Shown here piece by piece: positions 1 to 64,000 of a stretch of DNA of 64,000 nt. This stretch comes from Isurus oxyrinchus (taxonomy: Eukaryota). A model generated the notes under the pieces. It was not told the origin of the DNA, did no database searches, and saw nothing but the letters and a program-made list of their open reading frames with translations. The stretch covers positions 88,412,001 through 88,476,000 of the forward strand of contig JANJGN010000021.1 in NCBI GenBank assembly GCA_026770705.1, in the 5' to 3' direction. Within the stretch, counting starts at the first letter, position 1; each line of letters begins with the position of its first letter. A program made the translations under genes and the position numbers.

Positions 1-3000
1 CAGTCGGGAGATTGAAAACAGCACGAGAGGAGTCAGTCGGGAGATTGAAAACAGCATGAGAGGAGAGTCAGTCGGGAGATTGAAAACAGCACGACAGGAG
101 AGATGATTGGCAGATTGAAAACATCACGACAGGAGAGGTGATTGGCAGATTAAAAATAGCGCGACAGGAGAGTCAGTCGGGAGATTGAAAACAACGCGAG
201 AGGAGAGTCAGTTGGCAGATTAAAACAGCGCGAGAAGAGAGTCAGTCGGGAGATTGAAAACAGCTCGAGAGGAGAGGTGATTGGGAGATTGAAAATAGGG
301 CGAGAGGAGAGTCAGTCGGGAGATTCAAAGCAGTGCGAGAGGAGAGGTGATTGGGAGATTGAAAGCAGCACAAGAGGAGAGTCAGTCAGGAGATTGAAAA
401 CAGTGCGACAGGAGAGGTGTTTGCTAGATTCAAAACAGCGCGAGAGGAGAGTCAGTCGGGAGATGGAAAACAGCGCAAGAGGAGAGTCAGTCGGGAGATG
501 GAAAACAGCACGAGAGGAGAGTCAGTCGGGAGATTGTAAACAATGCGAGAGGAGAGTCACACGGGAGATTGAAAACAGTGTGAGAGGAGAGTCAGTCGGG
601 AGATTGAAAACAGCGTGAGAGGAGAGTCAGTCAGGACATTGAAAACAGCGTGAGAGGAGAGTCAGTTGGGAAACTGAAAATAGCGTGAGAGGAGAGTCAG
701 TCGGGAGATTGAAAACAGCGTGAGAGGAGAGTCAGTCGGGAGATTGAAAACAGCGTGAGAGGAGAGTCAGTTGGGAGTTTGAAAACAGCTTGAGAGGAGA
801 GGTGATTGGGAGATTGAAAACAGCGTCAGAAGAGAGTCAGTTTGGAGATTGAAAACAGCGCGAGAGGAGATTCAGTCGGGAGATTGAAAACAGCTCGAGA
901 GGAGACGTGATTGGGAGATTGAAAATAGGGCGAGAGGAGAGTCAGTCGGGAGATTCAAAGCAGTGCGAGAGGAGAGGTGATTGGGAGATTGAAAGCAGCA
1001 CGAGAGGAGAGTCAGTCGGGAGATTGAAAACAGCGCAAGAAGAGATTCAGTCGGGAGATTGAAAACAGCGTGATAGGAGAGTCAGTCGGGAGATGGAAAA
1101 CAGCGCAAGAGGAGAGGTGATTGGGAGATTGAAAACAGCACGAGAGGAGAGTCAGTCGGGAGATTGAAAACAGCGCAAGAGGGTAGTCAGTCGGGAGATT
1201 GAAAACAGCACGAGAGGAGAAGCGATTGTGAGATTGAAAACAGTGCGAGAGAAGAGGTGAATAGGAGCTTGAAAACAGCGTGTGAGGAGAGTCAGTCGCG
1301 AGGTTGAAAACAGCGCGAGAGGAGTCAGTCGGGAGATTGAAAACAGTGCGAGAGGAGAGTCAGTCGGGAGATTGATAACATCACGACAGGAGAGGTGATT
1401 GGCAGATTGAAAACAGCGCGAGAGGAGAGGTTATGGAGATTAAAAACAGCGCGACAGGAGAGTCAGTCGGGAGATTGAAAATAGCTCGAGAGGAGTGTCA
1501 GTCGGGAGATTGAAAACAGCACAAGAGGAGAGTCAGTCGGGAGATTGAAAACAACGCGAGAGGAGAGTCAGTTGGCAGATTAAAACAGCGCGAGAAGAGA
1601 GTCAGTCGGGAGATTGAAAACAGCATCAGAAGAGAGTCAGTCTGGAGATTGAAAACAGCTCGAGAGGAGAGGCGATTGGGAGATTGAAAATAGGGCGAGA
1701 GGAGAGTCAGTCGGGAGATTCAAAGCAGTGCGAGAGGAGAGGTGATTGGGAGATTGAAAGCAGCACGAGAGGAGAGTCAGTCGGGAGATTGAAAACAGCG
1801 CGAGAAGAGATTCAGTCGGGAGATTGAAAACAGCGTGATAGGAGAGTCAGTCGGGAGATGGAAAACAGCGCAAGAGGAGAGGTGATTGGGAGATTGAAAA
1901 CAGCACGAGAGGAGAGTCAGTCGGGAGATTGAAAACAGCGCAAGAGGGTAGTCAGTCGGGAGATTGAAAACAGCACGAGAGGAGAAGCGATTGTGAGATT
2001 GAAAACAGTGCGAGAGAAGAGGTGAATGGGAGCTTGAAAACAGCGTGTGAGGAGAGTCAGTCGCGAGGTTGAAAACAGCACGAGAGGAGATTCAGTCGGG
2101 AGATTGAAAACAGCTCGAGAGGAGAGGTGATTGGGAGATTGAAAATAGGGCGAGAGGACAGTCAGTCGGGAGATTCAAAGCAGCGCGAGAGGAGAGGTGA
2201 TTGGGAGATTGAAAACAGCGTGATAGGAGAGTCAGTCGGGAGATTGAAAACAGCATGATAGGAGAGTCAGTCGGGAGATGGAAAACAGCGCAAGAGGAGA
2301 GTCAGTCGGGAGATGGAAAACAGCGCAAGAGGAGAGTCAGTCGGGAGATTGAAAACAGCGCAAGAGGAGAGTCAGTCGTGAGATTGAAAACAGCGCAAGA
2401 AGACAGTCAGTCGGGAGATGGAAAACAGCATGAGAGGAGCGGTGATTGCGAGATTGAAAACAGCGCGAGAGGAGAGGCGATTGTGAGATTGAAAACAGAG
2501 TGTGAGGAGAGTCAGTCGGGAGATTGAAAACAGTGTGAGAGGAGAGGTGATTGGGTGATTGAAAATAGGGTGAGAGGAGAGGTGATTGGGAGATTGAAAA
2601 CAGCACGAGAGGAGAGGCGATTGTGAGATTGAAAACAGTGCGAGAGGAGAGGTGAATGGGAGCTTGAAAACAGCGCGAGAGGAGAGTCAGTCGGGAGACT
2701 GAAAATAGCGCGAGAAGATAGTCAGTCGGGAGATTGAAAACAACGCGAGAGGAGAGTCAGTCGAGAGATTGAAAACAGCCTGAGAGGAGAGTCAGTCGGG
2801 AGATTGAAAACAGCGCAAGAGGAGAGTCAGTCAGGAGATCTGAAACAGCGCGAGAGGAGAGGTTTTTGGGAGATTGAAAACAGCGCAAGAGGAGAGTCAG
2901 TCAGGAGATCTGAAACAGCGCGAGAGGAGAGGTTTTTGGGAGATTGAAAACAGCGCGAGAGGAGAGTCAGTCGGGAGATTGAAAACAGCGCAAGAAGACA

Positions 3001-6000
3001 GTCAGTCGGGAGATTGAAAACAGCACGAGAGGAGAGGCGATTGTGAGATTGAAAACAGTGCGAGAGGAGAGGTGAATGGGAGCTTGAAAACAGCGTGTGA
3101 GGAGAGTCAGTCGCGAGGTTGAAAACAGCACGAGAGGAGATTCAGTCGGGAGATTGAAAACAGCGCGAGAGGAGAGGTGATTGGGAGATTGAAAATAGGG
3201 CGAGAGGAGAGTCAGTCGGGAGATTCAAAGCAGTGCGAGAGGAGAGGTGATTGGGAGATTGAAAACAGCACGAGAGGAGAGTCAGTCAGGAGATTGAAAA
3301 CAGCGCGAGAGGAGAGTCAGTCGGGAGATGGAAAACAGCGCGAGAGGAGTCAGTCGGGAGATTGAAAACAGTGCGAGAGGAGAGTCAGTCGGGAGATTGA
3401 TAACATCACGACAGGAGAGGTGATTGGCAGATTGAAAACAGCGCGAGAGGAGAGGTTATGGAGATTAAAAACAGCGCGACAGGAGAGTCAGTCGGGAGAT
3501 TGAAAATAGCTCGAGAGGAGTGTCAGTCGGGAGATTGAAAACAGCACAAGAGGAGAGTCAGTCGGGAGATTGAAAACAACGCGAGAGGAGAGTCAGTTGG
3601 CAGATTAAAACAGCGCGAGAAGAGAGTCAGTCGGGAGATTGAAAACAGCATCAGAAGAGAGTCAGTCTGGAGATTGAAAACAGCTCGAGAGGAGAGGCGA
3701 TTGGGAGATTGAAAATAGGGCGAGAGGAGAGTCAGTCGGGAGATTCAAAGCAGTGCGAGAGGAGAGGTGATTGGGAGATTGAAAACAGCACGAGAGGAGA
3801 GTCAGTCAGGAGATTGAAAACAGCGCGAGAGGAGAGTCAGTCGGGAGATTGAAAACAGCGCGAGAGGAGTCAGTCGGGAGATTGAAAACAGTGCGAGAGG
3901 AGAGTCAGTCGGGAGATTGATAACATCACGACAGGAGAGGTGATTGGCAGATTGAAAACAGCGCGAGAGGAGAGGTTATGGAGATTAAAAACAGCGCGAC
4001 AGGAGAGTCAGTCGGGAGATTGAAAATAGCTCGAGAGGAGTGTCAGTCGGGAGATTGAAAACAGCACAAGAGGAGAGTCAGTCGGGAGATTGAAAACAAC
4101 GCGAGAGGAGATTCAGTTGGCAGATTAAAACAGCGCGAGAAGAGAGTCAGTCGGGAGATTGAAAACAGCATCAGAAGAGAGTCAGTCTGGAGATTGAAAA
4201 CAGCTCGAGAGGAGAGGCGATTGGGAGATTGAAAATAGGGCGAGAGGAGAGTCAGTCAGGAGATTCAAAGCAGTGCGAGAGGAGAGGTGATTGGGAGATT
4301 GAAAGCAGCACGAGAGGAGAGTCAGTCAGGAGATTGAAAGCAGCACGAGAGGATAGACAGTCGGGAGATTGAAAACAGCACGAGAGGAGAGGCGATTGCG
4401 AGATTGAAAACAGCGCGAGAGGAGAGTCAGTCGGGAGATGGAAAACAGCGCAAGAAGAGAGTCAGTTGGGAGATTGAAAACAGCGCGAGAAGAGAGGCGA
4501 TTGGGAGATTGAAAACAGCGCGAGAGGAGAGTCAGTCGGGAGACTGAAAACAGCGCGAGAGGAGAGTCAGTCGGGAGATTGAAAACAGCACGAGAGGAGT
4601 CAGTCGGGAGATTGAAAACAGCATGAGAGGAGAGTCAGTCGGGAGATTGAAAACAGCACGACAGGAGAGATGATTGGCAGATTGAAAACATCACGACAGG
4701 AGAGGTGATTGGCAGATTAAAAGCAGCGCGACAGGAGAGTCAGTCGGGAGATTGAAAACAACGCGAGAGGAGAGTCAGTTGGCAGATTAAAACAGCGCGA
4801 GAAGAGAGTCAGTCGGGAGATTGAAAACAGCTCGAGAGGAGAGGTGATTGGGAGATTGAAAATAGGGCGAGAGGAGAGTCAGTCGGGAGATTCAAAGCAG
4901 TGCGAGAGGAGAGGTGATTGGGAGATTGAAAGCAGCACAAGAGGAGAGTCAGTCAGGAGATTGAAAACAGTGCGACAGGAGAGGTGTTTGCTAGATTCAA
5001 AACAGCGCGAGAGGAGAGTCAGTCGGGAGATGGAAAACAGCGCAAGAGGAGAGTCAGTCGGGAGATGGAAAACAGCACGAGAGGAGAGTCAGTCGGGAGA
5101 TTGTAAACAATGCGAGAGGAGAGTCACACGGGAGATTGAAAACAGTGTGAGAGGAGAGTCAGTCGGGAGATTGAAAACAGCGTGAGAGGAGATTCAGTCA
5201 GGACATTGAAAACAGCGTGAGAGGAGAGTCAGTTGGGAAACTGAAAATAGCGTGAGAGGAGAGTCAGTCGGGAGATTGAAAACAGCGTGAGAGGAGAGTC
5301 AGTCGGGAGATTGAAAACAGCGTGAGAGGAGAGTCAGTTGGGAGTTTGAAAACAGCTTGAGAGGAGAGGTGATTGGGAGATTGAAAACAGCGTCAGAAGA
5401 GAGTCAGTTTGGAGATTGAAAACAGCGCGAGAGGAGATTCAGTCGGGAGATTGAAAACAGCTCGAGAGGAGACGTGATTGGGAGATTGAAAATAGGGCGA
5501 GAGGAGAGTCAGTCGGGAGATTCAAAGCAGTGCGAGAGGAGAGGTGATTGGGAGATTGAAAGCAGCACGAGAGGAGAGTCAGTCGGGAGATTGAAAACAG
5601 CGCAAGAAGAGATTCAGTCGGGAGATTGAAAACAGCGTGATAGGAGAGTCAGTCGGGAGATGGAAAACAGCGCAAGAGGAGAGGTGATTGGGAGATTGAA
5701 AACAGCACGAGAGGAGAGTCAGTCGGGAGATTGAAAACAGCGCAAGAGGGTAGTCAGTCGGGAGATTGAAAACAGCACGAGAGGAGAAGCGATTGTGAGA
5801 TTGAAAACAGTGCGAGAGAAGAGGTGAATAGGAGCTTGAAAACAGCGTGTGAGGAGAGTCAGTCGCGAGGTTGAAAACAGCGCGAGAGGAGTCAGTCGGG
5901 AGATTGAAAACAGTGCGAGAGGAGAGTCAGTCGGGAGATTGATAACATCACGACAGGAGAGGTGATTGGCAGATTGAAAACAGCGCGAGAGGAGAGGTTA

Positions 6001-9000
6001 TGGAGATTAAAAACAGCGCGCCAGGAGAGTCAGTCGGGAGATTGAAAATAGCTCGAGAGGAGTGTCAGTCGGGAGATTGAAAACAGCACAAGAGGAGAGT
6101 CAGTCGGGAGATTGAAAACAACGCGAGAGGAGAGTCAGTTGGCAGATTAAAACAGCGCGAGAAGAGAGTCAGTCGGGAGATTGAAAACAGCATCAGAAGA
6201 GAGTCAGTCTGGAGATTGAAAACAGCTCGAGAGGAGAGGCGATTGGGAGATTGAAAATAGGGCGAGAGGAGAGTCAGTCGGGAGATTCAAAGCAGTGCGA
6301 GAGGAGAGGTGATTGGGAGATTGAAAGCAGCACGAGAGGAGAGTCAGTCGGGAGATTGAAAACAGCGCGAGAAGAGATTCAGTCGGGAGATTGAAAACAG
6401 CGTGATAGGAGAGTCAGTCGGGAGATGGAAAACAGCGCAAGAGGAGAGGTGATTGGGAGATTGAAAACAGCACGAGAGGAGAGTCAGTCGGGAGATTGAA
6501 AACAGCGCAAGAGGGTAGTCAGTCGGGAGATTGAAAACAGCACGAGAGGAGAAGCGATTGTGAGATTGAAAACAGTGCGAGAGAAGAGGTGAATGGGAGC
6601 TTGAAAACAGCGTGTGAGGAGAGTCAGTCGCGAGGTTGAAAACAGCACGAGAGGAGATTCAGTCGGGAGATTGAAAACAGCTCGAGAGGAGAGGTGATTG
6701 GGAGATTGAAAATAGGGCGAGAGGACAGTCAGTCGGGAGATTCAAAGCAGCGCGAGAGGAGAGGTGATTGGGAGATTGAAAACAGCGTGATAGGAGAGTC
6801 AGTCGGGAGATTGAAAACAGCATGATAGGAGAGTCAGTCGGGAGATGGAAAACAGCGCAAGAGGAGAGTCAGTCGGGAGATGGAAAACAGCGCAAGAGGA
6901 GAGTCAGTCGGGAGATTGAAAACAGCGCAAGAGGAGAGTCAGTCGTGAGATTGAAAACAGCGCAAGAAGACAGTCAGTCGGGAGATGGAAAACAGCATGA
7001 GAGGAGCGGTGATTGCGAGATTGAAAACAGCGCGAGAGGAGAGGCGATTGTGAGATTGAAAACAGAGTGTGAGGAGAGTCAGTCGGGAGATTGAAAACAG
7101 TGTGAGAGGAGAGGTGATTGGGTGATTGAAAATAGGGTGAGAGGAGAGGTGATTGGGAGATTGAAAACAGCACGAGAGGAGAGGCGATTGTGAGATTGAA
7201 AACAGTGCGAGAGGAGAGGTGAATGGGAGCTTGAAAACAGCGCGAGAGGAGAGTCAGTCGGGAGACTGAAAATAGCGCGAGAAGATAGTCAGTCGGGAGA
7301 TTGAAAACAACGCGAGAGGAGAGTCAGTCGAGAGATTGAAAACAGCCTGAGAGGAGAGTCAGTCGGGAGATTGAAAACAGCGCAAGAGGAGAGTCAGTCA
7401 GGAGATCTGAAACAGCGCGAGAGGAGAGGTTTTTGGGAGATTGAAAACAGCGCAAGAGGAGAGTCAGTCAGGAGATCTGAAACAGCGCGAGAGGAGAGGT
7501 TTTTGGGAGATTGAAAACAGCGCGAGAGGAGAGTCAGTCGGGAGATTGAAAACAGCGCAAGAAGACAGTCAGTCGGGAGATTGAAAACAGCACGAGAGGA
7601 GAGGCGATTGTGAGATTGAAAACAGTGCGAGAGGAGAGGTGAATGGGAGCTTGAAAACAGCGTGTGAGGAGAGTCAGTCGCGAGGTTGAAAACAGCACGA
7701 GAGGAGATTCAGTCGGGAGATTGAAAACAGCGCGAGAGGAGAGGTGATTGGGAGATTGAAAATAGGGCGAGAGGAGAGTCAGTCGGGAGATTCAAAGCAG
7801 TGCGAGAGGAGAGGTGATTGGGAGATTGAAAACAGCACGAGAGGAGAGTCAGTCAGGAGATTGAAAACAGCGCGAGAGGAGAGTCAGTCGGGAGATGGAA
7901 AACAGCGCGAGAGGAGTCAGTCGGGAGATTGAAAACAGTGCGAGAGGAGAGTCAGTCGGGAGATTGATAACATCACGACAGGAGAGGTGATTGGCAGATT
8001 GAAAACAGCGCGAGAGGAGAGGTTATGGAGATTAAAAACAGCGCGACAGGAGAGTCAGTCGGGAGATTGAAAATAGCTCGAGAGGAGTGTCAGTCGGGAG
8101 ATTGAAAACAGCACAAGAGGAGAGTCAGTCGGGAGATTGAAAACAACGCGAGAGGAGAGTCAGTTGGCAGATTAAAACAGCGCGAGAAGAGAGTCAGTCG
8201 GGAGATTGAAAACAGCATCAGAAGAGAGTCAGTCTGGAGATTGAAAACAGCTCGAGAGGAGAGGCGATTGGGAGATTGAAAATAGGGCGAGAGGAGAGTC
8301 AGTCGGGAGATTCAAAGCAGTGCGAGAGGAGAGGTGATTGGGAGATTGAAAACAGCACGAGAGGAGAGTCAGTCAGGAGATTGAAAACAGCGCGAGAGGA
8401 GAGTCAGTCGGGAGATGGAAAACAGCGCGAGAGGAGAGTCAGTCAGGAGATTGAAAACAGCGCGAGAGGAGTCAGTCGGGAGATTGAAAACAGCACGAGA
8501 GGAGAGTCAGTCGGGTGATTGATAACATCACGACAGGAGAGGTGATTGGCAGATTGAAAACAGCGCGAGAGGAGAGGTTATGGAGATTAAAAACAGCGCG
8601 ACAGGAGAGTCAGTCGGGAGATTGAAAATAGCTCGAGAGGAGTGTCAGTCGGGAGATTGAAAACAGCACAAGAGGAGAGTCAGTCGGGAGATTGAAAACA
8701 ACGCGAGAGGAGAGTCAGTTGGCAGATTAAAACAGCGCGAGAAGAGAGTCAGTCTGGAGATTGAAAACAGCTCGAGAGGAGAGGCGATTGGGAGATTGAA
8801 AATAGGGCGAGAGGAGAGTCAGTCGGGAGATTCAAAGCAGTGCGAGAGGAGAGGTGATTGGGAGATTGAAAGCAGCACGAGAGGAGAGTCAGTCGGGAGA
8901 TTGAAAACAGCGCGAGAAGAGATTCAGTCGGGAGATTGAAAACAGCGTGATAGGAGAGTCAGTCGGGAGATGGAAAACAGCGCAAGAGGAGAGGTGATTG

Positions 9001-12000
9001 GGAGATTGAAAACAGCACGAGAGGAGAGTCAGTCAGGAGATTGAAAACAGCGCAAGAGGATAGTCAGTCGGGAGATTGAAAACAGCACGAGAGGAGAAGC
9101 GATTGTGAGATTGAAAACAGTGCGAGAGAAGAGGTGAATGGGAGCTTGAAAACAGCGTGTGAGGAGAGTCAGTCGCGAGGTTGAAAACAGCACGAGAGGA
9201 GAATTAGTCGGGAGATTGAAAACAGCTCGAGAGGAGAGGTGATTGGGAGATTGAAAATAGGGCGAGAGGACAGTCAGTCGGGAGATTCAAAGCAGCGCGA
9301 GAGGAGAGGTGATTGGGAGATTGAAAGCAGCGCGAGTGGAGAGTCAGTCGGGAGATTTGAAACAACGCGAGAGGAGAGGTGTTTGGGAGATTGAAAACAG
9401 CGCGAGAGGAGAGTCACTCGGGAGATTGAAAACAGTGCAAGAAGATAGTCAGTCGGGAGATGGAAAACAGCATGAGAGGAGAGGTGATTGCGAGATTGAA
9501 AACAGCGGGAGAGGAGAGTCAGTCGGGAGATGGAAAACAGCGCAAGAGGAGAGTCGGTCGGGAGATGGAAAACAGCGCAAGAGTAGAGTCAGTCGTGAGA
9601 TTGAAAACAGCACGAGAGGAGAGTCAGTCGGGAGATTGAAAACAGCGTGATAGGAGAGTCAGTCGGGAGATTGAAAACAGCATGATAGGAGAGTCAGTCG
9701 GGAGATGGAAAACAGCGCAAGAGGAGAGTCAGTCGGGAGATGGAAAACAGCGCAAGAGGAGAGTCAGTCGGGAGATTGAAAACAGCGCAAGAGGAGAGTC
9801 AGTCGTGAGATTGAAAACAGCGCAAGAAGACAGTCAGTCGGGAGATGGAAAACAGCATGAGAGGAGTGGTGATTGCGAGATTGAAAACAGCGCGAGAGGA
9901 GAGGTGATTGGGAGATTGAAAACAGAGTGTGAGGAGAGTCTGTCGGGAGATTGAAAACAGTGTGAGAGGAGAGGTGATTGGGTGATTGAAAATAGGGTGA
10001 GAGGAGAGGTGATTGGGAGATTGAAAACAGCACGAGAGGAGAGGCGATTGTGAGATTGAAAACAGTGCGAGAGGAGAGGTGAATCGGAGCTTGAAAACAG
10101 CGCGAGAGGAGAGTCAGTCGGGAGACTGAAAATAGCGCGAGAAGATAGTCAGTCGGGAGATTGAAAACAACACGAGAGGAGAGTCAGTCGAGAGATTGAA
10201 AACAGCCTGAGAGGAGAGTCAGTCGGGAGATTGAAAACAGCGCGAGAGGAGAGTCAGTCAGGAGATCTGAAACAGCGCGAGAGGAGAGGTTTTTGGGAGA
10301 TTGAAAACAGCGCGAGAGGAGAGGTTTTTGGGAGATTGAAAACAGCGCGAGAGGAGAGTCAGTCAGGAGATTGAAAACAGCGTGAGAGGAGAGTCAGTCG
10401 GGAGATTGAAAACAGCGCAAGAAGATAGTCAGTCGGGAGATAGAAAACAGCACGAGAGGAGAGGTGATTGCGAGATTGAAAACAGTGCGAGAGGAGAGGT
10501 GATTGGGAGATTGAAAGCAGCGCGAGAGGAGAGTCCGTCGGGAGATTGAAAACAGCCTGAGAAGATAGTCAGTCGGGAGATGGAAAACAGCATGAGAGTA
10601 GAGGTGATTCCGAGACTGAAAACAGCGTGTGAGGCGAGTCCGTCAAGAGATTTAAAAGAGCGCGAGAGGAGAGGTGATTGGGAGATTGAAAACAGCGTGA
10701 AAGGAGAGTCAGTCGGGAGATTGAAAACAGCGCGAGATGAAAGTCAGTCAGGAGATTGAAAACAGCGCGAGAGGAGAGGTGATTGGGAGATTGAAAACAG
10801 CCTGAGAAGAGAGTCAGTCGGGAGATTGAAAACAGCGCGAGAGGAGAGGTTATGGAGATTAAAAGCAGTGCGACAGGAGAGTCAGTCGGGAGATTGAAAA
10901 CAGCATGAGAGGAGAGTCAGTTGGCAGATTAAAACAGCGCGAGAAGAGAGTCAGTCTGGAGATTGAAAACAGCGCGAGAGGAGAGGTGATTGGGAGATTG
11001 AAAATAGGGCGAGAGGAGAGTCAGTCGGGAGATTCAAAGCAGTGCGAGAGGAGAGGTGATTGGGAGATTGAAAGCAGCACGAGAGGAGAGTCAGTCAGGA
11101 GATTGAAAACAGCGCGAAAGGAGAGGTGTTTGGGAGATTGAAAACAGCGCGAGAGGAGAGTCAGTCGGGAGATTGAAAACAGCGCGAGAGGAGGGTCAGT
11201 CGGGAGATTGATAACATCGCGACAGGAGAGGTGATTGGCAGATTGAAAACAGCGCGAGAGGAGAGGTGATTGGGAGATTAAAAACAGCGCGAGAGGAGTG
11301 TCAGACGGGAGATTGAAAACAACGCGAGAGGAGAGTCAGTCGGGAGATTGAAAACAGCGCGAGAGGAGTGTCAGTCGGGAGATTGAAAACAGCTTGAGAG
11401 GAGAGGTGATTGGGAGATTGAAAACAGCGCGAGAAGAGAGTCATTCTGGAGATTGAAAACAGCTCGAGAGGACAGGTGATTGGGAGATTGAAAGCAGCAC
11501 GAGAGGAGAGTCAGTCTGGGGATTGAAAACAGCGTGATAGGAGAGTCAGTCGTGAGATTGAAAACAGCGCGAGAGGAGAGTCAGTCGGGAGATTGAAAAC
11601 AGCACGAGAGGAGAGTCAGTCGGGAGATTGAAAACAATGCGAGAGGAGAGTCACACGGGAGATTGAAAACAACGCGAGAGGAGAGTCAGTCGGGAGACTG
11701 AAAACAGTGCGAGAAGATAGTCAGTCGAGAGATTGAAAACAGCCTGAGAGGAGAGTCAGTCGGGAGATTGAAAACAGCGTGAGAGGAGATTCAGTCGGGA
11801 GATTGAAAACAGCTTGAGAGGAGAGGTGATTGGGAGATTGAAAACAGCGTCAGAAGAGAGCCAGTCTGGAGATTGAAAACAGCATGAGAGGAGATTCAGT
11901 TGGGAGATTGAAAACAGCATGAGAGCAGAGTCACACGGGAGATTGAAAACAGCTCGAGAGGAGAGGTGATTGGGAGATTGAAAATAGGGCGAGAGGACAG

Positions 12001-12660
12001 TCAATCGGGAGATTCAAAGCAGCGCGAGAGGAGAGGTGATTGGGAGATTGAAAGCAGCGCGAGAGGAGAGGTGTTTGGGAGATTCAAAGCAGCGCGAGAG
12101 GAGAGTCAGTCAGGAGATTTGAAACAGCGCGAGAGGAGAGTCACTCGGGAGATGGAAAACAGCGGAAGAGGAGAGTCAGTCTGGAGATTGAAAACAGCGC
12201 GAGAGGAGAGTCAGTCGGGAGATTGAAAACAGCACGAGAGGAGAGGTGATTGCGAGATTGAAAACAGTGCGAGAGGAGAGGTGATTGGGAGATTGAAAAC
12301 AGTCCGAGAGGAGTGCCAGTCGAGAGATTGAAAACAGCTTGAGAGGAGAGTCAGTCAGGAGACTGAAAATAGCGCGAGAAGATAGTCCGTCGAGAGATTG
12401 AAAACAGCGCGAGAGGAGAGTCCATCGGGAGATTGAAAACAGCGGAGAGGACAGGTGATTGGGAGATTGAAAACAGTGCGAGAGGAGAGTCAGTCGGGAG
12501 ATTCAAAGCAGCGTGAGAGGAGAGGTGATTGGGAGATTGAAAACAGCGCGAGAGGAGAGGTTATGGAGATTAAAAACAGTGCGACAGGAGAGTCAGTAGG
12601 GAGATGGAAAACAGCGCGAGAGGAGAGTCGGTTAGGAGATTGAGAACAGCGTGAGAGGAG
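1..12660 (+). repeat. 35-bp satellite array, consensus GAGAGGAGA(GTCAGTC/GGTGATT)GGGAGATTGAAAACAGCGC; continues off the left edge
   Basis: Direct 35-bp periodicity throughout. Near-identical blocks recur at offset 4567 (e.g. 277 vs 4844, 2255 vs 6822, 3177 vs 7744). Confidence 0.98.
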
Positions 12661-13970
12661 ATAAACCAGTTTATATTTCACCCCTTCCTGGGATTCGCCT
12701 AGTTCTGTCGAAGGGTCATGAGGACTCGAAACGTCAACTCTTTTCTTCTCCGCCGATGCTGCCAGACCTGCTGAGTTTTTCCAGGTAATTCTGTTTTTGT
12801 TTTGGATTTCTAGCATCCACAGTTTTTTGTTTTTTGTTTTTATCTCTGTGTTTAATTGACTGCCACTGCTCTTCAAGAAATGCCTACCTCCTTGAAGAAG
12901 TTCTGTTTGTCTCTGTGACAAGATTTCCGTATCTCTCTTTTGCCTTGTTCACCTTCCTTGCTTTCCATTTCTCTCCTGGTGCTTGACAAGGTGTTTACTA
13001 AAACTCGCTTTCACAGCCATATCTCCTTTCTCAGTGACTGTCTCCGTCTCCGACTTACCCCACGTGGATTTCAACTGAAATTCCACCCCTCATGTTTCGA
13101 ACCCACCCAGGATTACTGGTATTTCCGGGACATAAAAGGTTTCTCGGACTGCTGTTCCCGTCACATCCTGAGATCCACACTCAGTGCCATGCGCCGCCAT
13201 ATGAACACACTCGACCTCTCCCTCCAGCAGCACCGCCATACCCTTTTTCAAAGCTGCGCGTGCCCCCAGTTTCATTTTATTCTTCGTCTCATCCGACGCC
13301 TCAACAAGAAACTTTTTCTCTTTCTCTCAAGTGCTAAGGAACGCAAGCTCCGACAACTCATTGACACCAACACCCATCTAGGACCCTCCACCCCCACCTG
13401 TCCCTCCGTCCCCACCCCATCTTCCAATCCCAACCCCAGCCGTGTATTCACTATACCCCCTGACCTTCCCCTCTCCGACACTGAACGTTCAGTGCTCAGC
13501 AAAGGACTTCGTTTCATACCCCTACGCCCTCACCTCAATGAATTTCGGGCTCGGCATGATGCTGAACTCTTCTTCCGCCGTCTTCGTCTCCGGGCTCACT
13601 TCTTTGGGCAGGAGTCCTCTCCCCGTTCAATGGATCCTTTCACCCACCTCCAATATTCTCCTCCACCTGGACCCCTCCCTCTAGATTCTTACCTTCTCTT
13701 GATCTTTTCATTGAGAACTGTCGGCGTGACATTAGTCGTCTCAATTTCTCTGCTCCTCTCACCCATTCTAATCTGTCTCTCTCTGAACTTACTGCACTCC
13801 ATTCTCTCAGGTCCAACCCTGACATCGTCATCAAACCCGCTGACAAGGGTGGTGCTGTTGTTGTCTGGCGCACTGACCTCTACCTTGCGCAGGCTGAGCG
13901 TCAACTCGCAGACACTTCCTCCTACCTCTCCCTGGACCATGACCCCACCACTGAACATCAAGCCATTGTT
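12661..13970 (+). mobile_element. Penelope-like retroelement, 5' part (pseudo-LTR plus N-terminal ORF), 3'-truncated
   Basis: ORF 12940 encodes LSDTERSVLSKGLRFIP...FFRRLRLRAHFF. After a frameshift comes NPDIVIKPADKGGAVVVW (the PLE DKG motif, ~13815-13868). The upstream sequence matches the tails of the PLE copies at 22.0 and 37.5 kb. Confidence 0.9.
12701..12739 (+). ncRNA. Minimal type I hammerhead ribozyme motif in the PLE pseudo-LTR (variant core)
   Basis: AGTT-CTGTCGA-A-GGGTC-ATGAG-GACTC-GAAA-CG-TC-AACT: stem I AGTT/AACT, stem II GGGUC/GACUC, GAAA, palindromic ACGU stem III, UC cleavage site. The core is CUGUCGA rather than CUGANGA. Confidence 0.7.
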
Positions 13971-16682
13971 GAGCCAGGGTGAGTAATAATGGTAAAAAGT
14001 CAAATCTAAAGGATCTTTATCTGACTGCATGCAACATTTGTAACAAGGTAGATGAGTTGACGGCACAAATAGAAATAAATGAATATCACTTGATAGCTAT
14101 TACAGAGACATGGTTGCAGAGTGACCAAGACTCGGAACTCAATATTCAAGGGTACTCAATGTTCCAGTAAAATAGGCAAAAAGGAAAAGGAGGTGGGGTA
14201 GCTTTGTTAATAAAGGAAGTTATCAGTGCGGTGATGAGTAGTGATATAGATGCAATATGTTGTGATGTGGAATCAGTTTGGGTGGAAATAAGGAATAGCA
14301 AGGGAAAGAAGTCACAGGTGGGAGTCGCCTGTGGACCCCGAAGAACTGCCTCACTGTAGGACAATGTATAAATCAGGAAATAATGGAGACGTGGAAGAAG
14401 GGTGCTACAATTGTCATGGGTGATTTTAATCTGCATGTTGACTGGACAAATCAGATTGTCATGGGAAGATAAATTTGTCAAGTGCATCATGGATTGTTTC
14501 TTGGAGCAATACATTGCAGAACCAACCTGGGAACAGGTTACTTTGGATCTAGTAATGTTTAATGAGGTAGGGTTAATAAGATATCTCGTAGTTAAGGATC
14601 CTCCAGGGGGTAGCAATCATAACATGATAGGATTTCAAATTCAGTTTAAAGGCGAGCAACTTGGAACTCAAACCAGTGTCCTCGACTTAAATAAAGAAAA
14701 TTACAGAGGTATGAAGAAAGAGTTGTCTAAAGCGGGCTGGGAAAATAGACTAAGGGGAAAGTCAGTGGATGAGCAGTGGCTGACATTTAAGCAGATATTT
14801 CATAACACTCAGCAAGAATTTATCCCTGTCAAAAAGGAGGACTTGAAGAGAAGGATGAACCACCCGTGGTTAACAAAGGCGGTCAAGGGGCGTATCCAGT
14901 CAAAAACTAAGGCATACAAAATGGTGAAAACGATGGTAGGCCAGGGGATTGGGAATTTTTTTTAGGAGCCAGCAGCGGATGACTAAAAAGTAATAAAGAG
15001 GAAGAAAATTGATCATGAAAGTAAATTGGCAAGAAATATAAAAACAAACAGCAAGAGCTTCTACAGGTATATAAAAAGAAAGAGAGTAGCTAAAGTGAGT
15101 GTGACACCCTTGGAGGATGTGACTGGAGAATTGACAATGGAAAACAGGAAAATGGCAAATAATTTAAACCAATATTTTGCATTGGCCTTCACGGTGGAGG
15201 ACACTATAAATATTCCAAAGATACCAGATAAGCAAGGAGCTAATGGGAGGAAAGATCTTGTAACAGTCTCTATCACGAGGGAAAAATATTTGAGAAACTA
15301 ATGGGACTAAAGCCAGACAAGTCACCAGGATCTGATGGCCTGCATACAAAGGTTTTAACGGAAGTGGATGCAGATGTAGTGGAGGCATTGGTCAAAATAT
15401 TCCAAAACTCACTGGAGGGTCCCAACAGATTGGAAAACAGCAAATGTGACAGCCCTGTTCAAGAAGGGAGGGAAACATAAAGCAGGAAACTATAAGCCAG
15501 TCAGCCTAACATCTGCCATTGGGAAAATGCTACAGTCCATTATTAAGGAAGAAATAGCAGAACATTTAGAAAAGTTTAATGCAATCAAAAAGAGTCAACA
15601 TGGTTTTATGAAAGGGAAATCATTTTTGACACATTTGCTAGAGTTCTTTAAGGATATAACAAAGGGAACCGGTAGATACGGTGCATTTGGATTTCCAGAA
15701 GGCATTCAATAAGGTGCCACATAAAAGGTTATTGCACAAGATAAGAACTCACGGTATTGGGGGTAATGTATTAGCATGGATTGAGGATTGGTTAACACAC
15801 AGAAGGCAGAGAGTCGGGATTAATGGGTCTTTTTCAGGTTGGAAAGAGTGGGCAAAAACTTGGCAGATGGGGTTTAACGTAGGAAAGTGTGAGGTCATGC
15901 ATTTTGGTAGGAAAAGTCAAAAGGCAGACTATTATTTAAATGGAGAGATACTCCAAAAAAAAGTGCAGCACAGAGGGATCTGGGTGTTCTTGTGCATTAG
16001 ACACAGAAAGTTAGCATGCAGGTGCAGCAAGTAATTAAGAAGGCAAATTGAATTTTGCTCTGTATTGCTAGGGGGTTGGAGTTTAAAAATAAGGAAGCCT
16101 TATTACAACTGTACAGGGTGTTGGTGAGGCTGCACCTGGAATGTTGCATGCAGTTTTGGTCCCCATTTAAGAAAGGATATACTGGCATTGGAGGCAGTTC
16201 AAAAGAGATTCATTAGGCTGATTCCTGGGATGAAGTGGTTGACTTATCAAGAACGGCTAAACAGGGTAGGCCTTTATTCATTAGAGTTTAGAAGAATGAG
16301 GGATGATCTTATTGAAACGTACAAGATTCTGAGCGACTTGACAGGGTAGATGTTGAGAAGATGTTTCCACTAGTGGGGGAATCTTGAACAAAGGGACATA
16401 GTTACAGAATAAGGGGGCACTCATTTAAAACTGAGATGCAAAGGAATTTCTTCCCTCAGGGTAGTGAATGTCTGGAATTTTCTACCCCAGAGAGTTGTGC
16501 AGGCTGGATCATGGAAAGTATTTAAAGAGGAGGTAGATCGATTTTTAAAATACTGGGGAGTTGAGGGCTATGAGGAGCTGACCCAAAAGAGGAGTTGAGG
16601 CCTGGGGAAGATCAGCCGTGATCTTACTGAATGGCAGGGCAGGCTTGAGGGGCAAATGGCCTATTCCTGCTCCTATTTCTTA
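13971..16682 (+). mobile_element. CR1-clade LINE ORF2 (APE endonuclease + RT), decayed, with internal deletion
   Basis: IAITETWL, GGSNHNMI, YKPVSLTS, QHGFMKGKS and LDFQKAFNKVPH motifs. The 3' end is GGCCTATTCCTGCTCCTATTTCTTAT. Stops and frameshifts present. Confidence 0.92.
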
Positions 16683-16684
16683 TA

Positions 16685-16912
16685 TTTCAGCTGTCAAGGG
16701 CCTAACCTCTGGAATTCCATCTGTAATCCTCTTGACCTCTTTTTCTTCTTTTAAACATTCCTTAAAACCTACCTCTTTGACCAAGCTTTTGGTCATATGG
16801 CCTAATGTCCCCTTATGTAATTCAGTGTCATATTTTGCATTCTAATGCTACCGTGAAGCATTTTGAGATGTTTAATTACATCACGGGTGTTCTATCAATG
16901 CATGATGTTGCT
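16685..16912 (+). mobile_element. L2 LINE 3' end remnant
   Basis: CTCTGGAATTCC...CTTAAAACCTACCTCTTTGACCAAGCTTTTGGTCA, shared with the copies at 19.3, 27.2 and 42.2 kb. Confidence 0.7.
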
Positions 16913-17599
16913 ATCAATCACCAGTTCCTCTTGCAAATGGACTGTGCAAATGACTTTGCTTGACTCGACTCATATACTTTTCTCCATATAAAATGTCTTA
17001 TTAAAGCCCTCATCCTTCTCTCCTCCACCCTCAGCTCACCCCCACCTGAAACAGATGCATTACTGTAAACTTACACTACTTTCTAAACCAGATTAAAGTG
17101 TATACAGGGACATTTCACACTATAAGTGTAGTTATCAAGAGCTTGTATGATAGAAAATAGAACCCTACCTTCTTCAGGGATACAATGCTAATATCAAGGC
17201 CCTCCACAAACCATCAATCATATACTTCAGATGTGGTGTAAAGCACTCTCCACTCTGTCCCAACAGCGTATGGAGACTCCACAATCAGAAGATTGTATCA
17301 TAGGGCACAAATCTGCTATTTTCTACTTTCCACATCGGGCAGCATGCCAGTACCCTGACTGACATTGCCAACTTAAAAGGAAACCTTTCACTTCAGAACT
17401 CCTGCTAAGTGTTGGGAGAATATTTTGAATTGTGTAAAACCAATCTATGATTTTCCATACTACTCCTTTCTCTGTCATTTGTGGGCCAGTCCAGTTTAAA
17501 AGAGAATAATAGTACACAATTTTAAAGGTTGAGTGCAAGGGGTGTCAGTGAAATATTATTTTTAAATAAGGGAGTAACTAACCGCTCGGCTTGACTCAC

Positions 17600-17866
17600 C
17601 GTAAATAGTAAGAGAATATGACTTGTTCTTCTTACTAACAGGGTTTTCCATGGTGCAAGTGTAGATTCCACAGTCTGATTTTATGACTTTGGAAATAATC
17701 AACGTGTTGTTTTGCAATAACTGGTAACGTTGACCATTTGTTAACTCTTTGTCATCTTTCCGCCACAGAATGGAATTCGCTTTCCCCTCAGATACTTGAC
17801 AGGTTAGTTCAATGGTGGTACCCACACAGGTAGAATTATTGGCAATCAAGGGTTGAGAAAGTGGTT
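17600..17866 (-). CDS. Ig C2/I-set domain exon of a CD2/SLAM/CEACAM-like gene (exon 3 of the minus-strand gene)
   Basis: ttcag acceptor and gtgagt donor; 267 nt; phase 1-1. Translation (E)PLSQPLIANNSTCVGTTIELTCQVSEGKANSILWRKDDKEL...DCGIYTCTMENPVSKKNKSYSLTIY has the canonical C, W and YxC. Confidence 0.9.
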
Positions 17867-19084
17867 CTGAAGAGATAAATATGTCTGAGCATTAAGACAA
17901 CATTATTGCTTTGCATTCTGTTAGCATTGTTAATAAGAACTCTTTCACACGTATCTCATAAAGCTTCAACCCGGAGATGAATTTCTGATGCCATAATCCT
18001 ATCTTATCCTACACTCCATCTCTGTAACATTGTCCTGCTTTGCCTGTACTTCAGCCCAGCTGTTACACTCAGCCATCAGTCTGACTCCAGTCTCGACTAT
18101 TCCAATGTTCTCCTAACTTCCACTCACCAGAAACTTCAGCTCATCTGTAACTCTTCTGCTTGTATCCTATCTCTTGCCAAATCCCTGTTATACATCTGGT
18201 CTGTCCTCACTGGCCTATATTGACTCCCATCCTTCAAAGCCTTAAATTTAAATTTCTCATTCTGCTGTTTAAACTTTTCTCCACTGCTTTTAGTCACATA
18301 CCTCCCACACTCAGGAGTTTACAGGTCCTTAAACTGTTCTGCTTGTTCTCCTCAAATTCAGCCTCTGAACAATCTTTTGATGACTCCTAATATGCATGGA
18401 TACAAAATTGATTCGCTGACAGGAATCTAGTGTTTAGGGTAATGGGCATTGCTTGGTGCTGGCTCCAATCCCTATACGGATGGTTTGGGCTAGGACATTA
18501 GGTGCACAATACTGACATTTGCTGTTGACACAAAACTAAGTTGAAGTAAGCTAGACTATTAAAGACTCATCAAAGACAGAAACAGGTTAGCAGAATAGAC
18601 AGACAGGTGCAATTTAATGTGAAAAGGTGCAAGATAATTCATCTTAGAGGACAAACAAGTAGTGGAACTCCGCACACAAATCAAAGACACGAATGGTGAA
18701 GACCAACAGAGAACTGGACACGAATAAATATTTTCTGGGAATTGCAAATGCAAGAAGGTAATGCCATCAAAAAAGTTTAATAGTATTTTGTGTCATAAAC
18801 AAGGTTGTAGATCATCACAAAAAGGATATTAAAGCTATGGAGTGTGCACTGCCTAGACTCAGAAGGATGGTACTACCAATGAGAAACTATCATATGAGGT
18901 TGGGTGCAGGAGAAACAAGAATAAGTCATTCAGCCCTCTGAGCCTGTTCTGCCAATCAATTAGATCATAGCTGACATGCATTTCAGTTCCATTTTTCCAC
19001 CATCTCTCTATTTCTTGGGATACTCTCCCCAACAAAAACCAAATGAATGATCTCAGTCAAGCTTGGACAATTTGAGCCTTCAGA

Positions 19085-19515
19085 GTCTTGTCGCCTATCA
19101 CCTTTGAGTTTACTGATCTGCACTGGCAGTCAAGCAATGGTTCAATTTTAAAATTCTCAATTTTGTTTTCAAATCCATTCTTGGCTTCAGCCCTCCTTAT
19201 CTGTTATCACCTCCAACTCACTGAGATATCTTCACTCCTCTAATAATTATAATCATTAAATCTCCAATTTTAATTGCTCTAGCATTTGATTCCCATGCCT
19301 TCAGCTGTCGAGGGCCTAACCTCTGGAATTCCATCCCTAGTCCTCTTTGCTTTTCTTTCCTTTTTAAAACCTACCTCTTTGACCAAGCTTTTGGTCATAT
19401 GCCCGAATGTCACCTTGTGTAGTCCAATGTCATATTTTGCATTCTAATGCTGCTGCGCAGCATCTTGGGATATTTAATTACAATACAGGTGCTATATCAA
19501 TACAAGTGTTGTTAT
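19085..19515 (+). mobile_element. L2 LINE 3' fragment
   Basis: Degenerate LHWLPV..FKIL coding region and an L2 tail ending GGTGCTATATCAATACAAGTGTTGTT. Confidence 0.7.
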
Positions 19516-21487
19516 TAATCATCAGTTCCTCTTGCAAGTGGACTGAGCAAATTGCTTTGTTTGACTTGATGCATCTTGTCTTATATCTTCTTGTGGTGAT
19601 AACATGGCCTGGGGTGTAACCACCACATCCTCTTACGATGTGAACTGGATGTTTTTTGTATTTTATAAATGACCCTTCATTCCTCTCCAATCTTCCCAAA
19701 CATTAGATGAGGTCCGACATGAATCATGAGGCTGCTCTACTTTCCAGACAGAACTGAACTTAAGAGCACCAGCTGGAGTCAAACTCAAATAGCACACCGA
19801 CCAACGCTTCATTTTGTTGTAACTTCGCAACACTATTCTACTGAATAATCTGGTTTTCAATGTAACTAATGTTTGTAAGAAACTGAATCCCTGCATTTTG
19901 GCCTACAGCTCTGCCTTTTCTTCTGTCGGTGATGATTTTCCAACACTGATTACTCCCCCTCCCCTTCTTCTGCAGAGACCTGCCAAATCCAGACAATGAT
20001 CCTGACTGAGTTCCAGTGAAAAACAATGGCCTAGGTCTTCAGATTGGAATAATGGGAAACATTCAGGCGTTTGCTGCTGTTAAGAATCTGGAACCAGGGG
20101 ATGTCCTGACATGTGTGGCCCCTAAGCGGGAATTTCAAACTTCCAAAGGGCAGAGATAAACTGCTCGTACCCCTCCACGGATGCCTCGGACAAGAAACCC
20201 TGCCCTTGGAGAATTAGGCTAGACACCCGGAGCTTGTTCAGAAATTTACTCCAGGATGCGTCGACCTGCAGGCGTAGGACTGTGATTTACAGAGAAAGCT
20301 GTGTTGGGGAAGGCTCCTCCTTTATGCAAAATGTATTTAAAAGCAAGTTTGTAGCATAATCGACACACACACATCCCGCCCCAACCTCCATCCACAGCCC
20401 CCACTAAGTTCAGCCGTACAAACACATTGGAAAGCTGGGTTGAATCTAAAAACCATTGTATAAACATTCTGAACCCGCAAGCCTCATTATGACGATGCTC
20501 CAAAAGGCATTAGGCTCAGTAGTATAAACACAGTGGCAACTAAACGAAAGCCCTTACTAGAACTGTTTCACTGCAACTTCTCCTGACACTATGGGCGGAA
20601 TTTTCCGGCCCCGCTCGCCGGCGGGATTTTCTGAACAGCTCGTCGCATGTTTCTCAGCCCTCCTGCCCTCTGCGTTTAGCTCACTAGTAGCAGTTTTAAG
20701 GCATGTTACACAGAGGTCCCCTGTGAGCAGCATGGTCTGAAATCCCAAAATGGAGCACTTAACCTCAATCCTGAAACTGTTTACCTTTTTCCTTCACTAC
20801 CCATGTCATACCCCCTGTTAAAAGTTTCAAATTGTCTGGTTTGAAAAAGAGTTCTTTTTGCCTTAACCTTACACATGCTGACTCACAATCCCTGGCTGAT
20901 TCCTCCATGGGATGATGAACATGCCACAATAACAGAGGGATTTCATTTCAATAATTACAACCTTTCCCTCCTCGGATCAGTGGTTTAACCACTTCTAGTA
21001 GGGCAATCCAAACCAACGGGGCGCTAACTTACAATTAGAGCTAGGCCAAATTAGTAGTGTAATTAGCAAAGCATTTTACTCCCACGCACAGAGTAGAGGA
21101 AATATGCTGTTTGAGTCTGTGAATTGGGTTGCCAACTGTGATTAAATCGGCCATCAATCCATCCTGTGACAAGCTGCCTTCCTTTGCCAACTGGAAGCAA
21201 AAAGACTTTGTCCGATGAGATGATAGTTGACTGTCAGCCAAACAGCCTTTTCCCCCATTTTCAATATTTTATATTTGGTAAAGAGAAATGCTGACAGAAA
21301 GTTAGAAAATAAGCTATCTTTTTTGATGTCCCGATCATATTTCTCCAGGATTGCACATAGTGGTGTCCTGGAAATTGACCTTCAATCCCTAGAGACTCCA
21401 GGCCAACCCCCTACTCTAGCTGCCAATGCTGAGTTAATGGAAACTTCTAAGATTGAGATTGATTTTTGTTTGAGCGACATCATTTTA

Positions 21488-22082
21488 ACTGGAGGAACAG
21501 CACCTCATCTTCCGATTAGGCACTTTACAGCCTTCCGGACTTAACTTTAAGTTCAACAACTTCAGATTATGAACTCTCTCCTCCATCCCCACCCCCTTTC
21601 CGATCCCCCTTTTTCCAATAATTTATAATTTAAAAAAATATTTATTTTTTAAAATATATTTTTCTTTTCCCACCTATTGTTATTATTTTTAAATTTATTT
21701 CCATCCATTGTTTTATCTCTACATTTTAGCCTATTCCAATCCCTTCACCCCACCCCCACTAAGGTTATCTGTCCCTTGCTCATCCTGCTTTCTACCCTTA
21801 ATGTCACCATTGGCACATTCTTTAGCTAATATTACCACCGTCAACACCCCTTTGACCTTTATGACATCTTTGTCAATCTCTCCTTTGCTTTCACCTATCA
21901 CTAGCCCTCTATCCAGCTCTACCTGTCCCACCCCCACCCCCTCCCCTTAAACAGCTTATATTTCACCACATTTCTATTTCCCTTTAGTTCTGAAGTGTCA
22001 AACAGACTCGAAACATTAACTCTGTCTTCCTCTCCACAGATGCTGTCAGACCTGCTGAGTTTTTCCAGCAATTTTTGTTTCG
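21488..22082 (+). mobile_element. Penelope-like element 3' end (end of GIY-YIG ORF, UTR, pseudo-LTR with degenerate hammerhead at ~21986-22021)
   Basis: CTGGAGGAACAGCACCTCATCTTCCGATTAGGCACTTTACAGCC (LEEQHLIFRLGTLQP) is colinear with 36901 onward. Confidence 0.85.
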
Positions 22083-22118
22083 GTTCACTTTCAAAGTGAT
22101 AGTATCGAAATGACTTAC

Positions 22119-22424
22119 CAACGAGTTTCAGGTATGTAGTCCATTTCCATTTCTCACCTACAGTGAAGGTGTAAACCCCTTGGTCACCGGGGTTTAAATT
22201 ATTTAACGTCAGTGATCCAATGGACGAATTGAAATGTAAGCGAGATTTGAAATGGTTATTTGGCTCCTCCATTGGGTAGTTTGGTACGTAATCCAAGATC
22301 ATCACAAGGTTCCCATTGCTGCCAGTGAAACTCCAAATAATTTCACTGTTGCTGAGATTAGCTTCATGTTCAGGATCCAGTAAAACCGATGAACCAATGG
22401 CAGCAAACATTTCTTTTCTTCCAG
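22119..22424 (-). CDS. IgV-set domain exon lacking the canonical disulfide (CD2/SLAM/CEACAM-type N-domain); exon 2 of the minus-strand gene
   Basis: aatcag acceptor and gtaagt donor; 306 nt; phase 1-1. Translation GRKEMFAAIGSSVLLDP...IIWSF...FKSRLHFNSSIGSLTLNNLNPGDQGVYTFTV...YLKLV splices in frame to 17866. Confidence 0.88.
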
Positions 22425-22529
22425 CTGATTAACATAAAACAACCAGTTTATTCCTTTAAAGTGTGACAGTGAAACACTGGAATTCAGTGCTCTTTTGTCC
22501 TTCCTGCCCTTCTTCCCCCTTTCACCGAA

Positions 22530-22655
22530 ACTGACTTTATAAACTCTTACATTTCTACCTTGCTTCGGGTCATCTTGACCCCGAACCATTAACTCTTGTT
22601 TCTCTCCACGGGTACTGCCTGACCTGCTGAGTGTTTCCAGCCTCTTCTGCTTTCA
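22530..22655 (+). mobile_element. Degenerate PLE pseudo-LTR remnant
   Basis: GGGTCATCTTGACCCCGAACCATTAACTC...CTGCCTGACCTGCTGAGTGTTTCCAGC resembles the other pseudo-LTR copies. Confidence 0.6.
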
Positions 22656-22704
22656 TCACTGAAATGCAGCTGCAGTTGTGAAGGAAGCATGAAAGACAGA
22701 CCCT

Positions 22705-23042
22705 CATTTATAGGGAGTCTTTCACGACCTCAGTGCATCCAAAAGCTCCATGCAGCCCACTGAAGTATGTTACGAAGCGCAGTCGCTGTTATAATGTAGA
22801 AAACGTGACTTGTCAGTTTATGCACAGCAAGATCCCACAAGCAGTAGTGTGATAACAACTAGGTAATCTGGTTTTGGCACATTGACTTGAGGGATGAATG
22901 TTAGCCACAACACTGGGGATAACTCCCACGCTCCTTCTTTGCAAAGGCCATGGGATCTTTCACATGTACATTGACAGCAACTGGGCTCTCAGTTTAACAC
23001 CTCATCTGAAAGATGGCACCTCTGACTGTGCTGAACTCCCTT
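22705..23042 (-). mobile_element. Deu-domain SINE (SacSINE/AmnSINE-like) fragment
   Basis: The reverse complement contains CACAGTCAGAGGTGCCATCTTTCAGATGAGGTGTTAAACTGAG and AAAGATCCCATGGC, recalled as Deu-SINE core motifs. Confidence 0.65.
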
Positions 23043-23139
23043 GGAGGGAGGAGGAGAGGGAAGGGGAGGGGCATGCTGAGCAGGATGAAGAGCCCTGAAA
23101 GAGGCAGCTGGGAAGGAGCAACAGAGCCCGGTGGGGAGG

Positions 23140-23650
23140 GGTGGGAGGAAAGGGCCCTGGAGGGAACAGATAGGCCTTTCTGCAGCCATAGATGTGACTC
23201 CAGGATCCCTGGCGCCAGGATCAAGGATGTCACTGAATGGCTGCTGGACATTCTGAAGGGCGAGGGTGAGCAGCCAGAGGTTGTGGTCCATATTAGTGCC
23301 AATGACATGGTTAAAAAGAGGGATGAGGTCCTGAGAGCAGAATATAGGGAGCTAAGAAATAAATTAAAAAGCAGGACCCCAAAGGTAGTAATCTCAGGAT
23401 TACTCATAGTGCCATGCGCTAGCGTAATCAGGAATAGGAGAATAGATCAGATGAAAGCATGGCTGGAGCGATGGTGTAGGAGGGAGGGATTTAGATTCCC
23501 GAGGCATAGGACTGATTCTGGGGAAGATGGGACCTGTACAAGTTGGACGGGTTGCACCCCAGCAAGATTGTGACCAATACCCTCACAAGGGCATTCGCTA
23601 GTACTGTGGGGGAAGGGCTAACTAAATTGGCAGGGGGATGGGAACATGAG
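23140..23650 (+). mobile_element. CR1 ORF1 SGNH-esterase fragment
   Basis: GTDRPFC...PGARIKDVTE...VVVHISAND...VVISGLL...WLERWCRREGFRF...DGLHP; homologous to 52.7-53.2 kb. Confidence 0.85.
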
Positions 23651-23740
23651 CGGGGAAGCGGAGAATTTGGGGGGGAAGGGGCGGGGACGGAGAGTTTGGG
23701 GGGGAAAAGGGCGGGGACAGAGAGTTTGGGGGAGGCAAAG
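23650..23740 (+). repeat. 30-bp G-rich minisatellite, 3 copies
   Basis: GCGGGGACGGAGAGTTTGGGGGGGAAAAGG-like unit repeated three times. Confidence 0.75.
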
Positions 23741-23931
23741 GTGGACGAATGAAATCTTTGCAACAATAACTTCCAACCCTGAACTTGCCCGAGAGATCCC
23801 GCTTCTCAGTTACTCTGATATCCCTCTGCAGGGGGTGGGGGGGGTGGACTGTGACCAACCCTCTCTCCCATTCCCCGTCCCCTTTCCCAGACCCTGCAGG
23901 AATCCCTCTGTTTCCCCACTCAGACCCTCAC

Positions 23932-23982
23932 CTTCCGCATGGAGCGGCCGAGCAGCAACAGGGGAGGCAACGGGCGACCCAT
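23932..23982 (-). CDS. Candidate signal-peptide exon 1 of the minus-strand Ig gene (1 nt short of frame)
   Basis: ATG GGT CGC CCG TTG CCT CCC CTG TTG CTG CTC GGC (MGRPLPPLLLLG) ends at AAG|gtgagg in a CpG-rich region. It is 51 nt (phase 0), while the V exon needs phase 1. Confidence 0.6.
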
Positions 23983-24260
23983 CCACAACTCAAACTTTCA
24001 GCCCCCGGCCAGGGATCCGCCTGGATGCGCCTGTCAGACTCTTCAGACCCGGGAGTCTGGTTCAGGTTCAATCCCTCCAGCAGCGACAGTACCACAAACA
24101 AAACAAAACAAAAACACCCGCTCTCAATGCGCCCCAGGAACAGCCTGACACTTCCTGCTCTGTGAACACGGGGATGGGGTGAGGGGCGGAATGAGCGAAT
24201 CTGCATCAAACCCGGAAAAACTCTGATCAGACTCAGCCTCTTTCACAACATCTCGCGGAG
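23983..24260 (-). promoter_or_regulatory. CpG-rich candidate promoter/5' UTR of the minus-strand Ig gene
   Basis: Local CpG enrichment against a CpG-poor background and a GC box (GGGGCGG, ~24183) upstream of the leader ATG. Confidence 0.4.
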
Positions 24261-24289
24261 AGAATTAGCGTTTCAGTTCAGACTCAGAA

Positions 24290-24990
24290 CTCAGTAGCCA
24301 AGGAGACCAGTCAGCCCATCTCTCTGGGCAGCAATCCACTCCCATTGCCCACCCACACCCACACCCCCTCTATTCCTGTAACTCTGCAAGTTTATTTCCC
24401 TCAAGTGTCCATCCAATTTTCTTTCGCCTCTGCTTCCACCATCCTGGTGGGCAGCCTCATTCCCTCTGGCTGCATTCAAAAAAATTCTTCCACACAGCAC
24501 CACCCACCACCCCCTCCCAACGCCTTTCCCAATCCCCCTATCCCTTGCCCAAAACCTGAAGTCTGTGCCTCCTAGACTCTGTACCCTCACCTACGTAATG
24601 GCAACAGTTTTTCTTTGTCAACCTGTCCTTATTTTGTATGCGTCAATCTCCTTTGCGCTGAGGAGAATATCCCCAGTTCCTCCAATTTAGCCTTTCAGCT
24701 AAAATTCTTTATCCCTGGAATGATTCTAGTAATCTCCTTGGCACCCACCCCAGGACCCTCACATCCCTCCTGTGTAGTGTAGTGACCAGAAGTGGATACA
24801 AGACTCGAGCTGCGGCCAAACCAGGGCTTTCTAAATGTTCAGCATAGCTTCCCTGCTCTTCAACACCATCTCTGTAAAACCAACGATCCTGTGTGCTTTG
24901 TTATTTATTTTCTAATATGTCCCGCTGCATTCAAGTATGAACCCCCAGGTTCCTCGGCCCACGCACAATCTTTACAACCATGCCCGATGA
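24290..24990 (-). mobile_element. CR1 3' fragment, old
   Basis: Degenerate reverse-strand CR1 RT C-terminus and 3' UTR. Confidence 0.6.
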
Positions 24991-25039
24991 CGTCCTATAT
25001 GTGACTGTGGCAAAGGTGAATTTTCCCTCCTCGTCCTTC

Positions 25040-26356
25040 TTTGATTGTCTGCAGCCTTTTGGACACAGTCCTCCAGCACCATCCTTCTCCAACACCTCCT
25101 CACTGTCGTTCAGCTGAATGGGACTGATCTCACCTGGTCCCATTCTTACCTATTTAATTGCAGAAAATCACTTGCAATGGCTTCTCTTCCTGCTCCTGCA
25201 TACTTCTGGTGTACTCCAAGGATCTATATTGGGTTCTGTTATGACCACAGCTGATGTTATATGCTGAACAATCCAAATCCTGGAGGGAAACATGTCTTGC
25301 TGATCTAACATTTTTTTTGTATTTTGAAAATTAAGGAAGAACTACTGATCCTAGAAGCATTGAATCCCAGTAACACTTTTACAGTTTGAAAATTAGAAGA
25401 TTTATTTGCAAGAAAGTAAAACTTAAGCACAAGGTTAAAATTACACAGTTAACAGTCTTACAAAGCATTCCCCCAAAAAAACTCACTTGCTCAAAACACA
25501 AAAATAAACTACTTGGCACAGCTCCCTTATAGATTTTTAACCATAAAAATTCAGTAATATTACCCAAGGCAAAAACTGCTGCTCCAAGATTAAATTCCAC
25601 AGTTAAACAGCCTTACAAAACATTTCCCCCAAAAAATCCACTTGGTCAAAACACACAAGTGAACGACTTGGCAAAAACTCCCATAAAAATTTTTAACCAT
25701 AAAAATCCAGTAATATTATCCAAGGCAAAAACTGCTGCTACTATTTTAATAAAGTATACCACACAACTACTCACTTTCACTCTGCTGTGGAATGGAAGGA
25801 AGTTCAGAAACAAACCACTTTCTGAAAATAAAGACTTTTCTGGCTTGAAACTGGATGGCTGCTTCAAATTCACAACTTTTTGCAGCACAGAGCTGGTCTC
25901 AGGACATCTCTCCCACACAGGCATCAGATCTCAATTAAACATCTTTTCTTTGATATCCTTTCCCCCTTTGATCTTAGACTCCATTGTTCTAAGCACCTCT
26001 TTGAACTCAATTTTTCCAAAATATAAAAATCTTTCATGTGAAAATTATTGCCTCCAATTTTGGGAAAAATGAAACTTAATAACCTTCCCTTGTTTACCTA
26101 TGAAACCTTTGTAATTTGTAAAAGTTCCTTGTCACTTCTAAACTCCCTTTGAAATTTAACACCCTGAAAGGTCAAGTTCTTACTTACCTTACAATGCAAA
26201 TTTCAAACCCAAACTATTTACTCATAGATTCAACATCACCATAGCCTTTCATTACAAATGCATGCATTTATTACCTTTACCTTTTATCTCTCTGCTCCCG
26301 CAGGCAATCTGTCTTTACTAACCTTCCCTCAGTTTAATTACACATACACATGCGTG

Positions 26357-26389
<33 letters not shown>

Positions 26390-27412
26390 GGCCTTCTTTA
26401 CAGAAAAGCACCGTAGTTCCAAAAATATTTAAAAAAAATAACATCTATCTTCACAGCCTCCTTTTTTTTCATTTATATGCTTCCCCTTGGTTACATCTAA
26501 CAGAAGCACAATGTTAGTTTTCACAGGTGCACTAATGACACCCAGCTCGACCACCCCTCTCAACATCTACTGTTGCTGAACAATCAGTCTATTTATCCGA
26601 TATCAGGATAAGCAAATATTTCCTCCAGTTAAATATTGGGAAGACTGAAGCCACTGTTTTGGGTCCCATCTTTCTCTGAGGCAACAGCCTGAGATTAAAC
26701 CAGTCTGTTCACAATGTTGGTCTTACATTTGACCCTGAGTTCAGCTCTTGACTCATATCGATGCTGTCAGTAATACCACCTATTTCCGCCTCCATAACAT
26801 TGTCTGACTTTTTCCCTGCCTCAGTTCATCTGCTGCAGAAACCCCCATTCATGCCTTCAGTACTTTTAGACTTGACTATTCCAATGCACTCCCAGCTGCT
26901 TTTCCACAATCGACCCTCCATAAACTTGAGATCATCTAAACTTTGTTTCCTGTGCTTTAACTTGAAGCAAATCCTGTCCCCCTATCACCTCTCTGCTCAC
27001 TGACCCACATTAGCTCCCTGTCAAGCAACATCTTGATTTTAAAATTCCCATTCTTGTTTTCAGGTCCCACCACAGCCTCACCCATTTCCTTATCAACCAG
27101 CTGTAACGCTGTGAGATATCTGTGCTCCTCTAATTCTGGCCTGTTATACTTCCCTGATTTTAATTGGCTCAACATTGGTGGCTGTGCCTTTGGTTGCCTA
27201 GACCCCAAACTCTGGATTTCCCTCCCTGCGCCTTGAATTCTCTCTAACTTGCTTTCATCCTTTCATCCATTCACTAAAATCTACCTTTTTGACTAAGATT
27301 TTGAACATCTGGCCTGAAGTCTCCTTATGTGGCTCAGTGTAACTTTTTTAAAAATAAAATGCTTCGGTGAAAAACCTCAGAATGTTTTATGAAGTTAAAT
27401 GCTCTATTGTTG
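25040..27412 (+). mobile_element. L2 LINE (RT to 3' end) interrupted by a 1.2-kb insertion
   Basis: GVLQGSILG (~25208-25234) resumes as LLFFIYMLPLG (~26458). It is followed by QLNIGKTE, RLDYSNAL and the L2 tail. Confidence 0.75.
25237..26455. mobile_element. TG...CA-bounded insertion (solo-LTR-like) with an internal ~155-bp tandem duplication and (CA)n
   Basis: Starts TGTTATGA and ends TCACA, splitting an L2 RT motif. The duplicated unit is ~25445-25590 vs ~25600-25740. No clean TSD seen. Confidence 0.55.
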
Positions 27413-27479
27413 TCGGATATTGCTTTTTGTGGACAGGACATAAATGGGCAATATCCACGTTGTCGGGTAGGTGCCTCTC

Positions 27480-28400
27480 AACATTGAAGTCAATGGGAAT
27501 TGAGGGAAAACTCCCTATTGGTTGATGTCATAGCTAGAACAAAAGAAGATTGTTGTGATTGTTGGAGGCCAATCAGCCCCAGGACCTCACTGCAAAAATT
27601 CCTCAGGGTAGTGTCCTAGGCCCAATCATTTTCAAATGCTTAATTAATCACATTCCCTCCATTATAAGGTCAGAGATGAGGTATATGCTGATAATTGTAG
27701 TGTTCTGTACCATTCACAACTCCACAGATACTGAAGCAGTCCATGTCCATATGCAGCAAGACCTGAACAATAGCCAGGCTTGATCTGACAAGTAGCAATT
27801 AACATTCATGCCACACAAGTGCCAGGCAATGACCATCTCCAACAAGAGAAAATCTAACCATCTCCCCTTAATATTTAACAGCATTACCATTGCAGAATCC
27901 TCATTATCAACATCCACTTTATAGATATGTAACTGGACCAGCCATAATAATACTGTAGCTACATGAGCAGGTCAGAGGGTGGAAATTCCATGGCACGTAA
28001 TTCACCTGCTGACTCCCCAGAGCCTGTCCACTGTGGATGGAATGCTCTTTATTTGCCTGGATGAGTACAACTCCAACAGCATTCAAGAAATCCAGGACAA
28101 AGCAGCACGTTACCACGACACCACCATCACCCTTGATTCAACAGCTGAGGGAAGATAGTAGGTGGCAACCAGCATGCAGTTTCCTTGCCCATGGTTGACT
28201 GGATGCCATAAGACCTCATGGCGTCAGGAGTCAATGTTGAGGACATCCAGGGCCACTTCTTCATGGCTGTATACCACTGTGCTGCCCCCTCTGTCCTGCT
28301 GGTGGGACAGGACAAAGTCAGGGATGATGATGGAGGAGCTGGGACATTGGCTATAAGGCATGTTTCAGTATGACTGTTGATCTCCCAATTTTGACGCAAG
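27480..28400. mobile_element. Fragments of a second CR1-group LINE family (family B): RT on +, endonuclease on -
   Basis: PQGSVLGPIIF and CQAMTISNKR on +; 28110-28400 is the reverse complement of 58200-58480. Confidence 0.75.
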
Positions 28401-28414
28401 TCCCTAGATGTTAC

Positions 28415-28530
28415 AAGTTAATTGAATTTAAATTCCACCAGCTGCCATTGTGGGATTTGAACTTGTGTTTCCAGAGTCTTAGTCTGCACCTCTGGATCAC
28501 TAGCCCAGTAACATTACCCAATGCTGCCAT
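28415..28530 (-). mobile_element. tRNA-derived SINE head
   Basis: The reverse complement has GGTAATGTTACTGGGCTAGTGATCCAGAGG...AAGTTCAAATCCC, i.e. A/B-box-like motifs. Confidence 0.5.
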
Positions 28531-29289
28531 TTCCCCAATAGCGGCATTTGATTTTGGAAGATGTTGGTGGGTATGAACAGTGTGGCTTTCCTAAGAAGAG
28601 TTGGTACAGCTGGAGTTGGATGGGTCATGTAAAGAGCAGTCGGAAGGCAAACACTGGCAAACACTAGGATTTGAAGGGCATCAAGAACAGGTTTGAAGCA
28701 AAGAAGGAGCAGAATGGATGTCAAATCAATGGGGAAGAAATACCATGAAGACTAATTATGTAAAGAATATTATAAAGTTATAATCATAGGTGAGACAGAG
28801 CAGGGCCCATTCTTTAAGAGAGCAGAAGTGGGCAGATAGGTGGTGATGGAACACAGCAGTAGGAGGCGTACATGGTAAAGAAATCAAAATATTTGAAAGG
28901 TAAATTTATAAATCGTCTAAAATATGAACACACAAAATTTAAAAAAAATACTGAGTGAAACTAAAGCTTTAGACTCTTATCTGCGCAGAACCCAACCCAA
29001 ATCCAGCTTCCAGCTTTATAACGCTAAAATGGCTATAATGTAGCATAGATTGGCAATTGTCCTGAGTTATTTACACAAATGATCTGACATGGTTTCCTCA
29101 TGATGTGGACCTACTCAGAAATCGGGTGAGAAAGTGATTCAGTGTCCCTGTGGAAAGGTTGGGGAATTTGATGGGGTTCAGTGTCTCTATGAAAGGTTGG
29201 GGCATCTGATTGGGTGCAATATTTGTGTGAACCTTTTCCAGAGGTGATTAGAGATGTGAGAGTAACTGATGAGATACAATTGGATAAGT

Positions 29290-30965
29290 AGGAAAGATGA
29301 GGCAGCAGCATTCGCAACAATCTTCAGCCAGAAGTGCCATGTGGATGATCCACCTCGGCCTCCTCTGGAGGTCCCCAGCATCACAGATGCCAATCTTCAG
29401 CCAATTCGATTCACTCCACGTGATATCAAGAAATGGCTGAAAGCACTGGATACTGCAAAGGCGAGGGGCCCTGTCAACATTCCGGTAATAGTACTGAAGA
29501 CTTCTGCTCCAGAACTTGCCGCACCCTTAGCCAAGCTGTTCCAGTACAGCTACAACACTGGCATATTTCCGGCCATGTGGAAAATTGTCCAGGTATGTCC
29601 TGTACACAAAAAGCAACCCGACCAATTACCCCTCCATCGGTCTACTCTCCATCGTCAGTAAACTAATGGAAGGAGTCATCAACAGTGCTATCAAGCGGCA
29701 CTTGCTTAGCAACATCCAGCTTACTGATGCCCAGTTTGGGATCTGCCAGGGCCACTCAGCTCTTGACCTCATTACAGCCTTGGTTCAAACATGGACAAAA
29801 GAGCTGAACTCCCGAGGTGAGATGAGAGTGACCGACCTTGACATCAAGGCAGCATTTGACCAAGTGTAGCATCAAGGAGCCCTAGTAAAACAAGTCAATG
29901 GGAATCAGGAGGAAAACTCTCTGCTGGTTGGAGTCATACCAAGAACAAAGGAAGTTGGTGTGGTTGTTGCCCTGGGACATCACTGCAGGAGTTCCTCAGT
30001 AAAAGTGTCCTAGGCCCAACCATCTTTAGCTGCTTCATCAATGACCTTTCTTCCATCATAAGGTCAAAAGTGGGAATGTTCGCTGATGATTGCCCAATGT
30101 TCAGCACCATTCTCAACTCCTCAGATACTGAAGCAGCCCATGTCCAAATGCAGCAAGATCTGGACAATATCCAGGGCTGACAAGTGGCAAGTAACACCAC
30201 TCAAGTGTCAGGCAATGACCATCTCCAACAAGAGAGAATCCAACCATTGCCCCTTGATGTTCAATGGCATTACCATCACTGAATCCCCCACTATCAACAT
30301 CTTGGTGGTTATCATTGACCAGAAACTGAACTGGACAAGCCATATAAATACTGTGGCTACAAGAGCAGGTCAGAAGCTAGGAATCCTGCGACAAGTAACT
30401 CACCTCCTGTCTCTCCAAAGCCTATCCACCATCTACAAGGCACAAGTCAGGAGTGTGATGGAATACTCCCCACTTGCCTGAATGAGTGCTTCTCCTACAA
30501 CACTGAAGAAACTGGACACCATTCAGGACAAAGCAGTTCACTTGATTGGCACCACATCCACAAACATTCATTTCCTCCACCACTGACACACAGTAGCAAC
30601 AGTATGTACCATCTACAAGATGCACTGCAGGAATTCACCAAGGCTCCTTAGACAGCACCTTCCAAACCCATGATCACTACCACCTAGAGAGACAAAGGCA
30701 GCAGATATATGGGAACACCACCACCTGGAAGTTCCCCTCCAAGTCACTCACCATCCTGACTTGGAAATATATCGCCGTTCCTTCACTGTCGCTGGGTCAA
30801 AATCCTGGAACTCCCTCCCTAACAGCACTGTGGGTGTACCTACACCACATGGACTGCAGCGGTTCAAGAAGGTGGCTCACCACCACCTTCTCAAGGGCAA
30901 TTAGGGATGGGCAATAAATGCTGGCCCAGCCAGCGAAGCCCACATCCTGTGAATGAATAAAAAAA
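29290..30965 (+). mobile_element. Family B LINE, 5'-truncated (RT + 3' UTR + A tail)
   Basis: LDIKAAFDQV, FADD, YKAQVRSVMEYSPLA; ends GGGCAATAAATGCTGGCC...GAATGAATAAAAAAA. Confidence 0.9.
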
Positions 30966-31109
30966 TGTGGTACTTGTTGATAGAAATGTCACTTCATTTT
31001 TTAAAAAATCTTAAAACCAATAATTCTAAAATATAAAAGGGATTAAAATATTAATTCTTTTCTGGGGAACATGCCAATAGGCCCTCAGGGATTTCATTAC
31101 CAATCTTCC

Positions 31110-31540
31110 AGGAATGGGCGGGTTGTCTTATGAGGAAAGGTTAGATAGGCTAGGCTGGAGCTCAGAAGAATAAGAGGTGACTTGATTGAAACATATAAGA
31201 TCCTGAAGGATCTTGACGGGATGCATGTGAAAATGGTGCTTCCTCTTGTGGGAGAATCTAGAACTAGGGATCACTGTTTAATAATAAGGCATCACCCATT
31301 TAAGATAGATATGAGGAGAAATTTGTTCTCTCAGAGGCTGGTGAGTCTTTGGAACTTTCTTCCTCGAAAGGCGGTTGAAGGAGAGACTTTGAATATTTTT
31401 AAGGCAGAAGTAGGTATATTTTTGATAATCAAGGGGTGATAGGTTATTGGGGGTTAGCAGTAATGTGGGGTTGAAGTTACAATCAGAGTGGGCTGGTGGG
31501 GCCGTGGCAGACTCCTGCTCCTAATTCGTACATTCATACG
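31110..31540 (+). mobile_element. CR1 3' end
   Basis: IETYKILK...FSQRLVSLWNFLP, with the CR1 3' UTR ending CTCCTGCTCCTAATTCGTA. Confidence 0.85.
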
Positions 31541-31542
31541 TT

Positions 31543-31694
31543 TCACATTTTAGTCTCTTGTTCATGCTGTTGTTTGTAGTTTCTTTGCTCCCAAGTGAAG
31601 ACTATTGTTCATGCCGTAAACTTGCAAAACTTGTTTTCAAGCAATTGACATTTTCTTGAGGATGCAGCATTCCGTGTAGGTTTTGACACCGGTT
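31543..31694 (-). pseudogene. Degenerate IgC2 pseudo-exon, paralogous to 17600-17866
   Basis: Reads (E)PVSKP...FCKFTA*TIVFTW after a broken acceptor (ccacac). The adjacent intron 31711-31815 matches 17871-17990. Confidence 0.5.
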
Positions 31695-32286
31695 GTGTGG
31701 AAGGTAATGAACAGAGATAAGACAACATTATTGCTTTGCATTATGCCAGGTTAGTTAATAAGAGCTTGCCTTTCACACATATCTCATTATGCCTAAATCC
31801 GGAAGTTAACTTCTGACTCCATTCTCCTACCACAAAGACTGCCCACACTTCCTCTCTGCAACATTGCCAAGCTTTGCTCAGACTTTGACCCAGCTGCCAA
31901 GCTGAGCCCTCACTCTGACCCCAGTTTTGACTATTCCAATGTTCCCTGCACCGTTCCCCTGCCCACCACACTCCTTACACATCACCCCCGTCCTCATTAG
32001 TCTACAGGGGGACGAAGCGAGTGGCCTGTCAGACCCTCAGTCAAGCAGAGCCTCTCTCCCTGCTTCCCGCCAGTGCCACCAATCGGACAGTTCCATATTG
32101 CAGGCAGCATTCCCCACCTCACACCCCATCCCCCTATGACCCACCAATAACCACCCATGATCCAACTAACATTAGAAACATTGAAATATCCAACACTAAA
32201 CCCTCAACACAGGACTGGGCAAAGCATGTGGATTGTTACTGAGATTCTGTCTGTGGTTTTTAGTGATGTCAGTGCGGATTGTATAG

Positions 32287-32289
<3 letters not shown>

Positions 32290-32330
<41 letters not shown>
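32290..32330 (+). repeat. (TG)n microsatellite
   Basis: Direct; a second (TG)n lies at ~32580-32608. Confidence 0.95.
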
Positions 32331-32331
<1 letters not shown>

Positions 32332-32576
32332 CTCAGTGTCACTGGTGCCATAAGGCAAAGCAAATGTCTCCCCACATCCTCTCACCCCACCACCTCCTCA
32401 CCCGCCCCCATCCTCTTCTAAAGTGTCCAACAGTTTTCCTGGCACTTTTAAAGACATTTCAAAAATTAGAGCTAAACACAATCTCAGTTCCACTTCCATT
32501 TTAAATGTTTGTGCGTTTTTATTGATGTCACTGTGGATTGTAACTAATATTGTGGCCGCCTATATCCCGACAGTAG

Positions 32577-32609
<33 letters not shown>

Positions 32610-32769
32610 TCAGTACATGTCCATAATGAACCCCAGGGTCCCTTCAAAGCTTGACTGCCCCCACCCCGTCTCGTGACCTCCTGACACTTGCAGTTCTTCA
32701 TTGCTGAAGAACCTCATCTCCAACTCCTTTTCAAACATGGCGAGCGATTCCCTCAGGGAGCAGAGCTGG

Positions 32770-33020
32770 ATCTCTCCCTATGTCTCTCTCACTCCATTTC
32801 TCCATCTGTCTCTCCTGCCCACACACACTCTGCCTCCCCCACCCCTCTCTCCCTCTCTCTCAGTCTCTCCTCTGCGGCTCCTGAACTCTGTTTGTCCACC
32901 TATGTTTCTCCCCCTCTCAGCAAATCTCTCCCTGTTTCACCCACTGTCTCTCTCTCTCTGTCTCTTCTTCACTCATCTCTCCCTTGTGATTCCCTCTCCT
33001 TCTACTTCTCTCTCTCCATC
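32770..33020 (+). repeat. CT-rich low-complexity tract
   Basis: Degenerate (CT)n. Confidence 0.85.
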
Positions 33021-33032
33021 TTCAATTCACAC

Positions 33033-33094
33033 ATCACTTCTTGGCCTTTTGGCTAAGATCAGTTTCTAAGTGCAGCATCTGTTCTGATCAGCTT
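33033..33094 (+). pseudogene. U2: U2 snRNA 5' fragment (nt 1-55) forming the head of a retroelement
   Basis: ATCACTTCTTGGCCTTTTGGCTAAGATC[AGTTTCT]AAGTGCAGCATCTGTTCTGATCAGCTT versus recalled U2 ATCGCTTCTCGGCCTTTTGGCTAAGATCAAGTGTAGTATCTGTTCTTATCAGTTT: 49/55 matches plus a 7-nt insertion. Confidence 0.9.
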
Positions 33095-34995
33095 CTTCTG
33101 CAAGTGCAAGCTTCAGTGCCTAACACTGGGAGCTTGAAAAGGTGATGGCTGCAACCAGTTGAGCCCCAAACCAGGGGGTACATAACACCGTTAGGGTGGC
33201 AGTGAAGGACAGTGAAGGAGATACACCCATGGACCGTGCCTTCTTCATTAAGAGAATCCTTTTGGAGTCCTGTGGATTTGAAGCCATGGAGATCGACTCT
33301 CTGCAGGATTTCTCCAGCGTTGGGTACTTTGATGTGACTTTCAAGAATATTGCTGCCTGCGTCAAGTTCCTGAAGGACTTCAAGAAGAGAGACCTGCTGC
33401 AGATGAGGATCCAGACGGTGGAGCTGCTTTTTTCTCTGCCATTGCAACGGGACCGAGTGGTGATTGTGTACCTCTACAATCCCCATGTCCCTGTGGCCGA
33501 CGTGTTCACCTTCCTCGCTGGGAACGTCGACAAGGTTGGGAGATGCACCGAGGGGCGAGACGCCTTTGAGATTTGGACAAGCAAACGCCAGGTTAAGGTC
33601 ACGCTCAAGGCGGATGGTAAAGGAGCCGTCTTCCACCCTCCTTCCAGATTCGCTATCGGGGGAAGCCGTGGCTACCTTGTCTATGCTGGGCACCACAAAC
33701 TTCGTCGCTCATGTGGCAAGTCTGGTCATGTGGCGGCCAACTGCAGCGCCGTCCTCTGCAAGACATGCAAACAGGAAGGGCACCAGACAAAGGACTGCAA
33801 ACAGACTAAGTGCTGCAACCTGTGAGACGAGGCAGGCCACCTCTAGAAGACCTGCCCAATCGCTGCCTCGGGCAGGCCTATGCACAGGCGGCCTAAACCA
33901 ACAAGGGGGGAAGCAGGCAAAATGGTCAATGTCGCTACTGCCAAGGACACTTGCAACCCTCCAAGCACCAAGGCCTCCAATAAGCACAATGGTACAAAGG
34001 AGATCAAGATGAAGGGATGCAAACGGCCAAACAACTGCACTGCCCAATGAGCCTCCCACTCCTCAGTAGAGCGAATCAATGGAGGAGGAAGCAGTAGACA
34101 ATCAACTGGGCAAGTGGCAGCTGGTGAAGAGAGCCAAAAGGAAGAAGGGGCTAAGAAGGGACCAAGCCACTTCCCAGACAAGTGGCAAAAGGCGTCTCCC
34201 ATCTGACACGGATGCCCCCGCACCCCCAAAAACCCCCCGCTCCCCACCACCACTCCCCACCCCCCCACCCCCCTCCCCACCTCCCCCCAGCTCCTTTAGC
34301 CCCTGGGATCGACAGCTGCAATCAGGCTGCTGAAGATGAGTGTTTTAAACTTTTGCTTTAACTGAAAAGGTAATTTAAGTGTGTGTAGAACACAGTGAGG
34401 GGCTGAGTATCCTAAAGAGCGACTTGTAAGTCTGTGTGACTTTAAACTGTGTGAATGTATGTAGTGAATACTAAATGTATCATAATTGTATCTTCAACTC
34501 AGTGAAAGACGCTCTTTGGTCTGCACAAAACTTATTGATCTTCCAGTGCAAAGAGTTGTCCCCGACCGAGTGTTGCAGATTGGCACATTCCAAGGACCAG
34601 GACTATGTGCTGAGACACGCACTAAAGCTTGGGGCAGCCGGCGGAAAGGCCCAATGGGGAAAGATTACTGTCTAAGACCTTTCTGCCATCGTGCTCCGAG
34701 GGGCTGGGAATTGTATAGACTCCTCGGGCTGTATGCAGTGAATTAAATTCAATAATTGTATTGAAGCACCTCAGAGTGCAACATGATGTACGTTGATAAC
34801 TTCAATACCATTGCACTGTCTGACTGTCTGTAATGATCATATTGAAATGACTAATATTCATTGATTGTATTAAAGCACCTCGTGCTCCATGTGTAAAATT
34901 TGAATCTGATTGCACTTTTTGTGATGGCCATTTAGAAATGTTTTGTAATGTTCTTCCAGATATTTTATGAATAAAGTATATTTGTCCAAAAAAAA
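33033..34995 (+). mobile_element. Tx1-clade non-LTR element: U2 head, gag-like ORF1 with 3 CCHC knuckles, only the C-terminal tip of ORF2, 3' UTR, poly(A)
   Basis: ATG at 33145, with an in-frame TGA at codon 6, then GVHNTVRV. Knuckles: SCGKSGHVAANC, CKTCKQEGHQTKDC, CNL*DEAGHL*KTC. ORF2 tip NSVKDALWSAQN...QWGK at ~34495-34675. AATAAA at ~34970, then an A run. Confidence 0.85.
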
Positions 34996-35194
34996 TGTGT
35001 GTGTGCGTATACAAGGAGGGGGTAGGGGAAGAGTGTTGCTGAGCCCTGTCTGAATCTCCAGCTGGTTCAGTCTCAGTTTCTTGACCCTGAGTGGCCTCTG
35101 GATAGGTTGCATTCCCTGGAATTGGCCATGTGCTGTGGAAAGTGCATCAGGAATTGCAGAGAGAAAGCTCAGTCGGCTGTGTGTGAGGTGAGTA

Positions 35195-35390
35195 ATGGAC
35201 TTCTCCTACTCACTGCCTATGAGGGTGGGGGAAGCAGAGGTGATCAATGAAAAAGAAATTGGGTGGATGTTTGAGGGAAATAAACTTGCAGGGCTACATG
35301 GGTAGAGCGTGGGTATGAGACTGACTGGATATCTCTACATGAACTCATTGGGATGAATGGCCTGCTCCTGTGCCTTGATGACTTACGATG
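35195..35390 (+). mobile_element. CR1 3' end, old
   Basis: GAATGGCCTGCTCCTGTGC-type terminus. Confidence 0.55.
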
Positions 35391-35704
35391 ATTAGCTCAG
35401 GTTGTCTACTCTTAGAGCTCATCTGGAAGTTCTCTATTATGACCCGTGTATTCTCTAGTTTCTATGAGGTGCAAACCCAGTGGCTGCACCGGGTAAGGTG
35501 GATTGCTGCTGAGAATATGAAGAGGATATTTCAGATGACCTTTTCAAATCAACACCCTCAAGAGGCTGTGGGCCATGATGGTCTCACCTAGACTATACCA
35601 TCTCAGCATCAGCGAGTAAGGGAAGGTATTGTTCAAAGTGCTATCAAGTGGGACCTACTCACCAATAACCTGCTCACCAGTACTCAGGTTTGATTCTGCC
35701 AGGA

Positions 35705-37567
35705 CTTGAACAGAGGCTCGAACAATCCCCATCCACCACCACTCTCCTCCATCTGGCTGAACTTGATTTCTCCTTAAACTTGTCTCAGTTCCTCCAAATA
35801 AAAGGTGTGGCTATAGGTACCTGCATGGGCCCCAGTTATGCCTGTCTCTTTATGAGGTACGTGGAACATTCCTTGTTCCAGTCCTACTCAGGCCCCCTCC
35901 CACAACTCTTCCTCCAGTAGATTGATGATTGCTTCACTGCTGCTTCATGCTCTCGTCTGGACCTGGAAAAATTTATTAATTTTGCTTCCAATTTCCACCC
36001 CTCCATCACTTTCACATGGTCCATTTCTGACACTTCCCTTCCCTTCCTTGACCTCTCTGTCTCAATCTCTGGTGATAGACTTTCTACTAATATTCATTAC
36101 AAGCCCACTGACTCACACAGCTTTGACTACAGCTCCTCACTCCCTGTTTCCTGTAAGGACTCCATCCCATTCTCTCAGTTCCTTCGCCTCCGTTGCATCT
36201 GTTCTGATGATGCCACTTTCCAAAACAGTTCCTCTGACATGCCTTCTTTCTTCATTAACCGAGATTTCCCACCCACGGTGGTTGACAGGGCCCTCAACCG
36301 TGTCTGACCCATCTCCCACGCCTCTGCCCTCACACCTTCCACGCCCTCCCAGAATCATGATAGGGTCCCCCTTGTCATCACTTTTCACCCCACCAGCCTC
36401 CGTATTCAAAGGATCATCCTCCACCATTTCTGCCAACTCCAGAATGATGCCACTACCAAACACATCCTCCTTTCACCCCCAGGTCAGCATTCCGTAGGGA
36501 CCATCCCCTCCAGGACACCCTCGTCCATTTCTCTGTCACCCCCAACACCTCAACACCCTCCCACGGCACCTTCCCATGCAATTGTAGATGGTGCAACACC
36601 TGCCCCTTTATTTCCCCCCTCATTACCGTCCAAGGGCCCAAACACTCCTTTCAAGTGAAGCAGCATTTCACTTGCACCTCCCTCAATTTAGTCTACTGCA
36701 TTCACTGCTCCCAATGCAGTCTCCTCTACACTGGAGAGACCAAATGCAGACAGGGTGACCGCTTTGCGGAACACCTACGGTCTGTCCACAAGCATGACCC
36801 AGACCATCCTTTCGGTTGCCATTTCAACAGTCCACCCTGCTCTCTTGCCCACGTGTCTGTCCTTGGCTTTCTGCATTGTTCCAGTGAAGCTCAACGCAAA
36901 CTGGAGGAACAGAACCTCATCTTCCGATTAGGCACTTTACAGCCTGCTGGAATTAACATTGAGTTCAACAACTTCAGACCATGAACTCTCTCCTCCATCT
37001 TTACCCCTTTTTGATCCCCCTTTCTTCTATATTCATTTTTATTTTTTCATTTTATTCTTTATATATATTTTTTTCCACTTATTTTCATTATTATTTAAAA
37101 AAAATATTTCCATTTTTATTCATTGTTTTATCCCTAGTTTTTAGCCTATTTCCCACCATCGTTCCCTCACCCTGCCTCACCCCACTGGGGCCATCTGTCA
37201 CTTTCCAGAGTGTTTACCCTGGCACGGCAATTATCACATTCTGCTTCCCATTCTTAATGTCACCATTAGCACCTCCTTTAGCCAGTGCCATCACTATTAA
37301 CACTTTGACCTTTTGTTTCTGACACCTTTTGCAATCTCTCCTTTGCCTCCACCTATCACTGGCCTTCTATCCAGCTTCACTTGTTCCATCCCCTTTAAAC
37401 AGTATATATTTCAATATATTTCTACTTCCCTTTAGTTCTGAAGGAGTCATATGGACTCAAAACATTAACTTTGTCCTTCTCTCCACAGATGCTGTCAAAC
37501 CTGCTGAGATTTTCCAGCATTTTCTATTTTTGTTTCAGATTTCCAGCATTTGCAGAATTTTGCCTTT
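35705..37567 (+). mobile_element. Penelope-like element (Neptune-like): RT C-half, GIY-YIG endonuclease and pseudo-LTR with degenerate hammerhead (37434-37470)
   Basis: QIKGVAIGTCMGPSYACLFM, *IDD, LPFLDL, the CNCRWCNTC linker, NLVYCIHCSQCSLLYTGET...RFAEH, LGTLQPAGINIE. Confidence 0.93.
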
Positions 37568-39439
37568 ATCATCGTTACGTGTGCTGCCAGTTTCTGAGCA
37601 GGTCCCCATGACAGTGATCCAATGCACTCTTCCTCGCGCTGTTGCTGCTCTTTCTCAGAAGTGGCGAGGCCATTGCTCATCTTGCACTTGTTCTGAGAGG
37701 GAGCGAGACGGATATTTCTCCAGAGAGCCTGCAATAATGATGGCAATACATGTGGCCCCTTTAGGAAGATGTGGCATTTGGGAGTGAGATTAGCTTTGAG
37801 GGGTTATGGACTAGGAATGGGTGTGTAACTGTAATGAAGCTGGAATGGTCATGTACCTCTAGGCAATGTGGCCCCTGCTCTGCTTCTCCTACCCCCTGTC
37901 CCAATAATGGCCAGCACTGCCTCCTCAAGGAGTGGGATGTTTCCTCATGCTGGTCAGGTCCTGCTGCCGCCTGCTCTTATTGTGTATATTTTTTGTGTAT
38001 TCTTGTGTTATTTTGTCTTTAAAGAGAAGGAGTAGTGATTGTGAGTGGGTGTATTGACAGGTGGACTTGTAAACGTGTGTGTGTGTGTGTGAGATGCAGT
38101 TATTTTCCATAATGATACTCAATAACAAGTGTTTCTGTTCTGAATGACAACTAGAGAACCATTTAAGATAAATAGAAAAGCAGCTTGGGTGCATATTAAC
38201 CACACACAAGCAGATTTCCTGTCCTCCACACAACAGTGACCAACACTGTTCCCGATGCAGTGACTAAAGTAACTGGGTCAAAAATACAGAAGAGACAGTT
38301 AATCACAGACTAAACTGAAAAGTCAGTAACACTCACTACTTTTTGCATGAATGAAGTAACTAGTCCTTCGACATATAAACATACACATCTGGAGTTTCCA
38401 TCTGGACTGAAGATGGGTGGTGGAATGAGAAGAGAAGTTACAGAGGCAGATTGGGAGAATTGTACCAAAACTATCCCCCACAGTGGAGAAAATTGGATTT
38501 TAGTAAAGAAAATAAGTAATCTAAGGTAATTTACCATCTGTGTGTAGTCTAGTGAAGGACTTTGACATGAAACATTCTTGAGAAGTTATTCAACCTTAAG
38601 GAATGACTGGGAAGGCCATTATTTAAAAGCTGAGATAATTCATTAGTGGAGCATTTAAAATATGAAAACCTTTGTAAGACATCTTCTAATAGAAAACTTC
38701 AGTGGGGTCCTTCTAATCCTAGGGACCTGAGGTCAGCTGTAGCTTTGAACTGCTGCAACTTTGCTGAGATCAGCTAATCCAGCAAAGACAGAAATAAACC
38801 AAAGACCACCCCATCCTGCAAGGCTCAGGGTCACACTGGGCTCTGACTGTCCGGGAATGGCTGTACTTTTAACCATTGGGTAGTCCTTTTACCACATGGG
38901 TGGTGCCTTGATATAGTTGGTGTTGCCTTTATGCCAATGAGCAGTTCTTTTTCCCCATTAAGCACTCAGGTGGTAATTTCTCTGATGGGCAGTGCCATTG
39001 CCCCCTACTGGATGGCCAAGGAAGGTGTGTTCACGATGTGGCCAAAAAGGTTGATTAGCAGCTTTGAAATCTCTCCACACACATCAACAGCAGGCAGCAC
39101 AAGTGGGAGAGATTCCTGATCAGCCATGTGATGAGAAGAAATTGGAACATCTCCCATCACTATTCATAGGTCCAGGCTACAACATGTATGTAAAAGTCTA
39201 TGTTGCCACAGCAACTCGAACTCCTTGCGGGAGGTGGCGGGGGTGGGGGAGTTGGGGGTTGAGGGAGGGTTTAGTTGACAGGGACAGAAGAGTTTTGCTT
39301 TGTGTTCTGGCTGGGGTGGATTTGGGATCTGCCTCCTTAGCCTGCTGTGGTGGATATTGTGACACTGTGGGTCAGATCTGCTTTTGGGCAAATAACTCAA
39401 GGAGTACCCTAATAGTTCTGGTCTTGTTTTGGAATTTCT

Positions 39440-40120
39440 TTTTGCACTTTTTCTAGTGCTTCTATATTTTCTTGTCAATATGGAAATCAGAACTGTGCAC
39501 AGCACTCTAAACATGGAATAGGCATGGTGCCACAAAGGTTTAACATAGCTTGTTTCGCTTTAGATTCTAGTGCTTGAGAAATGAACTTCAGTGTTTTATT
39601 TGCACATTTGATGGCTCTGTTAACCTACATTGCCACTTTTAATGATCTGCATCTCGAAATCTCTTTGCTCCTATACCCCATTTAGACACCTACTTCCAAA
39701 GAAATATGTGTGGTTTCTTTATTTCTGCTATACAAATACAACATCTCAATTTGTGTACACTGGAATTAATTTGCCATTTAACAGCCCATTCTGCAAGTTT
39801 CCTGATGACCTATAGTTGGCCACAGACTTTCCCTGCATTAACCCTACACCCAGTTTGGCATCATCTGCACATTTGATATTGTACGTTAGGTTTCTGAGCC
39901 CAACTCATTTATGTAAATTGGGATCAGCCGCAGTCCCAGCACCAGTCACTGCAGAACGTAATGAGATTGTTTCTTTTGGTCAGGGTTTTAAGAGATACAA
40001 AAACAGGGACTGGTAAAGCGAGTTGAGGTACAGGGCAGGTATGATCTAACTGAGTGATTGAACAGGCTTGATGTGTTGAATGACCTATTCATGCTCCTTT
40101 GTTCAAATGTTCTTATGTGT
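39440..40120. mobile_element. Old CR1 fragments (- then +)
   Basis: Degenerate CR1 RT and 3' UTR, duplicated at ~45620-46330. Confidence 0.55.
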
Positions 40121-40482
40121 CGTCAGAGGTTACAGCTGAAGATCCGGAGACCTCAATGGCAATTCTACCCTCTGATACCAAGACCACAGTTTGAAAGTCA
40201 ATTGCTAAAGATGACCATTAAGCTTTAAGGGCACTTGACAGTAAACAGGAAATGCTAGTTGATTTGGTGTAAGGTTGACCCACATACTAAAGCAAGGCTG
40301 ATTTCTAAGTTAACGGCTTCATTTCAACTTTTGCCATTGAACCTCATCAGCTTCTCTGACAAAAGCTTTGAATCAAATTTACTGTTGATGTTTCCACACT
40401 GACAGTGGCTGAACAATCCTGCCAACCAAACTCAACTGTCAACGGTCAAACAGTATCTGTAACTAAATGCCACTTAAAAGGA

Positions 40483-40534
40483 ATGGGATTTACAGGGTGT
40501 ATGATTTTTGCTTTTAATCCCTTTGCTCTGATCG
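40483..40534 (+). CDS. Candidate signal-peptide exon 1 of the plus-strand Ig gene
   Basis: ATG...MGFTGCMIFAFNPFALI G|gtaagt; 52 nt; phase 1; in frame with 41280. The donor and the FNxFALI frame are conserved in the paralog at 46862-46907. Confidence 0.6.
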
Positions 40535-41279
40535 GTAAGTGTTGCTATAGTTAATACGTAAAATGTGTCTTTTAACATCTGTTTGAGTTGTAATAAAGCT
40601 GAAAGGATTATCTGAGATAACACATCAGCATCATATGTTCAGTGGAACCAATGCTTATAAAAATATAGCTATGTGTCCAACAGTTGCAGCTCTGGCCAAA
40701 TTAGAATTGTGCTTATTTGATTTTTAACAGTTGTTGAGTTTGAGGAAAGGAAAACATAAAAATAGGTCAGGAGGACAATTCTGATATTTATTTTAAAGAG
40801 GCTCATCTGGCTGAATAATCTCCTTCTGTTCTGTGTGACTCCAAAAGCAATCACCATTTGTAGAGTCAACATTGGTCAGAATAATTTGTGTCTGCAGGAT
40901 AGCCACTAGGTTCTACCATTATGTATTTGACACTGTTCCACATTCTCCCAATATCATGACAGTTTTCAGCAGTTGGTGTATAACTGTGATGAAAAGGTTT
41001 ATAAATGTTGTGTGAGTTAGCCCTTCCACAAATCGTGAAATGTTACCATGAAATGCTACTGGTGTGGGGAGTAGACCCCAGTGACACTGAAGCTATGGGA
41101 GCAGAATGTTCCCAGCATTATACCTAATGGATCCAGGACCATCATGACGTGGTCATGCAAGGCACTGCGAATGTCCGTTTCAATTATATAGTTATCTACC
41201 TCAGTTTCAACAAATTTTGCACTGATCGTTTAGGTGTTGTCACTTTTATATTCAAACAATTATTATCTTCATCTTTAAG

Positions 41280-41669
41280 CCGCTGTAACACTAGGAGTGA
41301 CCCAGGACAGTCTGAATGGAACCGTTCATCAGTCTGTGCTCCTAGCCGCCTCTTACACAGTCTCAGACCCAAGCGGTTACCTTCGGATCAGATGGATGAA
41401 AGCTGGGACGAAAGCTGGGAGTAGAATTGTGGACTATAGATGCACATCGAAGAGAGGCAACATCTCCACTGGGCGCTGCCACTACCTACCTGTTCCTGAC
41501 GACTACAAACGCAGGAGTGTCCTTTTCCCACAAAATGCTTCATTGTTGCTGGAGGATTTACATCTCAACGACAGCGGGACTTATGAATTGTCCATTAGTC
41601 ACCCAATGGGAACAGAGTTGGCCAGGTTCATGTTAACAGTCCAGCCCGACACAGCCCGGGATAGAATGG
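41280..41669 (+). CDS. IgV-set domain exon, HEPACAM/CD2-like
   Basis: tttaag acceptor and gtaggt donor; 390 nt; phase 1-1. Translation LNGTVHQSVLLAASYTV...IRW...DYKRRSVLFPQNASLLLEDLHLNDSGTYELSIS...FMLTV. Confidence 0.9.
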
Positions 41670-41707
41670 GTAGGTACTTTTAAAAAAAGAACATTTTCAG
41701 CAATAAT

Positions 41708-41915
41708 GTAAAAGCAAAAAACTGAGGATGCTGGAAATCCAAAACAAAAATAAAAATATCTGGAAAAACTCAGCAGGTCTGGCAGCATCTGCGGAGAGGA
41801 ATACAGTTAACGTTGAACTGTTGAAGAGTCATACGGACTTGAAGCGTTAACTCTATTCCTCTCCGCAGATGCTGCCAGACCTGCTGAGTTTTTCGAGGTA
41901 TTTTTATTTTTGTTC
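41708..41915. mobile_element. Fold-back PLE pseudo-LTR insertion (70-bp inverted arms) with a 10-bp TSD
   Basis: 41743-41812 is the reverse complement of 41845-41914 (3 mismatches). CAGCAATAAT occurs at 41698-41707 and 41916-41925. Confidence 0.9.
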
Positions 41916-42069
41916 CAGCAATAATTTGTTCACCAATGTTCACTTGACCTGGTGCCAGGTTCAGAAGTCTATGGATGTTATTTGTTTTTAAACACAGCAG
42001 CGCTAAGATTGCCTCCTCTGACACAAAATGTTTCCATTGTTGAATTTTCTGTTCCAGCATTTGAAATGA

Positions 42070-42420
42070 TCAACAACACCAGCTCACATTTATACAGCGC
42101 TTCAACACTGAAAGATGCCCTAGAGGCTTTTAACAGAAGGAATTATCAGGCAGGATTTGACAGCGATTACCGAAGGTGATAATAGGACCGGTGACCAAAA
42201 GCTTGGTCAAAGAGAGAGGTTTTAGGGGGACCAGGAGGCGGACAGAGAAAGATATAGGGAGCTGAGAGGTTTAGGGAGGGGATTCTTAGACTTAGGGTCC
42301 AGCCAGTTGAATGCGCCACTGTCAATGATGATGGTCGAGGATGGTCAAGCGTTCAGAATTGGTGGGGTTGGGGAGCACAGATTTCACTGCGGGACGGAGC
42401 TGTAGATATAGGAGGGATGA
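42070..42420 (-). mobile_element. L2 3' end
   Basis: GACCAAAAGCTTGGTCAAAGAGAGAGGTTTTA is the reverse complement of the L2 tail motif. Confidence 0.7.
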
Positions 42421-43164
42421 GAATCATTTCATTCTAACCCGCTGAGCTGGCTCAGCAACCCCCTTAACTCAAAATTATAGACCCATTTCTGCTCAGACCA
42501 CTGGAATGAATTTACAATATTAACCTATTCCTCTGACCGGCCAGGACTTGAATCTCGTTTTTGACCGATTCATTTTAAAGTTAGGACTGAATTCGGAAGA
42601 GGTCGGTTCAAATCGGCAGTCAGCAAATGTTCATTTACGCAAAAACTGGGCTAGAATTTTCCTGCAGTCGGAGTAACGGAGGAAAATCTCTTAACATTTA
42701 CCCCACGGCAGGTCGAGTCTCCAGTGTGAGCAGTGGAGGGATAAACTCGATTCGTCCATCTCACCTTCAAAATACAGGGACCGTGGGAACGCAGTAAGCA
42801 TTAGGCTACTCACATCGCCCAGTAGTTACTTAAATCTCGGCTTTGGCCTCAAAATGAATCACTAATTTGTCCATTTTGTAGAATTAAAACCGTCTCTTAT
42901 GCTAATTACCACAGGACCTTTCAATCCTCAATGGGCGACAACTTACTGGATCTCCGCCACATTGTCCACTTAACCTCTTCTGCTTTTGAAGCCACTGTCT
43001 GATGGAGTTCAGGCCGCACAAGGGATGACAAGTTCTATTTAGGCTCACGACATGAGACTTTAGATTCAGGATTATGATGCATTGCCACTTCTCTTTATCA
43101 GGTTATAATTGTCCGGTGCCTTCAGAACTAAGGTTCGATCAAAGTGATAGAATCCTCCAGCGCA

Positions 43165-44770
43165 CACACAGAGGCCATTTCGACCCAATGTGGCTTGGCC
43201 GGACATTTGAAGTTTTATCCAATTAGTCCCACCTTTTCTTGGTAGCCCCACAATCTCTTCCTTTGCAGGTGTGTATCTAATCCCCTTTCGAAAGTTATTA
43301 CTGGATATGTATTATCCACCCTGTCAGGCAGTACGTTCCAGATTACAACAATTTTTTTTATTCATTCACGGGATCTGGGCTTTGCTGGGGGTGGGGGTGT
43401 AGCATTAATGGACCATCTCTCGTTGCCTTAAAATATATTCTTCTAATTTCTCATCTGCTTCTTTAGCCAATTTCTAAACCTGTCTCCCTTGGTTAATGAC
43501 CTTCCTACTCAACTCATTTATACTATCAAAACTCTCACTATTTTAGAACCCCTCGATTAAATCTCCTAACCTTTCCTGCTCTGGGAATAATTCCAGTTTC
43601 TCTACTCTCCCCATATAACTGAAATCTGTAATCCTTGGTATAATTCTGGCACTTCTCCCCTGCACACTTTCCAAAGTCCTCATGCCCTTTCCACAGTGTG
43701 TCCAGAATCGTACGATATTGCAGCTGAAGCCTACACCAGTGATTTATAAAGTGTGAGCAATATTTCATTGTTTAAGGGACCGGCTCACCGATCAATGCTC
43801 TATCTCTCCATTTGAAGTAAAATACTGACATGTGGAGCTTTGCTCTCCCAGCAGGGATGGCATGGCCAAGTATGAGATGCAGCTAAAACAATAAACAGAA
43901 GGCAGGAGCAATGGACAGGGATAAATTAAATAATGGGCTACAAGCCATTCAGGATTTTCCATGTAGTAATAGGGTAAGATTACTTCACTACTCACAGTAA
44001 TAATAATTTGGTTGAGGAAGGAGAACATGCTTTATGTTGTGGAGAGATGAAATATAGAATCATAGAAAATCATAGAGAGGTTAGAGCAGAGAAGGGTGCC
44101 ATTTAGCCAGTAGTTGTCTTTCTGAATGAGCAATTCACCTCAGGCTATTCCTCCACCTTCTCCCCTTAGCCCTGCACATCTCCTCTTTCAGGTAAGAATC
44201 CAATTCCATCCTGAATGCCTCGTTTGAACCTACCTCCAATACACCCTCAGGCAGTGAGTTCCAGATCCCAACCACTCACTGCCTGAAATCGTTTTCTTTC
44301 CCCTCATGTCTTCATTACTTCTGCCAATTACTTTAAATCTGTGCCCTCTGGGTCTCAATCCTTCCTGTCCTCAACAGAATGTTTCTCCCTATCTACTCTG
44401 TCCAGCACCCTCATGATTTTGAATAGCTCTGTCAAATCTCCTTTCAACCTTATTCTTCTCCAAGGAGAACAGTCCCAACATCTTCAATCTATCTGCAAGT
44501 CTGACATTCCTCATCTCTGGAAGCTTTGCCAATCACTTGAATGTTTTCAGCACTCTCTCTAATGCCTTCACATTGTTCCTAAAGTGTGGTGCCCAGAACT
44601 GGACACAATACTCCAATACACATAGCTCCCTTGCTTTTGTACTCTATGCTGCTATTGATAAAGTTGAGGATTCTGTACTCTTTATTAACAGCTCTAGCTG
44701 TCAGTCCTGCCATACTCAATGGTCTATGCATATATACACCAAGGTCCCTCTGCTCCTGCACCCTCCCCCA
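43165..44770 (-). mobile_element. Two decayed CR1 3' fragments (~43165-43765 and ~44050-44770)
   Basis: Reverse-strand CR1 C-terminus; (ATTCTAT)-type tail at ~44053-44075. Confidence 0.7.
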
Positions 44771-45479
44771 GCCCGACTTAAAATTGTGATGAATTATATG
44801 ACTGAACAAGTGCTAAGCATATATGTAATGGTTTCCATGACCAAATAAGAATGTAGATTTTATATAGTAAGTATAAGCAAGAATTAAGCAATGCATTGTG
44901 TACATATAAGATACTTTGATGGAGTCTAACCTCAGAATCACAGATTGATACAGCACAGAAGGAGACCATTTGGCCCATTGTGTCTGCACCGGCTCACTGA
45001 ATGAGCAATCATCTTGTCACGCGATGGAGGGGAAACTTTTACTTCCTGGACATTGGACTTGCCTTGGGTGGAGACATTAAAGATCGTGATCAAGAGCTAG
45101 TAAAGGAATCAATTTTGTCCACCTTATATTTAGTTGTTGAAGTTAAAAGCCTAAAGTTAAAAGCCTGTGGAAGTTTGCAGTTTCCACACAGTCAGAAGTA
45201 GCCTACTTGCGTGGCAAGGTATAAAGCTATAGTAATTGGAAAATATGGAGATTTATATCTTTACTAACAATTGTAAATAATTAACTGGAAACCTTTAACT
45301 CAAGTCATAACAATGGATCAGGATGTATAAATCAACTCTAATAATAAAGAGCTGACGTCCCAAATGTCACCAGATGAGAGCATCTTCACTTCCCAAATGA
45401 ATGTATTGGAATAACAATTAATAGTGATGTTTGTTCCTATTATTTTTGTGAAATGAATAAACCCATATTTGCTGCTTAG

Positions 45480-45514
45480 ATACAGTCAAGAAACGAACAT
45501 CAGCCAAAGTCTGA
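45480..45514 (+). pseudogene. Duplicated stalk/TM exon copy with a premature stop (possible secreted-form terminal exon)
   Basis: gcttag|AT ACA GTC AAG AAA CGA ACA TCA GCC AAA GTC TGA; paralogous to 57460, which has GTT CGA here. The donor is lost. Confidence 0.6.
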
Positions 45515-46478
45515 AATGATGGTCTTTTTTTTAACTTCCTGTGCTTTTCTGTGAAAACTCAGTCTTCTCTTTCCTACAGAATAGAGCCCCAGCCTGTTCA
45601 GACTTTCTTAATAGTTGCAGCCTGTTGGCTCTGATATCATCTTGGAGATCTTTCCGGCATTTCCACCAGAGCATCTATATTTCTGCAATGTGGAGACCAC
45701 ACTCCACAATACTCTAAATGTGAGCTAATCAATTGACACAGCATGCCTCAATTTGAATTCTATTCCACTAGAAATAAACCAACTATGCCCTCCTCCCCCC
45801 ACCTCCATTTTATGGCTTTGTTAACCTGCATTGCTACTTTTAATGATTAGTGAATCTTCCCTCCTCAATCCCTTTGCTCCTCTACCCATTTAAACTCTAT
45901 GGAGTCTGCGACCTCCTTATTCCTCCAACCAAAAGACAACACCTCACGCTTACGTTGGAATTATTTTGCCATTTACACTTCCATTCTGCAATTTTTAAAT
46001 GTCTCCTAATATTTTGGCAGGGTATTAAATCTGCCCCCACAAATTTTGATATTATAATTCAGATTCCCAGGTCCAAATCAGTTAGATATTAGTGGTGAAT
46101 GGCAGTGGCCGCAGCATCGATTCCTGACAGACATGATTAGATTTTTGTGGAGAGAAAAACTCCAAAGTATTTCGCTTTTACTTTACGGCTAGATTTTTGT
46201 TCGGCCAGGATATTATTGAAGGATTTGGAACCCAGGTGAGTAAGTGGAGTCGAGATACTGACCAGTCATGATCTAATTAAATGGCAGGAGAGGTTCGAGG
46301 TGCTGAATGGCCTATTCATTATCCAATGTTCAGAAGTAGTTTTGCTTCATCTGAATTGACGGGGGGCCCCGGAGGCAATTCTACCGCCTGATACCGAGAC
46401 TACTGTTTGGAAACCTATGGCCTAAGGCGACAATTAACTTTTAAAACCACTTTTTAGCAAGCAGGAAACAATATTATG

Positions 46479-46608
46479 GCAAAAGCAAAAAACTGCGGTT
46501 GCTGGAAATCCAAAATAAAATCAAAAATACCTGGAAAAACTCAGCAGGTCTGACAGCATTTGCGGAGAGCAACAGTTAATGTTTCGAGTCCGTATGAGTC
46601 TTCAGCAG
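46479..46608 (-). mobile_element. Short PLE pseudo-LTR/hammerhead insertion with TSD
   Basis: Reverse complement GTT-CTGCTGA-A-GACTC-ATACG-GACTC-GAAA-CA-TT-AAC. Flanks AACAATATTATG/AACAATATCATG. Absent from the paralogous site at ~40250. Confidence 0.85.
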
Positions 46609-46847
46609 AACAATATCATGATGCTGTCTATTTGGCTCTGAAGTTGACCACAGATTAAAGCATGGTCGATTTGTAAGTTAAGGGCTGGATTTTGGTGCTT
46701 TGTAACTGGACCACATCAGTTGTGCACACAGATTTGAACAGTATCATTGTTAATTTTTCCATGTTGACAGTGACTAAATAGTCCTTCTGATAAAACTCAA
46801 CTGGAAACAGTTAAACAGAATCTGTAACAAGATGTCACTTAAAGGAA

Positions 46848-46907
46848 ATGGGTCTTCAAGCATGGATAGTGTCCATCTTTACACTTTTAATCTCTTTGCT
46901 TTGATCA
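46848..46907 (+). pseudogene. Second (duplicated) leader exon with no downstream IgV exon
   Basis: Paralog of 40483-40534 ending in A|gtaagt. The homologous ATG (46848) runs into TGA; the ATG at 46862 is in frame. Confidence 0.5.
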
Positions 46908-48280
46908 GTAAGTGTTGCCACAATTACGATTTAAAATGTACCTTCTAACATTCACCGGGATTGTGAAACAGTTCCCGTTGGAGCATTTATCTGGGGTAAT
47001 ACATTTGCTGATATCAGTTCGGTGGAATGATCGTTTGACAAACCTATTGTCTACACGTTCTTCAGTTGCCGTTTTTAACAAATGATCATTTTGCTCGATT
47101 TTGTTTTTTGGTTTTGGCGACTGAAGAAAAATAAACACTTGCAGGGCAACAGCGAAAAAGATGGTGGTGAGTGGGCAATTCTATAATCTCTTTCAAAGAG
47201 GCACGAGGGGTTAAATGATCTATTTCTGTTATGTCTGATTCAAAATGAAACCGCAATTACAACTGGCCAGAATAATTCCAGCATGCATATGCTTGAACCT
47301 CTTTGATATTCCCCCAACATAGAATCATGGAGGCCGTTCAGCCTGTCATGTCCATGCTGGCTCTCTGCAACAGCAATTCACCTACTCTCCCTACCCCGTC
47401 TTTTTCCTATGACCCTACAAATTTTTCCTTTTTTAGATAATAATCCAAATCCCTTTTGAATGTCACCATTGGCTCCACCACACTCCCAGGCAATGTATTG
47501 CAGATCCTCACTCGCTGCATCAAAGTTCTTTTGCCCATCACCTTAAACCTGTGTCCAATGGTCCTTGATCCTTCCATGATTGGGAACAGTTTCTCCCTAT
47601 CTACTCTGTCTCCTCATGATATTGGACACCTCTGCTGTTTATAGGCCCCCTAACAGTAGTTGTACTTCAGGGCAGAGTGAAGCTCAGGAAATTAGAGGTG
47701 CATGTACCAAGGGTAATAGAGTAATGTGGGAACCTTAACCTCCAAATAGACAGGACAAAGAAAATTTGCAGTAATATTGTGCAGGGCTAGCCCATGGAAT
47801 ATGTACCAGATAGTTTACTAGATCAGTATGTTGAGCATCCAGGGAACAGGCTATCTTGTATCTAGTATGTGCAATGATAAAGGAGAAATGAATAACCTTG
47901 TACTAAAGGAGCCTCTGGGGAAGAGTGACCATAATGTGATAGAATCTTTTTTGAGTTTGAAATAATTTCATTAAACTTAAAACTGGAGTCTTACACCTAA
48001 AGGAAACAGATTGCCCAGGTAGGAATAGCAAGCTGGCTAAGGTAGTTTGGGAAACTACATTAAATGATATGCAGGGAGACAAATAATGGCTAGCATTTAA
48101 AGCTCTAATTCATAATTTCCAACAAATATATATTTGTTTAAGACACAAAAACCCCAGAGTAAAAAAATGGTAAAACTGTGGCTATCATGAAGAGTACATG
48201 TTTGATCATTGGAAGAATCTTATAATGATTGGGAGGATTTTAGAATTCAGCAGATGAGGACCAAGGCATTGAGAAATAAA

Positions 48281-48941
48281 GGGCAAAATTTTCTGCTTGT
48301 TGGGCGGGCGGGCCTAACCCAATCTCCAGAGAAGTGGGCCCCGCCACTATTTTACATGGGTGGGCCAATTAAGACCCGCCCTGCATGACATCCAGTGGGA
48401 AGCGCTATGTGCTCCCTGAGCAGGTGGGTGGTGGGGGGGGTGGCGCATTCCCAAAATGCGAGAATGCACTCTTTCGTGCTAAGTGCAGCCTCAGGGAGAT
48501 CGCTTACATTTTCAAAAATATGAAAAATAGAAAAAAAATTCCCTAATATGTCCCCCTCATGTGATAATGTCACTTGAGATGGGACATGTTCATGATTAAC
48601 ATAATAACTTTCTTAAACCTTTTAAAACCCTACATGAAACCTCATCCTGCCAGTGGATGAGGCTTCATGCTTTTCTCTAGTTGCCACTGGGGCTCCTGGC
48701 CGACCCGCCAACCTTGAGGTTGGACGGGCAGGTCCTATAATTGGTTAATTGACCCTGTCAATGGCCTCAGTTGGCCATTGACAGGTCGGCGGGCCCACAG
48801 CTGATTTTGCTGCGCCCCCGCCTTCCTGAAAATTTAAATGGGGCGGGGTGACGTCGGGGGTTCCGCCCGACGTGATCCGCATCATTTTACGCATCGGTGA
48901 GCGGGCCCCGCCCCCTGCTCACCAAAGGCAAAATTCTGCCC
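48281..48941. mobile_element. PIF/Harbinger-like MITE
   Basis: TIRs GGGCAAAATTTT / AAAATTCTGCCC and a 3-bp TSD AAA; inverse copy of the elements at 55.0 and 63.0 kb. Confidence 0.75.
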
Positions 48942-48988
48942 AAAGAGAAAATATAACATGAGAGTAGACTAGCAAAAGACATAAAAAA

Positions 48989-51900
48989 GATACATGCGTG
49001 CTAAACAGCAGAAGCAGCATGCGATAGACAGAGCTAAGCGATCCCACAGATGACAGATCAGATCAAAGCTCTGCAGTCCTGCTGCATCCAGTTTTGAAAG
49101 GTGGTGGACAGTTAAACAACTAATTAGAGAAGGGGGTTCTAAAAATATTCCCATCCTCAGTGCTGGGGAGCCCAACACATCAGTGCAAAGGACAACGTTG
49201 AAGCATTTGCAATCCTCTTCAGCCAGGAGTGCCCAATGGATGGTCCATGTCATCCTGCTCTTGAGGCCTCCAATATCACAGGTGCCAATCTTCAGCCAAT
49301 TGATGCACTGCACATGATATCAAGAAGTTGCTCAAGGCACTGGATACTGCAAAAGCCAATGGTACCGGCAATCTCCCAGCTTTATGACTGGAGATTTGTC
49401 CTGCAGAACAAGCCAGACCCCAAAACATGATGTTCCACTACATCTACAACACTAGCACCTACTCAACAACATGGAAAATGGCCCTGTCCACAATATGCAA
49501 GACAAGTCCAGTCCTGCCAGTTATTGCCCCATCAATCTACTCTCAATCATCAGCAAAATGACGGAAGGCGTCATCGACAGTACTTTCAAGTGGCACTTAT
49601 TCAGCAATATCCTGCTCACTGCTGTTCAGTTTGGGTTCTGACATGGACACAAAGCTCCAGAGTTTATTATAGCCTTGGACAAAACATGAATAGAATAACT
49701 GAGTTCCAGAGGTTAGATGAGATTCAGAATCACAGAATCACAGTGCAAAAGAGGCCCTTTGGCCCATCGAGTCTGCACTGACACATCAGAAACACCTGAG
49801 CTACCTGCCTAATCCCATTTACCAGCACTTGGTCCATAGTCTTGAATGTTATGATGTGCCAAGTGCTCATCCAGGTACTTTTTAAAGGATGTGAGGCAAC
49901 CCGCCTCCACCACCCTCCCAGGCAGCGCATTCCAGACCTCTGGGTAAAAAAGTTTTTCCTCACATCCCCCCTAAACCTCCTGCCCCTCACCTTGAACTTA
50001 TGTCCCCTCATGACTAACCCTTCAACTAAAGGGAACAGCTGATCCCTATCCACCCTGTCCATGCCCCTCATAATCTTGTACACCTCCATCAGGTCGGCCC
50101 TCAGCCTTCATTGCTCCAACCAAAACAACCCAAGTCTATCCAACCTCTCTTAATAACGTAAATGTTTCATCCCAGGCAACATCCTGGTGAATCTCCTCTG
50201 CACCCCCTCCAGTGCAATCACATCCTTCCTATAATGTGGCGACCAGAACTGCACACTGTACTCCAGCTGTGGCCTCACCAAGGTTCTATACAATTCCAAC
50301 ATGACCTCCCTACCTTTGTAATCTATGCCTTGATTGATAAAGGCAAGTATCCCATATGCCTTTTTCACCAGCCCACTAACATGCCCCTCTGCCTTCAGAG
50401 ATCTATGGACACACACGCCAAGGTCCCTTTGTTTCTCAGAACTTCCTAGTGTCATGCTGTCATTGAAAACTTCCTTGTCAAATTACTCCTTCCAATGTGT
50501 ATCACCTCATACTTTTCAGGGTTAAATTTCACCTGCTAGTCATCTGCCCTTTTGACCATCCCATCTATATCTTCCTGTAGCCCAAGACACTCAGCCTCAC
50601 TGTTAACCACCTGGCCAATCTTTGTGTCATACGCAAACTTACTAATCCTACCCCCCATATAGTCATCTATGTTATTTATATAAATGACAAATAACAGGGG
50701 ACCAAGCACAGATCCCTATGGTACACCATTGGACACTGGCTTCCAGTCACTAAAGCATTCTTCTGTCATCACCCTCTGTCTCCTAAAGCTAAGCCAATTT
50801 TAAATCCACCTTATCAAATTACCCTGTACCCCATGTGCATTTGCCTTCTTTATAAGTCTCCCATGTGGGAGCTTGTCAAAGGCTTTGCTAAAATCCATAT
50901 AAACTACATCAACTGCACTACCCTCATACCCTCATCTACACACCTGGTCATGTCCTCAAAAAATTCAATCAAATTTGTTAGGCATGACCTCCCTCTGACA
51001 AAGTCATGCTGGCTAAACCTGATCATACCTTGCCTCTCCAAGTGGAGATAGATACTCTCCTTCAGAACTTTCTCCAATAGTTTCCCTACCACTGATGTTA
51101 GACTCACTGGCTTATCTCTACAACCCTTCTTAAATAGAGGAGCCACATTAGCTGTTCTCCAGTCCTCTGGCACCTCCCCTGTGGCCAGAGAGGAATTAAA
51201 AATCTGGGTCAGAGCCCCTGTGATCTCCTCCTTTGCCTCCCTCAGCAGTCTGGGACACAAATCATCTGGACCTGGAGATTTGTCCACTTTTAAGCCTGCC
51301 AACACCTCCAATACCTTGTCACACCCTATATCAATTTGCTCAAGAAACTCACAGCCTCTCTCCCTGAGTTCCATACCTTCATCGTCATTCTCTTGGGTGA
51401 GGACGGATGTGAAGTATTCATTCGGCACTCTACCGATGTCCTCTGGCTCCACCCATAGATTGTCCCCTTGGTCCCTCATGGGCCCTACTCTTTCCCTGGT
51501 TATCCTCTTCCCATTGATATACTTATAGAATATCTTGGGATTTTCTCCACTTTTACCAGCCAGAGCTTTCTCACATCCCCTCTTTTTTCTCCTAATTGCT
51601 TTCTTAAGCTCCACCCTGTACTTTCTGTACTCCACTAATGCCTCTGCTGATTTGCTTCCCTTGCACCTGCTAAAAGCCTCTCTTTTCCTTCTTATCATAA
51701 CCTGAATATCTGGTCATCCATGTTTCTCTGGGCTTGTTACTCCTTCCTATCACCCTGGAGGGAACATGTTGAGCCTGTACCCTCCCCATTTCTTTTTTGA
51801 ACGCCTTCCACTGCTGCACTGTAGATTTCCCCATAAGTAGCTGTTCCCAGTCTACTTTGGCCAAATCCTGCCATATTTTACTAAAATCCTTTCTCCCCAA

Positions 51901-54860
51901 ATCCAAAACTTTTTTTTTGCAATTTGTCAATTTCTTTGTCCATAACAAACTTAAACTTGTACCATGTTGTGGTTGGTTTCACTAAAAAGCTCGCTCACCA
52001 TTACCTCAGCCACCTGTCCAGCTTCATTCCCCAGAATTAGGTCCAGCACTGCACCGTCCCTTGTTGGACCCTCTACATATTGACCTAAAAAGTTCTCCTG
52101 TACGCACTTCAAGAAATCCACTCCATCCAAGCCCTTAACACTATGTCTATCCCAAAAATGTTGGGAAAGTTGAAATCACCTAATATAATTACCCCATTGT
52201 TATTGTTTTTACACACCTCCGCACATTGTACACATATTTGCTCCTCAATTTCCCGCTGACTATTTGGGGGTCTGTAATAAACACCTAACAATGTGGCTGC
52301 CCCTTTTTTATTCCTAAGCTCTACCCACAAAGCTTCATTTGATGCCCCCTCCAAGATATCATCTCTCCTTACTGTAGTAACTGACTTCTTAACTAATAAT
52401 GCAATGCCTCCTCCTCTTTTATCCCCTCCCCTGTCTCACCTGAATAATCTATATCCCGGAATGTTGAGCTCCCAATCCTGCCCCTCCCTCAACCACATCT
52501 CAGTGATGGCTATTATATCACAATTCCACGTGTCAATCCTCACCCTTAACTCATCCGTTTTACCTGTAATACCCCTAGCATTAAAGTAGAGGCCATCCAG
52601 CCTTGCCTTACTCCTTGGAAACTTAATGTAGCTGTACTCCCTCTGACTTGATTGTTTTACTGTATAGTGATGTGCCCCTATTCTGCTAACATTCTGTGTC
52701 CCCTCCCCCTGCTGAATTAGTCTAAACTCACTCCCAACATCACTAGCAACCCGCCCGCAAGGATATTAGTCCCGCTCTGGTTCAGATGTAGACTGTTCCT
52801 CTTGTGCAAGGCCCACCTTCCCCAGAAACGGTCCCAGCGATCCAGGAATCTAAAACCTTCCCTCCTGCACCAACTCTTAAGGCATGTATTCATCTGTGTT
52901 ATTCTCCTATTTCTGAGCTTGCTAACACGTGGCACTAGGAGTAATCCAGAGATTACAACCCGAGAGGTCTTGTTTTTTGTCTACTGCCTAACTCTCTGAA
53001 TTCTTGATGCAAGAACTCATCCCTCTTTCTACCTATATCATTGGTACCAACATGCACCATGATCTCTGCCTTATTACCCTCCCCCTTCAGGATGCCGTGC
53101 AGCCATTCAGTGACATCCCAGACCCTGGCACCAGGGAGGCAACATACCATCCTGGAGACACAGGCCACAGTAGCACCTATCTGTTCCCCTGACTATAGAA
53201 TCTGCTTTTACTATTGATCTTTCTCCCTTCCTCCCCTCCTGTACAGACAGGCTGCTTGTGGTGCCAGAAGCTTGGCTCTGTCTGCACTCGCTGGAGGAAC
53301 CAGCCTCCAAAATGGAATTCTGACTTGCGAGCTGGACCCCAGGGGGCTCCTGAACAACCTGCCTGTTTCTCTTGGACTGCCTGGTGGTCACCCATTCCCT
53401 TCCTTCCTCAAGTCCCTTCATCTGCGGTGTGACCACCTCTCTCAACATGCTCTCCACGATGCTCTCAGACTCGCAGATGCTCCACAGTGTCCCCAGCGAC
53501 CATTCCAGTGCTAAACCCGAGCTTCCAGAAGCTGCAGCTGGACACGCTTCCTGCACAAATGCTGGTCCTGGGCACTGGAAATGTCTCTGGCTTCCCATGT
53601 GGAGCACCAAGAGCACACCACAGCTTTGAGCGCTCCTACCATGACTTATCCCTTTAATTTAAACCTTTTAAATCAATTACTCTAGGGCCCTTCTTTCCTG
53701 ATCCTCATTACTGTAGAATATACAAATTGTAAACCACAAAAAGACCTTAAATAATAAGCGATTAAAGTAGCAAATACCTCACCCACTACTTACCAGTGAT
53801 TCCTTTCCCTTGTAGCCTCTATTGCTGCAGCAGGGCGAGACCCACGCTCTGAAGATTTAACTAGTTGGATAGCAAGGAAAAAATGCAAAGAGCACCTCGT
53901 CCCCTATGCACCTAATTCTCACTGTGCACCAAATTGCCAATACTCACTCTAGCTGTGCCTCACTCAGGATGAGCTCTCTCCCCTGTTCGTGTGCAAGCAC
54001 ACTGTCTCAAGTGACACCAAGGGAGCAGTTGTTCAAGTGTGACATCAAGGAGCCCTAGCAATTCTGAGGTCAATGGGAATCAGGGGGAAATTATTTATGG
54101 TTGGAGTCATACCTAGCACAGAGGAAGATGATTAGGATTGTTGGAGATCAATTATCTAAAGTCCAGGACATCACTGCAGAGTTCCTCAGGGCAGTGTCCT
54201 AAACCCAACTATCTTCAGCTGCTTCATCAATGATCCTTGCTCCGTCATAAGAACAGAAATGGAGCTGTTCGCTGATGATTGCATGGTGTCAATACCATTT
54301 GTACCACACAAGTGCCAAGCAATGACCATCTCCAAAAAGAGAGAATCTAACCATTTCCCATTGACATTCAACAGCATTACCATCACTGTGATTGAGGCTG
54401 GAAATTCAAGTACCTCACTTCCTGTGTCCTCAAAGCCTGTCCACCATCCATAAGTCAGGAGTGTAATAGAATACTCTTCACTTTCCTAAATGAGTGTAAC
54501 TTCAACAATACTTAAGAAGGTTAACACCATCCAGGGTGAAGCAGCATGCTTGATCAGGACTCATCCAGCACCTTAAGCATTCGCTCTTCCACCACTGGTG
54601 CACAATGGCAGCAGCAGGTACCTTCTACCTTCCAAACCTATGAACTCTACCACGTGGAAGAACAAGGCAGATCCATGGGAACACCGCCACCTGTAGGTTC
54701 TGCTCCAAGCCATACAACATCTTGATTTGGACCTTAGGAACCCCCTTCCTAACTGAGCTGTGGGTGTACTTACACCAGAAGGACTGCAGTAGTTCAAGAA
54801 GGCTGCTCACCATCGCATTCTCAAGGGCAGTTAGGGATGGGCTCACATCCTATGAAGTGC
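48989..54860 (+). mobile_element. Family B LINE split by a CR1 (pieces ~48989-49722 and ~54010-54860)
   Basis: Colinear with 59050-60950 on both sides of the CR1. Confidence 0.8.
49726..53990 (-). mobile_element. Near-full-length CR1 LINE (esterase ORF1; EN + RT ORF2), decayed
   Basis: VHVGTNDIG, GVYYRPPN, GDFNFPNI, VSLTSVVGK, LVRPQLEYSVQFWSPH; (ATTCTGTG)n tail at ~49726-49745. Confidence 0.93.
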
Positions 54861-55023
54861 AATTAGAATGGGGCATAAGGAAATGGCAGAGATATTAATC
54901 AGATATTACGTGTTTATCTTCATGAACTGCAAGACCCCAAAAAATTCCAGAATAATGGGGAATCAAGGGCCTAGGGAAAATAAGGAGCTTAAAGAAATCA
55001 CTAAAAGTACAGAAATATTCCTG

Positions 55024-55558
55024 GGGCAGAATTTTTGGCTCAGCGAGCAGGGGAGGGGTCTGCGTGCCGAGGCATAAAATGACACAGGTTGACATCAGGC
55101 GTGCGTCCCGATGTCACCACGTATCATTTAGATTTTCAGTTCGGCTCGGCTGCGCGCCCACCAAACTCTCAAAGGCTTGTTAAGGCCATTAATTAATTAA
55201 TTAAGGCCATTGAGAAAGCTGCCCGTCCAACCTTAAGGTTCACATTTTTCATGGAACCTCATCCACGGGCGGGATGAGGTTTCATGAAGGGTTTATAAAT
55301 TATAAATTTTTTGTTGACGTTCATTGACGTGTCCCAGCTCATGTGACACTGTCAGATGAGGGGACATGTCTTAAATATTTTTTTCTCTTTATTAAAATTT
55401 TTAAAACTTACAACTTATCTCGCTGAGGCACCTTTGTGCCTCAGGAGATTTCTGCTCTCCCAACTCAGGGAACACCCGCACAGGGAGCGCTTCTGGGTGA
55501 CCCGATTGGGAGCACCCGCCCCCACACAATCCCCCAACGGGGGCGGAAAGTTCTCTCC
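55024..55558. mobile_element. PIF/Harbinger-like MITE
   Basis: Starts GGGCAGAATTTT; CTG/CTG 3-bp TSD; same family as 48281. Confidence 0.72.
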
Positions 55559-57459
55559 CTGATGAAATTAGTGGAATTAAATGGCAAAAAAACCCCTGGC
55601 ATGATATCCTGCAATCTATGGTTTTAGAAAGGGAGCTACAGAGATAATGCATGCATTGGTTTTGATCTTCCAGAATTCCTTAGCTTCTAGAACTGTTCCC
55701 AAGAATTGGAAGGCAACAAACACATTCCCAATTTTTAAGAAAGGAGGATGAGACAAAACAGGGAATTGTAGGCCAGTTAGCCTAACATCAGTAGTCGGGA
55801 AAATGCTTGAATCTATTATTTGAGGCTTGATAATGGGCAGTTAGAAAATCAAAATATGATGAAGCAGGGTCAACATTATTTACGGAATGGAAATCACGTT
55901 TTACAAATCTGTTAGAGGTTTTTGAAGATATAATCACCAGGAAGGAGAAGTGCATTTGGATTTTCAACAAGTATTCAGTAAGAGGTTATTAATCAAAATT
56001 AAGACTCATGCGATTGGGGATTAGCATGGACTGAGGCTAGACAGAATATACAGAGTAGACAGAAAACAGAGAATAGGAATAAGCAGACATTTTCAGGTTG
56101 GATGACTGTAATTAGTGGTGTACTGCAAGGGTCAGCTATTTATAATCTATATGGATGACTTTGATGAAGGAACTAAGAGTAACACATCAAATTTCATGAT
56201 GGTACAAAATTAGTTGGGAAAGTAAGTGGTGAGGAAAATGCAAAGATACTGCAAAGGAATATCAACAGATGAAGACAGTAAGCAAAATATGGTAGATGGA
56301 ACACAATATGGTAAAGTATGAAGCTGTCCACTTTGATAGGAAAAATAAAAAGGCCAAAAAATTAATGAATGAAGTGAGAGACTGGGAATATTTGAATTCA
56401 GAGAGAGCTGGGTGTTCTTGCACATGAACCACAGAAACTTAACACATAGGTACGACAAGCAATTAGGAACACAAATGGTATGTTAAACTTTTATTACAAA
56501 AGGATTGAAGTATAAGGTTAAAATTGTTTTACTATAATTATACAAGGCATTGGTGAGGCCACACCTGGACTGGTGTGTGATGTTCTGGTCTCTTTACCTA
56601 AGGAAGCGCATACTTACACTAGAGGGAGTGCAGTGAAGGTTCACTATACTAGTTCTTGGATTAAGGGTTTGTCCTTTAAGGTGAGATGAGTATATTAGAT
56701 TTATATTCCCTGGGACTTGCAAAGAATGAGAGGTGATTGAATAAAAACATACACAATTCTTAAATATAGATGCTGAGAAAATATTTCTCCAGGCTGGGAA
56801 ACTGAGAGCACAAGGTCACAGTCTCAGGGTAAGGGGTTAGCCATTTAGGTCTGAGGTGAGGAGAAATTTCTTCACTCAAAGTGTTGTGAATCCTTGGAAT
56901 TCTCGACCCCAGGGACTACAGATGTTCAAGACAGATTTTTGTGTAGGAATGGAATTAAGGGATATGGGGATAGTGCTGGAAAGTGGGGGCGAGGCTGAAG
57001 ATCGGTCATGATCTTAATGTATGGCAGAGTGAGTCCAAATTTCCAAATGTCCTACTCCAGCTCCTATTTCTTGTGTTTTTATGTAATGGAATTCATTTTG
57101 TCCACTGATATTTAACTCTCTAATTAACCGTCTAAAGCCTACAGAACTTTGCAGTCTCCGTGGAGCCAGAAGCAGCCTACATTCTGGGTCAGATAAAAGC
57201 TACAGTAAACAGAAAAGGTCAAGATTCTCATCTTTATTAGCAATTGTGTAAATAATTCATCGGAAGCCTTTAATTCAGTCAGGACAGCAACCTAGGATGT
57301 AACTAACAACCTAGTAATGTAAACATTAATGTAGATGAACTTTCCAATGTCCCCATAAGAGCTCCTTCCTTCCCAAATGAATGCCTTGAAATGAAAATTA
57401 CCAACAGCAAGTGTTCCTACAATTTCAATGTAATGACAAAACCTCTGCTTGTTGCACAG

Positions 57460-57561
57460 ATACAGACAAGAAACAAACGCCAGAAGTTGAAGCCAAAGTT
57501 CGATATTTAAGCCTTGTTCTAATTGTGTTCTTTCTGTGTTTCACTGTGAAAACACAAAAAG
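57460..57561 (+). CDS. Stalk + transmembrane exon of the plus-strand Ig gene
   Basis: gcacag acceptor and G|gtaagt donor; 102 nt; phase 1-1. Translation (D)TDKKQTPEVEAKVRYLSLVLIVFFLCFTVKTQK. Confidence 0.72.
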
Positions 57562-58199
57562 GTAAGTGGTAATGTTGTGAGACAGTCTCCGCTACCCTTA
57601 GCTATGCTGTCTCTGCATTTCTGATTGCAATGTTAATTAAAAGGTGTTCCTCTGTGGATTATAGAAACCAATGAAGGATTTATTGCCCCGTTCCAAGTGA
57701 GCTCAGTTCAGCTATATGAAAACAGCATTTGAATTCTTTCTGGGTTCTTGTTGGCTTTAGCAGTATCGTCCATTTTATTTCCAATCTTTTGTTCTTTTAT
57801 CCGAAGTACTACGCAGCACTGGTGAGATTTTAACCTAACTGGTTGGATGGGAATCCAAAGGGATGGGATGGAATGACTGCTTTATGCCCTGCCAACTATT
57901 TTCACTGTTGTCTTTAAGGGGATTAAACTCAGAAGAGACGTAAAACCAGCGTTGGACTATATCCTCTAAGCTTCCCGCCGTGTGACCCCGGTTAAAATTG
58001 TCCTGTGAGAGATAGAAGTAACACAACAGATAAACCCAAATATCCTGTGTTTCCAATGCAGATAAAAATGACAAAATATTGCATTATCCAGAATGGTTTT
58101 CTCATTAAACGGGAATTATAAATCTTAAATAACCCTGAAAGAGCTCCCATTCTAGCGAACACCAACATTAGCTGCATGGCTTAAGCAAACACGACGTTT

Positions 58200-60951
58200 G
58201 CTGACCAATAACTATCCTCATGGAATCATACCTTACAGATAAAGTCTCAGACTCCAGCATCACCATCCCTGGGTATGGCCTGTCCCACCGGCAGGACAGA
58301 TCCAACAGAGGTGGAGGCACAGTGGTACACAGTCGGGAGCGAGTTGCCCTGGGAGTCCTCAACATTGACTCCGGACCCCATGAAGTCTCATGGCATCAGG
58401 TCAAAGATGGCAAGGAAACCTCCTGCTGACTACCACGTACCGTCTAACCTCAGCTAATGAATCAGTGCTCCTCCATGTTGAACACCACTTGTAGGAAGAA
58501 CTGAGGCTGGCAAGGGTGCAGAATGTACTCTGGGTGGGGGACATCAATGTCCAACACCAAGAGTGGCTGGGTAGCACTACTATAGATCGAGCTGGTTGAG
58601 TCCTAAAGGACATAGCTGCTAGACTGGGTCTGCGGCAGGTGGTGAGGGAACCAATAGGCAAAAATATACTTGAGCTCATCCTCACCAACCTGCCTGCCTC
58701 AAATGCATCTGTCCATGACAGTATCGGTAGGAGTGTCGTTGTGGAGACAAAGTCCCGACTTCACATTGAGGAAACCCTCCATCGTGTTGTGTGACATTAC
58801 CACTGTGCTAAATGGGCTGGATTTCGAACAGATCTAGCAACTCAAGACTGGGCATCCATGAGGTGCTGTGGGCCATCAGCAGCAGCACTGTACCCTACCT
58901 CAACCTGTAACCTCATGCCCTGGCATATCCCTCACTTTACCATTACCATCAGCACTGGTTCAATGAAGAGTGCAGGAGGGCATGCCAAGAGCAGCACCAG
59001 GCATACCTAAAAATGAGGTATCAATGTAGTGAAACTACAACACAGGACTACTTGCGTGCCAAACAGCATAAGCAGCAAGTGATAGATAGAGCTAAGCAAT
59101 CCCAGAACCAACGGATTAGATCTAAGCTCTGCAGTCCTGCCACATCCTGTCGTGAATGGTGCTGGGCGATTAAACAACTCACTGGAGGAGGAGGCTCCAC
59201 AAGTAACCCCATCCTTAATGATAGAGGAGCCCAGCACCTCAGTGCAAAAGATAAGGCTGAAGAATTCGCAAGAATCTTCAGCCAGAAGTGTCGAGTGAAT
59301 GATCCATCTTGGCCTCCTCCGAAGGTCTCCAGCATCACAGATGCCAGTCTTCAACAAATTTGATTAATTCCACGTGATATCAAGAAATGGCTGAAGGCAC
59401 TGGATGCTGCAAAGGCTATGGGCCCTGACAATATTCCATCAATAGTACTGAAGACTTATGCTCCAGAACTTGCCACGCCCCTAACCAAGCTGTTCTAGTA
59501 CAGCTACGACACTGGCATCTGCCTGGCTATGTGGAAAATTGTCCAGGTTGGTCCTGTACACAAAAAGCAGGACAACTTCAACTTGGCCAATTATGTCCCC
59601 ATCATTCTACTCTTGGTCATCAGTAAAGTAATGGAAGGAGTCATCAACAGTGCTATCAAGCGGCACTTGCTTAGCAATAACCTGCTCACTGATGCCCAGT
59701 TTAGGTTCCGCCAGGGCCACTCAGGTCTTGACCTCATTACAGCCTTGGTTCAAACATGGACAAAAGAGCTGAACTCCCAAGGTGAGGTGAGAGTGACCGT
59801 CCTTGACATCAAGGCAGCATTTGACCAAGTGTGGCATCAAGGAGCTCTGACAAGACTGGAGTCAATGGGAATCAGGGGCAAAACACTCCACTGACTGAAG
59901 TCAGACCTAGAACAAAGGAAGGTGGTTGCAGTTGTAGGAGGTCAGTCATCTCAGCTCCAGGACAAGACTGTAGGAGTTCCTCAGGATGGTGTCCTCGGCC
60001 TGACCATCTTCAGCTGCTTCATCAATGACCTTCCTTTCATCATAAGGTCAGAAGTGGGGATGTTCGCTGATGATTGCACAATGTTCAGCACCATTCATGA
60101 CTCCTCAGATACTGAAGAAGTCCATGTCCAAATGTAGCAAGACCTGTACAATATCCAGGCTTGGGCTGACAAGTGGCAAGTAACATTTGTGCAACATAAG
60201 TGTCAGGCACTGACCATCTCCAACAAGAGAGAATCCAACCACCAGCACTTGATGTTCAATGGCATCACCATCACAAAATCTCTCACTATCAACATCCTGA
60301 GGGATACCATTGACCAGAAACTGGACTGGACTAGCCATATAAATACTGTGGCTGCAAGAGTAGGTCAGAGGTTAGGAATCCTGGGACGAGTAACTCTTGA
60401 CCCCCCAAAGCCTGTCCACCATCTACTAGGCACAAATCAGGAGTGTGGTGGAATACTCCCCACTTATCTGGATGACAACAGCTCCCACAACACTAAAGAA
60501 GCTTGACACTGTCCAGGACAAAGCAACCCACTTGATTGGCACCCGATCCACAAATATTCACTGCCTCCACCACCGACGCACGGTAGCAGCAGTCCGAACC
60601 ATCTAAAAGATGTACTGCAGGAACTCACCAAGGCTTAGACAGCACCTTCCAAATCCACGGCCACTACCATCTAGAAGGACAAGGGCAGTAGATAGATGGA
60701 AACACCACCACCTGGATGTTCCCCTCCAAGTCACTCACCACCCTGACTTGGAATCATATTGCCATTCCCACATTGTCACTGGGTCAAAATCGTGGAATCC
60801 CTTCCTAACAGCACTGTGGGTGTATCTACTCCAGATGGACTGCAGCGGTTCAAGAAGGCAGCTCACCCCCACCATCTCCGGGGCAGCTAGGTATGGGCAA
60901 TAAATGCTGGCCCAGCCAGCGAAGCCCACATCCCGCAAATGACTAAAAAAA
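58200..60951 (+). mobile_element. Family B LINE, ORF2 nearly complete (EN + RT), decayed
   Basis: ESYLTD...RQDRSNRGGG, VGDINV, LDIKAAFDQVWHQG, GVPQDGVLG, FADDCT, then AATAAA and an A tail. Confidence 0.92.
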
Positions 60952-61236
60952 CGAACTAAATTCTGAGATACTGATTGTAATCATGCAGAAGAGAAAATCC
61001 TACTTTATAACATAGTTAACATACAGGGCCACTGCTGAACCTGTGACATCCAATCAGCCAGATAAATAGTCTATAAAAATGAATAGGAATGTTTGATGTG
61101 CAACTTTACCTCCATACGATTTCAACTTGTAAAAAAGTGCAATAATTCTAACATGGGAGTGTTGATTTAAACTGTGTTTTCCGAGAACAACAATTGTTCA
61201 GTCCCAAAGGAAAATAACTAGGGTTTTCTCACTCAG

Positions 61237-61292
61237 GTTGTAAGAAAACTCAGAAACAAACACAAAAGGACAGTGCTGCTCAGGATGGTCAG
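61237..61292 (+). CDS. Candidate cytoplasmic exon of the plus-strand Ig gene (gene probably continues beyond the window)
   Basis: ttttctcactcag acceptor and CAG|gtgagt donor. The phase-1 start fits the TM exon: (G)CKKTQKQTQKDSAAQDGQ. Confidence 0.6.
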
Positions 61293-62229
61293 GTGAGTGG
61301 AATATTTTGTGGAAAGATTTATCTACTGGATAAAAATTGATTTTCAAATAAGATTTCCCAATCTTACAGCTTTTCCAAAATGGCTGAAGCACTGGCCCAA
61401 AAGGATTTCTACGCCCTTGTAAGGATCTACTTAAATTATGGAGGAATTCAATGTGTTTCACGTGACTGCCAGGGCGTAAATAGCAACATTCACAAATATT
61501 TCACCGGTGAACACACAATATAGACAACAGTTGCTCTTATAAACATTGAGGCCACTGTCACTTGAATTTTGTTTTGGGCAGGAGCTCTTGCGGTCGATTT
61601 ACATGTAACGTGTGACTCTGAATTTCCATGGTGAGCTTTTCTCAAAAAATCTAGTTACATTGCAAGGGGAACAAATGTTTAATCGCCATTTGCGCACAAG
61701 TTTCCTGCTGGGAACTGCTGGGAACAATCTGAACTGAAATGTATTTTAACATCATCTTCAGGCTATGTTAACTAATGCCTCAATTAATGTCATGTAATCT
61801 TTCTTACCAAACTGATCTTGCCTGTGCCAAACATTGTATAAAGTACACACACGCTCATTCAATGCCCAACAATTGCATGATCACATCATCACATAAAGGA
61901 GTCGTGCTTTTGCATCAAAGTCACCACAAAGAAGTTTTAAACCACACTCTATTATTGGTAATTCACATCTTATTTTGAATAAGACTTTGGAGGTTAATCT
62001 TGCAGACAATCCTGTCATGATTTCCGTGGAGTCTGCGAGATGGTGAATTGTGTGGAACCAGACTCCTCCAGTCTGAGCAGTGGATCACCAGCATCCTCAC
62101 TCGCTGAGCCGTATGGGACGGAGATGTAAGGAAGATGCTTGAGGTTGGGTGGGAGGATTTTTCCTGCCGAATTGATTTGGAGTCTGGGCTTGAGCTCAGG
62201 CTGCTCCTTTCAGGCATGGGCAAAGAGGG

Positions 62230-64000
62230 CACCCATATTCATTTTTATCACCGTCGTCTGGTCAGCCCTTTCAATTGAGGATGCTGCCTGCTAGGCTCCA
62301 TGAATTGTGTGTCCTCAGGTGACCCACCAGGACCAATCCTGAAGCCACAGGTCTTTGGGCAGAGAGGATAAGAGTTGCTCTGGGGAATGGTGGTTTCTCA
62401 AGCCAGGGTCTGCTGTCTCTCCTGCTTTCCTAGCTTCTGTGCCACAGGGTTTATGCAGCCAGCTTCCAGCCATGTGGCAGCTCGTTGGATGAGGCACTGC
62501 CACATGACAGGGTTTAAGGCAAGTTCCTGCCACATACAGATGTCAATGGTCCCCTTTTTAATGAGGCATTCAGAGTATCCATAAAACATTCCCTCTGTGC
62601 TCCAGGGGATTGAGATCAGGTGCTTTCCTTTAAGTGTGAAGAGAATCTGCTTCCAAAGATGATTATTTGCCATGAGGATGAGGTGCTCAGACCAGTGGAG
62701 TTGATTTCACTTGACCATGGTTGCAATGCTGGAGGAGTTGGCTTCAGGGAGGATGCTGGGGTTTGCTTGCCTGTCCTGCCACTTGACTTTGAGCATCCTG
62801 TGGAGACACTGCTGCTGGTGCCTGGGGGTGCCTTTGGTCAGTGGCCCAAGTTACACTGCCATGTAGAAGGGTGGTGACAACAACAGCATTGTAGAACAAA
62901 GCCTTTGACTTCTTAAGGAGGTCTCTGTTGTTGAAGCCCCACCTCCTTACACGTCAGCAAAGACATTTTTCCGCACGGGTCAGAATATTGCTGTCAGGGT
63001 GCAGGGGTGGGCCTGATACGCCGACGCGTAAAATGACGTGAGGTGATGTCAGGCGTGCGTGCTGATGTCATCAAGTGTCATTTCGATCTTTCGTTCGGCG
63101 GGTGCACACCGGAGTTGGTTGCGCACTCGCCGAACTGTCAGCGGCCTATTAAGGCCATTTAAAAAGTAATTAAGCTCATTAACAATGCTGCCCATCCAAC
63201 CTTAAGCTGGCGGACAGTGAAGAGCCCAGACGGCCTTTGCGTTTTTCAGGAAACGTCATCCACGGGAGGGATGAGATTTCCTGAAGGTTTTATAAAATCA
63301 TGAAATAAAATTTGCTGAAATCACAAACATGTCCCGGCTCATGTGACACTGTCACATAAGGGGATATGTTTAAATAATTTTTAACTTTATTTTCAAAAAG
63401 CTTGTATTATTAACTTGATCTCCCTGAGGCAGCTCTGTGCCTCAGGGAGATTTCTGTACTCTTTAAGCGCGCATGAATGAGAGAGCGCAGGCCCCTCCTC
63501 TCCCTCCTCTCCCCTGCCCTCATAGGTAGCGCTGAGCGCTACCGGCCGCACATTACACTGGGTTGGCCTTAATTGGCTCGCCTGTATAAAATGGTGGCAT
63601 GCAGCCACAGATAAGCTTCGTGCCCACCCTCGCCCACTCCTGAACAGCCCACCCGCTGCCTGAAAAATTCAGGCCATGGTTTCTGGCCCTCCAGGGGAAC
63701 TACAGGCATGATTTTTGTCGCTTGATAAATCACAGACAAGTGCCTGGAAAATATAGAGGGTCCTCCATGTCTTTTATTGATCATTGAAAGGCTTTTGACT
63801 CCATTAACTCTGAAGCCCTTTGGAAACTCCTCCAGAGACTTGAATGTCCAGCAAATTTTGTTACTACTCTGCAACTCCTGCATGGCAATAAGACAACAAC
63901 CTTTACAGTGGACTGGAGGCTGAACCCTTTGTATCTGAATAAGCATCAAGCACGGCTGCGAGATTCTACCAACTCTCTTTGCTATCTATCTCAGCCTGGT
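62230..64000. mobile_element. RTE-clade LINE remnant (C-terminus on -, RT on +), interrupted by a MITE
   Basis: Minus strand: ISIPW...WQELALNPVMWQCLI. Plus strand: GFWPSRGTTGMIFVA and FID..KAFDSINSEALWKLL. Confidence 0.7.
62978..63675. mobile_element. PIF/Harbinger-like MITE
   Basis: GGTCAGAATATT...AAAATTCAGGCC with ACG/ATG flanks; internal similarity to 55024-55558. Confidence 0.72.

Follow-up and report, generated by a model that had tools for sequence, protein, structure and literature searches.

A probable rearranged LINE copy with a U2 snRNA head in Isurus oxyrinchus, and insertions of its Tx1-type lineage into U1 and U2 genes

Among the described retroelements which are connected with snRNA genes, Keno is closest to the element considered here. 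In the available parts of the sources it belongs to the Tx1 clade, is specific for U2 and inserts 37 nt from the U2 5' end (PMC6136364, PMC4640811, PMC4494074). The crocodilian Tx1-Mar families are Keno-related Tx1 LINEs whose own 5' end consists of a U1 or U2 5' piece and whose insertions lie outside snRNA genes; Tx1-11_Crp is U2-headed, and Tx1-2_Crp, Tx1-2B_Crp and Tx1-4_AMi are U1-headed (PMC4494074). SINEU-1 to SINEU-3 combine a U1/U2-derived head with a poly(A) tail and a Tx1 partner, and the transcription of snRNA-headed retroposons was named an open question (PMC4494074). Non-autonomous LINEs that possess an ORF1 are represented by HAL1, HeT-A and Ag-Sponge, with origins in L1, Jockey and CR1; a Tx1 origin and an snRNA head are not listed for these in the available parts of the sources (PMC5786205, PMC5753468).

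The locus described here lies in a 64,000-nt stretch of the I. oxyrinchus genome (contig JANJGN010000021.1, positions 88,412,001 to 88,476,000, forward strand), which is referred to as the window. A first-pass annotation had read the unit at 33033..34995 as a member of a non-autonomous, gag-only family with a U2 head and knew of no description of such a combination; U2- and U1-headed Tx1 families are, however, already published (PMC4494074). Based on domains and insertion site, the lineage to which the unit belongs would be a Keno-like Tx1 LINE, the comparison with the named Keno being one of descriptions. It shares with Keno a zinc-knuckle ORF1, an APE-RT ORF2 and the same U2 site and 3' flank. 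In contrast to Keno, most copies of the shark lineage lie off snRNA genes, the specificity being loose rather than that described for Keno at U2 (U1 or U2 sequence stands behind 5 of 89 unselected 3' ends). Moreover, the lineage hits U1 at nt 39/40 more often than U2, off-target copies keep the snRNA head, and the window copy itself is off-target and a broken composite. Whereas the crocodilian families prefer a Mariner transposon as target (Tx1-4_AMi an LTR retrotransposon), the shark lineage still enters U1 and U2 genes (PMC4494074), and unlike the short, non-coding SINEUs (PMC4494074) it is a coding LINE of 5.3 kb.

Composition of the window copy

The unit on the plus strand starts at 33033..33094 with nt 1-55 of U2 snRNA, as annotated before; the assignment is based on an Rfam U2 match at 33033 (E 1.7e-4, under the gathering score) and on an alignment to the genome's own U2 gene. 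Within this head nt 1-37 correspond to the sequence 5' of the Keno cut site and nt 38-55 to the length of a target duplication. A 7-nt insert after nt 28/29 is private to the window copy and was found in none of 20 aligned sister heads. The head is followed by a 5'UTR of 50 nt (33095..33144, +), which is typical of the U2(1-55)-headed subfamily and common to its sister copies with 79-86% identity. ORF1 (33145..34214, +; ATG at 33145) shows Pfam matches to two RNA-binding domains (PF23057 and PF23058) and to the zinc knuckle PF00098. The zinc-knuckle ORF1 of the first-pass annotation is thus present in its domains but not in its length. The frame is dead and 3'-truncated, comprises 352 of about 521 codons (~70%) and contains frameshifts as well as five stops against the subfamily frame, among them codon 6, 33823 and 33844. 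Its pN/pS of 0.53 lies inside the range of other dead copies (0.37-1.16) and is uninformative on selection.

Behind ORF1 the order of the parts departs from that of a LINE. A C-rich run outside the LINE (34215..34293, +) precedes a low-copy segment which is no part of the element (34294..34451, +) and has 74-77% identity to six other places, representing four independent loci; at one of these homologues (L053) a short C-rich run likewise stands ahead of it. Then follows, out of order and ahead of the ORF2 tip, a 40-bp piece of the family's 3'UTR (34452..34491, +), which is 100% identical to other copies but differs from the corresponding portion of the 3' piece that follows. The last 61 codons of ORF2 (34490..34675, +; 79% identity to a sister copy) and the 3'UTR (34676..34995, +) with AATAAA at 34970-34975 and an A8 tail at 34988-34995 complete the unit. 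The earlier description of an ORF2 tip of about 60 codons is therefore correct in extent, but this tip is not joined to ORF1, as about 240 bp of foreign DNA and the 40-bp 3'UTR piece lie between them. Alignment to a full-length sister revealed that 3.6 kb of the full copy are missing. The 3'UTR, polyadenylation signal and poly(A), the CT-rich and TG-rich flanks and the lack of U2 sequence downstream of the unit were all described correctly. A target-site duplication was not found around the unit (score 3 versus a 99% null of 8.5), which alone is weak evidence, because just 5 of 21 other tested copies passed.

Full-length relatives and insertions into U2 and U1 genes

A search of the 5.0-Gb genome with the unit's 5' 368 bases gave 1002 candidates, the best 40 of which were scored. 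The joint between U2 head and UTR was common to 24 of the 39 other scored matches (79-86% identity). Out of 20 U2-headed copies that were extended, 19 could be traced to the same 3' end. Their lengths are 5.0-5.6 kb in 13 cases, 4.5-4.9 kb in four and about 3 kb in two. ORF2 DNA is kept in all 19, and their deletions are all different. The sisters are thus 5.3-kb elements with ORF2, and RT as well as zf-RVT domains were detected in them. In a U1-headed relative a stop-free ORF1 frame of 541 codons occurs together with an endonuclease-RT frame, and across the copies the domain set of a Tx1-type element is encountered: RNA-binding domains and CCHC in ORF1, AP endonuclease, RT and a C-terminal zinc domain in ORF2, and poly(A). 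The best matches of the family RT are unnamed APE-RT proteins (46-48%), with one named "transposon TX1 149 kDa" at 34%; the named protein with the highest identity derives from a catshark (64% over 38% of the query).

The heads of the U2(1-55) subfamily begin at or just inside nt 1; in 19 of 20 copies their 3' end lies at nt 53-55, the remaining one being internally deleted. A commoner subfamily has heads that stop at about nt 37. Among the first 30 of 271 exact matches to a U2 motif, 26 head this LINE lineage and four are U2 retrocopies; U2 upstream DNA was present at none of these 30 loci. A short SINEU-like U2-headed family, which was considered as a candidate, was rejected as none occurred among the same 30 matches. 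In five of 21 copies tested, target duplications at non-snRNA sites enclose the head, which hence belongs to the RNA that was copied. It is thereby borne out, as annotated before, that the family transposes together with its U2 head and inserts outside U2 genes.

The snRNA genes themselves are targets too: the lineage enters U2 at nt 37/38 and U1 at nt 39/40, with duplications of 16-20 bp. Behind one copy stand U2 38-191 and the genuine downstream flank, and U2 38-57 separates this copy from its tandem partner; another is inserted at nt 38 of a sister copy's head. From the insertion at nt 37/38 with its duplication it follows that a head of nt 1-37 equals the cut site and a head of nt 1-55 the cut site plus the duplication. 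The head types are swappable and include U2 1-37, U2 1-55, U1 1-32, U1 1-57 and one compound of U2 and U1, in which U2 11-49 stands ahead of a U1-headed copy (L175:1501-1800). Contig C30 carries a separate U2 tandem array (L069-L077) with a period of about 2.05 kb. The insertion into a real U2 gene on C30 is 5'-truncated and without the U2 5' part; as the distances between the U2 genes of this contig are whole multiples of the period of about 2.05 kb (best 48 matches), no insertion is visible in the main U2 array.

For the detection of insertions into U1, a pattern of the element's tail followed by snRNA flank was used. It gave 39 matches, composed of 32 U1-like, five U2 and two other sequences. 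The reversed pattern is an unfair null, the tail not occurring reversed, and long continuations into U1 or U2 were relied on instead. Thirty of the 39 flank matches were fetched: 16 continue into long U1, for the most part from nt 40/41 (a single tandem array accounts for four of these), two into long U2, and five have a short spacer (U1 40-57 or U2 38-56) before another copy, while the weaker remainder consists of two partial U1 matches and five unconvincing ones. The genuine U1 3' flank was found at 11 checked loci. At three loci the U1 upstream flank lies directly ahead of the element, and two of these are decayed copies which have a degraded head and U1 40-164 behind. The insertions at U1 nt 39/40 (L183-L212, L215-L228) show duplications of 16-18 bp, are often in tandem and outnumber the U2 insertions found. 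Targeting of U1 by this lineage is thus a fact in this genome. Short U1 heads were missed by Rfam; by alignment to the genome's U1 gene they were clear in four of seven cases, weak in one and absent in two.

Several arrangements of U1 and U2 sequences with this LINE were observed besides. Six loci (L021, L022, L024, L027, L028 and L030) represent a subfamily headed by U1 1-32 with a 130-nt 5'UTR segment that is absent from the U2(1-55) subfamily. On contig C21 (76.78-76.80 Mb; L088-L090) there is a tandem array with units of 7.2-7.4 kb, each of which consists of a full-length copy with a U2(2-34) head and, behind it, U1 41-164; neighboring units are 97.8-99.8% identical. Contig C29 (L065-L068, L092-L094) contains repeated blocks in which U1 and U2 genes occur linked to each other, along with fragments of this LINE.

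The agreement of head length with cut site plus target duplication, for U2 as well as for U1, points to read-through from a host snRNA promoter. An snRNA promoter would make a read-through RNA starting at snRNA nt 1, ORF2 would copy this RNA together with the head, and most of the new copies would land off-target, where they are without a promoter. A different origin of the heads was proposed for the crocodilian SINEUs, namely template switching (PMC4494074). Applied to the shark lineage, the element RNA would have been left for free U2 snRNA and the resulting head fixed in a master with another upstream promoter. The occurrence of several head types and of the compound head would fit such switching, as would the search for a promoter-bearing U2 master (U2 upstream DNA, head and element), which gave no match with one strict pattern for the U2(1-55) subfamily. 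Promoters other than those of snRNA genes are also used: the copy L091 (C3:186.91 Mb) has a 5' extension of 635 bp inside its 16-bp duplication, from which it follows that upstream-driven transcripts were transposed; with 87% identity to the DNA that lies upstream of the C21 array, the extension looks like a 5' transduction. The 3' ends of the heads, however, are fixed at nt 37 or nt 54/55, that is, at the cut site or at the cut site plus the duplication (U2 38-56/57), and for U1, too, heads and duplications have a common end at about nt 57, whereas the crocodilian junctions are spread over 22 nt (PMC4494074). We therefore regard template switching as improbable and prefer read-through from the snRNA promoter.

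The relation between head length, cut site and duplication is a testable pointer to such read-through for both snRNAs. A Tx1 endonuclease which acts on two snRNA genes at near-equal distance from their start, with only a short motif shared between them, bears in addition on the question of how LINEs change their targets. The lineage itself is of modest importance, and the window locus is ordinary.

A U1-headed ORF1-only family and the origin of the window copy

Two of the U1-inserted copies share a joint in which the ORF1 stop is followed by U1 40-53 and then by the 3'UTR. Using this joint as query, 20 joint-spanning matches (81-100%) were obtained on 14 contigs among the best 40 scored. The U1 40-53 piece is present at the joint in 19 of these 20 copies, and one has a shorter form. 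Full copies have a size of 1.82-1.92 kb (about 1.85 kb) and contain no ORF2 tip; their heads are clearly U1 in six cases and U2 in none, and target duplications were detected in five of 15 tested. The majority ORF1 reading of nine copies is open for 519 codons. The copies are 90% alike, compared with 85.5% in the window's subfamily, which indicates that the ORF1-only family is the younger one. The pN/pS against the nearest autonomous group is 0.38 (21 N and 16 S changes), a value that also covers the time before the deletion. In the ORF1 tree the nine copies do not form one clade. Members are located at C6:86.14 Mb, C21:40.45 Mb and 18 more places (L233-L252, L263-L280). A real U1 gene, recognizable with its upstream flank, harbors one decayed ORF1-only copy (L213). 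A U1-headed, ORF1-only amplified family is hence real in this genome. With its shared joint and target duplications it resembles elements of the HAL1 type, as far as these are described in the available parts of the sources, in that it arose by deletion, has ORF1 only and was amplified; the window unit, by itself, is no family of this type.

Taken together, we consider it somewhat more probable than not that the lineage is an undescribed relative of Keno which has acquired U1 as its main snRNA target, cuts about 38-40 nt behind the start of U1 and U2, uses the host snRNA promoter in place of one of its own and gave rise to the ORF1-only family, a "half-Keno", via a deletion that fused the end of ORF1 to the U1 duplication of a tandem insertion. 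A literature search, in which few subscription papers were covered, returned neither a U1-targeting non-LTR or Tx1 element nor a Tx1-derived ORF1-only family, which is weak evidence of novelty; in the main text of PMC13343379 Tx1, Keno and snRNA are not mentioned.

The window copy stands outside this ORF1-only family. In the ORF1 tree it groups with the U2(1-55) subfamily (support 100/99); the tree is star-like, the end branch of the window copy measures 0.09-0.12, and its closest relative is 86-89% identical. A genome search with the middle of the window unit found end-to-end cover by the window only (best 40 of 636 candidates; in a second search 3 of 3 scored). The 29 nearest 3' tips all extend further into ORF2, none of them beginning at the window's joint, and among 280 examined loci the three internal joints are spanned by none besides the window's own four entries. 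Such joint searches score the best 40, and copies spanning the joint would rank first, as they did in the search for the sister family. Thus, of the two junctions singled out for a genome-wide comparison by the first-pass annotation, that between U2 and UTR recurs and that between ORF1 and the ORF2 tip was found at no other of the loci compared. The foreign segment precedes a U2-headed copy at two of its homologous loci, at one of them within a 635-bp extension inside the copy's 16-bp target duplication, and the loci homologous to the foreign middle share no flank with the window. The segment may represent host DNA that came to lie between two insertions, or a second insertion may have brought it along as its leader.

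These observations bear on three explanations of the unit. In size and layout it does resemble a half-LINE, and the ORF1-only family just described belongs to the same lineage, which would make an amplified U2-headed ORF1-only family at the window conceivable. That family, however, differs in its whole ORF1, its joint, the lack of an ORF2 tip and its U1 head, and it occupies another region of the tree, whereas the window unit has unique joints, a truncated ORF1 with five stops and no target duplication, and its sisters are 5.3-kb elements with ORF2. We consider membership of the window unit in such a family very unlikely, and the gag-only family proposed for this locus was rejected, as no second copy with the joints was found. 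A composite middle that is unique and contains a low-complexity C-rich run could also have been made by the assembly; the inserted segment, though, is homologous at 74-77%, and thus with some divergence, to low-copy sequence that is real, it does not repeat nearby DNA, and an artefact is likewise very unlikely. Very probably the unit is one copy, dead and rearranged, of a Tx1-type LINE with two ORFs and a length of 5.3 kb, the U2 head of which likely comes from a source copy in a U2 gene that was transcribed by the promoter of this gene. After the insertion of this copy, a deletion or recombination would have removed 3.6 kb with the end of ORF1, the endonuclease and the reverse transcriptase. 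The same event would have set the 5' piece beside foreign DNA and beside either one 3' piece or two, for which a second insertion is a possible source. The window locus itself is ordinary debris.

Further observations in the window

With regard to sequence data, no RNA run was listed as holding the queried words; of these words, about a third occurred in runs sequenced from a second species. Within the window, positions 1-12661 are occupied by a purine-rich tandem repeat with a period of 35 bp and about 363 copies. Two repeats of 1.7 kb at 29293-30965 and 59247-60951 are 84% identical, and further partial copies occur in the window. An open frame at 23010-23573 on the plus strand has a weak match to GDSL/SGNH hydrolases (E 1.3e-5); GDSL/SGNH domains occur in ORF1 of CR1/L2-type LINEs. 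On the minus strand an open frame at 21922-22428, about 11 kb from the element, encodes an immunoglobulin V-set domain (PF07686, E 1.9e-9).

Follow-up and report, generated by a model that had tools for sequence, protein, structure and literature searches.

Single-IgV receptors with a leader exon, one V exon, a transmembrane (TM) exon and two tail exons are annotated in elasmobranchs, namely in Heptranchias, Heterodontus, Scyliorhinus, Mustelus, carpet sharks and rays. Orthologous models of 232 to 339 aa with this leader-V-TM-tail order were found in 8 elasmobranch species among 9 matches; they are labelled 'HEPACAM-like' or 'A33 antigen-like' or are uncharacterised. No paper was found on six of these relatives' locus ids, and the literature searched (most subscription papers and supplements lay outside the search) gave no account of the gene or of the arrangement described here. 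In basking shark, the orthologue LOC144695355 has two automated, uncharacterised RefSeq models, isoforms X1 (XP_078422378.1) and X2 (XP_078422379.1). We analysed a 64,000-nucleotide stretch of Isurus oxyrinchus DNA, hereafter the window, which holds a gene of the same layout with a V domain 52-73% identical to those of the elasmobranch receptors.

This locus is likely one single-IgV receptor gene that was rebuilt by an old partial tandem duplication; its V exon splices to the TM exon further downstream, and an orphan second leader likely starts an isoform lacking the ectodomain. It comprises the following features.

39408..40886, plus strand: upstream part of unit 1 with its leader and the first part of intron 1; paralogue of 45621-47277
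40467..40517, plus strand: counterpart of the ancestral start codon, which has fallen out of frame, by comparison with orthologue leaders
40483..40534, plus strand: coding part of leader 1, 17 aa, phase-1 donor; 16 of 17 residues as in basking shark isoform X1
41280..41669, plus strand: single IgV exon (Pfam V-set E 1.9e-8; predicted model with pLDDT 90.5; V-set folds at Z 15.6)
45480..45561, plus strand: TM1, a decayed TM exon copy with its acceptor kept, a TGA at 45512-45514, deletions of 9 nt and 6 nt, and no donor
45562..45620, no strand: junction of units 1 and 2; the part resembling TM2 ends at 45561, and the part resembling the unit-1 upstream region begins at 45621
45621..46831, plus strand: unit-2 upstream region, presumed second promoter and 5' UTR (promoter activity inferred)
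46832..46907, plus strand: leader 2, an intact leader exon of the ancestral type with 25 aa and a phase-1 donor; 25 of 25 residues as in the N terminus of XP_078422379.1
47277..57083, no strand: repeat-filled interval at the expected position of a unit-2 V exon, without V remnant
57460..57561, plus strand: TM2, the working TM exon, 102 nt, phase 1 to phase 1; V-to-TM2 splice in runs X2 and X3, splice onward to the tail exon in X3
61237..61292, plus strand: first cytoplasmic exon, 56 nt, spliced in run X3

The second tail exon, which is the last coding exon and carries the stop codon, lies just past the window (L008:2720-2854). The initial annotation had described both duplicated segments as paralogous, and they proved to be so: besides the promoter and leader region, 45100-45561 of unit 1 matches the TM exon region 57083-57556 of unit 2, and six non-coding paralogous blocks are 65-74% identical (K2P, 0.32-0.48). 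When the genome was queried with the TM2 region, the two candidates obtained were the region itself and its unit-1 copy, and nothing else. A short repeat is inserted in the unit-2 upstream region near 46481-46608. All junctions of the leader, V and TM exons have phase 1, and the exon edges and phase compatibility proposed earlier (40534, 41280-41669, the acceptors at 45480 and 57460, 57561 and 61237-61292) were upheld. Parts of both units are also represented in DNA contigs of organism B, with an identity of about 98%; the layout is therefore not an assembly artefact.

Unit 2 had been said to lack a V exon, and this agrees with our results, since neither tblastn, nhmmer --max nor hmmsearch --max found a V exon or remnant in 47277-57083. 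About 10 kb of nested transposable elements had been placed there, which holds as regards a filling of repeats: 8311 of the 9807 bases match repeats present elsewhere in the 104 kb examined. Across the genome there is one close V copy (of 7 matches, one was at 100% and 6 were at 32-40%). Misassembly, or a deletion private to this assembly, could be imagined to have removed a V exon from a locus where two complete genes are the norm. The three paralogous models of Scyliorhinus, among which both leader types occur, show that multi-copy arrays exist in the family, and the gap is not bridged by any one read or contig. However, the V-to-TM2 splice was found in two organisms, the same composite is represented by basking shark X1 and X2, and the genome has one close V copy, which makes this explanation extremely improbable. 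Unlike the composite Isurus oxyrinchus gene, Scyliorhinus retains its V-bearing paralogues as separate genes.

The V domain scored 34.9 bits against Pfam PF07686, above the cutoff of 26, which places it in the IgV set. The top matches of its predicted structure were VCBP3 (Z 15.6, rmsd 2.7, 121 aligned), CAR and PD-L1; a fold predicted from the single sequence was rejected (pLDDT 42.5). The Atlas, queried with P0020 rather than with the V domain, gave no usable match. The domain has no B- and F-strand cysteines; two cysteines are found at positions 54 and 66, together with four N-glycosylation sequons. In the N-terminal IgV domain of CEACAM, a conserved Arg and Asp are described as replacing the intradomain cysteines (PMC4079198). 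The same trait was found here, with R78 nearly invariant and D97 invariant among 73 aligned homologues. CD2/SLAM and HEPACAM domains also have an Arg and Asp without cysteines, so that the trait is not diagnostic of CEACAM. The profile match to CEACAM6 was weak (E 0.0012), and CEACAM was absent among the 50 structural matches listed for the model. Database labels of V relatives vary.

The V exon had been proposed to splice to 57460 in a composite gene encoding a membrane receptor. The results showed that 41669 was joined to 57460 in both runs for which a contig fell on this stretch (four examined; two organisms and two studies), and the contig of run X3 continued from 57561 to 61237, so that both predicted junctions were present and the intact TM exon of unit 2 is spliced to its cytoplasmic exon. 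The RNA labels of runs X1 to X3 (not to be confused with isoforms X1 and X2) are guesses, none being recorded as RNA; they were taken as spliced RNA because the exact exon-exon join spans a 15.8-kb intron. The V-TM2 and TM2-tail splices of the membrane form leader 1-V-TM2-tail are thus confirmed, while its leader 1-V splice is inferred from the basking shark X1 model, which consists of a leader of the leader-1 type, V, TM and tail. This form has the ordinary, ancestral shark layout and is not new. A join of leader 2 to TM2 was seen in neither of the two contigs on TM2; contigs drop rare forms. Reads over 39300-58000 were dominated by repeats, as judged from the best 15 of 1441 joints and the best 32 of 174,732 pieces. 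An apparent signal of run X1 in the TM2 bin (depth, 11.3) was dropped because it was not reproduced on re-examination; runs X1 and X11 gave nothing on TM2, which is no sign that the exon is absent from their transcripts.

According to the initial annotation, V would be spliced either to 45480, giving a secreted form, or to 57460, giving the membrane form, in a switch created by the duplication. The CGA-to-TGA change on which this relied was borne out by alignment of 45512-45514 with the TM2 CGA at 57501-57503, and TM1, if used in such a regulated switch, would end a 158-aa secreted protein, with an intronic poly(A) site. TM1 also retains the AG and phase, and its pyrimidine count before the acceptor equals that of TM2 (12/20); the TM1 stop is followed some 260 nt later by an AATAAA, at 45773. 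Both TM1 deletions are multiples of three, compared with 12 of 58 non-coding indels (about 4% by chance), and TM1 was therefore probably once translated. On the other side, 103 of 971 intron AGs equalled or beat the TM1 acceptor in a crude score, and the 15.8-kb intron holds 11 copies of AATAAA, so that the one near TM1 does not exceed the chance density. The contig of run X2 runs unbroken from V to TM2, weak evidence at depth 5. Among the annotated relatives there was no V-to-TM1 protein: basking shark gives X1 and X2 only, and the one match in 15 candidates (70-226 aa) was a TM-skipping isoform of bamboo shark (Chiloscyllium, P0019), a model in which in-frame skipping of the TM exon already yields a soluble form without need of a duplication. 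TM1 lost its donor at the unit junction and is far less hydrophobic than TM2 even when read through the stop (best 15-residue mean, 1.2 versus 2.69). Splicing of TM1 from a donor further downstream (46235 or 46907) would make its stop premature and likely trigger decay. The proposed switch is thus unsupported and improbable; the membrane form has the ancestral architecture, and TM1 is most likely a dead pseudo-exon. In the immunoglobulin heavy chain switch between secreted and membrane forms, a single ectodomain is likewise followed by a stop exon and, further downstream, by a TM exon, but the first of the two is here a decayed TM copy and a candidate terminal exon only.

Reciprocal decay of the two units had been proposed, with the leader of unit 2 as the damaged one. 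At the leaders this fails. Leader 2 is an open, full-length, orthologue-like exon of 76 nt from ATG 46832 to a GTAAGT donor after 46907, and it is leader 1 that is the frameshifted copy, 8 nt shorter counted from the homologous ATG 40467 and starting at a later ATG. The ATG at 40467 opens a 16-codon upstream ORF in a weak context, which overlaps the working start of leader 1. Leader 2 has a start codon and an open frame, and its donor fits the phase of the downstream exons, as expected of a second first exon; it is likely an alternative first coding exon spliced to 57460. In basking shark it is annotated as the start of the V-less isoform X2 (leader 2, TM and tail), whose 122 aa are the exact length predicted for the Isurus oxyrinchus short form. 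A role of leader 2 as the leader of the downstream V-C2 gene was set aside because X2 joins it to TM2. According to an account for buffalo (PMC5737279), the NCBI pipeline retains an alternative variant only when transcripts support it in full; this rule may extend to X2. The basking shark genome note (PMC13044535) mentions heart RNA-seq and is silent on details of annotation. For the other elasmobranch receptors no V-less isoform was found, the search for further isoforms having reached basking shark only. Protein records alone do not reveal that the second start arose by duplication.

It is also conceivable, although rather unlikely, that the full-length receptor alone matters, with TM1 and leader 2 being relics and any leader 2-TM2 transcripts being low-level noise from a leftover promoter. 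V-TM2 contigs were the only ones seen, the region upstream of leader 2 is conserved no better than flanking DNA (K2P 0.34), and at 4-20% divergence, substitutions would leave the ATG and open frame of leader 2 intact in 40-84% of cases (indels not counted). Compared with basking shark, none of the 25 leader-2 residues differ versus 20 of 238 aligned residues in the other exons, a difference within chance (p 0.11); the simulated chance of an unchanged leader 2 was 0.11 to 0.011 at an assumed neutral divergence of 4-8%. This unchanged protein sequence, the short end branch of leader 2 in the leader tree (0.17) and the annotation of X2 as a separate isoform speak against relics. A possible but doubtful stronger version would have the original leader as a conserved internal start, the 122-aa form being selected across lamniforms and pairing or competing with the full receptor through its TM and tail, with TM1 perhaps adding a minor secreted form.

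The age of the duplication is not fixed by the trees. Leader 1 fell into one group with the leaders of Mustelus and carpet shark and one of those of Scyliorhinus (84/92), a group separate from leader 2; a lamniform-only duplication was not rejected (p-AU 0.18), nor were any of the three groupings submitted to AU tests, and the V-domain trees gave no resolution. The first tree did not include Mustelus, which was present in the later analysis, and the leader tree did not include Pristis. Of the Scyliorhinus copies, the one of the leader-2 type is nearer to the Isurus oxyrinchus V domain (72%) than the one of the leader-1 type (67%), which speaks against a simple orthology of units. Dating with a pedigree mutation rate of 7e-10 per generation, as given in PMC10587355, was rejected as a calibration, since a K2P near 0.36 would translate into more than 1e8 generations; no per-year rate was found in the literature.

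Under the favored explanation of a rebuilt gene with two starts, a promoter-leader-V-TM segment would first have been copied in tandem ahead of the tail exons. The V exon of unit 2 would then have been lost, with repeats filling the gap, and the TM exon of unit 1 would have lost its donor and gained a stop. Transcripts from the first start would skip TM1 and leader 2 to give leader 1-V-TM2-tail, 244 aa, in the ancestral layout, and those from the second would give the 122-aa leader 2-TM2-tail form, annotated in basking shark and not seen in Isurus oxyrinchus. We speculate that the latter, if made, could be a modulator that shares the TM and tail of the receptor without ligand binding. The readable duplication scar would represent one route to an internal promoter and an ectodomain-less receptor isoform, in which a leader is orphaned by loss of its own V exon and the old TM and tail come to serve the copied V. 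The impact is moderate, as partial duplication is well known, so are alternative first exons, and no function is known for this gene; it would grow if the short form were a regulated protein.

Like the transmembrane adaptors LAT, SIT and TRIM, the 122-aa form is predicted to extend very little outside the cell, to cross the membrane with a single TM segment and to carry juxtamembrane cysteines. Unlike them, it is an isoform of a receptor rather than a separate gene, and instead of several tyrosine motifs its two-exon tail has one tyrosine and no ITIM-like motif, so that no signalling route is evident; the Heterodontus and ray tails, in contrast, retain ITIM-like tyrosine motifs. As in the partial (internal) gene duplicates described in PMC3449122, an incomplete copy of a promoter and first exons adjoins its source gene. 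What sets the Isurus oxyrinchus locus apart from the duplicates described there is that complementary losses appear to have fused two units into one gene, and that the presumed original leader remains as an internal start.

A segment of the receptor gene is duplicated in the window. Local alignment paired 39408-40886 with 45621-47277 and 45100-45561 with 57083-57556, bearing out the two paralogous blocks of the initial annotation (promoter with leader, and TM exon), and six non-coding sub-blocks were 65-74% identical between the units (K2P 0.32-0.48). The exons run in the order leader 1 (40483-40534), V (41280-41669), TM1 (45480-45561), leader 2 (46832-46907), repeats, TM2 (57460-57561) and tail exon 1 (61237-61292); tail exon 2 lies just past the window end. 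The unit-1 match to TM2 ended five bases short of the TM2 donor, and 60 bases after the TM2-like similarity, similarity to the unit-1 upstream region began. These edges indicate that the present unit-1 copy extends from the upstream region through the TM exon and that the tail exons are single. DNA contigs from organism B (~98% identity) covered the V exon, the unit-2 upstream DNA, the leader-2 donor and TM2. The surroundings contain the following features:

Window 1-12661: satellite array with a 35-bp unit, ~363 copies, 82% matches and a strong strand skew
Window 22089-22487 and 17546-17879, minus strand: V and C-type Ig exons
Window 33163-33825: probable retroelement ORF1, an open reading frame encoding a zinc knuckle and two ZCCHC3-type RNA-binding domains
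L009:9252-9652 and L010:846-1180 (adjoining pieces downstream), plus strand: paralogous V and C-type Ig exons

The flanking V and C-type Ig exons are inverted copies, 87.5% and 79.5% identical, and hydrophobic exons follow on from the downstream copy. In a Chiloscyllium model (P0003), such a neighbor is attached to the front half of the receptor gene, probably a prediction artifact.

The V exon is spliced to TM2, and TM2 to tail exon 1. A contig on 57085-58200 was found in two of four sequencing runs. The contig of run X2 (organism A, study P1) reached 57460 from 135 loose letters whose last base is exactly the end of the V exon; that of run X3 (organism B, study P2) passed from a short piece of the V end through the entire TM2 exon into tail exon 1 (33 letters), and a check confirmed the letters. 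The proposed junction 41669-57460 was thus recovered in two organisms and two studies, and 57561-61237 in run X3. The 244-aa product has the layout of models in 8 elasmobranch species, and therefore the composite restores the ancestral receptor. Of the secreted/membrane switch said to have been created by the duplication, the membrane splice exists, but the membrane form is not new.

Unit 2 has lost its V exon. A second V exon in the gap, named beforehand as contradicting the proposal, was sought by tblastn, nhmmer --max and hmmsearch --max, and no remnant was found in 47277-57083. Repeats stand there instead, as first described: 8,311 of the 9,807 bases matched repeats found elsewhere in 104 kb. 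A repeat fragment at 47358-47634, 64% identical to 44115-44431, starts right after the end of the unit-2 similarity; it may mark a deletion breakpoint through which the second V exon was lost, or be an independent insertion.

TM1 has decayed. Its AG and phase are kept; it carries the TGA already noted and two deletions, its donor is lost, and its hydrophobicity is lowered. Both deletions keep the frame, against 12 of 58 indels in non-coding DNA, a hint that translation of TM1 continued for a time after the duplication. P0023, a Scyliorhinus paralogue in which V and TM follow a leader of the leader-1 type and no tail is annotated, may exemplify a stage when a TM1-type exon was still translated. 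Present-day use of TM1 in a secreted form is unsupported and unproven. No secreted V-TM1 protein occurred among annotated relatives of 70-226 aa (15 candidates); the lone hit was a Chiloscyllium isoform with the TM exon skipped in frame, a skip that is possible in the window gene and would yield 210 aa. The TM1 acceptor and nearby polyA hexamer were unremarkable.

The unit-2 leader had been described as damaged, but its frame is open from ATG 46832 to a GTAAGT donor, and it resembles full-length leaders (Heptranchias, 62% over 26 residues; Heterodontus, 56%). Leader 1 is the shortened copy, 8 nt shorter when counted from the homologous ATG 40467, which now starts a 16-codon out-of-frame ORF in a weak context. 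Its working start is ATG 40483, in a strong context; the basking shark X1 model has the same start, with 16 of 17 residues agreeing. An N-x-S/T triplet with varying letters lies at residues 6-8 in 5/5 leader-2-type leaders (window, at 46847-46855, Heptranchias, Heterodontus and two Scyliorhinus); it could be glycosylated if the N terminus of the short form stays uncleaved.

A leader2-TM2-tail form is annotated in a relative. With the last tail exon as the query, 2 of 32 candidate proteins were retrieved, basking shark isoforms X1 and X2. Isoform X2 (122 aa) consists of leader 2, a junction Asn, TM and tail, without V, and this Asn is the residue predicted by the window's phase-1 bases. According to the support rule in PMC5737279, the NCBI pipeline accepts an alternative variant only when a single long alignment or a single RNA-seq sample supports it in full; isoform X2 therefore likely mirrors real transcripts. 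No leader2-TM2 join occurred among contigs of the two runs with a contig on 57085-58200. All 25 leader-2 residues are identical to those of the basking shark, compared with 20 of 238 residues differing in the other exons, a suggestive but not significant sign of conservation (p 0.11 against the other exons; p 0.11-0.011 in neutral simulations at 4-8% divergence). A second promoter would drive leader 2, and the short form would sit in the membrane, where, speculatively, it might modulate the full receptor. The duplication would have been followed by V loss in unit 2 and then TM1 decay. A literature search found no paper on these receptor loci.

The duplication appears old, with no fixed date. 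In a leader tree, leader 1 grouped with Mustelus, three carpet sharks and one Scyliorhinus paralogue (support 84/92, not starred); leader 2, Heptranchias, Heterodontus and two further Scyliorhinus paralogues fell on the other side. By this grouping, the duplication would predate the split of those orders. The AU test did not reject an origin within lamniforms only (p-AU 0.18); V sequences gave a polytomy, and V identities conflict with simple unit orthology.

The V exon protein was 91% identical to a basking shark protein and 65-73% to those of other sharks, figures that point to a likely lamniform source. It shares with the basking shark a four-residue insertion resembling a local repeat; the basking shark domain has three residues missing near its N terminus. 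Catshark and rays have small paralogue sets (P0007, P0023 and P0025 in Scyliorhinus; P0009, P0027 and P0028 in Pristis), in which there are two TM types and the tyrosine motifs vary. ITIM-like motifs are present in Heterodontus, ray and bird tails and absent from the window gene and basking shark. Hemiscyllium X2 (P0012) and Heptranchias X3 (P0018) are nearly tail-less isoforms: past the TM exon, each terminates in a short alternative exon, and the two exons are alike. The last tail exon has a tandem NAGNAG acceptor (L008:2711-2719, adjoining downstream piece), at the position where a Gln is added in the Mustelus model but not in that of the basking shark.

Pfam and a confident structural model (pLDDT 90.5) both identify the domain as V-set, and the model matched VCBP3, CAR and PD-L1 with similar scores. 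At E 0.001 or better, a profile search gave 496 proteins; the ten top hits looked up comprised nine models from sharks or rays and a "CEACAM5-like" model from a bird. Very similar V domains, with an additional cysteine pair, occur in a bird protein of six domains (P0021). The window V domain lacks the B-F disulfide, a trait that does not settle the family assignment and that, as described in PMC4079198, is likewise found in the N domains of CEACAMs.
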